A stretch of DNA of 64,000 nucleotides from Thalia democratica (lineage: Eukaryota): the NCBI GenBank assembly GCA_965202585.1, contig OZ241826.1, positions 71,734,001 to 71,798,000 on the forward strand, given 5' to 3'. The position numbers were made by a program, and so were the translations under genes. The notes below the pieces were generated by a model. It saw only the letters and a program-made list of their open reading frames with translations, made no database searches and had not been told where the DNA came from. This document shows, piece after piece, positions 1 to 64,000 of the stretch (position 1 is the stretch's first letter; the number at the start of each line of letters is the position of its first letter).

Positions 1-3000
1 AGTCAATAGAAAACAAACGCACCTCATAAAAACAACAGTTATCGTGTTGCAATTTATTTTTTTTAAGCTGTCTAAAATGAAATCCTATTTCTGTTCACCT
101 TTTGTTTATCGTAAAATAGGTATGAAATATCTTAAACACATTATAATTTTTTTGCTGTTTTGAATTGTTTATTTATTCTTGCCTAATTTGTAATATATCT
201 AATCTAGAAGTTGAAGAAAGTTTTTATTAGCTATTAATAAACAGCTTGTTATTTTAATGCACTACCAGTTTCAACAAGGAACTAAAAGGCAAGCGCCTAA
301 GTTCATTAGTATGTTGTAGTAGCAAAAATGAGCAATAACTAAGGTTATTATTTTTTAACATGTTTTTAATTTAAGTACTTACGCATTTAAAGTCATTATT
401 GATTTTTAACAACGTACAGTATTTTTTTAAGAAGTATATATCCTTACTTTTTTCTGGCTCTATATTTTAAAAGGAAAAAACTAGGATAGATCATAGTTTA
501 CAGTAATAACATAGAATTAAAAAAAAGATGTAACAAGTTTGTAACTGTTTAAGTTTGGTTCATAATATGTGTTAGTTAATCAGATCTTAACTTTTATACC
601 TACGCTCATAATAAACTATGTAAGTTTATGAAGTTTCATTAATTTTTTAGTCATAAAGCCATTTTACCATTTTGTACATGGAACATAATTGCATAAAAAG
701 CTGTATATCTGAAAAACAAAAATCGTACAAAATTGGAATTTTTCTGAAAAATTATTCAGGCTTATGGTATAAAAAAATAATGAAAAAAAAAGTTTACAAC
801 ATCATTAAACTCACTTTAATAAGTATGATTAAAAAAAATTATTAAATTTGGAGAAAAGCTTGTATAAATAAATAAAAAAATCTCAAATTTTTTAAAGGGG
901 CCATACTCAAAAAGTCAAACCCCAGTTCAATGGATTTTTTTTAATTAAAAACAAAGGATCGTTCTCTAGAATAAAAATAAAAACGTTTTGATAAGGATAA
1001 TAATTTGGTCTTAAGTTTGGACATTTTTATAAAATTCCTAAAAAACGCTCTCAAGCTAAGTTCACGTTCGTTAAAAAAGTATTGATATAAATTAAAAAAG
1101 ATCGCGTCGTTAAACCAGTACAATAAATACATACACTATAACCGTTATTGAACATTTCACTACAAAAATACTTTTTATGAATTGAAACTGTTATATGTAA
1201 TAATGCAATCAACTACTGTATTTAATTACATCATAATTATTGAAATACAACTTGATAAATAATCTAATGTTTAGATAAATGAAGCATTACTTTATAGAAA
1301 TAACAGTCTACTTTTAGGAACGATAAACTTGTGTGTGTAATGATTTTTTATATAGTTATGAATTTTAAGTCTCTTAATGTTAAATATCACAGTTTAAGTT
1401 TCTATGAAACCGTGAAAAAGTTTCATAAAATAAGTATAGGTTTTGGACTTACACTGTAAATGAGTTTTGCTTTTTTTTTGTTCGTCAAGTCACAAAACTG
1501 AGATGCATGAGTTTTAATACATATATTGTAACGAAAGCTTTAAATACTGAAAGTTATGTAAAAGATAACCAACAAAACCTAATATACAGTACACGTAGTA
1601 TAAGCTTAAATTGCTATTTTAAAAAAGCGTGGTCAATGTTAAGAAGTAAACAAAATTTTAGTCATATTAAGACATTGAAACTTTAAAATTGTATAAAAAA
1701 AATATGTTCAACGTAGCAAAACACTATTAGTTCTAGTTTTAAATAGAAATTTAAAATTAGAAGTAAATCGAAGACTGCAACTCGTAAAATGTAAGTGGAT
1801 TGCAAATCTTGTAGAGATTATGATTTCAAAAAAACAGAATACTAAAACAATTACATGTCATTTAATATTCAATTCAACAAACTTTTAATCTCAGTAGACT
1901 AGAGCAACACAAAACTAATTGTTAAGTTTATTTTATATAACAACAACGTAGATATAACTTCACTTTGAATTAAATAATTGTAATTCACTCTCGAAAAATA
2001 TATAAAATTTATATATTTTTTGTACTTGTCGATAAAAATCTTAGTTGTGAGCTTTTATTTTTTAATTAGCTATTTTGTTAAGTCTATATATATAAACCCT
2101 TAGAAAGAATTAAACGAAAATTATAATAAAAATTTTTTAATTAAAAATATCTTGTTGCGTGTAATATCTAAAAACTAATGGTTCAGAACTTTTAGTAAGT
2201 ATTTTTTTCAAGTTAAAAATTTTTAAACTTATGAATAATTTTTCTAAAAACTATAAATTGAAAAGGAATAAATATTTTGTGAAAACATAGGTAGGTATCT
2301 CTTTACAAGTCTCGTAATCTTATTTACATTGTTTGATAATAAATGAAACAAAACATAAAAAAAGTCTAAACTGAAGAAAAAAAGCTGTAACTACTAATAA
2401 TAACACTAAACAAACACCAATTTTTAAAGATATCAAAAGTAAATTATAGTATATTTAATAACTTAAAAATTAAATACTTAAATTGCGTTTTGTTTTCAGT
2501 TTTAAAGGCTATACACTACTTTAAAGTATAATTTGGAGTGACAAAATAAAATAGTGTAAATACCTAAACTACTACAATAAAATATTATTTAAATTGTACT
2601 TGTATACAAACTTTTTCTCACTATAATTTTTCAATTAAAAAACACTTTAGTTCTAACGTTTTAGTATAAAAAATAATTTTATTTTACATTTTCCAAGTAA
2701 CTTTGACTAAATAACTTTAAGTACTTATTTATTAAAATTAGAATTAAGTAATCTTTTAGATCAAGTATATTAATAACTATTTGAAGAACATATTTAACGA
2801 TTTCTTTTTATTATTAACTGAAATTTAAGAAAGATTGTATGTTTAAAAGTAGAAAAGAAAAAAAAGAAGACAAGCTATTTCTAAAACACAATGGTAATTT
2901 CAGTTGATATTAACTTAAAATAATATATCAAATATTTGGTACATGTTTAAAATATAAAAAAATTAACAAGGTAATAAAAATGCTTTATTTCAAGTTCTAA

Positions 3001-3173
3001 AAATATAAGTATAAATTACAAAACTTAGTGATACTTTCAAAACTTATAAACTTAAAATAAAAACAAACGTCATGATTTATAGAACTATTTTTAAGACAAT
3101 CAACATATCAGTCAAACTAAACACACAAAAACCTTCAACATTCATTATCTATACTATCTCTTTATATATCTAA

Positions 3174-6100
3174 TTACCGCTGGGGAAGGTCAGAAAAATC
3201 ACCAGTGATTTCACTTGAAGGCGGTAGGTTTGTTGTTGGTAAACTTCCACATACAAATTCCGCCTAAAAACCATACAATAAATGTTAAGTTAAGATTTTG
3301 GTTTAGGTAATTGTACAAGCATGTTTAAGTATTTAATACTATTTAAAAAAATTAGTTTATTACTAATGACATATTAAATGAAAAAAAAGTATATGATATG
3401 GGTATATGATTAGTATACATGTTATTATTTGCTGATCATCATTGCGATATAACAACTATTTTCAAAGATTATAGCCATAAAATCTAAAACATTTTTATTT
3501 ACTAAAAAATTATTAGAATGTAATAAAACCCAAACAACCAGTTAAATACCAAAAATTGTAAGAAAACTTGAATTTTTCATATAATCACAACTTTGGTTTC
3601 AATTAATTGGATAAATTGATTCTGTTTTAATTTTATTTTTCAAATATTGAAAACAGTTTTAATTATAAAATAAATATAAAAAATAGTAAAAATGTTTTTC
3701 TTAATAATTTAAACCAAGTCAATTAAACTTTTAAGTACTTTTTAATAACATAAATACTTCTCTTCAATTGAAAAGTATGATACTAAATTTGCTTTAGTAT
3801 AAGTTTAAAAGTAAACATAACTAAACTAATTTAATATAATAGTTTAATTTCTTTATTTCAATAAAAAAATTAACTTAAAATATATGTACATATATAAATA
3901 TATTTGTTACTAAACAATGAACTTCACCATACGGCTAACAACAACAGCATTCGAGACAACCCACTACCCGTTTCGTCCTTGTTACGACTCATCAGGAAGG
4001 CATATTCGCTGATGTTGTTGAACTTGTGGTGAAGTTCATTGTTTATATCAATGGCAAAAAATATGTCAGCTTTGTTGATGATGGCCGAAATAAACACTAG
4101 GTCATATTGTTGTTAGAAAACTTACAAAAAAAATATCTATACAAAGATGGAATAGTAGTGACGCAAAAACCAAAATACATAAACAACAAATTAAACAACA
4201 GCATTTTAAATAATATTATATGGAATATATTAAAAAGCATCAACTGTAAGTTACAGGAATTCGAATATTTGAATAAAAAAGTCAGCCTGAGTTTTATCAA
4301 ACTTGCCTTGAGTGAGCTTAAGGTTATGACAAAATAAACAAAAAAGTAGTAATAGTTAAAAACTGAAAAAATACTACAAATAATTAAAGCTGGAATACTT
4401 AAAAACCAAAATTATAATACTAAAAGTTATTCAGGGTTGCCACAAATAGAGTTGAAAACAATTTCCTAACTTTTCTATGTAATTTGCTTGACTTTTTTTT
4501 TATGTATTTTTTATAACTTTTTGTAAGTTTTCTCGAACTTCCAATTTTCATGTTCAAATACTCAAGAAGTACCACTATAAAACTTTCTTTAAATTGTCTT
4601 AAATTGTGCACAATGTATTTTTGAGATAATTGCCACATGTAAAATAACTTCCAGCTAAAATCTAAGGAAATCGAATTCCAACAAGGTGAAAGTTTCTTCA
4701 AATCGTCTAAAATCTTGCACAGGGTGTTTTTATGGTACTTGGCAAACGTAAAAAATTTTTTAGCTGAAAACTCAAAGGTTGTCAATATTTATAGCTCTAC
4801 CCTAATGAACACCTATTGCATTAAAAATTATTTTTATCATCATCTTTAACAAGCCATTCAAAAATTTTTTTAGAAAGCCAATAATTCTTAAAACATGTTA
4901 GTTTTGACTTTGAAATAACTGAATTATGATATATCTACAAAAAATTTACACAAATATTATAAACTGATCTAGAAAGAAAAACAGCAATGATTAGTCTGAG
5001 TTTAAAAACCCTATACATAAAGTATATGGTTTTCTGTGCAAGTAATTCTAATTAAAGACCTTAAAACTAAAAATAAATTTACTCTCTACCACATAGTAAA
5101 TACTTATTAAGTCAGATCATAAAAGTTTTAAATTATTCCAAAAATTCAATTAAACCCTGAAAAAGATAAACTGCAATAGTAATTTTTTTAGAAAACAACA
5201 TTAACAAATTGCAGTTTTATTGATAATAAACTTTCTTAAAAGACCATCATTATATCAATTTTCTTGACATTTCCTTACTTTTTTTCAAACCCCCCCACCC
5301 CATTTTTTCCTGACTTTTATCTTTTCTTTATTTTTCCTTACTTTCTTGACTTTGTGGCAACCTTGGTTATTACTTGAAAAAAAATATCTAATTGAAAATA
5401 GTTTTTAAAAAGAAAAAAAAACTTAATAGTCTGCAGGTCTCAGATACCTGAATGAATGTCAAGCCATAAACTATTTTTAAACTACCTCAATTTTTCTAGC
5501 TTCCAGCTGTGATTGTGCAATATCAACAAGAGCTTCCTGGAGTTTGTTGAGGCCTTTCTCACCTTGCTCGATGAGTACCCTCAGCTTTTGAGCTTCTTGT
5601 AAGTTGTCAGCTTCCATTTTTCTCAAGTATTCTGCCTGTAGAATTAAATTTTTATCTAGCTAGCAGCTATTATAATTTAATAAAATATCATTACAACCCA
5701 TATGTTTTTTATAGGTTATGCAGTATTGTAAATAAAAAAAGGACGAGTAAATTTATAATTAATAAAATTTGATTAAAAAATTTTCTATAATTTTTGATAT
5801 ATGTTACCAGTTGTTTTGTTTCTTTACGATGTTAAAAATGTATATAAACTAATATTAATAATATATAATTGCAAACAAGTCAAACTCAACTATAAGAGAT
5901 ATAAAAACATATTCTAAATATTAACAAGTAAAAGTATTTAAAAATAATCTTTTAATTGAACTTTAGCAATAATAAATAAATAACAAAATGTTAGAAAAAA
6001 AATCACACTAAGCTGAGTAAACAAAAATAAATTTTGACCATAGAATTTTCTTTATTTGAAAATAACCTCAATGGCAAACTTATTTAAAAATAATTTAAAT

Positions 6101-9100
6101 TTTCAAAAATTATTTCTTTGTAGTATAAGTAGAATGATACTTGATCAAAACTTACTATTTGAGTTAAGCTAATCCAAAAAATAAGTTACCTTAGTGCAAA
6201 CAAAAAATAGCTTATTCTATACTTAAAACGTTTACCATACACTTGCTTGATTAATAATTTTAACTTATTTTGAAAACAGTAAACAACAAAAATTTTATTT
6301 AAATAATAACCTAAAATTAATATGGCAGGTTTTAGAGAATTAGTTTACAACTTAGTACAAAAGTTAACAAGCTTTGCAAAAACGATATATCAAATAACTT
6401 TACTTTTATACACTTAGTATCAAACTAACTTAGTATCTAACTAACTACATAAGACTTTAATAGAAATTATAAACTAATACAATAACTTATTTATAATTGA
6501 AGTATCAAATAAAAGAATATATTTTATTTTTTAGTAAAAACAACATGACCTAGTAAAATATAAAAACCTGTTGTTCTACAGTACTATCTTCAGATGGAAG
6601 TGTGTCTACAATAACATTGATATCTTTTGCCGCTCTGAAGATATCATTACAGTAGTTTTTGACAAGTTCTGTTTGTTTTTATTACTAAGATATATTGTAC
6701 AAAAAATTTTTTATTTACTTTAACAAAATTATAAAACTACTCATTGTTGTATTCTAGACTAAAACTAAGTAATTAATACAGTATTTAAAAACTAGTTTTT
6801 AAAAATTTCTGAGTAAAATGGATAATCTACTGCACCATAGAGCGTTCTTTAGTATAAATACAGTTGTATTTAAACTTTTGTAAATATAATTGGTATATAA
6901 GATAACATAATACGTTATGTTGCATTTAAAATTATCTACAGTTATGTTTGTATTTTGTACAAAAAATACTAAGTTGAAAGCTGTGTACTTAAGTTTATAT
7001 TAAAAGCAAATTTTTAATAAAATAAGAGCACCAGTTAAACTTTGATAATAGTTTAATGTTGGACAAATTATACTATTATAAACAAGTAAACAGTGCAATT
7101 TTTTAAACTAAATAAGTAAAACTAAGCAATAAATAAAAAAAAAATTTAAAATCATTGTTGTAATATAAATAAAAAGACTTATAAATTTGAAACTTGGTAT
7201 GTGACAGCAATTAGTAGTCTTCTATTAAGAAGAGGCTACATTATCTGAAAAAAGTTCTATGGGCGTAGTACAAAAAAAATCCTTTAAAGGCCACAAAATT
7301 TTTATAAAAAAATTTGTTTTGAAATTAAATCATATATAACAGAAAGGTGTAATAAATAAAATATAAAAGGAAGCAAACTATACTCAAAATCAAAAATAAA
7401 GCATGTTTAGTTAAAACGCAACATTGTAAGCTATAAAGTTTTCTTGGTTAACCTCATTTAGCCCTAGCTGCAGTTAGTAGAACTCTGGCTTATAACATGT
7501 AAAAAAAAAATTAGATAGTAACTTTTTATAAATCTAAACCTGAGTTTCCCAAATTATTTTTTATAGTCACCTCTTTTTCAAAGGATTTAAAAACAATTGC
7601 CCCCTTCATTACAAACCAGAAAATATCTACTGTAAGTTAGTTGTTTCTGGCTTGCTAAATATTGCCCCTCTCCCCAAATTACTAGAATCACTAAAAAGGG
7701 TGATATCACCTAAATCATTATTAATGGAAACAAAGCTTAAAGTTAAATATAACTGCTTATAAAATATTTCATTCTTTTAAAAATATTAAAATACCAACAT
7801 TTAAACATGCATTACACTTATAAACAACAAATTACCATCTGCATTGTACTGCAGGTTGGTTGGTGAAACCTTTTCAAAGTCAGAAATAGCTGCAGCAGGT
7901 GCCTGTTGACCCAGTACACCTATGCTATCACACATCACTGAGGACATCTAAAAAATATTAAAACCCTAACATAAAATTGTTAATATTACTTTTCAATTAA
8001 GTATTAATATAAACATTAAAATATTTACAACTCAAAAAAAAAATCTGGTTTTATAACATATACAACAATAATGATTGTATAAATAAACAAAAAGTAAACT
8101 TTTAAGCTATAAGACCATCTTTCAAAAATATTTAAGCATTTTCACAGCTTGGTCTAAGTTTGTAGATTTTTAATCAACCTATACCAGTTAGCTTATAATG
8201 TTGAACTTTTTAAATTTTAAAGTACAAATACAAAAGTAATAATTTATTTACTTTACTCAAGATATTTTGCTTTTTGTCATGCAAGCTATACTTTTTAAAA
8301 GTTTGAAGCTCATTTTTTATAACCTAAGAGAAGATAGATTACTTAAGAATATGAATGAAAAATGAAGTTAAAAAATAGCTCTTCTTATTTATGTATTAAA
8401 ATATTTTTTCAAAACAAACTACAGCTCAAAAGTTAATTAAAACTTTATATAATCAAATATAGCTTATTGTTCATACTTATAACAAAAGTATTTTTTATGG
8501 TAGTGGCTTAGAAACATTTATTTTTTACCTTTATACACAAGTACTTAGTTTCAGTTACATAAAAATTATTATTCTTTAAAAATGTTTAATAAGCAACAAC
8601 TCAAAAAGTTATATTTATTTGAAAAAATATAAATTTCTATGCACATCTTATTTATAAGATTATGAGAGTAAAAAAGAAAAGACCATTTATATATTAACTT
8701 CTAAATTATAAAATTAAGTATATTTCAAAACTTATTTTAGTCATATCTAAAAAATATTTAAAGTTTTGCAATATAAAAATGCTTAAATAATTTCCTTTTA
8801 AACATATATTTTCTAGTTGTGGCAATTAAGCATTTTTTTTAAATTTGAACTAACAGAAGTTAAAGAATAAAGTGGACAACTTTGTAACAAAAAAATTATT
8901 TTTGAGTCTAACTGTTTAAAATATAATAAAAAACTTGAATTTCTACTACTTACATTTAAAAATTTATACTTATGTAGGGCTAGCAGCAATTTTTTTATAA
9001 AAAAAAAACCAACCTGGCTAGTAAACTAAAGTCAGTCTGAGCAGAAAAAAATGAGTCAGCGAAATAAATAAAGTTAATTTTTCATCTTATTTCTTAACTA

Positions 9101-9701
9101 TTTAAACTTTACTTTTTGACTAATGTTTAATATGTTCAGCTAAGGTGGGTTAGGGATAAAAATATTAATTTAAAAAAAATATTTTTTTTTCAATCCTGAC
9201 TCTGCTTTTTAAGCTCAGACTAACCTTAGAGTATACTCTCCAGCCAACACTTAATACTTATAAAAATTAAATTGTAGAACATAATTTTCTATTTGAATAA
9301 GATTTATTTAAGCACTGACGAGGTCTTTGACCGAAACTTAGTTTGCAAAATAAATTTTTGAAAGAATAAATATATTGTAGAACATAAGTTGACTAAAATA
9401 TATCAAAGTATTGAAAACGAAACCAACTTAATCTCATTTACACTCTTAAAAAATTATACAGATTTTTTTAGAAAAAATTAATAAAATGTTACTAGAAAAA
9501 AAAAAATTGTATTTTTCTAATCTAACAAAAATGTGAAAATGTTAACTATCCTGAGCTGGCCTAAAAGTGTGGCAAATCCTGTTTTATAGTTGAACTAGTA
9601 AAACATCTTAAATTACTATACAGTTAAAGGTAAAAATAAAGTTATAACAATAAACAAACCATATTTACAGCATCTTGCAGTTGAGTGAGTCTATCAGACA
9701 T
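3174..9701 (-). CDS. MED21: Mediator subunit 21; exons 9701-9660, 7947-7836, 6668-6568, 5635-5486 and a probable last exon 3263-3174 (164 aa); read-through of exon 4 would stop at 5477
   Basis: Spliced translation MSDRLTQLQDAVNM-MSSVMCDSIGVLGQQAP...AAKDINVIVDTLPSEDST...LQEALVDIAQSQLEARK matches the MED21/SRB7 pattern (MADRLTQLQDAVN...ALADIAQSQL). GT-AG boundaries have consistent phases 0,1,0,0. The last exon is the least certain part. Confidence 0.93.
3912..4046 (-). ncRNA. Long hairpin capped by a degenerate hammerhead-ribozyme-like core (MED21 intron 4, sense to MED21)
   Basis: Minus strand reads CUGAUGA-GUC-GUAACAAG-GAC-GAAAC. The flanks pair (CAGC/GCUG, AACAAC/GUUGUU, and a 19-bp perfect inverted repeat TAAACAATGAACTTCACCA). 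Stem III and the cleavage triplet register are imperfect. Confidence 0.4.
4432..5365. mobile_element. Non-autonomous TIR DNA transposon remnant
   Basis: TIRs CAGGGTTGCCACAAA (4432-4446) and TTTGTGGCAACCTTG (5351-5365). GTTATT flanks both ends (possible 6-bp TSD). Subterminal tcctgac/tccttac repeats are present. The internal 121-aa ORF is not recognised. Confidence 0.6.
9014..9243. mobile_element. Small MITE-like element (degenerate TIRs); a related end occurs at 11244-11273
   Basis: CTGGCTAGTAAACTAAAGTCAGTCTGAGC (9014-9042) is inverted relative to GCTCAGACTAACCTTAGAGTATACTCTCCAG (9213-9243) and to GCTCAGACTGACTTTAAGTATACTAGCCA (11244-11273). Confidence 0.5.
9302..9355 (+). ncRNA. Minimal type I hammerhead ribozyme motif (Penelope-type), antisense within MED21 intron 1
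   Basis: CUGACGA 9315-9321; stem II GGUC/GACC; GAAA 9333-9336; stem III AC-UUA-GU; triplet GUU; stem I GCA/UGC extended by AUUUAUUU/AAAUAAAU. Confidence 0.7.
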
Positions 9702-10340
9702 TTTAATAAATATTCTAAATGTTCATATTTTATTACAACTTAACTCAAAATTTGTAAGTAACATTTAAATATAATCATCTTTTGAAGTACAAAAAGAAAA
9801 TAAACTTAACATATAAATTTATGAAAAACCAAAGCAATTAAATAACATTTTTGAATTTTTGGCAAAAGAATTCTTTAGCATTAAGAAAATTTTAAACTGT
9901 GTTTTGAAATAAAAGCTCAACTTATTTAGAAGAACAAGCTGTTATATTAGCCAATACTGATATGCTTTTAAAATCAAAAATAAAATATTTTAATAATAAA
10001 TTATGCTTAGGCTATTTATTTTTAATAATGTTTATACTTAAATGAAACTGTGACCTAGATTAGTAACATACATTAGTAAAAGCTTTAGTTTTAAAGTAAT
10101 AAACTCAATATATGAAAAATCATTACAAAGTGATTTAATCAAACACTATTGTTTAGTTTGAAAATTAGTCTTATTTAAAAAAGATAAAATTTCTATCATA
10201 ATACTAAATAAATAAAAAGCACATGTTGATAAAATTTACTTATTAATTAGTCTTATTTAAAAATATTTTTGAATGAATTATATAAAAACATAATAAGGGA
10301 TCTAACATAAGTAATAAGTATATTAATAGTGAGTTTTATT

Positions 10341-10703
10341 TCACTCATTTTTCTCAGAAAATGCTTTTACTAGTGAGTACAGTAAAGGTACACTATAAGA
10401 AGAGTCACTTTCTTTAACATTCAACTCTTTACAAATAAAATCTCTATCCAATCTTCCATTTGGTTGTCCAGACTCAGCTACTAAAACAGATTCTGCATAT
10501 TTATAGTTGTTAAAACTTAAATACTCTCTTATTAGTTCATTTATCATTAGATTTTCGTTGCTTAGTTTAGGTTTTTCATTGCTAGGGTCATCTAAGGCTT
10601 TAAATACTGCTGCTCTCAGCTGAGACTGAACTTCATTTACAATTCCTTTACTTTCTAATGTTTCCAATAACACTTTTTTTAGTCCTTCAATAGTTGCCAT
10701 CAT
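10341..10703 (-). CDS. FOPNL: FOP N-terminal-like / CEP20 (LisH-type centrosomal protein), single coding exon, 120 aa
   Basis: MATIEGLKKVLLETLESKGIV..QLRAAVFKALDD..LSNENLMINELIREYLSFNNYKY..SVLVAESGQP..LDR.FI..ELN..PLLY matches FOPNL/CEP20 as I recall it over the full length. Confidence 0.92.
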   Translation of the reverse strand: MMATIEGLKKVLLETLESKGIVNEVQSQLRAAVFKALDDPSNEKPKLSNENLMINELIREYLSFNNYKYAESVLVAESGQPNGRLDRDFICKELNVKESDSSYSVPLLYSLVKAFSEKNE

Positions 10704-12484
10704 TAATTTTCAGTAAGTTACTGTCTCTTTCAGGTTCTAAGCAAAATTAAAACAGCAACTTTAAACTGAAAATATTCATGGTCGAGTAAGCACGAACTGC
10801 AATACTTATTTTGTCAATAAGTTTATTTTAGTCATATTAAGTTCAACTAACGACAAATTTAGTTCAAAAAATTTAAGAAAATTTAATGTTTTAATTTTTA
10901 TTTAAACGCAAAATTATAATTTTTTTTTTGCTTGTTTATGGTTCAACTTTTTATAATAAAAGCCATAATATTGTTTATGCAGCTTGGCTCAAGCCTTCGA
11001 AAACAAAGTAAGCTAAACTATTAATTTATAATAAAATAAAAATATACTGAAAGAGGTCAGATTGATCTGCATTTTTCCTGATTCATCAATTATTTTTAAA
11101 GCTTTTTTTGTTTTTTTTTACCCTTGTGCTTATCTCTAACACACCTTAACAAAAATATAAAAGTTAATTAAAAAGTAAAGTTTTGATAATTGAATCTAAA
11201 TATAACATAAAAAAATTTTTTTTTTGCAGACTTAACTTTTTTGAGCTCAGACTGACTTTAAGTATACTAGCCATAATTAAATTACATATTACTACATAAT
11301 GTAAGGTAATTTATACTTTTACTCAGTAAATTTAGTAAAAAAAAAAAACTTTATTTTAGTAATGCACTTTATGTAAATTTTCAATCTTAACTGGAATTAA
11401 AACTTATTTAAAGTAAGAAAAAAAATTATAATTAGTTATCATATGAAAAAACTGTGCGTGTAAAGATAAAAACTTTTTAAAAATATGGAACAAACTAGTA
11501 CAAAAACGGTTCAAAATTAAAATTTAAGGTTTTTTACTTTGTCTCCACTTTCCTGTAACTGTTTTGTTAATTCTAAGTTTTTTTGACCAAAATAACTATT
11601 TATTATGCATTTTATAAGGTCTACGACACAACAACATTTTAAACTACTTTAGCTCTTTTAACAACTGGTAAATTTAATATTTTTTATCTATGAGCTGTTA
11701 TATATGTTTTCTCTTTCTCATTCCAATTTCTATAAATTACAAAATTTATCGTATAACATACATTTATAATAATTTTTTAATGTATCTAGTCTTAATGTAT
11801 CTAGTTATTAATGTTTTGACAGTGTAGCAAAGCTATATTAATTTTTTTTTAAAGATATAAAATTTAGATTATATGCTAATTTAAAGTCGGTCACCTCAAT
11901 TAAGTTTGATTATAATATATCTTTATGCTATACCAAAAAGGAGTCAAGTCACTGATTTATAGTTAGTTGAAAGGTATTATAATATTAAATTTTTACTTTA
12001 TTTAATTTAAGCCAAGTTTATCTATTTAAATTTTTAGTTTGAGTAACTTACGGTGTACTTCTAAGAATAAAAACCATTTAGATGTTTTTTACTTGATACC
12101 ATGTTTTCATAATAGCTAAAAGCTGTAGACTGAAAGATTCAGTTTATCTATGATAGAATTATTTTAAAACTTTAAAGGTATTTCAATTTAATTTCAAAAA
12201 ACATATGGATATATTTTGAAAATTTTGACAACGTAAAGTTTTTAAACTATTCAGATTTTTTTAAGTATAATATTTTAATCAGATTTTATTATTTGGTAGA
12301 AAAAAATTTAGCTTGTTAAAGCGATTGTTACAATCAATTTCAGTTTTATGTTTTTTTTTTTAGCAATTTTATTGAGGTTTTAAATTATTGTGTACTATGG
12401 TACTTTAAACACCCAACAAAGATATTGTTTAGTTAACTGTTTAACTTATAAAAATACTTTCGAATTGTGGGTTATGAAATTTCT

Positions 12485-12521
12485 CGACTCGATAACGAAG
12501 TGGTCCTTTGACCAAAATTTC
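12485..12521 (-). repeat. Copy of a short dispersed repeat (other copies about 22623-22673 + and 62396-62443 -)
   Basis: Shared core ATTTTGGTC(A/CT)A(A/G)GGACC...GTTATCGAG at three loci. Confidence 0.55.
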
Positions 12522-12695
12522 TTTGAGCACCTTTTTGTTTTTGTTCAACAAATTTCCAAACTATCAATAAAATAAATTACTATTTATAAGTTATTAGTAC
12601 ATTGTGAATCGAATAACAAAACTTAATATCGAATTATAAAACACACATAACCATTTTCAAAACAATACCCAGTTAGAAAACAGAAGAAATATAGT

Positions 12696-13051
12696 CTATA
12701 ACACAAATGTTGTTCGTAGAAAAACGTAAGATAGTATAAATAAATAAGGTAAATTAATTAAACAAGACGTATATCGACAACTTTTAGTACGAAAAGTGGA
12801 TTTACAACTCACCAATAACAGAACGAGCAAATAACAGAACAGTAAAAAAAGTGTTATCACGGCACAAATGCAAAAATAGTATTGCTGCTTGATATACAAA
12901 TCAGTAGTGCTCCTCCAATGGTATATTGATGATACGATGGTCATAGTAATTGTAAACGAGATTACAGCATATTGAATTAAATAGACGATGATGATTAGAC
13001 GAAAGACTTTTTTCATATCCATATACAACTCGTAGTCATCACCTTCTACTC
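12696..13051 (-). other. Orphan candidate terminal exon encoding about 3 hydrophobic helices
   Basis: CAG acceptor at 13052-13054, then an open frame of about 118 codons in AT-rich DNA with three hydrophobic stretches. No family recognised. Confidence 0.35.
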
Positions 13052-13299
13052 CTGTTTTAGATTTTAACGATTAATATTCCAACAATAATAGTAAGATAAA
13101 TTACATTCGATTTTCAGGTTAAATTTTTTGTACTTGGTTTGAGTTGCTTAAACTTTTCAATAAAAAAAATATTATTAAGAAAAAAAATTATTCAGACTAC
13201 AGTTTAATTAGAAACCACTATAAAAGTTAAGTTTAATTTTTTTTTAGAATTATTTAAAACGCTTTCACTTACTTTATAGATATACTTTTATAACCACTA

Positions 13300-13615
13300 T
13301 GTAATACATTTAACAACAAGCCCAAAACAAACTTTTTTGATCTTTTTTACGGGTTTCACTGAATCAACTGCTTCACTTTTCACAGAATTAACGTCATTAT
13401 GAGCTTTTTTATTGTTTGTGACATCATTAGACTCAGAGTCACTTGTAGTATCGCCAGATTTTAAATTTTGAACCGGGATGTCGTTAAGTTTGACTTTAAC
13501 AAAATCATCATGGTTTGTTTGCGTAAAGTATTGAAAGGCAGAGAGCCATTTTGCGAAACTTTGTAGGCTTGGGTGTCAAGATAACTTTCAATATTTAATT
13601 CAAGGTTGGAGGCAT
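13300..13615 (-). pseudogene. Degenerate coding segment, paralogous to 17730-18012
   Basis: Translates as SNLELNIESYLDTQAYKVSQNGSLPF[frameshift]QTNHDDFVKVKLNDIPVQNLKSGDTTSDSESNDV and aligns codon-for-codon with the 17.8-kb copy. Confidence 0.4.
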
Positions 13616-14109
13616 ATATTCTTTACCAAAAATACTTTTTTAGCAAAATCAAACTTAGGTAAATATTGAACAAAAGTAAAATTTAGCAGCGAACACGAAT
13701 AGTTAAAACATTTTTCAGATATAGTTTAAAACATTTTCCTAATACAACCTTTCCAAACTTTTCAAAATGCATAAACTCTTAAACTAACAATACCACATAT
13801 TTTTCAAACTTAAACTAATGTACAATAACCTTTACTATGAATACGTCATAATAGTTAAAAAAATTTCAAGTTATAAATTTCTGTTTAACATTGTAATAAA
13901 CTTTAGCTTACTAAAATGTATATGAGGTTATATTTCTCATATATGAAATGGTCTTAAAAACTATTATTTTTATGTGATCAAATAAATGTTTAGCTCCAAT
14001 TTAATTTGTCGAGCACTATCGACCAGAACTTTTAGTATATATATATATATTTATATATTTACTTATATTTATATATATAAAATAAGGTTATTATTCAAAC
14101 TTGAACACC

Positions 14110-15278
14110 TTCTACTGATCCCACTTCAGGGCTTTTAAATAATTTATTGAAATATACGATTTTAAAAATACTGGAACGTTTGTTTCATAAAGACAAAAAA
14201 GATTGTCTTTAATCTTCAGCCAGTTCAAATTTAAAATAAAAAACACTTTAGTAAACAAAGATGCAAAAGTTTACAAAAAAACAAAAACAATATGACGTAA
14301 GAATTGAACATTGTACATTACAAATATTCAGTACAAAAATCGATCTACCAACTAACTAATCAAACAACTAAAATTTACAAAAACAACAGTTAAATGACTA
14401 TAAAATACTTCAAAATTTGTTGTACTTTAAGAGGAGCTTTTTCATATGTCGACAAGACGATATGAGTTCACTCCTCTTATTTAAACAACCTTCCTATTTT
14501 AACGCATACATAACGGCTGTTGATTCTTTTAAGCACAGCCTACAAACAGGGTTGTTACCATCTGCTATTGGCTGTGCTCTTTTTATCACCTCCCAAGTTA
14601 ATTTTAAATCAATGTTTATGCGCTTAAGGCCGCAAACATACTTCGAAAGATCAGTTTCATTTTTGTATACACCACCTTTAAGGATTTTTTATGGTTAGCA
14701 TACCGAAATCTGAATTGAGTAGAGCATAAGCCGATGTAAAACTTCTTTTCAAGGTCAGAGTTAACTGTTGCCTTGTAAATAATGTTCTCTGACCGGCAAT
14801 TGCCCCCCTTCAAATTATATTTACAGGCACCAGCGCAATTACACTGATTTTTGATTAAATTAATTTTGTTTAAAATCCTTTGATTGTGTGACTTGATTAA
14901 TCTCTCCAAATTTGCCATACATGTATAACTGATTCGCATATTATGTTTGTTAAATATCTTTGATAATGGGTTGTTTTTGTTGTAATGTTTTTTTACTAGA
15001 TTTATAAATTCTCTGCCGATGTTTGTTTTAACTGAAGTACAGAATGGGGGATTATACCAAATTATATTTCGCTTTCTTTTATTTTTATTGGTTGTTTTGT
15101 TTTTTTGCTCCGTTGTTTCAAAATTAAGTTTATCATTGTAACCGCATTTTTTCATTATTAGTTCGTAATCTTGCTTTGTCTTTAAAAAGTTTTCTTCGTT
15201 GCTCGATCTTTTATTTAAACGTTGATTAATTATTTTTGGTACTTGGTTTATAATATTTTTTTGATGGCAAGAACATTC
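14110..15278 (-). mobile_element. 5'-truncated, inactivated Penelope-like retroelement (RT C-terminal tail, linker and GIY-YIG endonuclease, 3' region with hammerhead)
   Basis: IINQVPKIINQRL..SSNEENF..YE..KCGY; IIWYNPPF..VKTNIGREF; NIIYKATV..FYIG...FRFRYANH; WEVIKRA..CRLCLKE..LNKRSELISSCRH. Frameshift near 14.65 kb and an in-frame TAG. Confidence 0.88.
14170..14224 (-). ncRNA. Variant type I hammerhead motif of Penelope copy A
   Basis: ACUGG-CUGAAGA-U(UAAAGACA/UGUCUUUA)U-GAAAC-AAAC-GUU-CCAGU. 5-bp stem I and 8-bp stem II, but a non-canonical U.U pair closes stem II and the triplet is GUU. Confidence 0.6.
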
Positions 15279-15280
15279 AT

Positions 15281-15830
15281 TTATCCTGGGAAGTTATAAA
15301 AAGAGCACAGCCTATAGCCGACGGCAATAGCCCAATATGTAGGCTGTGTCTCAAAGAAGCGTCAGCCGTTGTATATGCACTGAAAGACAAGAGATGCCTA
15401 AACAAAAGAAGCGAGTTTGTATCGTCTTGTAGACATATAAAAAAGTCGCTTTTAAAGTTTAACAAGTTTTAATTTCATCTTAAAATGACCTAAATTTCAA
15501 TTTGCATCTTAATTTTATCTTTATCTCTTTCAATTATCTGTCCTAATATATAGTTACTCACTGAAGTTATATGAATTTTTGCTAGTTTATTGTCGATTGG
15601 TAGATTAATTTTTGCACAAGCCGTTTTGCATGATTTTTGATGGTTTCAAAATTACGTCATAATCTATTTATGCAAAAATTTTTTTTCATTCATTGGTGAT
15701 TTTGTTTTGTGCTTTATTTTAAACTTGTTTTGAAGCTGATGAGTGAATAGTCACGAAACTCGAGTCCTTTGAGTTTTGCATCTTTAAATAAACCTTTTTA
15801 ATAATAAAGCCCTCAAGGTGGGCTCAGTGT
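15281..15830 (+). mobile_element. 3' end of a second, diverged Penelope-like element in inverted orientation
   Basis: LSWEVIKRAQPIADGNSPICRLCLKEASAVVYALKDKRCLNKRSEFVSSCRHIKKSLLKFNKF*. The 3' region has a hammerhead and the motif AAAGCCCTCAAGGTGGGCTCAG, homologous to AAAGCCCTGAAGTGGGATCAG of copy A. Confidence 0.85.
15721..15777 (+). ncRNA. Canonical minimal type I hammerhead ribozyme
   Basis: AAG-CUGAUGA(15736-42)-GUGA-AUAG-UCAC-GAAA-C-UCGA-GUC(15764-66)-CUU. Stem III is the palindrome ACUCGAGU. Predicted cleavage is after C15766. Confidence 0.85.
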
Positions 15831-17729
15831 GAAAAATTTAATTTATTATGTTTAATAACTTAATTATATATATATATATATATATGTTTTTTAATCATCA
15901 GCTAGTTATATAAATTGAACTAGCTGATGGTTAAAGCATTTAACTTTATGAAACATATATACTAGAAATTTTAAAATCGTTTTTTTTTCTAACAATCTAT
16001 ATATATATATATATATATCTGCTACTTATACTTTTTACTATCCATCATTTTATCAAATACACTGTTGAATTTAATGAGTAATCATAACTAGAAGAATGTA
16101 AAGAATTGTTTAAACTAGGTATTTTTGCTTTTCTCGTAAAAGTAAGTTCGTATAAACAAGGATTTAACAAACTCGTTTATTAAATCTCCCACAAAAATAA
16201 AACAACTTTGCTCTTATCTAACTTATTTTCAGCTGAATTTTTTAATGTAACTATGTTTTATACACTTAACTTAATTTTATTTTTGGTACTAATATCATAT
16301 TAAAATAACCAATTTTAAACATTGGTCATACCGTTCTAACTGAACTTTTTAACATCTTAAGGAAGATCATAAAACAGAATTTAAACAAATTTTAAAGAAA
16401 ACATCTTTGTTTTGTTTTATTATTTTCCGTTATATGAAATGTTGTTACACAGACTAGAGAAAATATCTTAGTTGTAATGAACTGCTAGAATGAGAATCTT
16501 AGTTTTGAAAAATTGTTTGAATTGTTTTACTAACAAAAATTTTGTTATACTATAACTTTTATACAACAAAACAACTTTAAAAAAATTAACACAGCTTTGG
16601 GTAAAACTTTTACCAAGTAGATTGCAATAGTAAACAGTTTTTATTACTAAAAATTTTTTTTAATTAATGTTGACAATTTTTATAATTAAAAACTTATCAT
16701 ATCGAGTGTTTTGAAATATATAAATTAATTCCATATGAATTATTCAAGCATTAGAATTTCAGTGTTTTAAATTCAGTAAAATTGTCCCCTTTTTTGTCCA
16801 GCTACGATTTATTGCCCATTGATTTGCTAAAACGAGGCAAAAGGGAGTGTTAATACCCACTTTGGTATACCCTGGTTTAAACACAAATGATTTCATAGAA
16901 CAATATAAGTTCAAACCATTATAAATATCAAACTATAGCAAAAATAAACTTTCAACTATAAGTATTTATATCGTGAAAAAGTTTTTGTTAAACCTTTTTA
17001 AAACGGTTGAATATTTTTTGAAACAATTTGTCTTCATGTTAAGTATAGAGAGAGCTTCAATTAATCTAACGAATTATCAGTTCATATATTTTTTTAAACG
17101 ATTAACTTTAAAGCTTACTTTTTCACAACTGTCTAAAAACTAACAACATGATTAAGTTTCAAAACTTACATTTATGTCAATCAAGTTTACAGTCAAAAAT
17201 AAAAATGTCAAAAACAAAAAAAATACATTTAATATACCATTTTTTTACAGTTTTTGTTGTAATATAAGCGTTAAACTTTTAAGTTGTCTATGAATAATTT
17301 TTGTTTTTTTACTATGTTTAGTCAGTTTTGTAAAAGATAACTTTATTCTTTTAGCCTTATTTGAATTTGTAATTATTTTTTTATAATATTAAGACTTACC
17401 TCAGGGTTTTCAAAACTTTTTTCAAAATCCCCCCTTAAAGTAAATAAAAAGCTTTTTCTTATTTTGATAAATGTATGAAATAGTTGTAAATATTAAGAAA
17501 TTTTAAGATATTCAAGCTTATTATCTTCAAAGAGAAAATTCAAAGCAGCTGTGCCTTTTTATTTCACAAGCACAAGTGTTAAATGTTATTTTAAAAAAAT
17601 TCTCCAAAAAGTTTTAAAACAAACAGCAAATTGTAATTAGAATTAGTACTGCTTAGATGTTACGAATATAATTAAATTTGTAAGTAATAAGGCATAAACA
17701 TCTAGTTTAAAAGAGCTGTTTCATTTATC

Positions 17730-18012
17730 AAAGAACTGTCGTAATTTTGGCTTTTTTTCTTGTCTGAGACGTCGTAAGACTCCGGTTCACTTGTAGTTTC
17801 GTCAGATTTAGAATCTTGAACTAGAAAATCATTGAATTCTGTTTTAGGACAGTCATCATGGTTTGTTGGCATTTAGTAAAATTTAGTGAAAGATTTAGTG
17901 AAAGGCAGAGAGCCTTTAGGTGTAGTTTTGTAGACTTGGGTGTCATGAATGCTTTCAACATTTGGTTCAAGTTTTGATGGATTTTCAGTAGAAACATGAT
18001 CATTAAACTCAT
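17730..18012 (-). pseudogene. Degenerate exon, paralogous to 13300-13615; possible upstream 28-nt mini-exon at about 18150-18177
   Basis: TTACAG acceptor, then (D)EFNDHVSTENPSKLEPNVESIHDTQVYKTTPKGSLPFTKSFTKFY*MPTNHDDCPKTEFNDFLVQDSKSDETTSEPESYDV. The stop lies in a local TTTCACTAAA duplication. Confidence 0.4.
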
Positions 18013-20812
18013 CTGTAAGAATTAAAATAGTTGCCTTCATCATTGGTGTAATAGAAGTTACTTAATTTTAGAATTAACACTATTTTACTAGTTAATATTG
18101 TTTTAAGAGATAAGACAGGGAACCAAACTACAAAGTGTTAAAAGCTAACCTGGTGAAACTTTTGATTCAATTACCACCTGAAAGTATAATTTACAGTAAA
18201 TGAAAATAATACAAAAGATAAGGCTTTGAAAAATCATGATACTTTTGAACTTATTATGGACTGCATGAAAAAGTAAGTATTAAATGCAATATTTAACTGA
18301 TTTGATGTTTTATTTAAATTAGGGCAAATAACAATTTAGTTACAATAAAATCGGTTTGTTATGACTTACTCTGTCAACAACTATCTGATCAGCAGCTAAA
18401 AAGATTGGACACAAAATAAGTAGTAGTGTAAATATCTTCATATTCAAACTATACTTTTTACTAGAAAGTACTAGACAAACTAACATTTAGTAAACTTTTT
18501 TTTTTTACTTTATCAACAGCAACTTAAGTTTAATAACAACTATAGATAAATAAAATTATAAAAATATATTCTTAAGCGTAAGAATCAATAAATTTGTTAA
18601 GTAAAAGCATAAACTTCTGTCCTAATTAAGACTTATAAAATAAACTATTACAGTTGTATAAGACAATAATTTAAAGGTTTTTTATTTACTAAAGAACTTA
18701 AATTTTGTTATGAATATAAATTATCACAGCATTTAAATTATTTTTCACCTATTTAATAAGTAATAAGGTAGAATTGGACACAAAACTCACTAACAAACCT
18801 AATGTAACAGGATTAATTTTTAACACAGTTATCTATACAGGAAATTTATATATACATAGTTATATAATAAATTATCTTTCATAGAACAAATTAAAATTAA
18901 CTATTTTTTAAAAATTACTCAACCGATGTATAACAACTTCACTGATAGAAAAATGAATTAAAATATACAGCATATCAAGTAGACTAACTGTCTAAAACTC
19001 TTTTTGATAAAAGTTGATTCTTATTTTTTCAAAGCTCTGGTCTTCATTTTTCATTAAAAAACTTCAGTTTCTTAAAAATTAGCAAAATAACTAACAATCT
19101 ATGAATCTATGGTTTATTACTTTAATTATTGATATAATTCTTTAGATAATATTTCAAATGTTGAAAGTTTTAAAATACAAAGCCGCTGTTGCTCAAAAAA
19201 TATACTTAATTTAGAATAATGCATACTCCATATTAAGTGTTACTTATAAAAATATATAACTATGTTTAACCAGTTGCATAGCATTAGATCAAAAGTTTTT
19301 CTACAAAAAAGTACTTATAAAAAATTTTTTATAAACAGATAACAGATTTATGTATTTTTGTGTAATTCGAAATTTTTAAGATCGCCTAACTTGCCAAAAA
19401 GAACCATTCATAGCTAAAAGAAATTCTCAAAAAAGTTAGACACCTGTAATGGTTATTTTAGTTAAAAAAGAAGTTTAGTTAATATGTATACTTCCACTTT
19501 TAGAAAGTATGTAACTTATCTTAATAATGCAATTAACATAGTAATTTAGTTAAAATTGAGAGTTTGTTAGAAAACAATATGATAGTTTATGAAAATAAAT
19601 TTTATTATAATCTTTTTAGTCAGTCTCTGTAATTATCGACCTTAGAAAGCTTTTTTTTACGAGAAAACATTAATTATTGTATTTGTTAAACAAAATAACA
19701 ATTATATAAGAAACATCGAATAGGGAGTTTTATTACTAACTAAAAGTAAGTGTATATAACAAGTTAGAAATAAAATACACTTTTGAAAGTGTTTAAGTTA
19801 CTGGTTACTGGTTTTTGTTTAACTCAGCAACATTTTGAACACGCATATATTAAGTCTAAATGATTTATGCTTTATTCAAAAGTTTAGAGTATTTCGGTAA
19901 ATTTTGTATTTTATACATAGTTTTACTTAAACCATGGACAGCTAAATAAAAATATATAAGTTTTTTTATTAGTTCTAGATAGAACTAAACAAAAGTATAA
20001 AAAAATTAACACTTAAAACATTGGTAATAATCATTTGTTTGATTTGTTTATACAACAACTATCTTCATGCAATTTTACCGTTGTACTCATATAGAGTAGT
20101 TTTATATTTGACAAACAAATGGTTTATTCGCTTGAGGGCGACTCTTGCACAAAATGTCTTATCTGGCTTATTAGCACCATTTAAAGACATTCCAAAATTA
20201 ATCGTATAACGTTTAAACGGTACAGAAGTTTTTGTTAAGTTAATAGATTTAGATGAAACTACAGCTTTTTTTTTCACTTTTAATTAAAATTGAATATGTA
20301 ATGGTTTCAGTATAAGAGCATGGCTGAAAATTTAAATTAAGTTTTGAATAGACTGTTAGTTCAAATTGGTTTGTTTTAAGTATTTCATATAAACAGTTTT
20401 TGTAATATTTATATTTTTATTAAAGTTTTTTTTCAAAGTAAGCTCAACTATTGCTATATTCTTAAAGTTGTATATTTAGATAAACTGAAAAGCAATTTCG
20501 ACTTTTCGAAAAAAAATGAAAATTTTGAGACTTAAGTAGGCAAGAATAATTAGTATTATATTTGCATAATACTATGAAAAAACCGCAATTAAAATTTATT
20601 TTTTTATTTTTTTTGGAATTATTTTATTAGAATATTTAAAAAAATTCAGCAATTAGTTTAAAGTAAGTAATATATGTATCAATGTTATAAACCAAAACTA
20701 GTTTTAAGCGTAGATAAAGCATGCTTTTTTTTCCGAAAATTTTTAATTTTAATCCTTCTAAAGTATTTTTGTTAATATAACAGATTAGTTAATCATAGAA
20801 AACCTTTTTACA

Positions 20813-23800
20813 ATGGAAAACCAGCACAGCAGTTACCACCACTCCTTTTCTTACCCTCCTCACTTTTACTCCTCCATAGTTCCGAGGGAGGTCGTCAGTC
20901 AAAACTGGAGCCCGGCAAACCTCCATCACCACTTCCACGCCAAAAATCCCCGAACGTCGGAAAAAGCGAGCGAAAACCTGATAAGTTCAATAAGCGGTGC
21001 GAGCGAGGGAATTGGTGAGCAGCGAGTTTTCGAAAATGGCCGCCACGCTGTACGGAGCAGCAAAGTTCCTTATCAGTACTTCCAACAGCAGCACCCGGGG
21101 TTTGCGGCCAACAAGATTTATTTTCCTCGCATCAACCCCTTTTCCAACATGAGGCGCGCGTACGAGGAGAGCCGCTTCGAAGGGTACAAGTTTCCCTGGA
21201 TGAAGAACACCCGGTCCCATCATTACGAGTGGAAGCTTCAATGGCAAAGAGGTAACTTGGCCTTTAGACTTGGTTGAATTTTTTGATGGTCTTATAAAAA
21301 AATAAGTTTTTTTTTTTATAAAGTATCGAGCTTGGTTTAATAATATAAAAAAATTATAGAAATATAAACAACAAATTAAGAATAGTGTTATAAACATTAT
21401 ACATGTTTTGTTTTAAAGAAAGTAACAGATTAAATTTAGTGCATTCAAAACTATCAAAATTTTTAAACTTATATAAAAATACTTATATACTTGTATGCTA
21501 TTTTATTTTAACTTTTAAGCTAGTTGGTTGAAGTTGAAACCGATACTATAGAAGTATTTGTAAAAAAAAGTTATTTCTAAATCTTCTTAATTGTATATCA
21601 GCTTTAGTTTGAACACTAAAATAATTTTGACATCAACAACTGAATTATAAACGTCATTCGTAAAATTTTCCTATAGCTTAGTTTATAAAAAACTCTTAAA
21701 GGTTAAGAAAATGCGTCTTAATTATCTATAGACGTTAAAAGTGTCAATTAGTATTACTTAAATACTGGTAGTTGTAAAATTTTTATAACTTTAATGAGAT
21801 TATAAAGTAAACTATTCTACTAAAGTAGATTTTTTTATGTACTTTTTTACTGTTTGTTAAATTTGATATACATACGTAAAACTGATGATAAAAAAGCTTC
21901 ATATATGTATTAGTATTTAAAAAACTGAAAAATTTTTTTTTATTTTCGACATGCCTTAGTGTCTTTATATTCTGGGATTAACAACATGGATTTTAATTAA
22001 TTTGATATAGAAATAAAAGCATTAGCTCTTTCCTTCTTTGTTAGTAATAAAAATACTGTAGATTAAGATAAAACTTTAAATATCAATGTAAGAGTAATAT
22101 TTTTATTAATCAAAAAAAGCTTAATTTTAAAAGCTAGTAAATTTAAAAGAACCACGGTTTTAATTTACAAATCGTCTGTTATTATAATTAAAGATTTCAA
22201 AGTCTAAACTTTATTAAGTTGATAATTGACTGATTTTAACAGCATATAAATGTAAGACAGAACTAAAGTAATTAAAAAACTGGGTAGGTTATTCAAAAAA
22301 TATTCATAAACACAAACTAACTTAAAGTACAAAGTATACTCAAAAAATATGTTGCAAATAATTTTTAAATTATTATGTGACCTTGTTTATCAAAAACGAC
22401 AGGTTTTTTTGCAAAAAAAAAGAAAAATTATTGAAGTTTTTATTAAAGAGTTGTACTTTTTTATATTAAATATTTTCAATATTAATTATCAATATCATTT
22501 ATAAAATAAATAATTTTTTTCATAAAACTTCGGATAAAAATTAGTTTGTTGAAAAAAAAATTTCAACTGTAGAAAATAATTCATTTTAGTTTAATAGATA
22601 CGATAGAAATATCAACGATGAAAAATTTTGGTCAAAGGACCTGGTATATATAAAGACCTTTTGGTTATCGAGCTACGCTTTAAGACTTTAAAACTCTATT
22701 GTTTTAAAAGGTATCAAATATTTCAGTTAGTTAGTATAAGTTCTGTTACTACCGTATAAAGCATGTAGTAAAAAAAAACATGTACTATAACAACTTTTCT
22801 ATCGATATTCGAAAAAAAAATACTAGTAAAACTGCTTAATCTTTTAGTTTATATAAATAAAATAAAGACTGTAACAGTATACAGTTTATGTCTGTTTTGA
22901 AAGAATGATTGTCATTTAACACATAAAATTTTGTTCACGCCGAGTAACCTTCTAAGCACACTAGTGTGCGTATGTAAGCATGCTGTCTAGTCATAATAAC
23001 ATCATTGTAAGCATTTAAACATAACTACGAAAATTGTATATTTGCACTTCAAATTTTAGTGTAATTTTTTAAGCACTTCGCTATCAGGTATTAGGCCTTC
23101 TACTATCGCTTGTTTCATCTAGCAGAGTTATTTATTGTAATTTTTGCAAGCACTTGCACCCCATTTTACAAAACACAGTTTTTATATATCTAATTATAAG
23201 TCAATAACTTTACCTTATAACATTATTTATTGTGACGAAGTTAGATTTGATACTTCGTTTTATTTTGATCGTCTATGTCACGTTTAACTGCATTGCAAAA
23301 CTTTAAGGTATGAGTGTTTAGTCAAAACTACATACTTGTCTGTTTATTTTTAGAGTTTAGTTGGAAGAAATTGTTATTGTTAACGAAAGTTGCTAAAGAG
23401 TTTCGTTGTGTTATTTATGTTTCTATAAAAAAAATATATCATTAAAGTAGTTTTAAAACTATTTTCAAAAAAAAAATTGATTTTAAATTTAAGTTTATTC
23501 TAGCATCCAACAGAAACTATTTTAAGTTTATAATAAATAATGATTAGTTTAGTATACCATATTACAGTTTATAATTACAATTTATAACCAAAATTAAAGT
23601 TTTTAGGGAAAAACAGCCAAAATAAAGTTTTACCGAGCTATATTATCAACTAATTATATTTATAACAACTTTTTTTATATCTATACATATATACAATTGA
23701 CATTATTTAACTTAATAGATCTTTTCAATAGGAGAATAAATTTACAAAAAGACGTTTTTAAAAACTTTTTTGAACGAAATTATATCTATATTTATTTGCA

Positions 23801-26800
23801 TATTTCAAATAATATATGAAGACTTTTTCTAATTCATTGTATGCCTTTTCTTCACGTGTTTTATTTTGACAGCATTGTAACATAATAAATTATTGAAAAC
23901 ATTATAGTTATATTTAGAAACAATATTTTTGCTGATTTAAATCAACATCATAGTAGATGACTGTATACGTACAGTTGTTAAGGTATGATAATTTTTAACT
24001 TTGAAACACATATTAAAATTATAATCTATTTATGTGTAGTTCCTAGTTTTGAGATATTTTTTGTAATTTAAACATAAAATCGAAAAATACTGTGTTTAGA
24101 ACATGTAAGCTATAGGATAATTGTGAAGTCTGAAAAACATCTGTTACAAACTTCCTACAGATTTAATTCAACAAAAGAAAAACTCTTATCTTTCCAATGC
24201 TTCAACTCGTGTAAGCCCGAATCTGCATGTGTTAACAGAAACACAACGCGCTGAAAAGATAAGGAAAGCCCCACCTCAACCATTTTGCTTCGCGTTCTCA
24301 TCAGCTGGACTCGCATCTAACGGCCTTTTCAACATTCAACGCGGAATTGCAAGCCGACATTGACATTAAAAGCTGGTAATTTCTCACAGTTGCCGGTTGG
24401 AGCGGGAGGTCTTTGTACTGGCACACGGCTGTCTCGGGGCCCGATAAGAACTTGACGTTTTCTTGTTGTTGACAGTAGCCGCTCAAGCACTTGCATCTTT
24501 AATTTAAGAGTTCTTATCAAGCGACGTCGACTGCTGTTTGTTTAGCAGCGATTTTGTTGCGCCCGTGTGAAACTTGCTACTCGCTCGATCGTCCATTTTG
24601 TTGCTGTCTGTCAAACTTGCACAATGCATGCTGGTTAGTTTGATGTAAACCAAAGAAGCGGCTGTAAGGTTCTCATATGCTTATGAAGTGGCATTGTTTT
24701 ATTTTTTTTTGTTTTCTCACGTAAAAATAGAAAATTTGAAAACAACAATACAATTTTTAAAAAGAAATGATTTTTTTAAAGAACTTGTTATAAAAAACAA
24801 CTTTAAAACTTTGAAAGTATGTAAATCAGAAAGGTGTTTTCGTCAAAAACTAATAAATTGCAAAGTATTTAATGAGTGCAGAAGTAAATTTGATTTTTGG
24901 TTTTCATCAAGTATTTAAAGCAAAAGGTTTTATTTGTGTGATTAATTTCGAAGAAGTTGATAAAAGTATTGTTAATTTAAAATACTGTGTAGCATTGTAT
25001 TTTTTATCACATGTATTTCTAAGGCATAAAAAATATGAAACCTAGCCTATTTTATTCCTGCTATAAAACTGAATTTTAACGTATTCATTGTTAATAATTT
25101 TTTTAATTCCGTTTAATAAAAAGATTTTCTTTAGTATTAGCCTTTGTTACAAGACTATAGTAAAAATTAAATCTAACTATAATTTTAAACTTAAAATGAA
25201 TTAATTTTAGATATCTTAAATTATCTGATAATTTTGTCACTTTCTGAAAACTTTTATATACTTCTTAAAATTATAGGTTATTTACTAATTATACGGGACT
25301 ATCTAATAACTGTTAAAAATAGTTACTATACATATTTTTAATTGTACACAAACATTCATTGAAAAGAATGTGAAGTGTTACATTACACCAGTGGTCGGCA
25401 CGGTGTACACTGGTGCACACTAGTGTACATGAAATTTCTTTTAGGGTGCACGAGACTTTTGGGGTGCATGAAACTTATTTTGGGGTACATGAATTTTTTT
25501 TTTGCGCAGAAACTAAATTAAAGTATTTTTTTATCTTTCTACATTTAAGACATATTCAACCTTGATATCTAATTGACCATTTTGTTGTTAATAAAACGAC
25601 CAATTTTGTTCTCTCCTAGTTCTATTCTGTTACATTATGTAAAAATTCTTCCACCCTTAGCCGCCCAAAGAAAAACTAAAGTGAGCAAATCTCATAGATT
25701 CTTAAAGATTTCGTTATTTGGACGTGGCAATACCTTTGTTAAACACAGATAGTAATCGCTTAATAAAATATTATTAAGTTAACTTAACTAAATATTTAAA
25801 CTTACCATTCAATAAAAAGTACCAAGACTACTGATTGCTAATTTGGGTAGTGGCAATGTATTTAATTAATTTAGTTAGTATTTTAGACCTGTTTGATACA
25901 AGTAAAATATTGTTGTAAAAATTAGATCATCGATATTAAAAATTTATTGAAATGGATAGGGTAAACTGGTAAATTTAAAGTAAGCGTATAAAATTAACTG
26001 GGTGTTACCTAATTATAAGTGAAAAATACGATTAAAAGTGTTTCCATATTCTTAAACACTAGCGGCGCTAAAGAATACAAATTGGGGTGCACAGTATTTT
26101 AATTTTATGGTTTAGGGTTCACGGATTTGAAGTGGCGTACCGACCACTGCATTACACTACTGATAAATTATATATTGTAGTTTACTGTTACTACGATAAC
26201 TTTCAACAAAGTGTATTGACTGTGTTTAATAAAAAAAAACATTCAAAAACACTTAGATAGATAATTTTTATTTTTTAAATAGTTTATAAAGAGTGAAGTT
26301 TTATTTTGTAAACCAAAATATATAAATATCTTGAATTTAAAATTATTACAAATAATCATTTAAAAGAATATACAAACTCAACTTTTTTGTCATATTCCAA
26401 ATGACTATAGATCTAAAGACTTATAAACTTTTTCAAAGCCACCTAATCTACCCACTCACATGTACAAGTATCGTATAAACAGAACAGTTGGATTTGTAAC
26501 CAAAGCGCTTTGATATCGACTGGAAGCCATGTGTGCGCACTTCACATTTGTTTGACGCGGCTTTGCAAATGTTTAATTAGTGTCCAGTTTCGTTCTCTCA
26601 GTTCCTTAATTAATAAATTTTGCCATATTTCATTGCTTGGCATTTGTTTTGATGCGAAGAGGTATTTTTACGTGGGTTCATTGGTAAAACGTGATTTACT
26701 GGACAAAAACTTTACAAAAAAGACTTAAAAGCGAAACTGGAAACAAGTACAAACAAAAAGCAATAAATATTTTGAATCTTTTTTAAATTTAAAGCTTTAC

Positions 26801-29374
26801 TATTTTAGTTTTAACTCACTTTTGTTATAAAATATTACGGTTTAAGAACAATAAACATTTTGGTTTTAAAAACGTATAAAATGTTTAAACTTGCTGTTCT
26901 AAGAACTTTAATTTTTTTCAACAGTTTTGAGTTTGAAACAACTTCCTCTTTTTTATTACGCTAAAAAGTATATAAAAATGTTAAACATGTTCAGTAAAAC
27001 ACAAGTAAATTCAAAGTTAGTCGAACTATCTATGAGCTACTAGTTTTTTTTTTTAATGATACCTTTTTACGAACTGTAAAACAAAATGATTGTGCAAAAG
27101 TTACTCGATCCTAAAATTAAGGTTTATACATTAAAACGACAACTTAGCTTTTCTTTAATTTATGCAAATTTATGTTTCAAAAGCCATTACTTACATCTTT
27201 AACCAGGTAAAGCTTAAAGTAAATTTAAAGTTTGTAAGCTTTCAATAAAAAACATTTTCAAATATTTATAGCAATGGGTACAGTGCCGCCCCAAGTAGCC
27301 AAAAACAGAGAGGAGAACAAACGGACACGGACGGCCTACTCGCGAGGACAGCTGCTGGAACTGGAAAAAGAGTTCCACTTCAACCGGTACATATCAAGAC
27401 CACGAAGAATCGAACTGGCAGCCGGTCTCAACCTAACCGAACGCCACATTAAAATATGGTTCCAAAACAGGTTGGAAGCCTTGTTTGAATTAGACCAGTA
27501 AAAATATTTGTGGCATTTTTTTTACCTTCTCTAAAAATTTTCCTATTTCGTTAATTCTAGTACTCTAATAAAACTTAGTCTAACAATTAACTGAACCGCT
27601 TTATACATCGTAAATAAAAGCATATAACAAAACTAAATAGAAAGTTTTGAGATTAATTTAAGAATACAAGGTAGCTTGTAAGTAGTATATGATCTAATAA
27701 CTGGCATTTAGAATTTGTTATTCATACAACCTTGTGATTTTTTAAACACTATTGCGTTTGGACTCATTTTTTAATTATAAAGTTATTTAAATCTTAATAA
27801 AACGGATACATAAAAATACATACCTCCAAAAAACTACAAAACTTATAGAAAACAAAAAATATTTAACATGTATAATGTCAGGTGTTAATTTAAACTTGAA
27901 GTTTTCAACTTTACTCAACTAAAAATACAAAAAAAAATTCCAGTTGCATTTTGATGAAATTCATTAAAAAATAAATTACAGACAGCATTTTTTATGACAT
28001 TAATTAGTTTAATTTTAACAATTATTGTAACTACGGATACAATTAATCAAAACAACGTATAATTACAATTAATCAAAAATAACGTAATACGTTTATTTAA
28101 TTAAAACATTATCAGTATTACTTACGTTTTGTATTTATGAAATTTTGTTTTTTTAAAGCTGTTTGACTTACTTGATAATTTTTTTCTAATTGATTAAACT
28201 TTTGAAAGTACTGTTTACAAAATCAGCTTTATTTGTAGATTAACGAAAATAGCCGTTGAATAAACTGAAATTACAGCGCATTTCAAATAGAATCCCAATT
28301 AGCAATCTTTGTCTTTCTCTTTTTATCAACATTCAGCTGATAACTTATCAACTTGTTCATTATTCTCACGTTCTTATATTTGCCGTCAAACAAGGCAAAA
28401 TACACTTGTGCAAGCCTAAAGTGGACTTTAATTGTTTAAACAGCCAGCGTTTAGCAATTAGCAGATTTCATTTATTATGCAAAATCGTTTTTCCAATGTT
28501 TTCAAAATCCGATCAATCTCAACTGTTTGTAAAGTATTTTCATCGGATTAGTAACGATTATTAAGTAAATATGCAGCGAAAGTGAAACAAGATTAGCTAA
28601 TCTGTACAAATATTAGTAAAGCTATTAATCAATTAAGACAAACGATACTTCTTGCTACTATTTTTTAAGCTTTTACAATCAATGCTTATTTATCTTCTAA
28701 ATTCAAATCACTATTTATTTTACATTTCAACTAAATCTTGGATGTGTATGTTAAAAACCAAAACGAAATATGTTAACAGAAATGCTGAAAACAATTTTAA
28801 AATAGCAATACAAATAAACAACACTCATAATTTTTCTTGCACAAATTAATATTTACTGTCAGATTAACAGTGTTTAATGCTCACAAAGTTAAATAATTTG
28901 AATATTCGTACAGTAATTTCAGTTTTTTTATGATTTCAAATCTAAAATAATTGTTTATGATGGCTGTACAGTACAATAATAGATAAACTATGTTAAAGTG
29001 AACTTTATAATAAAAATAAGCATTTTTCTTATGTAAGAAAAATAGAAGTAACACTTTAACCTAAAATACTTTTAAATTAATTACTTGTTTAATTTCTGTA
29101 TAAGTTACTATGACCATTTATATTGAGAAACTTTATATTTATAAAGTTTTTTTGTAAATATGTTTCATTTTCGTATGGACTTTAAGTAATACCCTGATAA
29201 ATGCATTTACCAAATTTCAGGAGGATGAAGTGGAAAAGAGACGCAAATTGTTCATCAGTACCGCAAAATTTGAATGATAAAACACACTACAGTAGTGAAG
29301 AAACAAATTCAAATACTAACACCGACCAAAACACTTCCACAATGACTTTTTCAAACAACGAGTACAGCTTATAG
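20813..29374 (+). CDS. Xlox: ParaHox homeobox protein Xlox/Pdx (IPF1); exons 20813-21251, 27272-27470, 29221-29374; 263 aa
   Basis: Hexapeptide FPWMK followed by a Pdx-type linker (HHYEWKLQW). Homeodomain [60 protein letters not shown] has the Pdx-diagnostic His44. Splice phases 1 and 2 are consistent. Confidence 0.95.
24181..24720. promoter_or_regulatory. GC-richer non-coding island in Xlox intron 1; candidate endodermal enhancer
   Basis: Four GATA cores (24185, 24258, 24443, 24513) and a Fox-type TGTTTGTTTA (24535). No splice-compatible coding frame was found. Confidence 0.35.
25389..26149. mobile_element. hAT-type MITE (761 bp) in Xlox intron 1
   Basis: TIRs CAGTGGTCGGCAC and GTACCGACCACTG. 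Perfect 8-bp TSD CATTACAC at 25381-25388 and 26150-26157. Subterminal GGGGTGCA repeats. Confidence 0.9.
28230..28600. promoter_or_regulatory. Non-coding island in Xlox intron 2; candidate enhancer
   Basis: Palindromic double GATA TGATAACTTATCA (28338-28350), Onecut-like ATCAAT (28512) and Otx/K50-type GGATTA (28545). Confidence 0.25.
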
Positions 29375-32325
29375 CGCTTATACATTTTTCTAATTTAGTT
29401 ATTGTTTTTACACTTTTCAAATAAGTTTGTTTCTTAAATTTAACTTTACAAGCAATTTATTATGCATTAACTGTTCCTAATTTTTGCATTTACGTAGCAG
29501 AACTTTTGGACAACTGATTTACAACGCTTTCGGAAATAAGGCACGTAAGGTAAACACAAAAAAAGTTGCTTCTCAAACAAAGTTTCAGTAGCAGAATAAA
29601 TTTACGTGTTGAATTAGCTAATTAAACCATATCTGTCTGGTTATCCCACGACTTAAAAATTATTTTTTAAGTGGTTTTTCATGTGAATTTGATTAGTACT
29701 TTTTTTCACAAAATAGTTAAAGCCGCTATACTTATAAGTTTAAGTTGATAAAGAGAAACAAGTATTCTAATTTTTTTATGCAACCATACAATTTTTCATT
29801 GTTGGTGTAAAATATTAGACACACTGCTGTTATAACAAAAAGTTTCCTTGACATTGATTTACTTTAGAACTAAAAAAGTAAAAGTACGTTTGCGTTTTGT
29901 TATAATTTATATTTTTATAAAATTAAAATTAACTAGTTTATACTTAATAAGCCTTATCAGTCTTCTATAGTTTTATCAAAGTTTATGACCGTAATAGCTG
30001 TACATGTTTCAAAACTCATTTGAATGTTTTACCAAGATACAATAAAATATAACTTTTTATATTTAATAAGTTGAAAATGTATAAAGTAATTTGTTGTTAA
30101 TTTTTTTTTCCAAACAAGTAGTTTTTTTTATTGTGTTTTTATAAAACTTGTATCAAACAGTTTTTTTTAAATTAAAAGTATACTTTATAATACTATAAAT
30201 ATTTTTATTTTATTGTTTTATATTCTGACACTTTTTATATTCTAACCTAAACTTTAGATTTTAAATATTTATTGATATACATACTTGTTTAATAAATCAA
30301 TATTTTAGCAAGTTTCATTTTTTTAAAAAGGAACTTATATACATTAACTTAAATAAGGTAAAAAGTAAATAAAGATCAAATTTTTGTTTAAGGCTCTTAA
30401 AAAAAAAATAAAAATCAAAATTGTTTTCTAGTGTAATAAGTAGTTTTATCTTTAGACATTTTTTGTGCTTAACTTTGTTTGTATTATACTGTTTCACTGC
30501 AGAGCAGCTCATCAGACACAAAAAAAAGCTTTAAACAAAATACAGAGGCGATGAACTAAAATAATAATAAGTAAAAATAAAACATGTATAAGCACTAATA
30601 CTTTGCTAATAAAAAAAACATGGGTAACCTTTAATATTTGTAAAAGAGTGTTATTAATATTTTTTTTCTTGAGTTATTTTTTAAGTTGTGTAATATACAT
30701 AACCTATGATTATTGAAAAATAAATAAAATTAAAGTTAATATCTACAAAGTTAAATAATTTATTTTTTATACTAAGCTTTGAAAAAACGTAAATATTAAG
30801 GTTTGGAAAAAAGATGTAACTAGAAAAAATATATATAACACTACTTTATCTTTGCTTGAGAAATACTTTCAATATCATTTTACTTAAAAGCTATCCGAAA
30901 GGTGGCGTCAGAGAAAAAATTCTTTAAAAAAATTTGTTAAAAATTAGATAAACATTTTTTACTTTATTTTTCATCTGATATATAGTTTAAACTTGTGTTA
31001 TAAGTTCATAAAAATAGTTGCAAAATGTCTTACATCTACCTTCTGCGTTTTGGAATTTCTAATACATATATATATATATAAACATTTAAAGCTCGCATAA
31101 ATGTCCTTAAAGTCATCGTCTTTTATAAAAGTAATAGTCGCTTAACAAAAACTTTTTTAAAACTTTAACTGAATAAATATAGACAATGAATATGAGGCAA
31201 GTACTTATTAAGTTGAAATATAAACAGTATTAACTATGAAATACAGAAACGAAATTAATCAATTTAAAAATCAATATTAGAAAGACTTTGTTTCGCTAAA
31301 CATTTTTGTTTTAGTTTTTAAACAATTTTTAAGTTTACTTAATGCTTAAAAGTTAATAAGCTGCATTTTTTGTAGTAAAAATAAAAAAACTTTAAGTTTG
31401 ATAAACTTAATAATACTATAAAAGACTTAATGAAATTAGTTAAGGGTTTTAACATTATATAACAATATGAAAATCAAATTATTATCTCATCAGAATTTAT
31501 GAGTATATTTTATGTAAATCTCATGAAATGTTGCTTATCATGTCAGAAAATTGCTTATTTGTATTTTAAAATTGTATTTTAGACCGAAAAAGTACATATA
31601 AAAAACTAGTTTAACAATAGTTTTACCGAAACTAGATAATTAAAAAATTTTAACTAGTGTTATATGTTTTTAAAAGAGTATTATGTGGTTGTACAACCTT
31701 TTATTTATCAATCCTTTTTTTTCAAATGTTTTAAAATTTTATAACACTTATCACAACTGAACTATAAATATTTTTCAAAAAAAAAATTTTTTTTTAAATC
31801 TTATGTTAAAAAGGTTTAGTATTTTAATAAAAACTGTATTGCAAGCATTTATGTAAAGTTACCTTTTACTTCTTACTATCACTTAATACAACCAACAACA
31901 AACAAAATGCTATGATGCAACGAGCCTTATAGTAAACAAGCTCACTTTATAAGCTTAATCCTGATAGACAATTGCAATTTAAAGAATTTTTATATTAGTG
32001 ATTAATTAAAAATTATTGCGTCTCTTATAACTTTTTTCTAAAAACCAATTACATCAAGCACAAAAAAAAACGTTGATATGCAACTAATTTGTAATAAAAT
32101 GTTCATTAGCATGTATCAAATAATCTTATTTTTCGTATAAAACGAGGCACGACCAAAAAAATTGTGCGGCGTTCATTGTAAAGCCCGGGGCTATTTGGTT
32201 TTTTCAGTGAAATTGTGATAAAATTTCATTCATTATTCACTCGAAGAAAGCCGATTGAAAGCAAGAAAACAGTCCTGAGCCAGTTTAGCGTTTTTTTTTA
32301 TTTTCGTTGTTATGTTTAATTAGTC

Positions 32326-35300
32326 ATGGACGGTGGACAGATTGCCCTGGTGGCCATTATTGGCTGCGAGGTCGCCGCCGTGGCAGGTCTCGTCACTTAC
32401 TTGCTTATTAGGCCAAGAAGACCGAAACCCGTTGAAGGTTTGACTTTTTTTGTACTAAAACTTATTTACGAGCTACTTGAAGCTGATTTTGTTTGTTTTG
32501 AATGAAAAAGTTTGAAAAATAACTATTCTAGGTAGAAGAGATGCTTTTTAGTATAAAATAACAATCTACGTTACCTTTTTATAATTGATCGTTTGATAAT
32601 TTATTATACAGATTTTTAAGTTTTTCTTATTAAAACGGTTTTTTAATCAAGTTTTAATTTTTGAGGCGTTTGCTTTTAAACGTTTACGTAGAAATTATAA
32701 AAAAATACAAATAAATAATTTTAATAATTTCTTTAAAAATATTTTTCTTATATACTTGAATATTATTAGTCTGAACTCGTATTCAGTTTTTAGTATTTTA
32801 AAACTAAAACAGCGGCGGCTAAAAATAGCTATGACATGTTTAATTTCGAAAAATTTGCATGTAAAATGCACACACGATTATTTAAAGTTGGTCACGATGT
32901 AACGTCAGATCTTAGAATCTTAGCTGTTCAACTTATAAACTTTTAAAAACACAAACATTTCAGACAACTCTTGTTGTGAGCTTTCGTAAACAAGAGTCAC
33001 ATTAAATTTCAAAAAGTCTGTAACTGATAGCAACCACGCCCGCTACTTTTTTCGTTTATCCTAAGGCACACGCAACATTTGCGCTGTGCATTCCGATATA
33101 ATATTACATATTGACATTTCATTCTTCCCACACAAACAGGGGAGCACGAATTCGTTCAATCACTTGCCTCATTAGCTCTTACATTTGATTTTGTTGGGCT
33201 GTTAAAATATAGTTTAGGAGCTGAGTTATTCATGTTTAAAGAGTATTAGTTAATCTTTGTTTCATGCATCGATCTTTTTCTTTAAAAAAACATCTTGTAA
33301 CCACAGAAGAAATACTTAAACATTCTTTAAGGTTAAATACTTAGTTAAAATGGCAACACCACAAACTACATACTTTCTTAATCGGATTAAAGTCATTTAG
33401 TTTTAAAAAATTTGTAATTGTGTATAATTTCATGCAAAGCATCTATTTCAACATCTGGTATATCATTTTTACTTAAAATTTCAAAATTTTTAGAAAAACC
33501 AAAGCTAAGGCCAGAAGAGACAATAGCAACTGTGTATGGAAATCCAGAAAAAGATGAAGAGCCTGCTGAAGTAGTTATAACAATCGAAAAGGTATTTTAC
33601 AACAAATCGTATTAAAAGCAAAACTGTTCTTAGGTTATCATAATTTAAATCCAAAAAAAAAGAGTTTATGTTTTGTAAGTTTTGTCTTTAAAATTTCTTT
33701 TTGTAACAGCCCGACTCAGAGAAAGAAAGCGATGTAGAATCAGGTAAGTTTTAAAGTTAAATTATACTTAAAATTTACAATTCTAAAAAACTTTGTATTT
33801 TTATTTCAGTAATATCAGAACCAGACAAAAAGCCCCTGGAAGAAACTGTAATTCAAGTCGAGTCTGATGAAAAGGTAACGATTTTATGTTTTCTATTTTT
33901 TCACAATCACTGAAGTACTTTAATTTGCGACTTAACTATTAACCAATAAATTAATTCACAGGAAAGTAGCTCGTCTTCAAGCAGTTCCTCGAGCAGCTCG
34001 TCGGAAAGCGAAAAGGAAGAGGAGGAACCGGACAGATCGGTCGTCATAGAGATCGAAGCTCCCGCCGAAAAAGCTCCCTCCATGTCAAGCTCGACGAGCG
34101 TTTCCGACGTAGCGTCCCTTCCCAAAGACCCTGAGCAAGTCGTTGTGATAGCCGTGGAACCGGAGGAAAGCTCCTCATCGAGCAGCAGCTCGTCTGAGGA
34201 GGAGGAGCCGGAAGTGCCCGTGGTTGTGGTCGTCGAGGCGGAGGAAAAACCAGCGAGCTCTTCATCGTCTTCGAGCTCTTCTGAAAGCGACGAGGAACCG
34301 GAAACGGTCGTCGTCGTCGTTCAAAAGCCGGCGTCGAGCTCTTCCAGTTCTTCGAGCGAGAGCGAAGCAGAACCGGAAGTCGTTGTCGTCGCGAAAGAGT
34401 CTTCGTCATCAAGCTCGTCTTCCGAAGAGGAGGTTGAAGTAAAGACCGTTGTAGTTGAACTCGTGGAAAAACTACAAAGCTCTTCCAGTTCCTCGAGCTC
34501 TTCAGAAAGCGAAACGGAAGATGAACCGGTCGTCGTTGCAGTTGTCACTAAAGAAAGTTCTTCTTCTTCGTCAAGCTCTTCCTCCGAGGAAGAAAGCGAA
34601 ATTGAAGTGAAGACTGTTGCAGTCGAACTCGTGGAAAAACAAGAAAGTTCTTCTTCGTCATCGAGCTCTTCGGAGAGCGAAAAAGAAGATGAGCCGGTCG
34701 TCATTGCGGTTGTTGCCAAGGAAGAAAGTTCTTCTAGCTCTTCCTCGTCGGAGAGCGAAGACGAAATTGAGAAGATCGAAGTTGTTGTCGACACCATGGT
34801 CATTGCAACTTCGAGCTCCTCCTCTTCTTCCGCTTCGTCTTCTTCCTCATCTTCATCGGAAAACGAAGAAGAGCCTCCGGTCGTGGTCTCGGTGAAACCT
34901 TTAAGCTCTTCGTCGTCCAGCAGCGAAGAAGAAATTCAACCGGTAGTGGTCGCTGTTGTGCAGCAGCAAAAACCACCGTCTTCTTCATCTTCTTCTTCGT
35001 CAGAGAGCGAAAATGAAACTTCTACGCTCAACGTCGTCCTCAAAAAAGTAGTGAGAAAGAGCTCTTCGTCTTCTTCGTCGTCTGCGTCTTCCAGCGAGCC
35101 TGAAGGCGAAGTCAAAGCCAAAGTCAAGCACTTCGAGTCGAGAACGACCACCGTGTTTGCGAGAAAGGAAAAAACGAGCAAGGAAGCGGCCAATTTGGCG
35201 GCGGCGACCTTTTCCGACAAGGAAGTCGAGAACATTTTTGCGTCAGCGGAAACTCAAACGGCGCCGAAGACGAAGCCGAAGCGCCGGAAGAACAAGCAGA

Positions 35301-38300
35301 TCCAGACCGACCGCTTTACCACTTCGAGCTCAAGCTCCTCCAGTTCTTCATCTTCTTCTTCGAGCGACGACGTCGGTCCTCGCGTGCTGACCGCAAGCCC
35401 GCTCAACTTCGTCCCATCGCCGGAAGATGGCGCCGTCAGCCCGTACTCGATCGCTACCATGACGGAAACGGTGCAGGTCAAGGCGGTGAAGACGAGAAAG
35501 GTGAAGAGGAAGAACAAGAAGCTGCAGACGAACTTGGTGACGGAGTCGGACTCTTCGTCGAGCAGCTCTTCGACGTCTTCCAGCGAGTACAGCATCGACG
35601 CCAAGACGCCGAAGCGCAAAAAGAAACAAGTAAAAAGGTTCGGTTTGATTTTTGGAAATAAGTAAAACAAGATATTATAGAGTTCAGCTCAAATTAAGTG
35701 ATAATAAAATAATTAGTCCTAAGACAATTAAGAAAATTAAAAATGAAATAAAGAAAAAAACAGTAAAAATGTTTCTTTTCCGTCAGGTTCATGTCTCCCG
35801 CCCCCGCAACGACAAGCGAAAGCGAGCGAGCCACTTCTCCGACGACCTACTCGACAAAGTACTTCTACAACGTTAACAAGGAGCAACGTCACCGAACGAC
35901 AGCGCACATCGACGTGAAGAGCGTCGTCACCGAAGAGCAAGGTTTGTTTTGAAACTACTTGTGTTATTAGTCTGATTTTTTTAAGTATTAATTTAACAAT
36001 TAAAAGTATTTACAAATATAAAAACCCTTGCTCTGGTTTTGTTATAGGTGTTTTAGTAGAAAAAACACTTCTTCATATTACATGGTCTAAATATAATAAA
36101 GTTATAATTAAGCTTAAATAAAATGATTGAAAACATTGAAATTTAGTAAAATTGCATTATAATATGTAAATAATAAAAACTTGTAGAACCAAAGGTCATA
36201 ACAGTAGCATCGCCACCAAGAGTCACTTCTCCGTTATCGTCTGACGCCGAAATACAAGCCATTCAGCTCGCCGTGAGTTTAAACACTTTTGCAATAAAAT
36301 CATACCAGGCAGCTTTTTAAACTCTTCTTTGCAGGATGAAGGCACGCAGACAATCAGCTTCAAAGATTCGTCAGTCGTTCAGTCAACACCGCGACCTAAA
36401 ACAAGGTATAAAATTTTGTAACTTTAGTGATCTTTTCACAATGTTATTTTGTTCGTATTTGTTATTTAGGCGAGAGAAGTTCTTTATGTCGGGTTGGAAC
36501 AAACGGGTTTCCAGTCTCGATCTCATCAATGCCGGTATCATTGAAGAAACTACCATTGAAAAGATTGAGCTAGGTAAAATGTGATACTTACCATCAATTA
36601 TTTTCTATTATATTTTCTACCCTTATGTAGCTTTAAAAAATATAGCTTTTTATTTTAATATGTAATAACTAAATCAAGTACAAGTAAAATTATAATAATG
36701 TTTTAAGTACTTTATAAAGATAATAGTTTCTATGTTGTACTTTGAAAGTAAAAACTATTTACATACCTTCATTTACCTTTTAGAACCGCATAAAAATATA
36801 TCTTTATTGTGAATACTACAAACAAGAACTTTGTTTAAGTGACGTTTTTTATCTTTATAAATACTCTAAAAAAAAAATTTCTTACTTATGATTTTTTAAC
36901 GTTTATAAACTTACACTGAATAAAATAAGCTTAACATATCCTCAAAAATCTTTAAAGTACAAGACTAAGTATTAGTAAACTTGTTTTTTGTTATGAACTA
37001 AGTTTTTTATCTTACTTTCAAAACTATCTTTGAACTAATATATTTGTAACATGTACTTACTCAACATAAAAATTCAGGTGAGATTCTTGAAGAAGAGGTA
37101 GAAAGATCAATTCATCAATATTTAGTTGGTGAAGAAGCAATTGCTGGTGTTATCAATGAAAATAGTGAAAAATTGACGCTTCAAGATGCTTACAAAAAAC
37201 GATTATTGAAGAGAAGTTTGTAAATTTATATGTATGAAATGTTGAAAATTTTAGTAAGTGTTTTGTAGGACGACAGTTTAAATGAGTTTAATTAGATATA
37301 TAATATTTGAGTTCACATTACATGTCTGACAACTTATGTCAAAGTTTAATAACTTAAAAGACTGCTACACTTAAATACTTTTCAATAAAAGTATTACTAA
37401 TAATTTTTTGTTCTTTTAATAATCATAGGAACAAACTTTTAATTTTTCTTTAATATCTGATAACAATAAAACACTTATATTAAATTACATTTTTTAATTT
37501 TTTTCAGCAAACACTGATAGCATATAAAAAAAGCTATAAATAATAAAAACTAAAGTAACTACAATACACTCAGATTTCATAAAATACTCTTAACCTGTTA
37601 CTGTATACAAAGTTAAATTGATAGAACAAAATTTTTAATAAAATAATGAATAAATGAACCATAATTAGTTTTCTTGCTTGGAAAATTTATTGAGCCAATT
37701 TATCTATAAAGGTATTTACGATCAACTTATGTCACGTTTAGTATTTAATTAATGATGTTTACTTCAACCAACATTAAAAGATCTTAAACTCTTAATAATA
37801 GTTATTTACGTATAATATTTATACACAACAAACAAATATTATTTTATTTCAGAATAACAATACAGCAAATGTTTTCCGTATAAGGTTGAACAAAACAATA
37901 ATTTAAAAGTATATTTATATATTTTTTCAAAGTGATATAAACATAATAAAAAATTCTGAATACTAATATTTCTAAAATAATTCAGCGAAGTTGTTACGGT
38001 CATAAATTAAAAGTTTGTTTTAGTTTGTTTAAGTAAAGCACATTTACTTTTGGCGTGATTTATTAGTTTTCGCAAGAGTTTAGTTAATAGGATAAAAATT
38101 AAGATAAGCAAATTAATTCATCAAAATATTAGTGTTTTATAAGTAAAAATTCTGTAACTATACAGGTACTGTTGTGAGCCTATTAGAGGCCCAAGCAGCT
38201 ACTGGAAGAATAATAAATCCATTGGATGGAGAAAAGATGTCTGTTGATGAGGCTAGAATCAAGGGTTTAATTGATCGACAATTTGAAGTTGTTCTTAGAA

Positions 38301-41300
38301 GGTAAGTACTTCATATAAATATATTTTTTGAATTATTTATAATTACAAAGCATAAAAACTTAACAGTGATTTATGTTGCTAGTCTTCTACTTTAAATAAA
38401 ATCTCTATATTGTAAAACTTACTTTGATAAGTATTATTGTTTTAAATAACTAATACTATCTGTTGGTGGATATACTAATGCATATATTTTATTTGAACAG
38501 GTTTACTATTTAATTTCACGTATATTTTAGTTATTATACCAATTTCATTGAAGGAAAGGTAAGAAGTCAGAAGTTTGAACTTGATTAAAATTTTAAGTAG
38601 AAGTAGTTCTTTTACGTTTTAGTAACTAAAATTTTCAAACGCTTCTTCTCTGACAATTAACTTGTAATTCAATCGACTTTGTTTAATTTTGCAAGTTTTA
38701 GTATATGATGTTCAATCGTTTTGATTTACAGGTAGAAACCTTTACTACTTTGATTAAATTTATGTTGTTAAATAAAAATAGAAGTTACTAAGTTTTCTAG
38801 TTAGTTTTTTACTTATTTTTTTTCTAAACCTAGTTGATGGTAGTACATTAATTTAAATGTTATTTGCTTATAGCACTTTGAAAAAATTGTAAATTTTAAG
38901 AGTTCATAAACCAGTTTGTGATTAATCTGTTTTAGTAACTTACCTATAATTTAACATATCTCTAAATATTTTAATCAATTAACATCAGAGCTGAGAGAGC
39001 AGTGACAGGTTTCGGGCGAAACACGAGCGATACGAAGATGATGTCGTTGTTCGAAGCGATGAACCGTAACATTGTTGTAGAGCAGCACGGAATCAGAATG
39101 TTGGAAGCACAAATTGCTACCGGAGGTACTTTGACTTTTTGATTAGTTCTTATACTTGGTTATTGTAGATTTTTGTTTTATTTTCGCTAGTATATGATTT
39201 TAATTTTAAAGTTATGTATTATTAGTGTATTAAGTTCCATATTATACCACAGGTCTTCATTTTATAAGTATAAACATTGTTTCCAACCTAGAATTTTTTT
39301 TAACTTTATTTAACTTGACTAATAGCTATCTTGAATTGACAGGAATAATCGATCCGAATGCCAACCATCGCTTGCCAGTGGAAGCTGCATTCAAGAGAGG
39401 ACTTTTTGACAACAGGCTCCACAGAATATTAGAAGACCCGAGCGATGACACCAAAGGCTTCATTGATCCGAACACAAACGAAAATTTGTCCTACCTCGAA
39501 CTAATGGGAAGGTTTTATATATTTTTAGCAAATTATTTACATATTTAACACATGCTTTTTTCTATAACTTCTGTATAACCTTTGAATTAAAAAGAACTCA
39601 CTAAATAAAAAAAACACATTTAATTTTTTTCAGATGTATAATCGATAAAGACTACGGTCTTCGACTGCTTCCGTTGTACAACCTTCAGTCAACGAGTAAA
39701 AGTTCAACTTCAACCACAACAACCACTATAATTACAGAAGAAATTACTGAATCAAAAACTAGAAAGTCTTCTTCAAAGTTTGTTCTTTTGTTTCCTAATT
39801 GAAGTTTTTTTTGTCCTATTCATTGTTTTACCTACAAGGCTTTGCCTTTTGTTTACCTTATTAACTTACTTGTTTTTATGTATGTAAAGTAAGGTGTTTC
39901 ATTAAAACTAGTTGCCAAACGTTTCAATAAAAAATAATCTTAAAATCATTAATAATTTCATCATTCTACTTTCTAACTACCACTTGTTGGTTAAATAGCC
40001 AACTTATTATCAAGAAAATTAGTATGATTGTTAAAAAGCTAGTGATAATTACTTAATGCATAAACTTATTGAACATAACAAAATTAAAAAAGGAAATCTA
40101 GAAGAGATATGTTCTTCACATCTGGTTGGCAGAGAAAGGTTTCAATTCAGGACCTGATGGATGCCGGTATCGTTACTGAAGAAACAGCTGTTAAAATGGA
40201 AGAAGGTTCTTGAGTTATTTTGTATTATACGACAACTTTAATACATCAATAATGACTTTATTAAATAAGCTTATGATAAATGTTTATAAAAAACTGATCT
40301 TTAAATGCTATGATCACCAAATATAGATTAAGTAGTACATCTTTGAAATAAAATACATTTTTACAAACTGCAACAACCGCTCGTTTCTTTGTTTTAAGAA
40401 TAAAGCAAACATATGTTAAAGTTAATAAGAAATAATTTATGAGATAAAATTTTAAATTCTAAGTAGAATAGTACATACATTGAATTTTTAAATAATTTTT
40501 TTTTAATTCAAACATTTTTAAAAAGCATTGTTTTTAATTAAATAAAAAAAAAAATTCAATCATATAATTAATATTAAAAACAAAAATTAAGTACAACACA
40601 ATTAATTTTAGTAATTTAATGTAAAAAAAATAAAAAGTATAAAATTTATAAAAACTATACATGTATATTTACATTACTATTTTTTAACTAGGGGCAATTA
40701 GTGAGGAAGAAGTAGAAAACCAGGTTAAATTGTATTTGGTTGGTGAAGAACCAATAGCCGGGTTACTAATGGTTGAAAGTGGTGAAAAGTTGTCCATTTA
40801 CCAAGCTTGGAAGCGTGGATATATAAGAAGAGGTAGTTTTACATTAAAATACTAATTTTTAGAATCAACATTTATTTTACTTAGTAATGGTATATCTTCA
40901 AGCAACTGAACCTAATTTTTTTACAAGCTTTTAATTTTGTTTTATTTAGGAACATCAATTAATTTGTTGGAAGCTCAAGCTGCTACGGGAAGAATCATCA
41001 ACCCAGTGACGGGGGAAAAGCTTTCGGTTAAAGAAGCAGCTAGCAAGAAATTAATTGACAGACAGTTTGAAACGTCACTGTCTAGGTTAAGATTTTTATT
41101 TCTGCTAAAATCAATTTATCAAAAAGTTTTAAAGATTAAAAACGTATAACAAATCCAAGGTTAATTTTGATTATCACAAACTGAAATGTTTTTGGTTAAG
41201 TAAGTTTAGTTTCAACAAAGACTGTTTCGTAAAACTTACTTATCCTCGATTTATATAAACTTCAAAACAACTACATTGCGGTTTGAGGTTTCCTACAATC

Positions 41301-44300
41301 TTTTTTCTAATTAAGCGACATGTAATATAAATTAAACTTCTTAACAGAGCCGAGCGCGCAGTGACCGGCTACAAAACGCGAACGCTTCCAAAACCCATTT
41401 CGCTGTTCGAAGCGATGAAGCGAGAGCTGGTAGTCGAAAGCCACGGAATTCGTTTGCTGGAAGCGCAGATAGCAACTGGAGGTATGTTGCGGTTGAATTC
41501 CGTTTGTTACACGCAACTTGGTGTAAATTTAAAACCCTGGAGCTTAGAGCAAAATACTTAGTTTTAGAATAATTTGACGTCTTTAAAAACTGTGTATTAA
41601 TTTTAACGTTAAACTTTGATGCTTGTAAACGTTTTTCCCCTTTTTAAAACTATCAAATAATCGTCACTTTTTTAATACCCTTTTGAACAATATTTATTAA
41701 ACATATCTATAAACTTATTTAAGACAAATGTTTAATACAAAATAAGTATAAGTTTTTTGAAAGTTCCATTTTCTAAGAAAAAAAATAACTTAAACGTAAT
41801 AGATTAAAAAAAGTACTTGTGTATATAAAAAAAATGTCTAGGAATAATCGATCCTAATGCAAACCATCGTTTGCCCGTGGAAGCAGCTTATAAAAGAAAC
41901 TTGTTCGACAAACGTCTCCATGCGATCTTGGAAGATCCCACAGATGATACCCGAGGCTTCTTCGATCCCAACACCGAAGAAAACCTTACTTATCTTGAGT
42001 TAATGGAAAGGTTTAATAAAGAAAAACATAAATTTAATGTTTACATGCTTAAGCTTGTTTTGTACTATATTTTCAAGTCAAAAATACCAAATTTTTTTTA
42101 AGTATAAAAATTAAAAATGTTGTAATAAAACTTTTATTTTCAAAAGTAAACTGTTGTGTTTTTTTTCAATTTCTTATTTTTAAGAATTTTGCCAATAGCT
42201 TTAAATAAAACAGATGTGTTACTGATCAGGACACGGGTCTTCGTCTTCTTCCTTTCATGCAGATGCCGGTGAAGCACGCGTCTAAAGTATCATCAAAGGT
42301 ATGTTGAAAGTTTCCAATAACTATTATTTAAAGAAAAATATAATTAAAAAATATAAGTAAGTAAACATGTAGGTATGTAGAAATCATATCTCAAAGTTAT
42401 GCTAAATCTAAAACTACACTTGAGAAGAATTTTATAATATAAATTTAAAAAAAACTTTAATTTAAAGATGCTGTTCGAGTCTGAGAACAAAGCGGAGGTG
42501 TACATGAAAGACATCATTGCCGCGGAGCTCGTTGACAAAACGACAGCGGAAAACTTCGAGAAGGGAACGATGACCAAGGAGGAGGTGAAGAGAATAGTGG
42601 CGGAACTGAGGGTGTTCGTCGACGGAACAATGCCCATTGCTGGAATCATAAATGCAATGACTGGTACTTTTTCATGCATAAAAATCACTACTTTTAATTT
42701 TTGAATTACTTTTTGACGGGTGCTTATATTTTTACAAATACAAATCGTTAACAACTGTTTAGATTTCATGACTAACTTTTTTGATACTTAGACTGTTTTT
42801 CAAGATGTTGAATAAAAAAAACATTGAAGGTGAGAAGATGAGTATACTGGAAGCCACAAAATGCTCGTTGATCCGAAGAGGAACAGCTTTTGAGCTGTTG
42901 GAAGCGCAAGCAGCTTCGGGAAAAATCATCGACGTCCAATCAGGAAAGTCGATTTCTCTTGAAACCGCTTTCAACACCAACGTCATTGACCGGTTTGTAC
43001 AAAGCTTTATCGATTCCTTTAATATGATAATTGATATCAAAAGTAGTTAAACTTAACTTTTTGGTTTTTATATATATTTATTTATTAATAATTGAATTAT
43101 AGAGAGTACGAAGATGTGGTAAGGAGAGCATACAGAGCAGTCGTCGGGTACCGCGAACCTTTCAAGCGTCAAGTGCTTTCGTTGTGCGAAGCTATGTCGA
43201 GGCATTTAGTATTTGAAAAACATGCAATAAGGTACAATTAAAAATCAGTATACTATACTTGTTTTTAAGTAACAACTTTTAACCACATTTCTTAACTACA
43301 TATCATAATAAGAAAAACTGAGACCTAGTTTACTAACAACCAACTTTATATCAGGCTTTTGGAAGCGCAATTGGCAACTGGAGGTTTTGTTGATATAAAA
43401 TCACCGGTGAGAATAAGCGCAGACGTTGCGGCAAAGCGTGGCTTGCTTGACTCAACATTGGCTGATAAGCTGGGTAGCAAACAAACAAAGAGTTATTTCG
43501 ATCCAGTAACTGGTGAAAATCTAAACTATTCTGAACTTATGGGAAGGTTAGTTACTTACCAAACTTTTACTTACTTTGTTATGATTTAATAATTCATCAA
43601 ATTTTACAATGTTTTTATTATAAATTAATTAAGACCTAAAAGTTGTTAATGGAGTCTCAAAAGTGATATTTTACAAAGTGTTGAAAGCCTTTTAAACTTG
43701 GTAAGGCTATAAGTGTTTTCCGAAAATAAATAATTTTTTTTATTTTTTTTTAAATTTCAGTACTTTAACTGTTATAAAACATTAAAAACTAAAGTTCAAC
43801 TTATAGAACATTAAAATTTAAGGGTTGTAAAAACTAACTACAACTTTCAAATTTAAAAAGTCCTCAAAAAATATTTTTTTTGTTTATATAGTGAAATGTA
43901 CCTAAAATACAATACAAAGTATTTGTATCACAGATGCGTGCTGGATAGAGACAGCAACTTGTTGTTCCTCATGGTTGAAGGTGGAACGGTTACAGGAAAC
44001 ATAAGACCGTTCGAACCACAACCTGAGAGAAAACGAATCAGGGTAGAAGAACAGCTTGCCAACGTGAGACTGAAGGTTTGAAAGAACATTTAAACGTATT
44101 TTTACAAAAAATCATATGTACTGGTAACAAACTTAATCAATTTCACTAGTTGTAAAAACTTAAACAACGTTACGAAAAATTCATTAGGTTGTAAAAGCAA
44201 AAAGGAAAAAGAAGAGCAAACGCAAGAAGGAGAAAAGGTCCTCATCGGCGTCAGGTTTTCTGTCAATAAATAAACTCAGTAACATTTTTTTCTTTTTCTA

Positions 44301-46265
44301 AACACCTTTTTATATTTTTCAGAGTCGTCTTCCAGCAGCCGGCCGACGTCTCCTTCATTTTCGGGTGACAGCAGACCGACTTCGCCCTCGATTCTCAGCA
44401 GGAAAGTCGTCATCGTCGATCCGGTCACCGGCGAGGAGCTCTCCATTCACCAAGCCCTGGCCAAGGAGCTCATCGATCGGGGAACGGCAGACGAGCTTCT
44501 GGCTCAAGAAGGAGAGTTTACTGAGGAGTCGACTCAGAATTCACCTGTTCCTGACGTTGTTGAAGAGGAAGAAAAAAAGGTTGAAGACGCTCAAGTTGAA
44601 GTAACTCAAGTAGTTAGTGAGACAGCAACTGAAGAAGTTCCTATCATCATAAGTGAAGAGACGGAAGTAGTAGAAGAGACTCCGGATGTTGAAAAGGCAG
44701 TAGCGGTCGAAGAAACTTTGAAGCAGGTTGTAGAAGAAGTTTTAGAATCAGCTGAAACAGTTGCGGTCGTTGAAGAAGCTGCAGATGTACAATCGGCTGT
44801 TGTGATTGAAGAAGCTGCAACTGAAAAAGAAACTGTGGTTGAAACTAAGGAAGATACAGCAGTTTCTGAAGACAATAATAAAGAATCGTCTTTCGTAGAA
44901 ACTGTCAAAGAAGCTATCGAAGATTTCTTTGATTATGACAAAGGAGAAGGTGTTTCTCGAGAAAGGCGATCAAGCTCTTCAAGCTCTTCTAGTTCAAGTT
45001 CCAGCTCAGACACTTCAGAAGATTCTATAAAAGTCGAAGAAAACCAAGTTGAACTGGAAGAAATCCCAGTTACTGTAGTGGTTGAAGAAGCTGCAGTTGC
45101 TGAAGAAGCTGCAGTTGCTGAAGAAGCTGCAGTTGTTGAAGAAGCTGCAGTTGTTGAAGAAGCTGCAGTCGTTGAAGAAGCTGCAGTCGTTGAAGAAGCT
45201 GCAGTGGTAGAAGAAGCTGCAGTTGTTGAAGAAGCTGCAGTTGTTGAAGAAGCTGCAGTTGTTGAAGAAGCTGCAGTTGTTGAAGAAGCTGCAGTGGTAG
45301 AAGAAGCTGCAGTTGTTGAAGAATCTTCGACTGCTGTAGAAACTCAAGGTGTTCAGGAAGCATCTACTGCTGAGGAATTTACAGATGCTGTAGAAGATCT
45401 ATCACAAACTGCTGTTGAAGAAACTAAGATAGCTGAAGAGAAGGAAGCGTCTTCTTTTGTAGAAACTATCAAAGAAACAATCGAAGAGTTTTTCGATGGT
45501 GACAAAGAAGAAAGTATGTCTCAAGGACGAAGGTCAAGCTCTTCAAGCAGCTCTAGTGACAGTTCAGCAACTTCAGAGGAAAATCAAGCTGAGCTAGAAG
45601 AAATTCCAGTCACTGTAGTCGTTCAAGAAATTTCTACTGCTGAAGAAGTATCAGTTGGTCAAGAAGCCTCTACTGTTGAAGAAACTGATGAATTTAAAGA
45701 TGCTATAGAGGATTTATCACAGGCTTCTGTTGAAGAAAGTAAAGTAGCTGAAGAAAAGGAAGATTCTTCTTTTGTGGAAACTATCAAAGAAGCAGTCGAA
45801 GAGTTCTTTGATGACGACAACTTAGAAAGCGTGTCTCAAGGAAGAAGATCAAGCTCTTCAAGCTCAAGTGACAGTTCAGAAACTTCAGAGGAATCAGTTA
45901 AAGTAGAAGTGATTGTAGAAAAACCAGAAAATGAAGTTGAGTTGGAAGAAATTCCTGTAACAACAGAATATTCAGTTGAAGCCGAAGAAGAGCAACAAGC
46001 AGTTGTGAAAGCCGAAGGATCAAGCAGCTCAGTTCACGTGGAAACGTCAAGTTTCAGCAGCGAAGGCGCAGAGATCAGACAGACGAGCGCATCAACTTCA
46101 ACTTTGTCGACTCACCACCAAACCGTCGAGAGGTTCTCGTCGGTGGAGACGGTTGAGCACCGTTCAGTTGTCGTGACTACAACCCAAACCGTACAGGAGC
46201 AGCACTTTGAAACCAGCGAGCAAGTAGTAGTTGAAAGCAGTCAACAACCAGATACTAAAGAGTAA
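32326..46265 (+). CDS. Membrane-anchored plakin-repeat (plectin/epiplakin-like) protein, 27 exons, about 2241 aa. Exons: 32326-32437, 33494-33591, 33710-33743, 33810-33874, 33962-35637, 35787-35941, 36187-36272, 36335-36405, 36470-36573, 37078-37215, 38166-38301, 38989-39125, 39343-39511, 39634-39777, 40102-40205, 40692-40832, 40950-41085, 41348-41481, 41842-42010, 42214-42298, 42468-42663, 42830-42992, 43103-43231, 43355-43546, 43934-44075, 44188-44254, 44323-46265
   Basis: Repeated plectin-repeat signatures ([71 protein letters not shown]) and a plectin-type linker ([24 protein letters not shown]). All junctions are GT-AG, phases chain without stops, and the total of 6726 nt is divisible by 3. 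Confidence 0.88.
33962..35130 (+). repeat. Coding low-complexity repeat: (Ser)7-17 - acidic - Val-rich - Lys modules of about 27-35 aa, roughly 13 copies
   Basis: Examples: [25 protein letters not shown] and [26 protein letters not shown]. Confidence 0.9.
45084..45317 (+). repeat. Coding 18-bp minisatellite, 13 units ([12 protein letters not shown])
   Basis: GAAGAAGCTGCAGT(T/C/G)G(T/C)(T/A) repeated in frame. Confidence 0.95.
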
Positions 46266-47688
46266 AATGTTTGCTAAAATAAGGTTATTTTTGATAAGAA
46301 ACTTTCGTAAAAAGTTACAGGGTTGCTAATTCGAGAGGTACTGTAACATTGAATGCAATTTAACAACACATACAAACTTAGTACCTGTACTTGGTACTTT
46401 AAAACTAGTTCCTTAAAAAAGGTTATTTTTAAAACTTAATGCTATGCGATTTTAACTCACCTTCAAAGTTTTTGTAAATAATTCCACTAACTTTTGACAG
46501 ACTACTTTTTTTTGGTAGTCTTAAACTTTTTGTACAAAGTAAATTTCAAGCATCTATTTAAAGTTTTGCAGTTAAAAAGCTTTTTATATAAATCCGCTTT
46601 TATTTGTTAATGTGACTTTTTTTACAAAGCTTATATAAAATTAATTTGTTATTTTACTAAATACTCTGAACCAAATGATTTTTTTTTGTTTGATAAGCAG
46701 ATCTGTAACAATAAAATTTTACGTTCTTTTGAGTATATTATTAGCTTCGATTTTAAAACATTTGATATTCTTGTGTAAAGTTATGTAATTGCTTATCATT
46801 TTTATGTACAAGCGTTGTTTTTGTTTAAACGAATTTAAAACATCGTAAAGGCAGTTTAGTTACACTAATATGGTTAGACAAGTTACAAATCAAACGCTAA
46901 TACCTTATAAGAATATTTTATCATGAATAATATCAAGTCCTAACTTTTAAGTATATGTGTAAAAAATCAACTAAGTGTTTTAACTTTTAAGCTTATATAC
47001 ATGGAATTTAAAAAATGAAAACAAATTCTAAAATAAAGTTTTTAAACAAAATGGGCTATATAATATCAAATAGAAATATATCAACATTTTGATGTTAAAA
47101 AATTTAAACTCTTTTTGAGAACAAAAACCTTCTGCTTTCAATTTAATATTTATAACATGAATATTAGCTGCTACGAGGTAGTTAGCAAATTCATTTAATC
47201 TAATTCATAAATTTAAGCTAACCGCACACTTAATTTCAAAATAGTACACTGTTAACCTTTGTAAGTAGAAATTTTAAGTTTTATTTAGTTTTAATAAGGT
47301 ATGTTGATAATTAATTAAACATCTTTTTATTGCATAAAATTAAATTTCAGGAAATTTATTTAACCATTCGAAGTAATATTCTAAAATTAAAAAATAAAGT
47401 TCATCATAACTTAATTTAACAGAAGAATTTATAAAAAAATACAATTAAACTGACTTGAATTTTATATTTTTGTGTAATAACAATATTCAATAATTGATTT
47501 TTTAAATATTAAATTAAGTATATTTATATGAATTTTTTTCTCAAAAAAGACAATCAAAACTTTAAATTGAAATTAAATTAAAATTGGGTCATTTAAACAA
47601 TAAAAGATATTAAAACTTCACAGTACTCTAACAGTAAAAAAACAATAACCTAATTGGGTCGAAAAAATAAAACAAACTTTGAATACTC

Positions 47689-50600
47689 TCACCCATAGGA
47701 ACTGTTATTAATAAACGCCTGTCTGGCCTTCACAAAAGCCAGTATGTCAGCGTCCGTATCTTTGTCGCCCGTCAGCGGAATGTCGCTTTGCGTGTAAGTT
47801 GATTTCGCAGGCGAAGACTCGGGTGTCGACTTCATGAAGCTCTGGCTGGAAACCGAGTTGTGGTGAGATGGTTCGGACTTGAGCGTGCTGCTCAAAACTT
47901 CATCGGAACTGTATTTTGACGAAGAATAATGATTGGCTGGTTTGTAAGAAGGATTTTCGCTGACAATCGCTGATCCAAGTGGCTGGCTGTCAGGCGGCCT
48001 GTTGCTCCGCTGAGGTGTCTGCTTGCTCTGCTGCTGGCTGATCCACCACTGCTCGAAGTTGTTTTGTATCTGCACCCTGCTCTTGTTGAGGATGTGGTGC
48101 AGATGATCGATCTCCGTCTTCATCGACTTCAGCATCTGGAAGCTCTTCGAATATCTGCATAAAAGAGTAAAATCTAAAATGTTCTGCTAGTTTATTGTGC
48201 ATGCAGCTATTCATATTAAAACAAAATATTTGACTTGTACTACAGTCTTACTTGGATTTCCACTCGTCGATCTGTTTTCTGATCAGGTCTTCTTCTTCTT
48301 TTGCGTCTTCTTCGCTTTGTGACGTCATATCACTGTTCATCTGATCCAGAATGTTTTTCAAATGGTCTATATACAAAGTTTTATTATAAGTGCAGTTTTT
48401 AAATACGTAAACAACATAAGTTTGTTTTTTTTCTATATGAGATTTAGCATAAGGTTATTACTGACATGGTAGTTTTATAACTATCATTTAGGGGAAAAAT
48501 TGTTTTTGTTCATTAACTTTATACAATGTCATTAACTATTTAAAACGAGAACCTTATCATTAGCGTGTAACTGTTTACAGTAAAATCAAGTATATAAAAA
48601 CAACAAAAAAATATAATAGTAAGTGTAAAATTCATATAATTCCAAGGTATTGTCCAAAATAAAAGGTTTCAAACTTAACAATTTTGTTACAAAGTTATTC
48701 TTATAACTACATAGAGATTAGCACAAACTCCATGTTGCTACTCTTTGTACTTACTACTGGAGCAAACAACTAACTTAGTATTTATCTAAACTTTGAGGTG
48801 AAGATGTTTTTTATTTAGCTTTAGTCAAACGACTGTTTGTACTTTCTTACAGAGTCTTACAAGTCTTACAGATATTCAGAAATATTTAGTACTTAGCATC
48901 ACCTAGGTAATGTTTTTGATTTGGCATAAAATTTATCACAGGCGATGCTTAATTCATAACTATGTGGCATTTATTTTCCGGGAATGATTTCTACATGAGT
49001 AACCCGTTTTTCATCGATAATATTGTAATATAACGACGAAAGCTTTGAAAATTTTGTTTGGTTTATTTCATTTGTTATTTTGTTTTGAAAATCTTATAAG
49101 CATTTGCTTCAATTAATTCACAATGTATAAGGTGATTTATTTAGATTTTGGAATTTTGTTTTTGACCCTGGGTTTTACGGCCACCGACACTAGTACTTAA
49201 TTACGGCTTAACTATTTTAATAAAATAAGTGTTCTGCCGGGGTGTACGAAAATTTAATTTCGGACAATTCAAATTCCGACAACTCAAATTCTAAAAAAAA
49301 AATTTTAAAGCCACAACTTAAAAAGTAGAATTTATTTGGAAAAAAAAAATATGTATGTTGGTCTTATTGATATCTACAAGCCATTTTTTTCTTTTTGTAA
49401 AATAATAAAAAAAATTTTGATATGTCTAAAATAAGTCTTTAAATATACTTATTTCTATAATTTTTTAAATATCTTAAGAAATATTTAATATTTTAGAAAA
49501 AGAAAAAAAAAGGCTTGTAGATATTAATAAGACCAACACACTTTTTTTTTCTTAATTATATAATACTTTTTAAGTTGTGGCCCTTTGAATTTATTTTTTA
49601 GAATTTGAATTGTCGGAATTTGAATTGTCATGTAACCGTTCTGCCGCATTTAATCAAACTGATTGTAAACTCTAGAAAATTTGTCTAGAACTAATATTCT
49701 AATTGCAACTTTGCTTGTTTTAGAAACATACTGTTCACATATTCAACTTAATTTTTCACACAAATTAACTTACTGATTTTATTTCTGGCATCGTTGACCT
49801 TTTGACCGAGCTGTTTTGCTTCAGAATAGCGAATTTTCAACGTTTGTTTTTGATCTTCCAGCTTTGAGTAGTTTTCGTTCTTTTGTTTGTAAATTTCAAA
49901 GGCTGCTTTCTTTGCTTCAGAATTTTCAGAACCTACAACGATATTTATTATATTCGAGAAAATATTCTTTGTAGAACAATAAACCTTATCTAAAATAATC
50001 TTTTTAACAACAAAATGCTGTATACAGATTTTCTACTTTTAAATGTTTTAAAAACACTTTTCTTAAATTATTTCATTACTAACGATCGAGATATACAATT
50101 ATAAAGATTAATTAATTGCTGCAGTAATAATATATTAAACTATAATACATTTCTAACAAACAAAATTTTTGTGTAATGAGTTAAAAAATACCTTTCACCC
50201 TAAAAATACTTTCAAAAATACATTGTACTGCATATACCACAGATGTTTTTGTGTTAAAACTTTATTCCGACTAACGGCGTTTCACTGCTCTCAAATACAG
50301 TTAAGAACAGATCTACAGAGATCTAGCTTATCAGGGTCTCTAGGATTTAATTTAATGTTACATATTAAACTGCATATACCTCTTTGTTAGATGAACACTT
50401 ATAAAAACTCCTACCTCTATTAACAATGACATTATCTGCACTGTTGGGTTCGCCAGCCTCATTAATCAACCTGCTGCTGCTAGATTGCTTCATTCTTTCC
50501 TTCTTCAGCATATCAACCAGGATAGCTGACAAATTATTTAATTTTTTTATAAAGTTTTTTTTTTAAGAAATTTTGACAAAATTTGCTTAAAGTTATGTTC

Positions 50601-53334
50601 GAAATCTTATCGAAAAAGGCAAAACTTCTCACCTATTTCGTTGTCCCTCTGCTCGAGTATTTCTCTAAGCCTCTCGACTTGAGCGTCATCTAGCGACAGC
50701 TTGTTGCCAACCTCGTTCGGCTCATTGTCATGACTACCAGCCGGGTGGTGGTTGCTGGGAGCGGTCTGATTGGTGGATGCGAAGCGCTTGAGCTGGGCGA
50801 AGCAGTGTTGGATCTTCCTCATGTCTCCGCCCACGTCGAGGACCGCTTCCACGTCGGATGAAGAAACGAATGACCGGATTTGCTCGTTCAATCTGCAAGA
50901 TAATTTTATTAATAATTATTATTTAATTTTTTGAATTGAAACTTTTAGCGTCTACTTTTATACTTTCAAAACAATCTTTTATAACTTTTAATCAAACAAC
51001 TAATTATTAACGGGTTTATTATGCAACCAAAATTTTAAAATTAAATTTTCAAAAATAATGTGTTATAAATTATGTTGTGTTTTTTAAACTCATTACATCT
51101 GTTATCAAATTATTGAATTTAATTTAAATTTTTGTGATAAGTATTTTTAATCATATTAATTAATGAAACTTTTTATAGCTTTTAGTTCAAAATGTAGTAA
51201 ACTATACTTCTCTACTTATTTTAAAAAAAAAAGTAACCGAATTTCAAACCAACAAAAAAATATACTTTATAATATTATCAAAAGTTTGTTCACTTATAGA
51301 AATGTTATAAAAATTAAACTACTTTAGTTTCATATTTAAAAGTTATATTACAAACAAAACAAACAATTCAATTTCTTCAGTAGTCAGATCATCAGTTCTT
51401 TCTTGACCTGTAGCAAGCGAAATCTCGTCTTTCAATGTTCGAACTTCACGTTTCAATCGGGCTATCAGCTGTTTAAAAGTAAAGTATTAATTTTTAACTA
51501 TTTACCTAAAAATTAAAAAGTATATTATTAATTTATTATTACTGCCAAACATTTTCACTAAGTCTTAAATAGTTTCCATAGAAAAGATAGTATTGAAATA
51601 CATAATTTAAAACAATTGTTTACTAACAAGTTTAGGATCGAGTTCCTCGTTTTGTATGGCTTCATTCTTTATCATTGCGACCCTTTGAGCAAACTTGCAA
51701 GTTGAAATTGACTCCTGTGCAAATAAGTCACCAACCTTAGTACGTTTACAATTTACAACGAAAATCAATAGGCATTTACACTAATACATAGCTCAAAAGC
51801 TCAAAAGTATTACATAAAGTTACAAAGCATTTAGACAACTCTCCAAACAAACCTCAATGTTGGAGCGCTGCACCGATATGGTGGCGATCATGGTGGTCAT
51901 GCAGTTCCCCCCCAAACTGTCCCTCAGTACGGAGGTCATCATGGAGTTTCTGTACGGAATGTGCTGTCTCTTCTTCTCACTCAGCGCCACAATCACCTTG
52001 ATACAAGTTTTTGTAATTACTACTTTTTGTAAAGTGAAACTCTAATGTTTACATATAGAGTTACTCATAAACTCCACTAACTTGTTCAAGGAAATGAAGA
52101 GAAAGGTTGATATATTTAGCTTCAGTGAGCAGCTGACCGCCCACTTTCGACTTCGCTACTCTTTCTGATCTGTTTGGCAGAAAATCAAATATTATAAGGA
52201 ACGCTTAGATATACATATAACTGATATAAAGCACAGCAAGTGGGTAAAGTAAAAAAGTGTGTAGAAGTAATTGAGTAAGTAATATCAAAAGGGTACTAGA
52301 ATAAAAAATTTAATCGAAAGTAAACTTAATTTGCCACCTACCCTGCCAGATCAACAAGATGAAGTTTGGAGTTTTTGATGGTGGCACTGCCTGGTTGCCT
52401 GCTGGTGATGTGAATGGTGAATATGCAGTGGGAACGAGTCGACGCCTGGTTCATCGGCGTCTCTGCCACCATTCTGTTTGATTGTTTGATAGAACATTAG
52501 TTTTCCATAAAGATGTTGAAAGCAGTATGTTACAAAATTGTTAACTTCATTTATGCTGACAGAAAACAAATAAAACGTTGAAGTTCTTATTAAAGTAGCA
52601 ATGATAAAAATCTTTTTTTTTAATTAGATTATTTTTATTTTTTTTATTTAAAGTATTTATTTAAAAGTTTTTCATTCTACTGCAAGTAAGATGAGCATTT
52701 TGAAAAGCACTGAAACTTACCGATTTGTGTCACCGAGAAACAATAAGTTCAAAGCTTCTTCCTCATTATTCGCAGTAATGACTGACATATTTTTCAAGTG
52801 AATGTTTTGATCTGAGTCTTCCATCAATGAAACTTTACTAAACAATGATTAAGATGTTTTAAATAGTTGTTTAAATGATTATAAACAATTTACAATGTTT
52901 AACTATTTCCACAAAAAAAGCAAAAACTTAATACATAGAAATTCTTATTACTTAACTATAAAGATAAAATCTATAAAATGTATTTATACTGATTTGATGG
53001 GAGCTACATAAATTTCAATTATTTTTTCAATCAATATGAAAGTACGTGTATTTATATACTTTCTGCCATGATAACTTTTTTTTTATATGCAACAAATACT
53101 AAATTTGACGTATTTTAAGTAGTTGTTAATGTTACTAATTAATTATTGTAATGTTTTTTAATGCAGCAAGACTAACGGAAGGTCTTCAAGTTTAGTTGCT
53201 TCGTGACGCGGATCCAGCAAATCGTAGCCGAACTCATTGTATATTTCCAAATACGATATATCAGTTGTGTATATCTTCTCTTTATCTTCTTTGTACTTAA
53301 AATATAAAAATATCTTAAAAAATTTATTATACTT

Positions 53335-53381
<47 letters not shown>

Positions 53382-56300
53382 AAACAGTACATATAATTAA
53401 TTCTAAATTTCAAAAAACTAATACTTAAATAGCTGAAAAAAAAAAGTTTTAAAGTTTCTCTAATAAAAGAAGTTTATATCTAGTCTTCATTCAATAAAAC
53501 GCAAGTAGACATAGTTCTTTTCTTTTATTGTTAGTTTTAACTAGAACTAATTCTAAGTTTTATCAAACACGTTAAAACTTTAGCATCATGACTATGCAGA
53601 CCAAACGATTCTGTATTAAGACAAACACGACTTTAAATACAAATACAATGAGTGTTAGACAGGATGGCAAAATAATCAAAAATTTGTTCCAGGTTTTTCT
53701 AATTTCTGATATTTTCCATAACTTTTAAAGTACAAGCTAGTTTTATTGTCTTATTTAACTATAAATCTAAACTTGACACAAAAAAGGTGACTTTAATAGA
53801 AGAAAAGTACGCAACCTATGAAACTGCTATTTTGAATGCTCGTTATTCAAATTCAATCTATATTAATATTTTGATCAACACAGGGTTGCTATAGGTTTAT
53901 GAAAAATTATTTAAGGTTTTTGAAATTCTAACAGGTTTTTGAAAGCATAAAAGCATTTATTGGCTACTTTTAATATAAAATTAAATTTTAGATAAAAAAA
54001 TGTTTTAAATTGTATAAAAATATTGAAAAGATACTGCAGTGCTATTTTAAGTGTGTTTTTTATAAATAAAGTTTTAAATGATACAAAGATAAATTAGAGT
54101 ATATAATATTTTTTTCGTATCTAACCAAAATTTCATTATTTTACATGTAAAAATTGTTTAGAATTCAGGGTTTTTTATTGACTTTTGTTCAAAACTCTAA
54201 GTTTTTTTTTTTTTGTTTCTTTTTATTTCAAAATTTCTCAAATTCCAGGTTTTTCCAGGATTCCAGGTTTTATGGCAACCATTATCAAGTTCTTCCAGGT
54301 TGTTTTATAACTTAACATTGATAGGCTAATATATATGTATAAATTCAAATAAAACTTATGTAAAAAGTATACTACAACAGCAAACTTTGTCACCAATAAA
54401 AATAAGTTTAGTTTTGTATTGTCAATAATAAAAAAACTTTTTTTTTTTAATTTCAAACACTATTTCAAATACAGGTTATATAGCTCTGCATAGGAACATT
54501 TAAAAAATTATGTTCAAACTGAGCTTCTGTAAAATTTTCAGTTAAAAAAAAAACAAAAAATAACTTTTAATTAAAATGTTTGTATACGTAAAGTATACGA
54601 AAATTGTTACAACTACATGTAAGTAAACTAGATCAATTTTTTAACAAAATATACTTTTTCGAAGACATAGGAAAGAGCTCTTGGTATGATTCCTCTGTCA
54701 GCATACTTTTCAACACCACCAGTTATTGTAAAGGTTTTTCCACTGCCAGTCTGTTATACATTTCTCAATAGCAGTTAGTGTGTACATTTCAGTAGAAATA
54801 CAACTGTTTTATTAGCTTTTAAGCTTCCAACAAAGTTTTGTTTCATGTGACTTAACTATTTAATACACACATTTTAACTCTTTTGGTACAGTAAAAATAG
54901 TGTTGATATGTTGTCTTGATCATATCTTTATTTTTGAATTACACCAAGTACTCATTTTTACAATTATATAATGACCTAATATATTTTGTGAAAATTTAAT
55001 ACTCTACTTAAACACTAACCAAAAAAAAAGTATGCTATTTATTAACTTAAGTATGCTATTTTGTATTTCATATAAACTACAATTATAACTATAAATACTC
55101 TTTTCAATAAATTATGAATTTTGTATATTTCAGATAAAGTTGAACTTTTGCACTGATTGAATTTTGGAAAGAACTCATAATTACGTTATAATGTTATTCT
55201 AGTGTAGTTTGTGAACTAATGTTATTCATTTCAAAATCTAAACAGCTGAAGATTATAGCATCAAGCTTTATGAAAAATATGTACTGGTAATTCTGAGCTT
55301 TACAATTTGCAATTAAAGAATTAAAGCCCTTTATGTGGGCTTAGTGAAAAATGACTCAGTTAATTTACTTCTATTATATATATGTATATACTTAAGTTGA
55401 ATGGAAATTAACCTTAAACTTTGAAAACCAATAACAAAGAAAAAAATTCATATATATACACTTATTGTTCATCTCTTTAACCATTGATTTAGTTTGTGGT
55501 ATCTAGTTTATTAGGGGTTTGATTTGTAAGCAACACCTTCCCTTATAGATCTTAAGTACTTTTTAGTTTTGATTTTTTGGCCGATCTATTGTTAATGTGC
55601 TTGGGGTTTTAGACTCTAAAATTATTGGATGCTCAGTTGATTTGTAAGCTAGATTTATAAATTGTTGCTACCACATATTTGTAGTACTTTTTAACTAAAT
55701 TTGCCGCGGTAAAACTTTGAAAACATGATGAATAACAAATAATTGTTAAGATCAATATTCTACAAGATGAAAATTTCTATCTAAAGTTAAAAATAAATGC
55801 TGTTTTGAAATTTCTGGTTTGATGAAGAATGGTTGACTTATATCTTCAAGATATTTTCTAGAATTTCGAGCCAGGTTCTGAAAAATTTTGACAAGAGGTG
55901 CTTATTTCAAAAATCTATTGTTTTGGAATATATAATTGGAAATTGATAGATCGTTTGAATATTTTAGTTATAAAACTTTGAGTTTTTTCAGTTTGTACCT
56001 TGTATATTTTTTATGTTTATTTTAACACTGTAATTTGTTTTTCTTTTTATGTTAGTGTCTTTCAGTTTAAGTGGCTTAGGTTTTAATGCCTAGGTCCTTT
56101 GTTTGACAATAAACTTTAATAATATACTTATTGCAAAAAAACATTTGATAAAACTATAGACGAGACTTTTTAAACAAAGTTTTGAATACCTTTTTTAATC
56201 TAGGAAAAATATATAAAACACTTTTGTTAAAAGTAGGTTTTAATTGGTTTTTCTTTGACCATTGATTTTTTATTAATCAATATTCGATCTTAGCAAAAAC

Positions 56301-59300
56301 CTTTCAAATTTTTCGCAGTAACTGACATAACTTTAGTTCTATACGGAATTTTCTTTATTTGGTTTGAAGCTCTAGTCTAGATGCACTAGAAAACTAAAAG
56401 TTATACTTTAATTTTAGCAATCATTCAATAAAAACTCAGTAATCGTGTTGTCTATTTCCTATAAGAAACTTTATACTTCCTAGTATCTGCTAAGATCAAT
56501 CCTAAAATTAGTCTTTTATAATACAACCACTCTTCTTAAACATTAATTTAGTAAAAAAATTAAGTATTTTCAAACCAAACTGTTAATTTTAAGCTATAAA
56601 ATGTCTTTTTTTTAATAAACATAAAAACAGTTCAACACATACAGTTTAATATAGTTTTGGATAATTAGATAATTTTTGACACATGTAAAACATATAATTA
56701 ATTATTTATTATATTATATGATTAAAAAAAATAATTATTTATTATCATAATTTGATTTCACCATAATTTATATTAAACTAAGTAAAAATGCGGAATATAA
56801 AATTCATATACTTACTTGTCCATAGGCAAATATTGTTCCATTGTATCCAGAAAGTACACTTAAAAGTTAAAGAGTTTTGAAAATTTGAAAAAAAAAAATT
56901 AAAAAATTTATATAGATTTTACAATTCAAGTTATTATAAATAAAAGTTAGCCTAATATTATCTGTAAAACTTTATTTACTTGTCAACCACACCTTTGGCA
57001 ACTTCATTGAAAACTGTGTCTTGATTTGTCTTTTGATCAAAAATGTTATTGAACCTACAATGTTTTATGCTAGTAAACTTACAACTACAAGAGGTTATTT
57101 ATGTAAGACTTAATAAAATCTAGTATCAGGAAAATATAAGTTTTACCGAAATTTCTTAGCAAAATTTTATTTACAAGATCCAGTAAATATTAACTGTTTT
57201 GACAAATCATTTGATTTCAATATACTAATTTTCTAGATTTTTAATAGGACATACACTCTTACAAACAATATAACTTGCTTGACAATAAATAAAAATTACT
57301 TAACCTTTTACAAAAAAACTTTAGGAAAAAAATGCTGCTTAATCAAGACAATAAATAGCATTTAAAATAAAAAATATAACATACATAAAAGTTTATTAAA
57401 TAAAAGTTTTATTATTATCTCGTATCAAATATTTAAAAATGATGATGGCTTATAGTTTTTATATTTTTTCATAAAAATTTACATTTTAAATTTATTTTTT
57501 TAAATAACCTTCAAATAATCAGATAAATTAAATATAAGTCTGATTAAATATAAATAAAAATTACTTAACCTTTTACAAAAAAACTTTAGGAAAAAAATGC
57601 TGCTTAATCAAGACAATAAATAGCATTTAAAATAAAAAATATAACATACATAAAAGTTTATTAAATAAAAGTTTTATTATTATCTAGTATCAAATATTTA
57701 AAAATGATGATGGCTTGTAGTTTTTATATTTTTTCATAAAAATTAACTTTTTAAATTTATTTTTTTAAATAACCTTCAAATAATCAGATAAATTAAATAT
57801 AAGTCTGTTGTAAACTTAAACAACATTTACTTTGATCAGCAGTCAACTTAAAAGAATTGTTTATACATATACAATTTTTAACTCATTTAAAATGTAAATA
57901 TCTATTTTAAGTTTTATTATTCTAAATAGTTTAAAAACGTTAAAATTTAAATGTTTCAAAGCTATTGAAAAGTTCAATGTTCTAAAGTGTTTAATTAATA
58001 GAGTAACATAACTAAACTACATAACACAAAAACACAAAAGTTTAAATGATATTTGTAAATTTATGTTGTTTCTTATATCCTAATTAATAGTTATCTCCTG
58101 AATTATTTTTTTAACTAAACAAACCCAAACACATGTTTTTCTTTTTTGTTATTAATGTACAAATCAGTATCTTTTGGAACAAACAGCTCTAAAGCAGATT
58201 TGTCAGCTAAATTTGTTTCTTCATCTACATTGTAAACAACCTATACAAAATAAATTCAAGTTATAGTATTTTTTTTAATTCAAAAACAATTATTCAGTAG
58301 TCTATGCTAGTTTAAGAATAATTGGTCTAGCACTAAGCAAAAGAAAAGTACATGTCAATGTTTTCTAGTGTTATTTGATGATTTTTAAATATTACATTAA
58401 GTTTTTCTATGTTTTTTTTTGAATGTGCAATTTTTCAGACTGTTATTGCTTTACAGTGTAGTGGAAACCCAGTTAAGGGCATAGGGGAGGTCAAACACTT
58501 TTTTTCTAAAGACTAATATTGACTCTTATTTGAAACAGTTTTGCAACTCTTTGAGCCAAAAAACTGTTTTGATTAACCAATATGATTAACCAATATGTCC
58601 TCAGTGACCTTAAACTGTTCTGAGTCATCCTGAGTTTTTTCAAACCCTTAAAAAAATTCTAAAACTTTTCAAGTTCAAAAAATATCATGTTTTTTTAATA
58701 ACATGGTTACAAACTAACAAAATAATTAGACTTAACCAACTAAATCTCATTCAAAATCTAGAAAAAAACTGGCCTGAGATTTTGAGAAATCTTAAAACTA
58801 CTCTGAGTCAGCCTGAATTTAAAAAAATAATAATATCTTGAGTTATATTGAGTCATCCTGAGATTTTCAGAAATTTCAAAACATCCTGAGTTATCCTGAG
58901 TGTCCTGAGTGTAGGCAAACCCTGTTGAAAGCTTAGATAATATTCTTTAAGTGCTTTTTATAGAAAAAAGTAGCTTACTTTTAACATATAACATGTTTTA
59001 TAAAAAAAATCAACTACAACTAAACATTTTCAGGGCTTATATTCTAAATTTTTTGAAAAATTCACTAAATATATATATCCCTCTTCATTTTTAAAACAAC
59101 TTCGTTTAATTTTTTACCATAATTTTTAATCAATATTACAATTTATAGGAAGAATTACTTTGAAATCATTAAATAAAACAAACTGTGAGCAAATTTTTTT
59201 GAATATATTTTTGTCAATTTTATTATAAAATTATAAAACTAGTTTTTACAATTGTTGAAAATTATTTACAGAACACTGTGAAAAAAATTTGCTCAAAAAC

Positions 59301-60118
59301 AGAAGCAGAAGATATATTTTTAGTAAAATAATCAATTTTTGCCTTTTTAGTGTGTGCCTCCTGTTGAGAACCTATCAGACTGACTAAATTTGATCTCTTA
59401 TACTGCAAAAGTTACTTCCAACTTTAACAAGCACTAAAAAGTAATAATTATGTAGAAAGTTTAATTAATTATGTACAAAATGAGACTTACTTTTGAAAAA
59501 AAAAGTTTTAATTTCTCCCCTCCCCTTTTCCCTTAAAAGGGAATTATATACCATTTAAAAGTTTTATTTTGTATTTGAAAATTGTTACATATTAATTAAA
59601 AGAATTTATATCACAAAAGTTTTATTTTGATTAACAATTCTAAGAACTTTTATTAATATAGATATACTACACAATAAGCAATTCATAAGGGACTTGAGCT
59701 AAAATAAAACTAGGTAGGAAATAAGCTACTATAAATTGTATTCTGATATTTCTAAAAAATTGGCAATAAAAAAAACACTTTTATTGTTTTCTAATAATAT
59801 TGTAGCTTCACTTTTAAGCTAGCTAAGTTTTTTTTTGTGAAATACTATTTTAATTAAAATATTTTGTACAAATTGTAACTGATAGTTGTTTTATTAATTA
59901 CTAAAATTATAATAGAAAATTTAAACTACTAACTGCCAAGATAACTACAAATATTAAAAAAAAAATTAACAAAATTATATTTTGTAAACTACATACTATT
60001 GTAGTATTAAAATTTATATGTGTAAAAAGTAGTGTAGAAAATATCTAAAAAAACTTACCAAATTTTTAGCTCTAGATGGTTTGACTCTACAAAATATTTT
60101 GATGGCAGATTTCACCAT
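47689..60118 (-). CDS. KIF6: Kinesin-9 family KIF6, 17 exons, about 763 aa. Exons: 60118-60059, 58240-58125, 57054-56980, 56858-56816, 54750-54655, 53295-53177, 52837-52721, 52473-52342, 52169-52082, 51996-51853, 51714-51628, 51468-51365, 50892-50633, 50525-50415, 49932-49774, 48366-48252, 48154-47689
   Basis: [14 protein letters not shown]; [17 protein letters not shown]; [10 protein letters not shown]; [14 protein letters not shown]; [12 protein letters not shown]; DLAGSER; GADMRK-like [11 protein letters not shown]; C-terminal [12 protein letters not shown]. Phases are consistent. Confidence 0.95.
49240..49637. mobile_element. Mutator-like/foldback MITE in KIF6 intron
   Basis: Inverted repeats of about 125 bp (49263-49390 and 49505-49629). 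A 9-bp direct repeat GTTCTGCCG lies at 49231-49239 and 49638-49646. Confidence 0.75.
53338..53380 (+). repeat. (AAC)n microsatellite in KIF6 intron
   Basis: About 14 AAC units. This produces the spurious poly-Leu ORF 53172-53381. Confidence 0.95.
53881..54293. mobile_element. Degenerate CAGGGTTGCCA-type TIR element remnant
   Basis: CAGGGTTGCTATAGG at 53881 and TTATGGCAACC with CCAGG subterminal repeats at about 54245-54291. Confidence 0.4.
57286..57807. repeat. Near-identical 265-bp tandem duplication in KIF6 intron 2
   Basis: 57286-57542 repeats at 57551-57807 with only a few substitutions. Confidence 0.9.
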
Positions 60119-63100
60119 TTCGTTTGATGCTATAAATATTCCATTCAAATTCAGATATAATATTTATCATCCATTTTATACTAAATTTTTTTTTTTTTTA
60201 ATCTAAAACTTAAATGTATATTTAATTTGTTTTTATATGCTACAAGGTTACATGATTGTTTTTTAAGTCACTTAACTGAAATCAATTTCCAAAAACAAAT
60301 TGTATAAACATAATCTAAATTTATTTAAAGATAATTGTCTAAGAGATATTCTTTGACATGTTTTTATCCTAATTACAACTTATCAGGCATTTAGTCCTCT
60401 GGTGTAGTCAATATTGCCAAAAATAGTTTAAACTGATGTGGCCACAGAAACTTAAAACATTTTGTTCTGGAAAGTGTGCAACAAAACTTTTTTACTGGAC
60501 CTAAAGTGGTTTACTTAACTTTGTAAGCACCAGTATTTTAAATTTTAGAAGTTAATTTAAAGCTTTCTGATTTTCTTCCAGGTTTTTTTAAATACAAGTT
60601 TTCTAGTCCTACTAAGTTAAAGGTAAAAAATATTTTATTAGGACAAAATTACTGAAGAGCATCTGTAATGCTACTTTAAAATATTTCAAAATGTTTAAAA
60701 CTGTAAAAAGTATATTGCCAAGATTCTTTATCTAAAAAATATAAAATTCAAAAAAAAATTCTTTCTTTGAATTAGTTATTTGAAAATATATATATTTCAT
60801 TCTCAAATTTATTTTTATAATGACTTAAATACTCAATACAGTATTCCTCACTTATCAGGGTTGCAAGTATTTTTTTTATAAATTAGGCCAAAATAGCATT
60901 TTGCTGGGATAAGAACAAGATATGTTCTTTTTTTATTACCTACCTCATTACTATTATGCAATGCATATAAAAAAAATGTACACAATAATATGTTAATTTA
61001 ATTTACTTTAACTTTATTCAACAAAGCAAAGAACTAAAACAGACAAAAATAAACAAAACAAAACTTTGTAAAGTTTAAAAATAATTTAACAAAAACAAAC
61101 TACATCATGAACAGTTTAATTTATATTGAAACTCTTTCTCAAAAAGAAAGAATGGAGGCCTGTTTGACATAACTTTTTTGTTTCTTAGCATAAAACTCAT
61201 GGATTTGGATAAGTTGTGAAACACTTTAAGGTTTTTTGTTTCATCCTGCCGGTTGTTTACTAATCCTAAGGTATGTCCTGGCAACATTCTTAGACACAAA
61301 TTGGTTTTACTGCCATTGGAAATTTAATGTGTGGAGTAGCCCTTGGTTTAGTATTGTTATTTTGTATAGCATCAAAAATAATAATTATAACATTGAGTTT
61401 TTTTTTTTTTTTAATTTTCATATTACTATAAACTGCTTGCTTAGTAATTGAAATTAAATTAAACTTGTATTTATAAGTAAATCATTGTTTTTAGTTAAAT
61501 AAGTTAAACAAATCTACTTCTCAACTAAAAGACTAAAACAGGTCAGCCAGATAAGCAAGGAAGCACTGTATCTATTTTTTTAGCCTTGGTGGATCTTCAA
61601 TTATTTTAGCTTTAATCAAAAATTGAGTGTATAAAGTGTAGACCGCTATGAAGATGGTGTATTTAAAGTAGTAAAACAGTATTTAAATTTTGCTTATTAA
61701 AATCAAAGCCACTAAGTAAGTTAAAATATTTTTTTACAAAAAAATAACATTTTAAATATATCTGAAAGCTTAATTTATGAACTATAGTTTCTAGTCAATA
61801 TATCTAGTTTTATAAAAAGTTTAATGAAAGTTTTTTGAGCTAAAATAACTAGGGTAAAATGTTTAAGACAGTTCTTTTTACTGCTATGCTGTGCACATTT
61901 TTCAAAACTATCATAACTGAGTTTCAAAAAGCTTCTTTAGTTACAGCCTTATTTGTCACCTTTTTCTTTTGCTCTTAGTAATGAAATATTTACTCAAACC
62001 GTTAATTTGGTACATTTTAAACGTTAACATAAGTTTTGATAAAGTTTAAGTAAACTTTTAAACTAATATGTAATTAATTAAACCATTGATTTTAAACGTT
62101 AGCTATGTTTAAGTGCACAATAACTGGTTTTATCCGAATCAGCTGTAAAATTATACTTTCGAAAAAAAGTAATTGATAACTTTGTTACTAATTCATGATT
62201 TGTTAATGCACTACTTAAAAAAGATTTTTTAATAAGTTTAACAGTTTGTAACTTTTTTCAGTGGGTTGCACATTTTTTGTTTAATAATAGAGTATTTTTT
62301 GTTATAACTTTTAATAATACACTTAAGACCTGGACATGACATATTTAATAACACACATGTCCTTGACATGACATTAAACTGTATCCTGGTGTATGACTCG
62401 ATAACCGAAAGTTTTTTTCGTACACCAGGTCCTAGGACCAAATAATTGAGCGCTTTTTTTTTTGTTCAATAAACAATAAGAAAATTACGACACTATCTAC
62501 TACATTACTGTCTAAAAATTTTTATGCACGAAAATTCTTTAAACTTTAAACAACTTAAAAATCAAAGTAAAACAAGAATACAAAGTCTTTAATAGTAATC
62601 CAGTTCTTTAAGTTTTAGTAAAATAATTTAAATATAAATATTGTTTTTATTGACAGTGTTAAAATATTGCCTTAAATTGTGAAGCTGTTGTAATAACGAA
62701 ATACTTTATACATAAAAAACTATAAACGAAGTATTAAACCAAATAAATAATTAACTTGTATTAATCGTACAACATATTCGTAGATACGTAAATAAATTAC
62801 TTATTCAAACAGTTTCAGTTAAAGTAATTTAGCTGGAAATCAAATATAAATCAAAAACTAAATATTTTTTTGAAAACAAACTTATAACAAATGTTAATTT
62901 TTTTTATAACTAGAAGAAAAATAAAATAAAAATAGTGAACTAAGGTTTTTCTAATATTGTGACTTGTGATTAACAGTATGTGATTTGGTCAAAAGCTCGA
63001 AATAAAATTAAATTATTCAAAATGTAAAATCATTCAAAAATTATTTTCTTAAAATTTTTTAACTGGCTAGTTTTGACTGAAAAGTTTCCTATATCAAATT

Positions 63101-64000
63101 GTGCAACTTTCGTAAGTATAAAATTTTACCAGTTTGTACTTTTTTGTAGAAAAACCTTGCAAAACTATGTCATCTTTGAAGTAATTTTTTTGATTTAGAC
63201 TAAACTTTTCTTGATAGCAAAAAACTAGCATATCAATATGAATTTTTATTTAAATATTATACTAAACCATAAACAATCGATTTTTTATTACGTTTATTTC
63301 AGATTTTATCAGGGGTCGCACAATAAACCAGTCAAAATATACCCTTAATTTGTAAGATGCAATTTTTTGTTAGTTTAGTATAATAGCTGAGTTTATAAAA
63401 CAGGATAGACAATTACTTTTTAACGTGCTTAAAACTTTACAGACTTTATCATAAATATTGTACAGAATTTATGAAGCTATGCTTTAGATATATTTTTTTG
63501 CTTTTTACTTTAAGTTTAGAAAAGTTCTGTTTGCCTAATAGTTACAATAAAAATTCCATACTTTTATACTTCATTTTTTTTAAAGTCAATCTCAAGGTAA
63601 AGTGGTTTTAGTGAACTTTATTTTACTTTAACAAAGTTGTCGTATTGGCAATGAGCATATCGACCAAATTTACTCAAACATGACATTTTAATTTATACAA
63701 AATTCAATTTGCAATTGATTTTATTCACTGTTCAGTTCTCTTAGTTCTTTATTTTTTCTGCTTACACTGTTTTATAGAATTTCTTAACAATTTGGCAGTA
63801 CTGAAAAGTTATTTAATATTGTGTTCATTTGTTTTTGACGCTAAGTAGTAAACTATGACACAAACTTATACAATTTGTTACAAGATTATATACAATCAAA
63901 TCTCGTATTTTATTATTAGAATACAGAAATATCTAATCTAGATTAAACGTACCTTTTTTGAATAAGTTTTTCTGAATATGTTTTGACTAGCGGGGTTTGA

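What the first reader, a model, noticed from the sequence alone, without database searches (positions are those of the whole stretch)
32326..46265. A plakin-family protein with its own transmembrane anchor: candidate direct membrane-to-intermediate-filament tether
Seen: exon 1 encodes [35 protein letters not shown], a 23-residue hydrophobic stretch followed by a basic cluster. It splices in frame to about 730 aa of disordered repeats, three plakin repeat domains (PRDs) and a plectin-type linker. There is no calponin-homology, spectrin/plakin or coiled-coil rod region, and little room for one because the Xlox stop is only 2.95 kb upstream. Established: plectin, desmoplakin, BPAG1, envoplakin, periplakin and epiplakin are cytosolic and reach membranes through partners such as integrin beta4, BP180 or armadillo proteins; PRDs and the linker bind intermediate filaments. 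Inference: the positive-inside rule predicts an N-out/C-in signal anchor, so one polypeptide could replace a desmosome/hemidesmosome-like attachment complex.
Basis: partly seen in the sequence, partly recalled or inferred. Interest (0 to 1): 0.88.

Follow-up and report, generated by a model that had tools for sequence, protein, structure and literature searches.

The report
Membrane-anchored plakin-repeat protein, tunicate family
This tunicate gene really does encode a 2,244-residue protein that begins with one membrane-spanning helix and carries three filament-binding plakin repeat domains; proteins built the same way occur across tunicates, so it belongs to a conserved family that I could not find described, not a one-off.

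Summary
They then tile through exons 2-11 into the first plakin repeat domain (PRD). My model has 27 GT-AG exons and 2,244 aa. It runs: 5-residue N-terminus, the protein's only strongly hydrophobic segment (aa 6-28), RPRRPKP, about 730 Ser/Glu-rich residues, three PRDs, one PR-like half-linker, and an acidic tail.

The architecture is not unique. Among the best 150 PRD relatives, 14 cluster representatives have an N-terminal TM. All the named ones are tunicate (Oikopleura, Styela, Ciona, Clavelina) except one frog dystonin isoform. The TM exon itself is homologous across them.

Plectin 1b (TM aa 5-27, mitochondria) and dystonin-a2 (ER/nuclear envelope) are membrane-inserted.

With no ectodomain, the protein can anchor filaments to a membrane but cannot itself replace an adhesion complex. 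The target membrane and filament binding remain inferred. I found no paper describing this tunicate family.

The parts
32293..32325 (+). 5' untranslated part of exon 1, as far as the RNA contigs reach. Contains an in-frame TAA at 32317-19 and a 3-codon upstream ORF (ATG at 32313).
   Evidence: both RNA contigs start at 32293; sequence
32326..32437 (+). Coding part of exon 1: MDGGQ, a 23-residue hydrophobic helix (aa 6-28, with Glu15 inside it), then RPRRPKPVE. Predicted uncleaved signal anchor.
   Evidence: homologous to the N-termini of P0170, P0154 and P0043
33494..33874 (+). Exons 2-4 (33494-33591, 33710-33743, 33810-33874): acidic juxtamembrane region carrying the conserved P[DEG]..[VT].T.[YF] motif.
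   Evidence: junctions seen in RNA; alignment
33962..35637 (+). Exon 5: 559 codons of poly-Ser, acidic and poly-Val repeats plus basic clusters ([15 protein letters not shown]). Predicted disordered.
35787..36405 (+). Exons 6-8 (35787-35941, 36187-36272, 36335-36405): Ser/Thr/Pro-rich spacer before PRD1.
36470..39777 (+). PRD1, exons 9-14 (aa about 766-1042).
   Evidence: PF00681 on exons 11 and 13; junctions to exon 11; model
40093..42298 (+). PRD2, exons 15-20 (aa about 1043-1301). Same exon pattern as PRD1.
   Evidence: 65% identity over PRD2+PRD3+linker to Ciona F6UIB0
42468..44075 (+). PRD3, exons 21-25 (aa 1302-1575). Closest to desmoplakin PRD-B.
44188..44254 (+). Exon 26: basic cluster [22 protein letters not shown].
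   Evidence: present in transcript-derived P0001
44323..46265 (+). Exon 27. It holds a Ser/Pro stretch, one PR-like 'half-linker' (RKVVIVDP... from 44400), and an acidic Glu/Val/Ser tail. The tail carries three FFAT-like cores (44922, 45486, 45801) and an 18-nt (AAVVEE)n array at 45073-45323. Stop codon at 46263-65.

Best explanation
The locus is one 27-exon gene for a 2,244-aa single-pass membrane protein of the plakin-repeat kind.

Shown:
- The first exon, which encodes the hydrophobic helix, is the 5' end of the available RNA contigs and is spliced in frame to the rest.
- The protein has three PRDs and no actin-binding, plakin or rod domain.
- Orthologues and paralogues with a homologous N-terminal TM exon exist in appendicularian, ascidian and pelagic tunicate sequences.

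Inferred:
- The helix (23 residues, mean hydropathy 2.4, no positive N-region, +5 C-flank) is not cleaved. It inserts with the 5-residue N-terminus outside or in the lumen and everything else in the cytosol.
- Because the helices of family members are strongly hydrophobic (2.3-3.2), and sister paralogues carry a true signal peptide plus TM, the route is most likely via the ER, to the ER itself or to the plasma membrane.
- The about 730-residue Ser/Glu-rich, probably phosphorylated, spacer holds the three PRDs tens of nanometres from the membrane. There their basic grooves bind intermediate filaments, as desmoplakin, envoplakin and plectin PRDs do.
- The protein would thus pin filaments to a membrane without an adaptor. 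It has no ectodomain, so any link to matrix or to neighbouring cells would need a partner.
- The conserved Glu/Gln in mid-helix and the conserved juxtamembrane T-x-Y motif are candidate partner-binding sites.
For: - RNA junctions and 5' end. In-frame stop upstream of the ATG.
- Full open model with all junctions GT-AG.
- Transcript-derived P0001 confirms exons 22-27.
- PF00681 hits. Desmoplakin PRD match at E 1e-69.
- Only one hydrophobic segment in the protein.
- Charge asymmetry holds across most of the family.
- 14 of the 150 best PRD relatives have an N-terminal TM, and all named ones are tunicate except one frog dystonin isoform.
- Those family members carry only Plectin repeats in Pfam.
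- The N-terminal 103 aa are similar to P0170 (E 1.7e-14), Styela P0154 (1e-9), Oikopleura P0043 (8e-5) and P0058 (6.5e-4).
- The PRD body is 65% identical to Ciona F6UIB0 and 56% to P0170.
- Orthologue P0170 sits on a 3.9-kb mRNA contig with stops upstream of its ATG, so its TM is at the true N-terminus.
- Conserved motifs span the exon 1/2 join.
- Precedent that an N-terminal TM on a plakin works as a membrane anchor.
Against: - No experiment or dedicated predictor (DeepTMHMM, SignalP) was available. Insertion, topology and target membrane are inferred.
- The helix contains Glu15 and three Gly, and its summed biological-scale insertion energy is about 0, so it is borderline rather than strongly favourable.
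- Of the five envoplakin groove residues shown to matter for vimentin binding, only the K1901 and R1952 equivalents are basic at the aligned positions. The R1895, R1914 and K1994 equivalents are not.
- The RNA comes from one environmental sample of a slightly different genotype (95-99% identity).
- Alternative first exons cannot be excluded.
- Junctions of exons 11-21 are modelled, not observed.
Confidence: 0.6

Rival explanations
1. The N-terminus is a mitochondrial outer-membrane signal anchor, as in plectin isoform 1b. The protein would tie mitochondria, not the cell surface or ER, to intermediate filaments.
For: The layout is almost the same as plectin 1b: a very short N-terminus, a TM at aa 5-27 in P1b versus 6-28 here, and a net positive C-flank. 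A mid-helix Glu lowers the effective hydrophobicity. The summed insertion energy is near 0.
Against: Mean Kyte-Doolittle hydropathy is 2.40 here against 1.49 for P1b. Family members reach about 3.1-3.2 over 21 residues and up to 3.45 over 19, which by the cited rule favours the ER. Paralogues with a signal peptide plus TM clearly use the secretory route.
Confidence: 0.2
2. Exon 1 is one of several alternative first exons, as in plectin and dystonin. The membrane-anchored form would then be only one isoform, alongside soluble ones.
For: Vertebrate plakin genes use alternative first exons to set location. An acceptor-like TTAATTAG sits just before the ATG at 32316-23. The Oikopleura cluster holds both a TM form (P0043) and a form lacking it (P0163). 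Ciona F6UIB0 lacks the TM in its current model.
Against: Both RNA contigs read straight through that acceptor-like site from 32293. No contig joins exon 2 to anything else. Xlox ends 2.95 kb upstream, which leaves little room. The TM-less database models may simply be truncated predictions.
Confidence: 0.25
3. The PRDs here do not serve filament anchorage. The protein would instead be mainly an acidic, phosphorylated scaffold or a membrane-contact-site tether acting through the FFAT-like motifs in its tail.
For: Three [DE]FFD.D cores with acidic upstream tracts lie in the tail. About two thirds of the protein is low-complexity Ser/Glu/Val. Only 2 of 5 tested envoplakin groove residues are basic at the aligned positions.
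Against: PRD sequence conservation is high (65% to Ciona and 54-56% to P0170 and Oikopleura over about 500-600 aa). The FFAT-like tail is absent from orthologue P0170. Selection therefore acts on the PRDs and the TM, not on the tail. PRDs have no known ligand other than intermediate filaments (established knowledge).
Confidence: 0.12
4. The hydrophobic stretch is a cleaved signal peptide, so the PRD protein is secreted or lumenal.
For: It lies at the extreme N-terminus and contains small residues (AVAG) that could resemble a cleavage region.
Against: The hydrophobic core is 23 residues, too long for a signal peptide. There is no positive n-region. A +5 cluster follows the core. The helix sequence is conserved beyond mere hydrophobicity (GLV.YLL.RP). 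PRDs are cytosolic filament-binding modules in every known case.
Confidence: 0.03

Closest known systems
Plectin isoform 1b (vertebrates)
   Same: A first-exon-encoded N-terminal TM (aa 5-27) with a positive C-flank anchors a PRD-bearing cytolinker in a membrane and links intermediate filaments to it (PMC2426950).
   Different: Plectin 1b keeps the actin-binding domain, plakin domain, 200-nm rod and six PRDs. Its TM is only moderately hydrophobic (1.49 versus 2.40) and targets mitochondria. It is one isoform among many.
Dystonin/BPAG1 isoform 2 (a2/b2)
   Same: The N-terminal TM places a plakin-family protein on ER and perinuclear membranes (PMC3279385). A frog dystonin isoform with both TM and PRD appeared among my hits (P0123).
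   Different: It is a giant spectraplakin with CH domains, spectrin repeats and a microtubule-binding end. No similarity between its TM region and this one was found at E <= 1e-3.
Desmoplakin C-terminus (PRD-A, PRD-B, linker, PRD-C)
   Same: PRD3 aligns to PRD-B at 135 bits and PRD-A at 99 bits. As in desmoplakin, it is followed by a VVIVDP...-type linker module.
   Different: There is no PRD-C and only the first lobe of the linker. There is no plakin domain or rod, so no route to desmosomal armadillo proteins. Membrane attachment is intrinsic.
Epiplakin
   Same: It consists of PRDs without plakin, rod or actin-binding domains. Several tunicate family members are auto-named 'epiplakin'.
   Different: Epiplakin is soluble, has 13 or more PRDs and no TM. 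A published synteny survey found no EPPK1 homologue in Ciona (PMC8782857), so the automatic name is misleading.
Unnamed tunicate TM-PRD predictions: Oikopleura dioica E4YEV7, Styela clava XP_039247898.2 and XP_039254157.1, Ciona intestinalis F6UIB0 (N-terminus missing), marine mRNA contig P0170
   Same: Homologous TM exon (GLV.YLL.RP+), an acidic/Ser-rich spacer, 1-3 PRDs, and in P0170 and Ciona the same half-linker.
   Different: The window's protein is about twice as long, because of the expanded Ser/Glu spacer and a 650-residue acidic tail with FFAT-like repeats that the others lack.
Nematode fibrous-organelle receptors MUP-4/LET-805 and nesprin-3 (from my own knowledge, not tested here)
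   Same: They are single-pass membrane proteins that couple a membrane to intermediate filaments.
   Different: They have large ectodomains or a KASH domain and reach filaments through VAB-10A or plectin, not through PRDs of their own.

Membership tests
Plakin-repeat proteins (PRD-bearing) | Plakin repeat domains built of Plectin repeats (PF00681), homologous to solved PRDs | tested here: met
   PF00681 hits on exons of three PRDs. P0001 scores 123.7 bits. Desmoplakin 5dzz E 1e-69, 1lm7 E 2e-39, envoplakin and plectin E 3e-19.
Plakin family in the strict sense (plectin, desmoplakin, BPAG1e, envoplakin, periplakin) | N-terminal plakin domain (spectrin repeats plus SH3) and a coiled-coil rod | tested here: not met
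   No Pfam family other than Plectin passes its curated cut-off in the two large ORFs. The ten TM-bearing relatives show only PF00681. RNA contigs start 33 nt before the ATG. The short exons 2-4 and 6-8 were not scanned one by one.
Spectraplakins | Calponin-homology actin-binding domain, spectrin-repeat rod, GAR/EF-hand end | tested here: not met
   None detected.
Plakin linker domain (periplakin/desmoplakin/plectin type) | Bi-lobed module of two PR-like motifs with a DWEEI-type element and a basic groove (PMC7035337) | tested here: inconclusive
   Only one PR-like motif is present ([40 protein letters not shown]). Periplakin linker 4q28 matches at E 0.076 over chain residues 13-58. The second lobe is replaced by an acidic tail.
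Uncleaved N-out/C-in signal-anchor (type III) membrane proteins | Hydrophobic segment of about 20 or more residues near the N-terminus, no positive n-region, positive C-flank | tested here: met
   aa 6-28, mean hydropathy 2.40. N flank charge 0, C flank +5. It is the only such segment in the protein.
Uncleaved N-out/C-in signal-anchor (type III) membrane proteins | Actual membrane insertion and topology | not testable with these tools
   Needs carbonate extraction, protease protection or a glycosylation tag.
Mitochondrial outer-membrane signal-anchored proteins (plectin 1b type) | Moderate TM hydrophobicity plus a net positive C-flank (PMC2426950) | tested here: inconclusive
   Positive flank is met. 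Hydropathy is 2.40 against 1.49 for P1b, but the mid-helix Glu makes the summed insertion energy about 0.
Tunicate TM-PRD family (unnamed; defined here) | Homologous N-terminal TM exon (..E/Q....GLV.YLL.RP+) and juxtamembrane T.Y motif, followed by collinear PRDs | tested here: met
   N-terminal 103 aa against P0170 E 1.7e-14, Styela 1e-9, Oikopleura 8e-5. PRD body 65% identical to Ciona F6UIB0. Alignments.
Intermediate-filament-binding PRDs | Basic groove residues shown to bind vimentin in envoplakin (R1895, K1901, R1914, R1952, K1994; PMC4782060) | tested here: inconclusive
   In PRD3 the K1901 equivalent is Arg and the R1952 equivalent is Arg. The R1895, R1914 and K1994 equivalents are Val, Val and Ser, with basic residues 2-3 positions away for the first two. 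For PRD1 and PRD2 the two Arg positions were read by eye only. Binding itself was not tested.
FFAT-motif (VAP-binding) proteins | EFFDAxE-like core preceded by an acidic tract | tested here: inconclusive
   DFFDYDK, EFFDGDK and EFFDDDN, each after ..ET.KE.IE. Positions 5 and 7 are non-canonical. No scoring matrix or binding test was available. The motifs are absent from orthologue P0170.

The most novel reading that the evidence does not exclude
Tunicates, which lack the desmosomal cadherins and desmoplakin of vertebrates (my own knowledge, not tested here), couple intermediate filaments to membranes with a family of self-anchoring single-pass PRD proteins of their own. The conserved mid-helix Glu and the juxtamembrane T-x-Y motif would dock them to an adhesion receptor inside the membrane. 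In this species the added FFAT-like tail would make a three-way tie between surface membrane, ER and filaments. If so, 'B-type PRD followed by a linker' was already a free-standing membrane-attachment cassette before desmoplakin and plectin tails took their present form.
Probability: 0.2. Interest if true: 0.8.

Novelty: new variant of a known kind. Interest (0 to 1): 0.6.

Why it matters
Links between membranes and intermediate filaments are textbook examples of multi-protein plaques. The only known plakins with their own membrane helix are single isoforms of two giant vertebrate genes.

Here the closest invertebrate relatives of vertebrates have a whole, conserved family in which the helix and the filament-binding domains are essentially all there is. 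That gives a minimal, genetically tractable system for asking three things: what a PRD needs in order to anchor filaments, which membranes are served, and how the vertebrate desmosome and hemidesmosome plaque proteins arose. Ciona has an orthologue and routine electroporation and CRISPR.

It also corrects misleading automatic names ('epiplakin', 'desmoplakin-like') in tunicate proteomes.

Tried and rejected
- A word-index protein search with the Ser/Glu-rich exon 5, meant to fish N-terminal transcript fragments, found nothing at E <= 1e-10. Low complexity swamped it.
- The same tool with orthologue P0170 returned only vertebrate plectin and epiplakin fragments among its best 120. It gave no census of TM forms.
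- The last-exon search gave one true hit (P0001) and otherwise bacterial low-complexity noise.
- Pfam on the exon-1 peptide and on an ORF at 28256-28564 found nothing.
- A bacterial promoter/terminator scan downstream of the stop codon was irrelevant to a eukaryote.
- I considered SL trans-splicing at the AG just before the ATG. I set it aside because both RNA contigs read through that site from the genome sequence.
- I considered that the 309-nt skip 34351>34661 is an intron and rejected it. Its ends are TC..CA, it is in frame, and it lies inside a 103-aa internal duplication. It is a copy-number difference or an assembly collapse.
- I did not build a PRD phylogeny or a structure model. Sequence homology to solved PRDs was already decisive, and the spliced protein cannot be passed to those tools by reference.
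- Only 150 of the 429 PRD relatives could be inspected, so TM-PRD proteins outside tunicates are not excluded.

Full report
**What is in the sequence.** The window is AT-rich (about 25% G+C), with G+C-rich islands at 34-36 kb and 44-46 kb. Exon 1 starts with ATG at 32326 and ends at 32437 before a GT. It encodes MDGGQ, a 23-residue hydrophobic run and RPRRPKPVE. Stop-free segments downstream carry unmistakable plakin-repeat sequence such as [14 protein letters not shown] and [13 protein letters not shown]. Pfam's Plectin repeat (PF00681) hits the exons of three repeat domains, with E-values down to 8e-16. The neighbouring gene is indeed an Xlox/Pdx-type homeobox: [52 protein letters not shown] at 27238-27480, with its last exon ending at about 29374.

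**RNA evidence.** Two runs of one marine metatranscriptome sample hold this gene at 95-99% identity. Laid on 31500-37400, their contigs show no depth between 31500 and 32287 and start at 32293. They continue through 33591>33710, 33743>33810, 33874>33962, 35637>35787, about 35941>36187, 36272>36335, 36405>36470 and 36573>37078. They then run on into ACTGTTGTGAGCCTATTAGAGGCCCAAGCA, the [10 protein letters not shown] exon at 38166. Overlapping contigs tile from exon 1 into PRD1. The two DNA-like runs show none of these joints.

An in-frame TAA at 32317-19 lies inside the contig, upstream of the ATG. The one listed difference in exon 1 (32373 C>T) is a synonymous third-position change.

Caveats on this evidence:
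- X1 and X2 are one sample.
- Contigs do not prove a single molecule.
- The contig end at 32293 is not a mapped transcription start.

**Gene model.** I combined the RNA joints with GT-AG sites, reading frame and the parallel exon structure of the three PRDs. This gave an open 26-exon model. A word-index search with the last exon returned P0001, a 519-aa transcript-derived protein from a marine eukaryote catalogue at 84% identity. It confirms junctions 22>23, 23>24 and 24>25. It also reveals an extra exon at 44188-44254 ([22 protein letters not shown]) and a last-exon start at 44323.

The final model has 27 exons, all GT-AG, and 2,244 aa:

| Residues | Feature |
|---|---|
| 6-28 | TM helix |
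| 38-765 | Ser/Glu/Val-rich spacer, net charge -56 |
| about 766-1042 | PRD1 |
| 1043-1301 | PRD2 |
| 1302-1575 | PRD3 |
| 1576-1598 | basic exon (exon 26) |
| from 1624 | one PR-like module |
| to 2244 | acidic tail, net charge about -135 |

**Is the hydrophobic stretch more than chance?** It is the only place in 2,244 residues where a 19-residue window reaches Kyte-Doolittle 1.6, with a maximum of 2.34; the next best window anywhere is 1.48. The flanks carry charge 0 on the N side and +5 on the C side. A 23-residue core, the absence of a positive n-region and a basic cluster behind it describe an uncleaved anchor with the N-terminus translocated. They do not describe a signal peptide. The Glu and glycines inside the helix bring a simple sum of biological-scale energies to about 0, so the helix is not extreme.

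**Relatives.** An exhaustive HMMER search with PRD3 plus linker (P0001:1-310) found 429 proteins at E <= 0.001. I scanned the best 150 for hydrophobic segments. Fourteen start with a TM. Look-ups gave their names:

- Oikopleura dioica E4YEV7
- Styela clava XP_039254157/8, XP_039247898.2 and XP_039253948
- Ciona intestinalis XP_026695644.1, auto-named 'epiplakin'
- several Clavelina lepadiformis proteins
- unnamed marine contigs
- one frog dystonin isoform

Ten of the tunicate and marine ones have only Plectin repeats in Pfam.

The window's N-terminal 103 residues match P0170 (E 1.7e-14), Styela P0154 (1e-9), Oikopleura P0043 (8e-5) and P0058 (6.5e-4). The PRD2-PRD3-linker body is 65% identical to Ciona F6UIB0, 56% to P0170 and 54-55% to Oikopleura.

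The aligned helices share ..E/Q....GLV.YLL.RP+, with Glu in 6 of 9, Gln in 2 and Leu in 1. A P[DEG]..[VT].T.[YF] motif follows about 15 residues later, across the exon 1/2 join. P0170 lies on a 3.9-kb mRNA contig with stop codons just upstream of its ATG, so in an independent full-length message the TM is also the true N-terminus.

The architecture is therefore old, predating the split of appendicularians and ascidians, and under selection. Tunicates also hold other membrane-anchored PRD types: signal peptide + TM + PDZ + PRD; a roughly 500-aa TM + one PRD form; and one Clavelina protein starting MSFLLGCCGGRKKKKRGKK.

**What the PRDs and 'linker' are.** PRD3 aligns end to end with desmoplakin PRD-B (135 bits) and PRD-A (99 bits), and more weakly with envoplakin, plectin and desmoplakin PRD-C. 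The 4qmd chain numbering maps as residue = index + 1821, which I checked on R1895, K1901 and R1914. On that mapping, the equivalents of envoplakin K1901 and R1952 are Arg in PRD3. By eye they are also Arg in PRD1 and PRD2 (..AERAVTG....NHRLP..). The equivalents of R1895, R1914 and K1994 are not basic at the aligned position.

The module after PRD3 ([40 protein letters not shown]) is one PR-like motif. It matches the periplakin linker only at E 0.076 and is followed by the acidic tail, not by a second lobe. Ciona and P0170 have the same half-linker.

**How it probably works.** Shown: a membrane-type helix is joined to PRDs in one message, and the combination is conserved. Inferred: the helix inserts N-out/C-in, so the protein is a membrane-bound filament anchor.

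Which membrane it sits in is open. Plectin 1b has nearly the same layout and sits in the mitochondrial outer membrane, but its helix is much less hydrophobic (1.49). The family's helices are strongly hydrophobic (about 2.3-3.2 over 21 residues). The signal-peptide paralogues also point to the ER route. I put ER or plasma membrane at roughly 55%, mitochondria at 20-25%, and other locations at the remainder.

Only five residues would be exposed, so the protein cannot bind matrix or a neighbouring cell on its own. The conserved intramembrane Glu/Gln and the juxtamembrane motif are the obvious places for a partner.

The long Ser/acidic spacer and the basic clusters look like regulated, phosphorylatable tethers, but I did not test this.

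**Comparison with what is known, and novelty.** Plectin 1b and dystonin-a2 are counter-examples. In those cases the anchor is one optional first exon on a giant multi-domain cytolinker.

What is different here is a compact family that keeps only the anchor and the PRDs. I searched the held literature for plakin or PRD terms combined with tunicate, Ciona, ascidian, urochordate and Oikopleura. This turned up only a passing mention of a Ciona 'plectin/desmoplakin/epiplakin' orthologue, and a synteny study that found no EPPK1 in Ciona. I therefore rate it a new variant of a known kind. The proteins themselves are already in public databases as unnamed predictions.

**Earlier scan notes.** A note on this same window (s1-301256) flagged FFAT-like motifs in the tail. 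I confirmed three [DE]FFD.D cores at 44922, 45486 and 45801 and found them absent from orthologue P0170. A follow-up note (s1-271233) calls the genome a tunicate, which fits the taxonomy of the closest homologues. Notes on a giant intermediate-filament protein and on a beta4-type integrin in this genome are unverified context. I did not use them as support.

Noticed in passing
window 27238-27480 and 29201-29374 (+): Xlox/Pdx-type homeobox gene. The homeodomain is split after WFQNR, and the last exon ends about 2.95 kb upstream of the plakin-repeat gene's ATG.
   Followed up: partly
window 44922, 45486, 45801 (+): Three FFAT-like cores ([21 protein letters not shown]). Each sits in a repeated unit SSFVET.KE.IE.FFD.D....S..RRSSSSSS. 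They are present in transcript P0001 but absent from orthologue P0170, so they are probably lineage-specific.
   Followed up: partly
window 45073-45323: An 18-nt tandem array, 13.9 copies, encoding (AAVVEE)n. The transcript-derived P0001 has fewer copies, so the array varies in length between individuals.
   Followed up: partly
window 34351-34661: RNA contigs skip 309 nt in frame with non-intron ends (TC..CA), inside a 103-aa internal duplication of the Ser/Glu spacer. This is either a copy-number difference between genotypes or an assembly collapse.
   Followed up: no
window 32368-32370 (Glu15) and alignment A1: A polar residue sits in the middle of the TM helix at the same column in 8 of 9 family members (Glu in 6, Gln in 2). 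This hints at an intramembrane partner or a targeting role.
   Followed up: partly
window 32438-33560 (exon 1/2 join) and P0170, P0154, P0043, P0058: A conserved juxtamembrane motif P[DEG]..[VT].T.[YF] lies about 15 residues after the helix (TVYGNP here).
   Followed up: no
P0189 (Ciona), P0117 (Clavelina), P0140 (Clavelina), P0180 (Ciona XP_026695644.1): Tunicates have further membrane-attached PRD protein types: signal peptide + TM + PDZ + PRD; a protein starting MSFLLGCCGGRKKKKRGKK, a candidate lipid/polybasic anchor; and roughly 500-aa TM + one PRD proteins auto-named 'epiplakin'.
   Followed up: partly
window 32313-32324: A three-codon upstream ORF (ATG TTT AAT TAG) and an acceptor-like TTAATTAG lie immediately before the main ATG. 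The RNA contigs read through both.
   Followed up: no
window 35939: The RNA contigs carry T where the genome has A. This changes Gln to Leu at the exon 6/7 boundary and is an allelic difference between genotypes.
   Followed up: no
L001 (Logan contig SRR23998775_163396): TM-PRD protein P0095 is encoded without introns on a 5.8-kb contig, next to a trypsin gene on the other strand. The source organism is not identified.
   Followed up: no

Follow-up and report, generated by a model that had tools for sequence, protein, structure and literature searches.

Two FFAT-like motifs in a lineage-only acidic repeat extension of a tunicate plakin-repeat protein

Protrudin (ZFYVE27) is an integral membrane protein of the endoplasmic reticulum (ER) that contains the FFAT-like motif EAEPDE-EFKDAIE-ET (review table). 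Its binding to VAP has been established experimentally and is sensitive to the D4A exchange. Other confirmed VAP partners also have a non-aromatic residue at position 3 of the motif, namely ASNA1 (EFEDAPD) and FAF1 (DFEDATE) (review table). We analysed a 64,000-nucleotide stretch of DNA from Thalia democratica (the window) that encodes a plakin-repeat protein with a seven-residue core identical to that of protrudin. As in protrudin, the core is preceded by an acidic flank and followed by an acidic residue. The two proteins share no sequence relationship outside the motif, and VAP binding by the Thalia protein is a prediction. Furthermore, protrudin contains one copy of the motif, whereas the Thalia protein contains two copies in a tandem repeat. 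The motifs of ASNA1 and FAF1 resemble the Thalia motifs in their EFxDAxE/D pattern, in their acidic flanks and in their scores (1.5–2.5 in the same scheme), but these motifs are experimentally confirmed and belong to cytosolic proteins that are unrelated to plakins.

The rest of the Thalia protein has other relatives. Its plectin repeats (PF00681) are shared with the vertebrate plakins plectin, desmoplakin and epiplakin, although matches to fragments of epiplakin and desmoplakin are comparatively weak (31–43% identity). In contrast to these plakins, the window protein has a predicted membrane anchor, and we saw no N-terminal plakin domain, rod or actin-binding domain. Plectin contains six plakin repeat domains; the window protein contains two plus a lone repeat. 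The closer relatives are tunicate proteins. The best named one, 'plectin-like isoform X2' from Ciona intestinalis (P0128), is 58% identical over the compared region; both proteins have a hydrophobic N-terminal anchor, a Ser-rich region, plectin repeats, a VVKAKRKKK linker and a matching last repeat. Membrane-anchored plakin-repeat proteins of this kind are also represented by Styela clava LOC120325800 (P0153) and by the MERC transcripts P0129–P0131. Databases already name this tunicate family 'plectin-like' or 'desmoplakin-like'. A full-text literature search returned no top-ranked paper that links FFAT motifs with plakins, and none on tunicate membrane-anchored plakin-repeat proteins.

The gene is both spliced and expressed, as judged from RNA contigs and from the spliced marine transcript P0121. 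All features described here lie on the + strand. The probable first coding exon (32326–32439) translates to MDGGQ, a 23-residue hydrophobic segment and RPRRPKP. Homologous N-termini are found in Ciona P0128 (MEGGLIAITAVLAAL...) and Styela P0153 (...GLVGYLLYRPRHRRK). This exon, which is assigned to the gene by homology rather than by RNA, probably encodes an N-terminal membrane anchor, which would leave the remainder of the protein cytosolic. The short N-terminus, the hydrophobic segment and the following RPRRPKP would, by the positive-inside rule, place the tail on the cytosolic side, and plakin repeats are cytoplasmic by nature. Between the anchor and the plakin repeat domains, translation reveals a low-complexity open stretch rich in Ser, Glu and Val (33950–35662). 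Comparable Ser-rich regions are present in Ciona P0128 and Styela P0153. The exons for the two plakin repeat domains (36321–44075) are identified by Pfam Plectin matches and, from 40830 onward, by GT..AG joints in RNA (40830>40948, 41083>41346, 41479>41840, 42008>42212, 42294>42464, 42662>42829, 42991>43102, 43229>43353 and 43544>43932). Four exon pieces match Plectin with 31–55 bits, above the Pfam gathering threshold of 20.5. On the exon pieces, Pfam found nothing beyond Plectin and one sub-threshold match to LED_rpt (22.8 bits versus a cut-off of 59), which lies on the EEAAVV array described below and was rejected as a low-complexity artefact.

A small exon (44188–44254), bounded by the RNA joints 44073>44186 and 44250>44319 (the latter with the cut at +4), encodes the basic linker that also occurs in P0121 and Ciona P0128. 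The acceptor cag of the last exon ends at 44322, and its phase fits the small exon. The last coding exon (44323–46265) comprises 44323–46262 as coding part and a TAA stop codon at 46263–46265. Three parts of the protein are encoded here, namely a linker rich in Ser and Pro, the last plectin repeat and the acidic tail, which is Ser-rich and about 560 residues long. The last repeat (44412–44498; PF00681, E = 2e-07, 31.2 bits, cut-off 20.5) corresponds to residues 31–59 of the translated segment 44322–46262 and aligns with the last repeat of the Ciona and MERC orthologues. The reading frame through the tail runs for 660 codons without a stop (44283–46262), while another frame of the same exon contains 63 stops; the GC content of the window is 27%. 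P0121, a spliced MERC transcript, runs through the second repeat domain and the linker into the tail, up to EFTDAVE, and it crosses the joint between 44188–44254 and 44323 without a break. Together with the GT..AG joints in RNA, this transcript shows that plakin repeats and tail belong to one transcript. The assignment of the tail to a plakin-repeat protein in the original prediction is thereby borne out, and the family can be described further as one with an N-terminal membrane anchor. Its architecture very probably consists of a predicted N-terminal anchor, the Ser-rich region, two plakin repeat domains, the basic linker and the lone last plectin repeat.

The tail does not replace the terminal plakin repeat domain of plectin, as had been proposed. 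It is an extension that follows the lone last repeat, about where the orthologues end: Ciona P0128 stops 26 residues past this repeat and MERC P0129 stops after 13. P0153 and P0129–P0131 likewise end shortly past the last repeat. Since the orthologues share the rest of the protein but stop at this point, we conclude that the tail is a lineage-specific repeat expansion. A phmmer search with the last 313 residues against 1.84 billion representative proteins returned zero homologues, a search of the genome with the tail unit returned only the unit itself, and pattern matches to the tail in JGI metagenome contigs included no relative. The more solid result of this analysis is the description of the tail as a species-lineage extension within an uncharacterised family of tunicate membrane-anchored plakin-repeat proteins. 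We are confident that the last exon of this gene encodes a lineage-only acidic repeat extension with two FFAT-like motifs.

Two kinds of repeat make up the tail: a tandem array with an 18-bp unit, and a longer unit of about 105–115 residues that occurs in three diverged copies. The array (45073–45323; Tandem Repeats Finder, 13.9 copies, score 432) encodes (EEAAVV)n. The three units were delineated by MAFFT alignment. Unit 1 (44760–45083) contains the FVET..FFD, RRS(n) and ELEEIPVT blocks and lacks EFxDAxE. Unit 2 (45318–45623) and unit 3 (45624–45971) both contain EFxDAxE as well as FVET..FFD and ELEEIPVT. The five heptamers that had attracted attention as FFAT-like are distributed over these copies and are thus not five independent events. 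Units 2 and 3 are 78% identical in nucleotide sequence and differ at 24 synonymous-only and 27 non-synonymous sites among 101 aligned codons.

All five heptamers lie in frame at the places given in the original prediction, which also gives the protrudin motif correctly, and EFKDAIE is preceded by TVEETD. We scored them according to Mikitova and Levine (2012, Table S2A), where a score of 2 or lower is the cut-off for detectable targeting. For 18 confirmed binders, our implementation came within 1 unit of the listed scores and never gave a better one. By this measure two of the five are FFAT-like. EFKDAIE in unit 3 (45690–45710; flank TVEETD, followed by D) scores 1.5, the same as protrudin, and EFTDAVE in unit 2 (45375–45395; flank EASTAE) scores 2.0, at the published cut-off. 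Both values are inside the range of experimentally confirmed binders. The other three heptamers fail. DFFDYDK in unit 1 (44922–44942) scores 4.0, having Y at position 5 and K both at position 7 and in the flank; EFFDGDK in unit 2 (45486–45506) also scores 4.0 and sits at the end of a predicted helix; EFFDDDN in unit 3 (45801–45821) scores 5.0 with D at position 5. The charge index of the six residues upstream is 4 for TVEETD and 3 for EASTAE, versus 1–1.5 for the FFD heptamers, which have K in the flank. Across the entire gene span, read in the three + frames, EFKDAIE and EFTDAVE are the only matches that score 3 or better.

A receptor for such motifs is available. VAP is encoded in the genome, and FKVKTTAPRRYCVRPNSG and the FFAT-binding segment KHKFMVQ are retained. 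The MSP domain of the species' own VAP is split over at least three exons, and the Logan-derived 'VAP' proteins, which were exon open reading frames with intron junk, were set aside. The complex was instead predicted with a 33-mer around EFKDAIE and an annotated zebrafish VAPA fragment that contains the fish MSP domain. Three runs gave ipSAE values of 0.41, 0.42 and 0.41 versus 0.03 for the best control, which the tool grades as 'weak support'; by its calibration, passes in this range are 'more often wrong than right unless the guess was likely beforehand', and the score is uncalibrated for peptides and may reflect memory of solved MSP–FFAT complexes. The runs agree in at least 80% of contacts, and the partner pLDDT is 49. 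A single-sequence AlphaFold2 model has a mean pLDDT of 47, with low-confidence helices (about 54–63) over the EFxDAxE and FVET..FFD blocks (residues 16–34, 39–62, 121–138 and 149–162 of the translated segment 45324–45960). The description of the heptamer context as acidic and Ser-rich is therefore accurate, while its description as disordered applies only in part. According to criterion B of the published FFAT scheme, a motif in a helix cannot fit the MSP groove. The low-confidence helices predicted over both EFxDAxE motifs would hence count against docking. In addition, high-scoring FFAT motifs can fail in cells, as reported for PfPITP and PfVPS13L2.

These observations suggest the following mechanism. 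The two EF[T/K]DA[V/I]E motifs of units 2 and 3, with their acidic flanks, would bind ER-resident VAP by fitting into the FFAT groove of its MSP domain. The result could be a low-affinity, possibly bivalent link between tail and VAP. The tail might tether the ER in trans or, as the ER residence of protrudin suggests, engage VAP in cis. The adjacent RR-S(n) tracts are candidate phosphorylation sites that could add negative charge. We consider VAP docking in cells via the two predicted motifs possible, at somewhat less than even odds, and a link of the tail to the ER plausible. The full reading is that a pelagic tunicate lineage recently gained a repeat-built acidic tail with two working VAP-binding motifs on a membrane-anchored, intermediate-filament-binding plakin-repeat protein, and that this protein links filaments, its anchoring membrane and ER VAP. 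To this reading we assign a probability of roughly 0.25. Its last element had been put forward as a three-way membrane/filament/ER tether, a proposal that our results do not support in that form and that remains conjectural: protrudin is itself an ER membrane protein, so an FFAT motif alone does not imply a contact site. If the motifs do bind VAP, this would be the first plakin-repeat protein known to us that carries a motif for direct binding of an ER receptor. The tail would moreover show cleanly how a short linear motif can be born de novo and then duplicated inside a lineage-specific repeat, and would be a dated example of FFAT birth. The relevance for contact-site biology and motif evolution would be modest, as FFAT-like motifs abound and the present one lacks conservation.

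Conservation of the heptamers in orthologues had been set beforehand as a test of the VAP-binding idea, and the outcome is negative. Ciona and another pelagic tunicate lack the tail, and none of 11 tunicate relatives contains a motif that scores 2.5 or better. As the tail is missing, its conservation in orthologues could be examined only through the plakin part of the protein, and the orthologues show no conservation of the FFAT key residues above that of their neighbours. This result counts against VAP docking. Inside the lineage itself, units 2 and 3 and the variant transcripts retain the key positions, though not significantly above background. Key positions 1, 2, 4, 5 and 7 are identical in the two units, which differ only at positions 3 and 6 of the motif; this identity is not significant, since 73% of the aligned positions are identical anyway. 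Transcripts P0121 and P0126 share 94% identity with the window across the region searched; in both, a 20-residue block around EFTDAVE is unchanged and the neighbouring array is shorter.

The strongest alternative is that the FFAT-like matches are by-products. EFxDAxE may have arisen once by chance in a young, fast-evolving and polyanionic repeat with many E, D, A, V and S residues and been copied by unit duplication, so that the action of the tail would lie in its bulk properties. Its role might be that of a spacer or bristle, hyper-acidic and open to phosphorylation, or of an intramolecular competitor for the basic filament-binding groove of its own plakin repeat domains. Phospho-regulation of the desmoplakin C-terminal tail offers a comparison. 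A published study (PMC4782060) reportedly shows how intermediate filaments are recognised by plakin repeat domains. We regard this alternative as a serious contender, although we would not expect it to be correct in most such cases. The absence of the tail from orthologues and from the searched databases is in its favour, as is the absence of the motif from unit 1. So is the composition: the 647-residue product of the last exon contains 145 E, 97 S and 29 D and carries a net charge of roughly -136. The length of the EEAAVV array varies in the population (a contig of the X3 set skips 162 bases, and the array is shorter in P0121), as do several in-frame indels in the tail. Among the population differences listed (40 of 236, too thin for a selection test), the tail variants comprise 10 synonymous and 9 non-synonymous changes, which points to only moderate constraint. 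In favour of VAP docking, the sole variant listed inside EFKDAIE is a synonymous G>A at 45710. Chance alone is also not negligible. When the tail was shuffled 5000 times with its composition preserved, 1.2% of the shuffles contained at least one motif scoring 1.5 or better and 4.6% at least one scoring 2.0 or better. Two motifs at 2.0 or better appeared in 0.12%, but the good pair stems from a duplication, which brings the effective P to about 0.01–0.05. A chance of 1–5% per such tail is not small genome-wide. On the other hand, the core matches a validated motif at seven of seven positions and has a good acidic flank, and, despite synonymous divergence at 24 of 101 codons, the two units retain every key position. 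The controls score far below the docking prediction, and the conserved blocks of the unit (EFxDAxEDLSQ and another) argue for a sequence-specific rather than a bulk function.

The same blocks lead to a second alternative, which we consider unlikely. The repeat unit may dock a partner other than VAP through the helix-like SSFVETxKExxExFFD block and/or EFxDAxEDLSQ, or through ELEEIPVT, and the FFAT likeness would be coincidental. SSFVET..FFD and ELEEIPVT are kept in all three units and are thus better conserved than EFxDAxE. The conserved stretch at EFxDAxE continues for four residues past the FFAT core (EDLSQ), and the AlphaFold2 helices cover both the EFxDAxE and the FVET..FFD blocks. Against this possibility, the blocks match no known domain or motif family in Pfam, confidence in the helices is low (pLDDT 54–63), and there is no candidate partner. 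One specific version, an AKAP-like RII-binding helix formed by FVET..FFD and EFxDAxEDLSQ, was rejected because even a permissive RII-binding consensus misses these blocks and matches only the EEAAVV array and one 12-residue stretch. In the VAP-docking mechanism, too, the three FFD heptamers are not VAP motifs. They form the C-terminal end of SSFVETxKExxExFFD, the most conserved block of the unit, which may be an amphipathic helix-like element. One population variant falls into such a heptamer: G>T at 45488 changes E to D at position 1 of EFFDGDK.

The gene that carries the five heptamers is genuine and expressed, and they fall in its last coding exon. The open frame at 44283–46262 comprises 660 codons and closes with a TAA stop at 46263, and an alternative frame in the last exon has 63 stops. 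In marine metatranscriptome contigs, GT..AG joints connect the exons of the plakin repeats with a small exon (44188–44254, + strand), which codes for a basic linker and has RNA joints on both sides, and this exon in turn with the last one. Since the acceptor ends at 44322, the last coding exon begins at 44323 and runs to 46262 (+), followed by the TAA; the phase agrees. P0121, a spliced 519-residue transcript from a marine eukaryote catalogue with 94% identity to the window across the searched region, covers the second plakin repeat domain and the linker and continues into the tail as far as the EFTDAVE block. Population contigs and P0121 show indels whose lengths are divisible by three or which offset one another, so that the reading frame is preserved. 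Pfam places plectin repeats both in exons further upstream and in residues 31–59 of the last exon's product. The GC content of the tail exon (44323–46262) is 44%, compared with 27% for the whole window.

The product of the last exon has 647 residues, including 145 Glu, 97 Ser and 29 Asp. In its tail, a unit of about 105–115 residues is present three times, in diverged form (units 1 to 3: 44760–45083, 45318–45623 and 45624–45971, +). The first block of this unit, EF[T/K]DA[V/I]EDLSQ, occurs only in units 2 and 3; the second and best conserved, SSFVETxKExxExFFD, occurs in all three; RR with a serine run and ELEEIPVT follow as blocks three and four. With this layout, the five heptamers represent two elements, one present twice and the other three times. 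The duplication is not recent, since units 2 and 3 share 78% DNA identity and differ by 24 synonymous-only and 27 non-synonymous changes over 101 aligned codons. Repeat detection also found a tandem array with an 18-bp unit that encodes (EEAAVV)n (45073–45323, +); the array differs in length between the assembly, population RNA contigs (162-base skip) and the transcripts P0121 and P0126. A 12-residue stretch at 44718–44753 (+) fits a permissive AKAP RII-binding amphipathic-helix consensus, but is only a lead, as the same loose consensus matches the low-complexity array.

All five heptamers were found exactly where the original prediction put them, in a single frame, but as FFAT-like motifs only two hold up. 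We scored them with the Mikitova–Levine scheme (Table S2A, PMC3261905), which counts sub-optimal elements and for which its authors describe detectable targeting at two or fewer (PMC3261905). As implemented, the scheme gives protrudin 1.5 and places 18 confirmed binders within one unit of their review-listed scores, never more generously. EFKDAIE (45690, +) scores 1.5 and EFTDAVE (45375, +) 2.0, and these are the only sites scoring 3 or less over the entire gene span in all three forward frames. DFFDYDK (44922, +) and EFFDGDK (45486, +) score 4.0 and EFFDDDN (45801, +) 5.0; judged by these scores, the FFAT claim should no longer include the three FFD heptamers. The proposed identity with protrudin was right: its VAP-binding motif is EAEPDE-EFKDAIE-ET (PMC9213790), and D4A abolishes binding (PMC3261905). 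The confirmed VAP binders ASNA1 (EFEDAPD) and FAF1 (DFEDATE) have a non-aromatic position 3. Among 5000 composition-matched shuffles of the tail, a site with a score of 1.5 or better arose at least once in 1.2%, and one of 2.0 or better in 4.6%. Allowing for the two sites being duplicates, P is effectively about 0.01–0.05, which for a genome-wide reading is suggestive, not compelling.

The expectation that orthologues would conserve the heptamers failed: they lack the tail, and no relative carries a good motif. A tail homologue was found neither among 1.84 billion representative proteins, nor in JGI metagenomes, nor elsewhere in the same genome. The family came to light when the plakin part of P0121 was used as query: among named relatives, Ciona intestinalis "plectin-like isoform X2" (P0128, 885 residues, 58% identity) matches best, followed by marine-transcriptome orthologues (P0129–P0131, 63–64%) and then by Styela and Ciona paralogues. 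P0128 resembles the window protein in its N-terminal hydrophobic anchor, Ser-rich region, plectin repeats, VVKAKRKKK linker and last repeat. In contrast to the window protein, P0128 terminates 26 residues past the last plectin repeat, and P0129 13 residues past it. Within the genome that the window comes from, the second repeat domain of P0129 is matched best by the window locus, making P0129 an orthologue instead of a paralogue. In 11 tunicate relatives, no site reached 2.5 or better; the top-scoring ones (3.0–4.0) are the structural GFFDPNT within plectin repeats. Absent from orthologues and without homologues, the tail and its motifs are a lineage-specific addition. We can securely describe the tail as an extension, built from repeats, of a membrane-anchored plakin-repeat protein of tunicates; it is no replacement for the terminal plakin repeat domain of plectin, as had been proposed. 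The source organism is a tunicate occurring in open-ocean metatranscriptomes. Directly after the last plectin repeat, a short acidic-aromatic motif that is not FFAT-like is kept across tunicate relatives (window 44580–44612, +; P0128, 858–868; P0129, 650–660; the tunicate relative P0137, 274–284), nearly C-terminal in Ciona and P0129.

Within the lineage, units 2 and 3 are identical at FFAT positions 1, 2, 4, 5 and 7 and differ at positions 3 and 6. EFTDAVE is unchanged next to the length-variable array, and among the variants listed the sole one inside EFKDAIE is synonymous. This retention is not statistically strong: identity extends to 73% of all aligned unit positions, and the variants listed for the tail divide into 10 synonymous and 9 non-synonymous. 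The main rival to VAP docking is an origin in composition: the matches would be a by-product of acidic residues and duplication, and the tail would work by bulk charge or would compete, under phospho-regulation, for the basic groove of the repeat domains. We regard this explanation as tenable but doubtful.

We give a probability of roughly 0.4 to docking on VAP through both EFxDAxE copies, in units 2 and 3. The genome codes for a VAP orthologue, spread over exons, that retains FKVKTTAPRRYCVRPNSG and KHKFMVQ (FFAT-binding K and M). A complex predicted from an annotated zebrafish VAPA fragment (residues 1–130, containing the MSP domain) and a 33-residue peptide around EFKDAIE gave ipSAE values of 0.41, 0.42 and 0.41 (best control 0.03), which recall of solved MSP–FFAT complexes may inflate. 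The partner pLDDT was 49, and at least 80% of contacts were shared between runs. In a calibration that excludes peptides, 51 of 78 solved complexes passed the mark, as did 2 of 108 mismatched pairs, and scores up to 0.60 comprised only 5 solved complexes against all 4 passing mismatches. The model lends weak support to EFKDAIE docking into the MSP domain. An AlphaFold2 single-sequence model of units 2–3 is mostly of low confidence (mean pLDDT 47), with helices (pLDDT 54–63) drawn over EFxDAxE and FVET..FFD blocks alike; these count against VAP docking, since an FFAT motif must be extended for binding. That a different partner recognises these conserved helix-like blocks is unlikely; the three readings are not fully exclusive. 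EFKDAIE and EFTDAVE would be new candidate cases of a known motif type. The exact match to the motif is in protrudin, which is listed among ER membrane proteins (PMC9213790), so that even genuine VAP binding would not by itself prove the proposed three-way contact-site tether.

The N-terminal membrane anchor of the original prediction, for which 32326–32439 (+) is the candidate exon, is corroborated by N-termini of Ciona and Styela proteins that are homologous to it. Several tunicate plakin-repeat proteins annotated as plectin-like, desmoplakin-like or uncharacterised (P0128, 1–35; Styela clava LOC120325800, P0153, 1–40; the further relatives P0146, 1–40, and P0150, 1–20) begin with a hydrophobic anchor and, after it, basic residues. 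From these shared N-termini, membrane-anchored plakin-repeat proteins seem to make up a gene family in tunicates, with several paralogues. Further plakin-repeat loci of the window's own genome lie on C5 and C6.

Upstream of the plakin-repeat gene, an open stretch with a hexapeptide-like YKFPWMK and a stretch coding for a homeodomain (20789–21274 and 27238–27498, +; PF00046, E = 6.4e-20) look like a Hox-type gene. An exon for a FOP N-terminal dimerisation/LisH domain lies at 10344–10709 (−; PF09398, E = 7.4e-20), and an exon matching the KIF9 domain (47692–48186, −; PF23735, E = 5.8e-12) closely follows the plakin-repeat gene, on the other strand.
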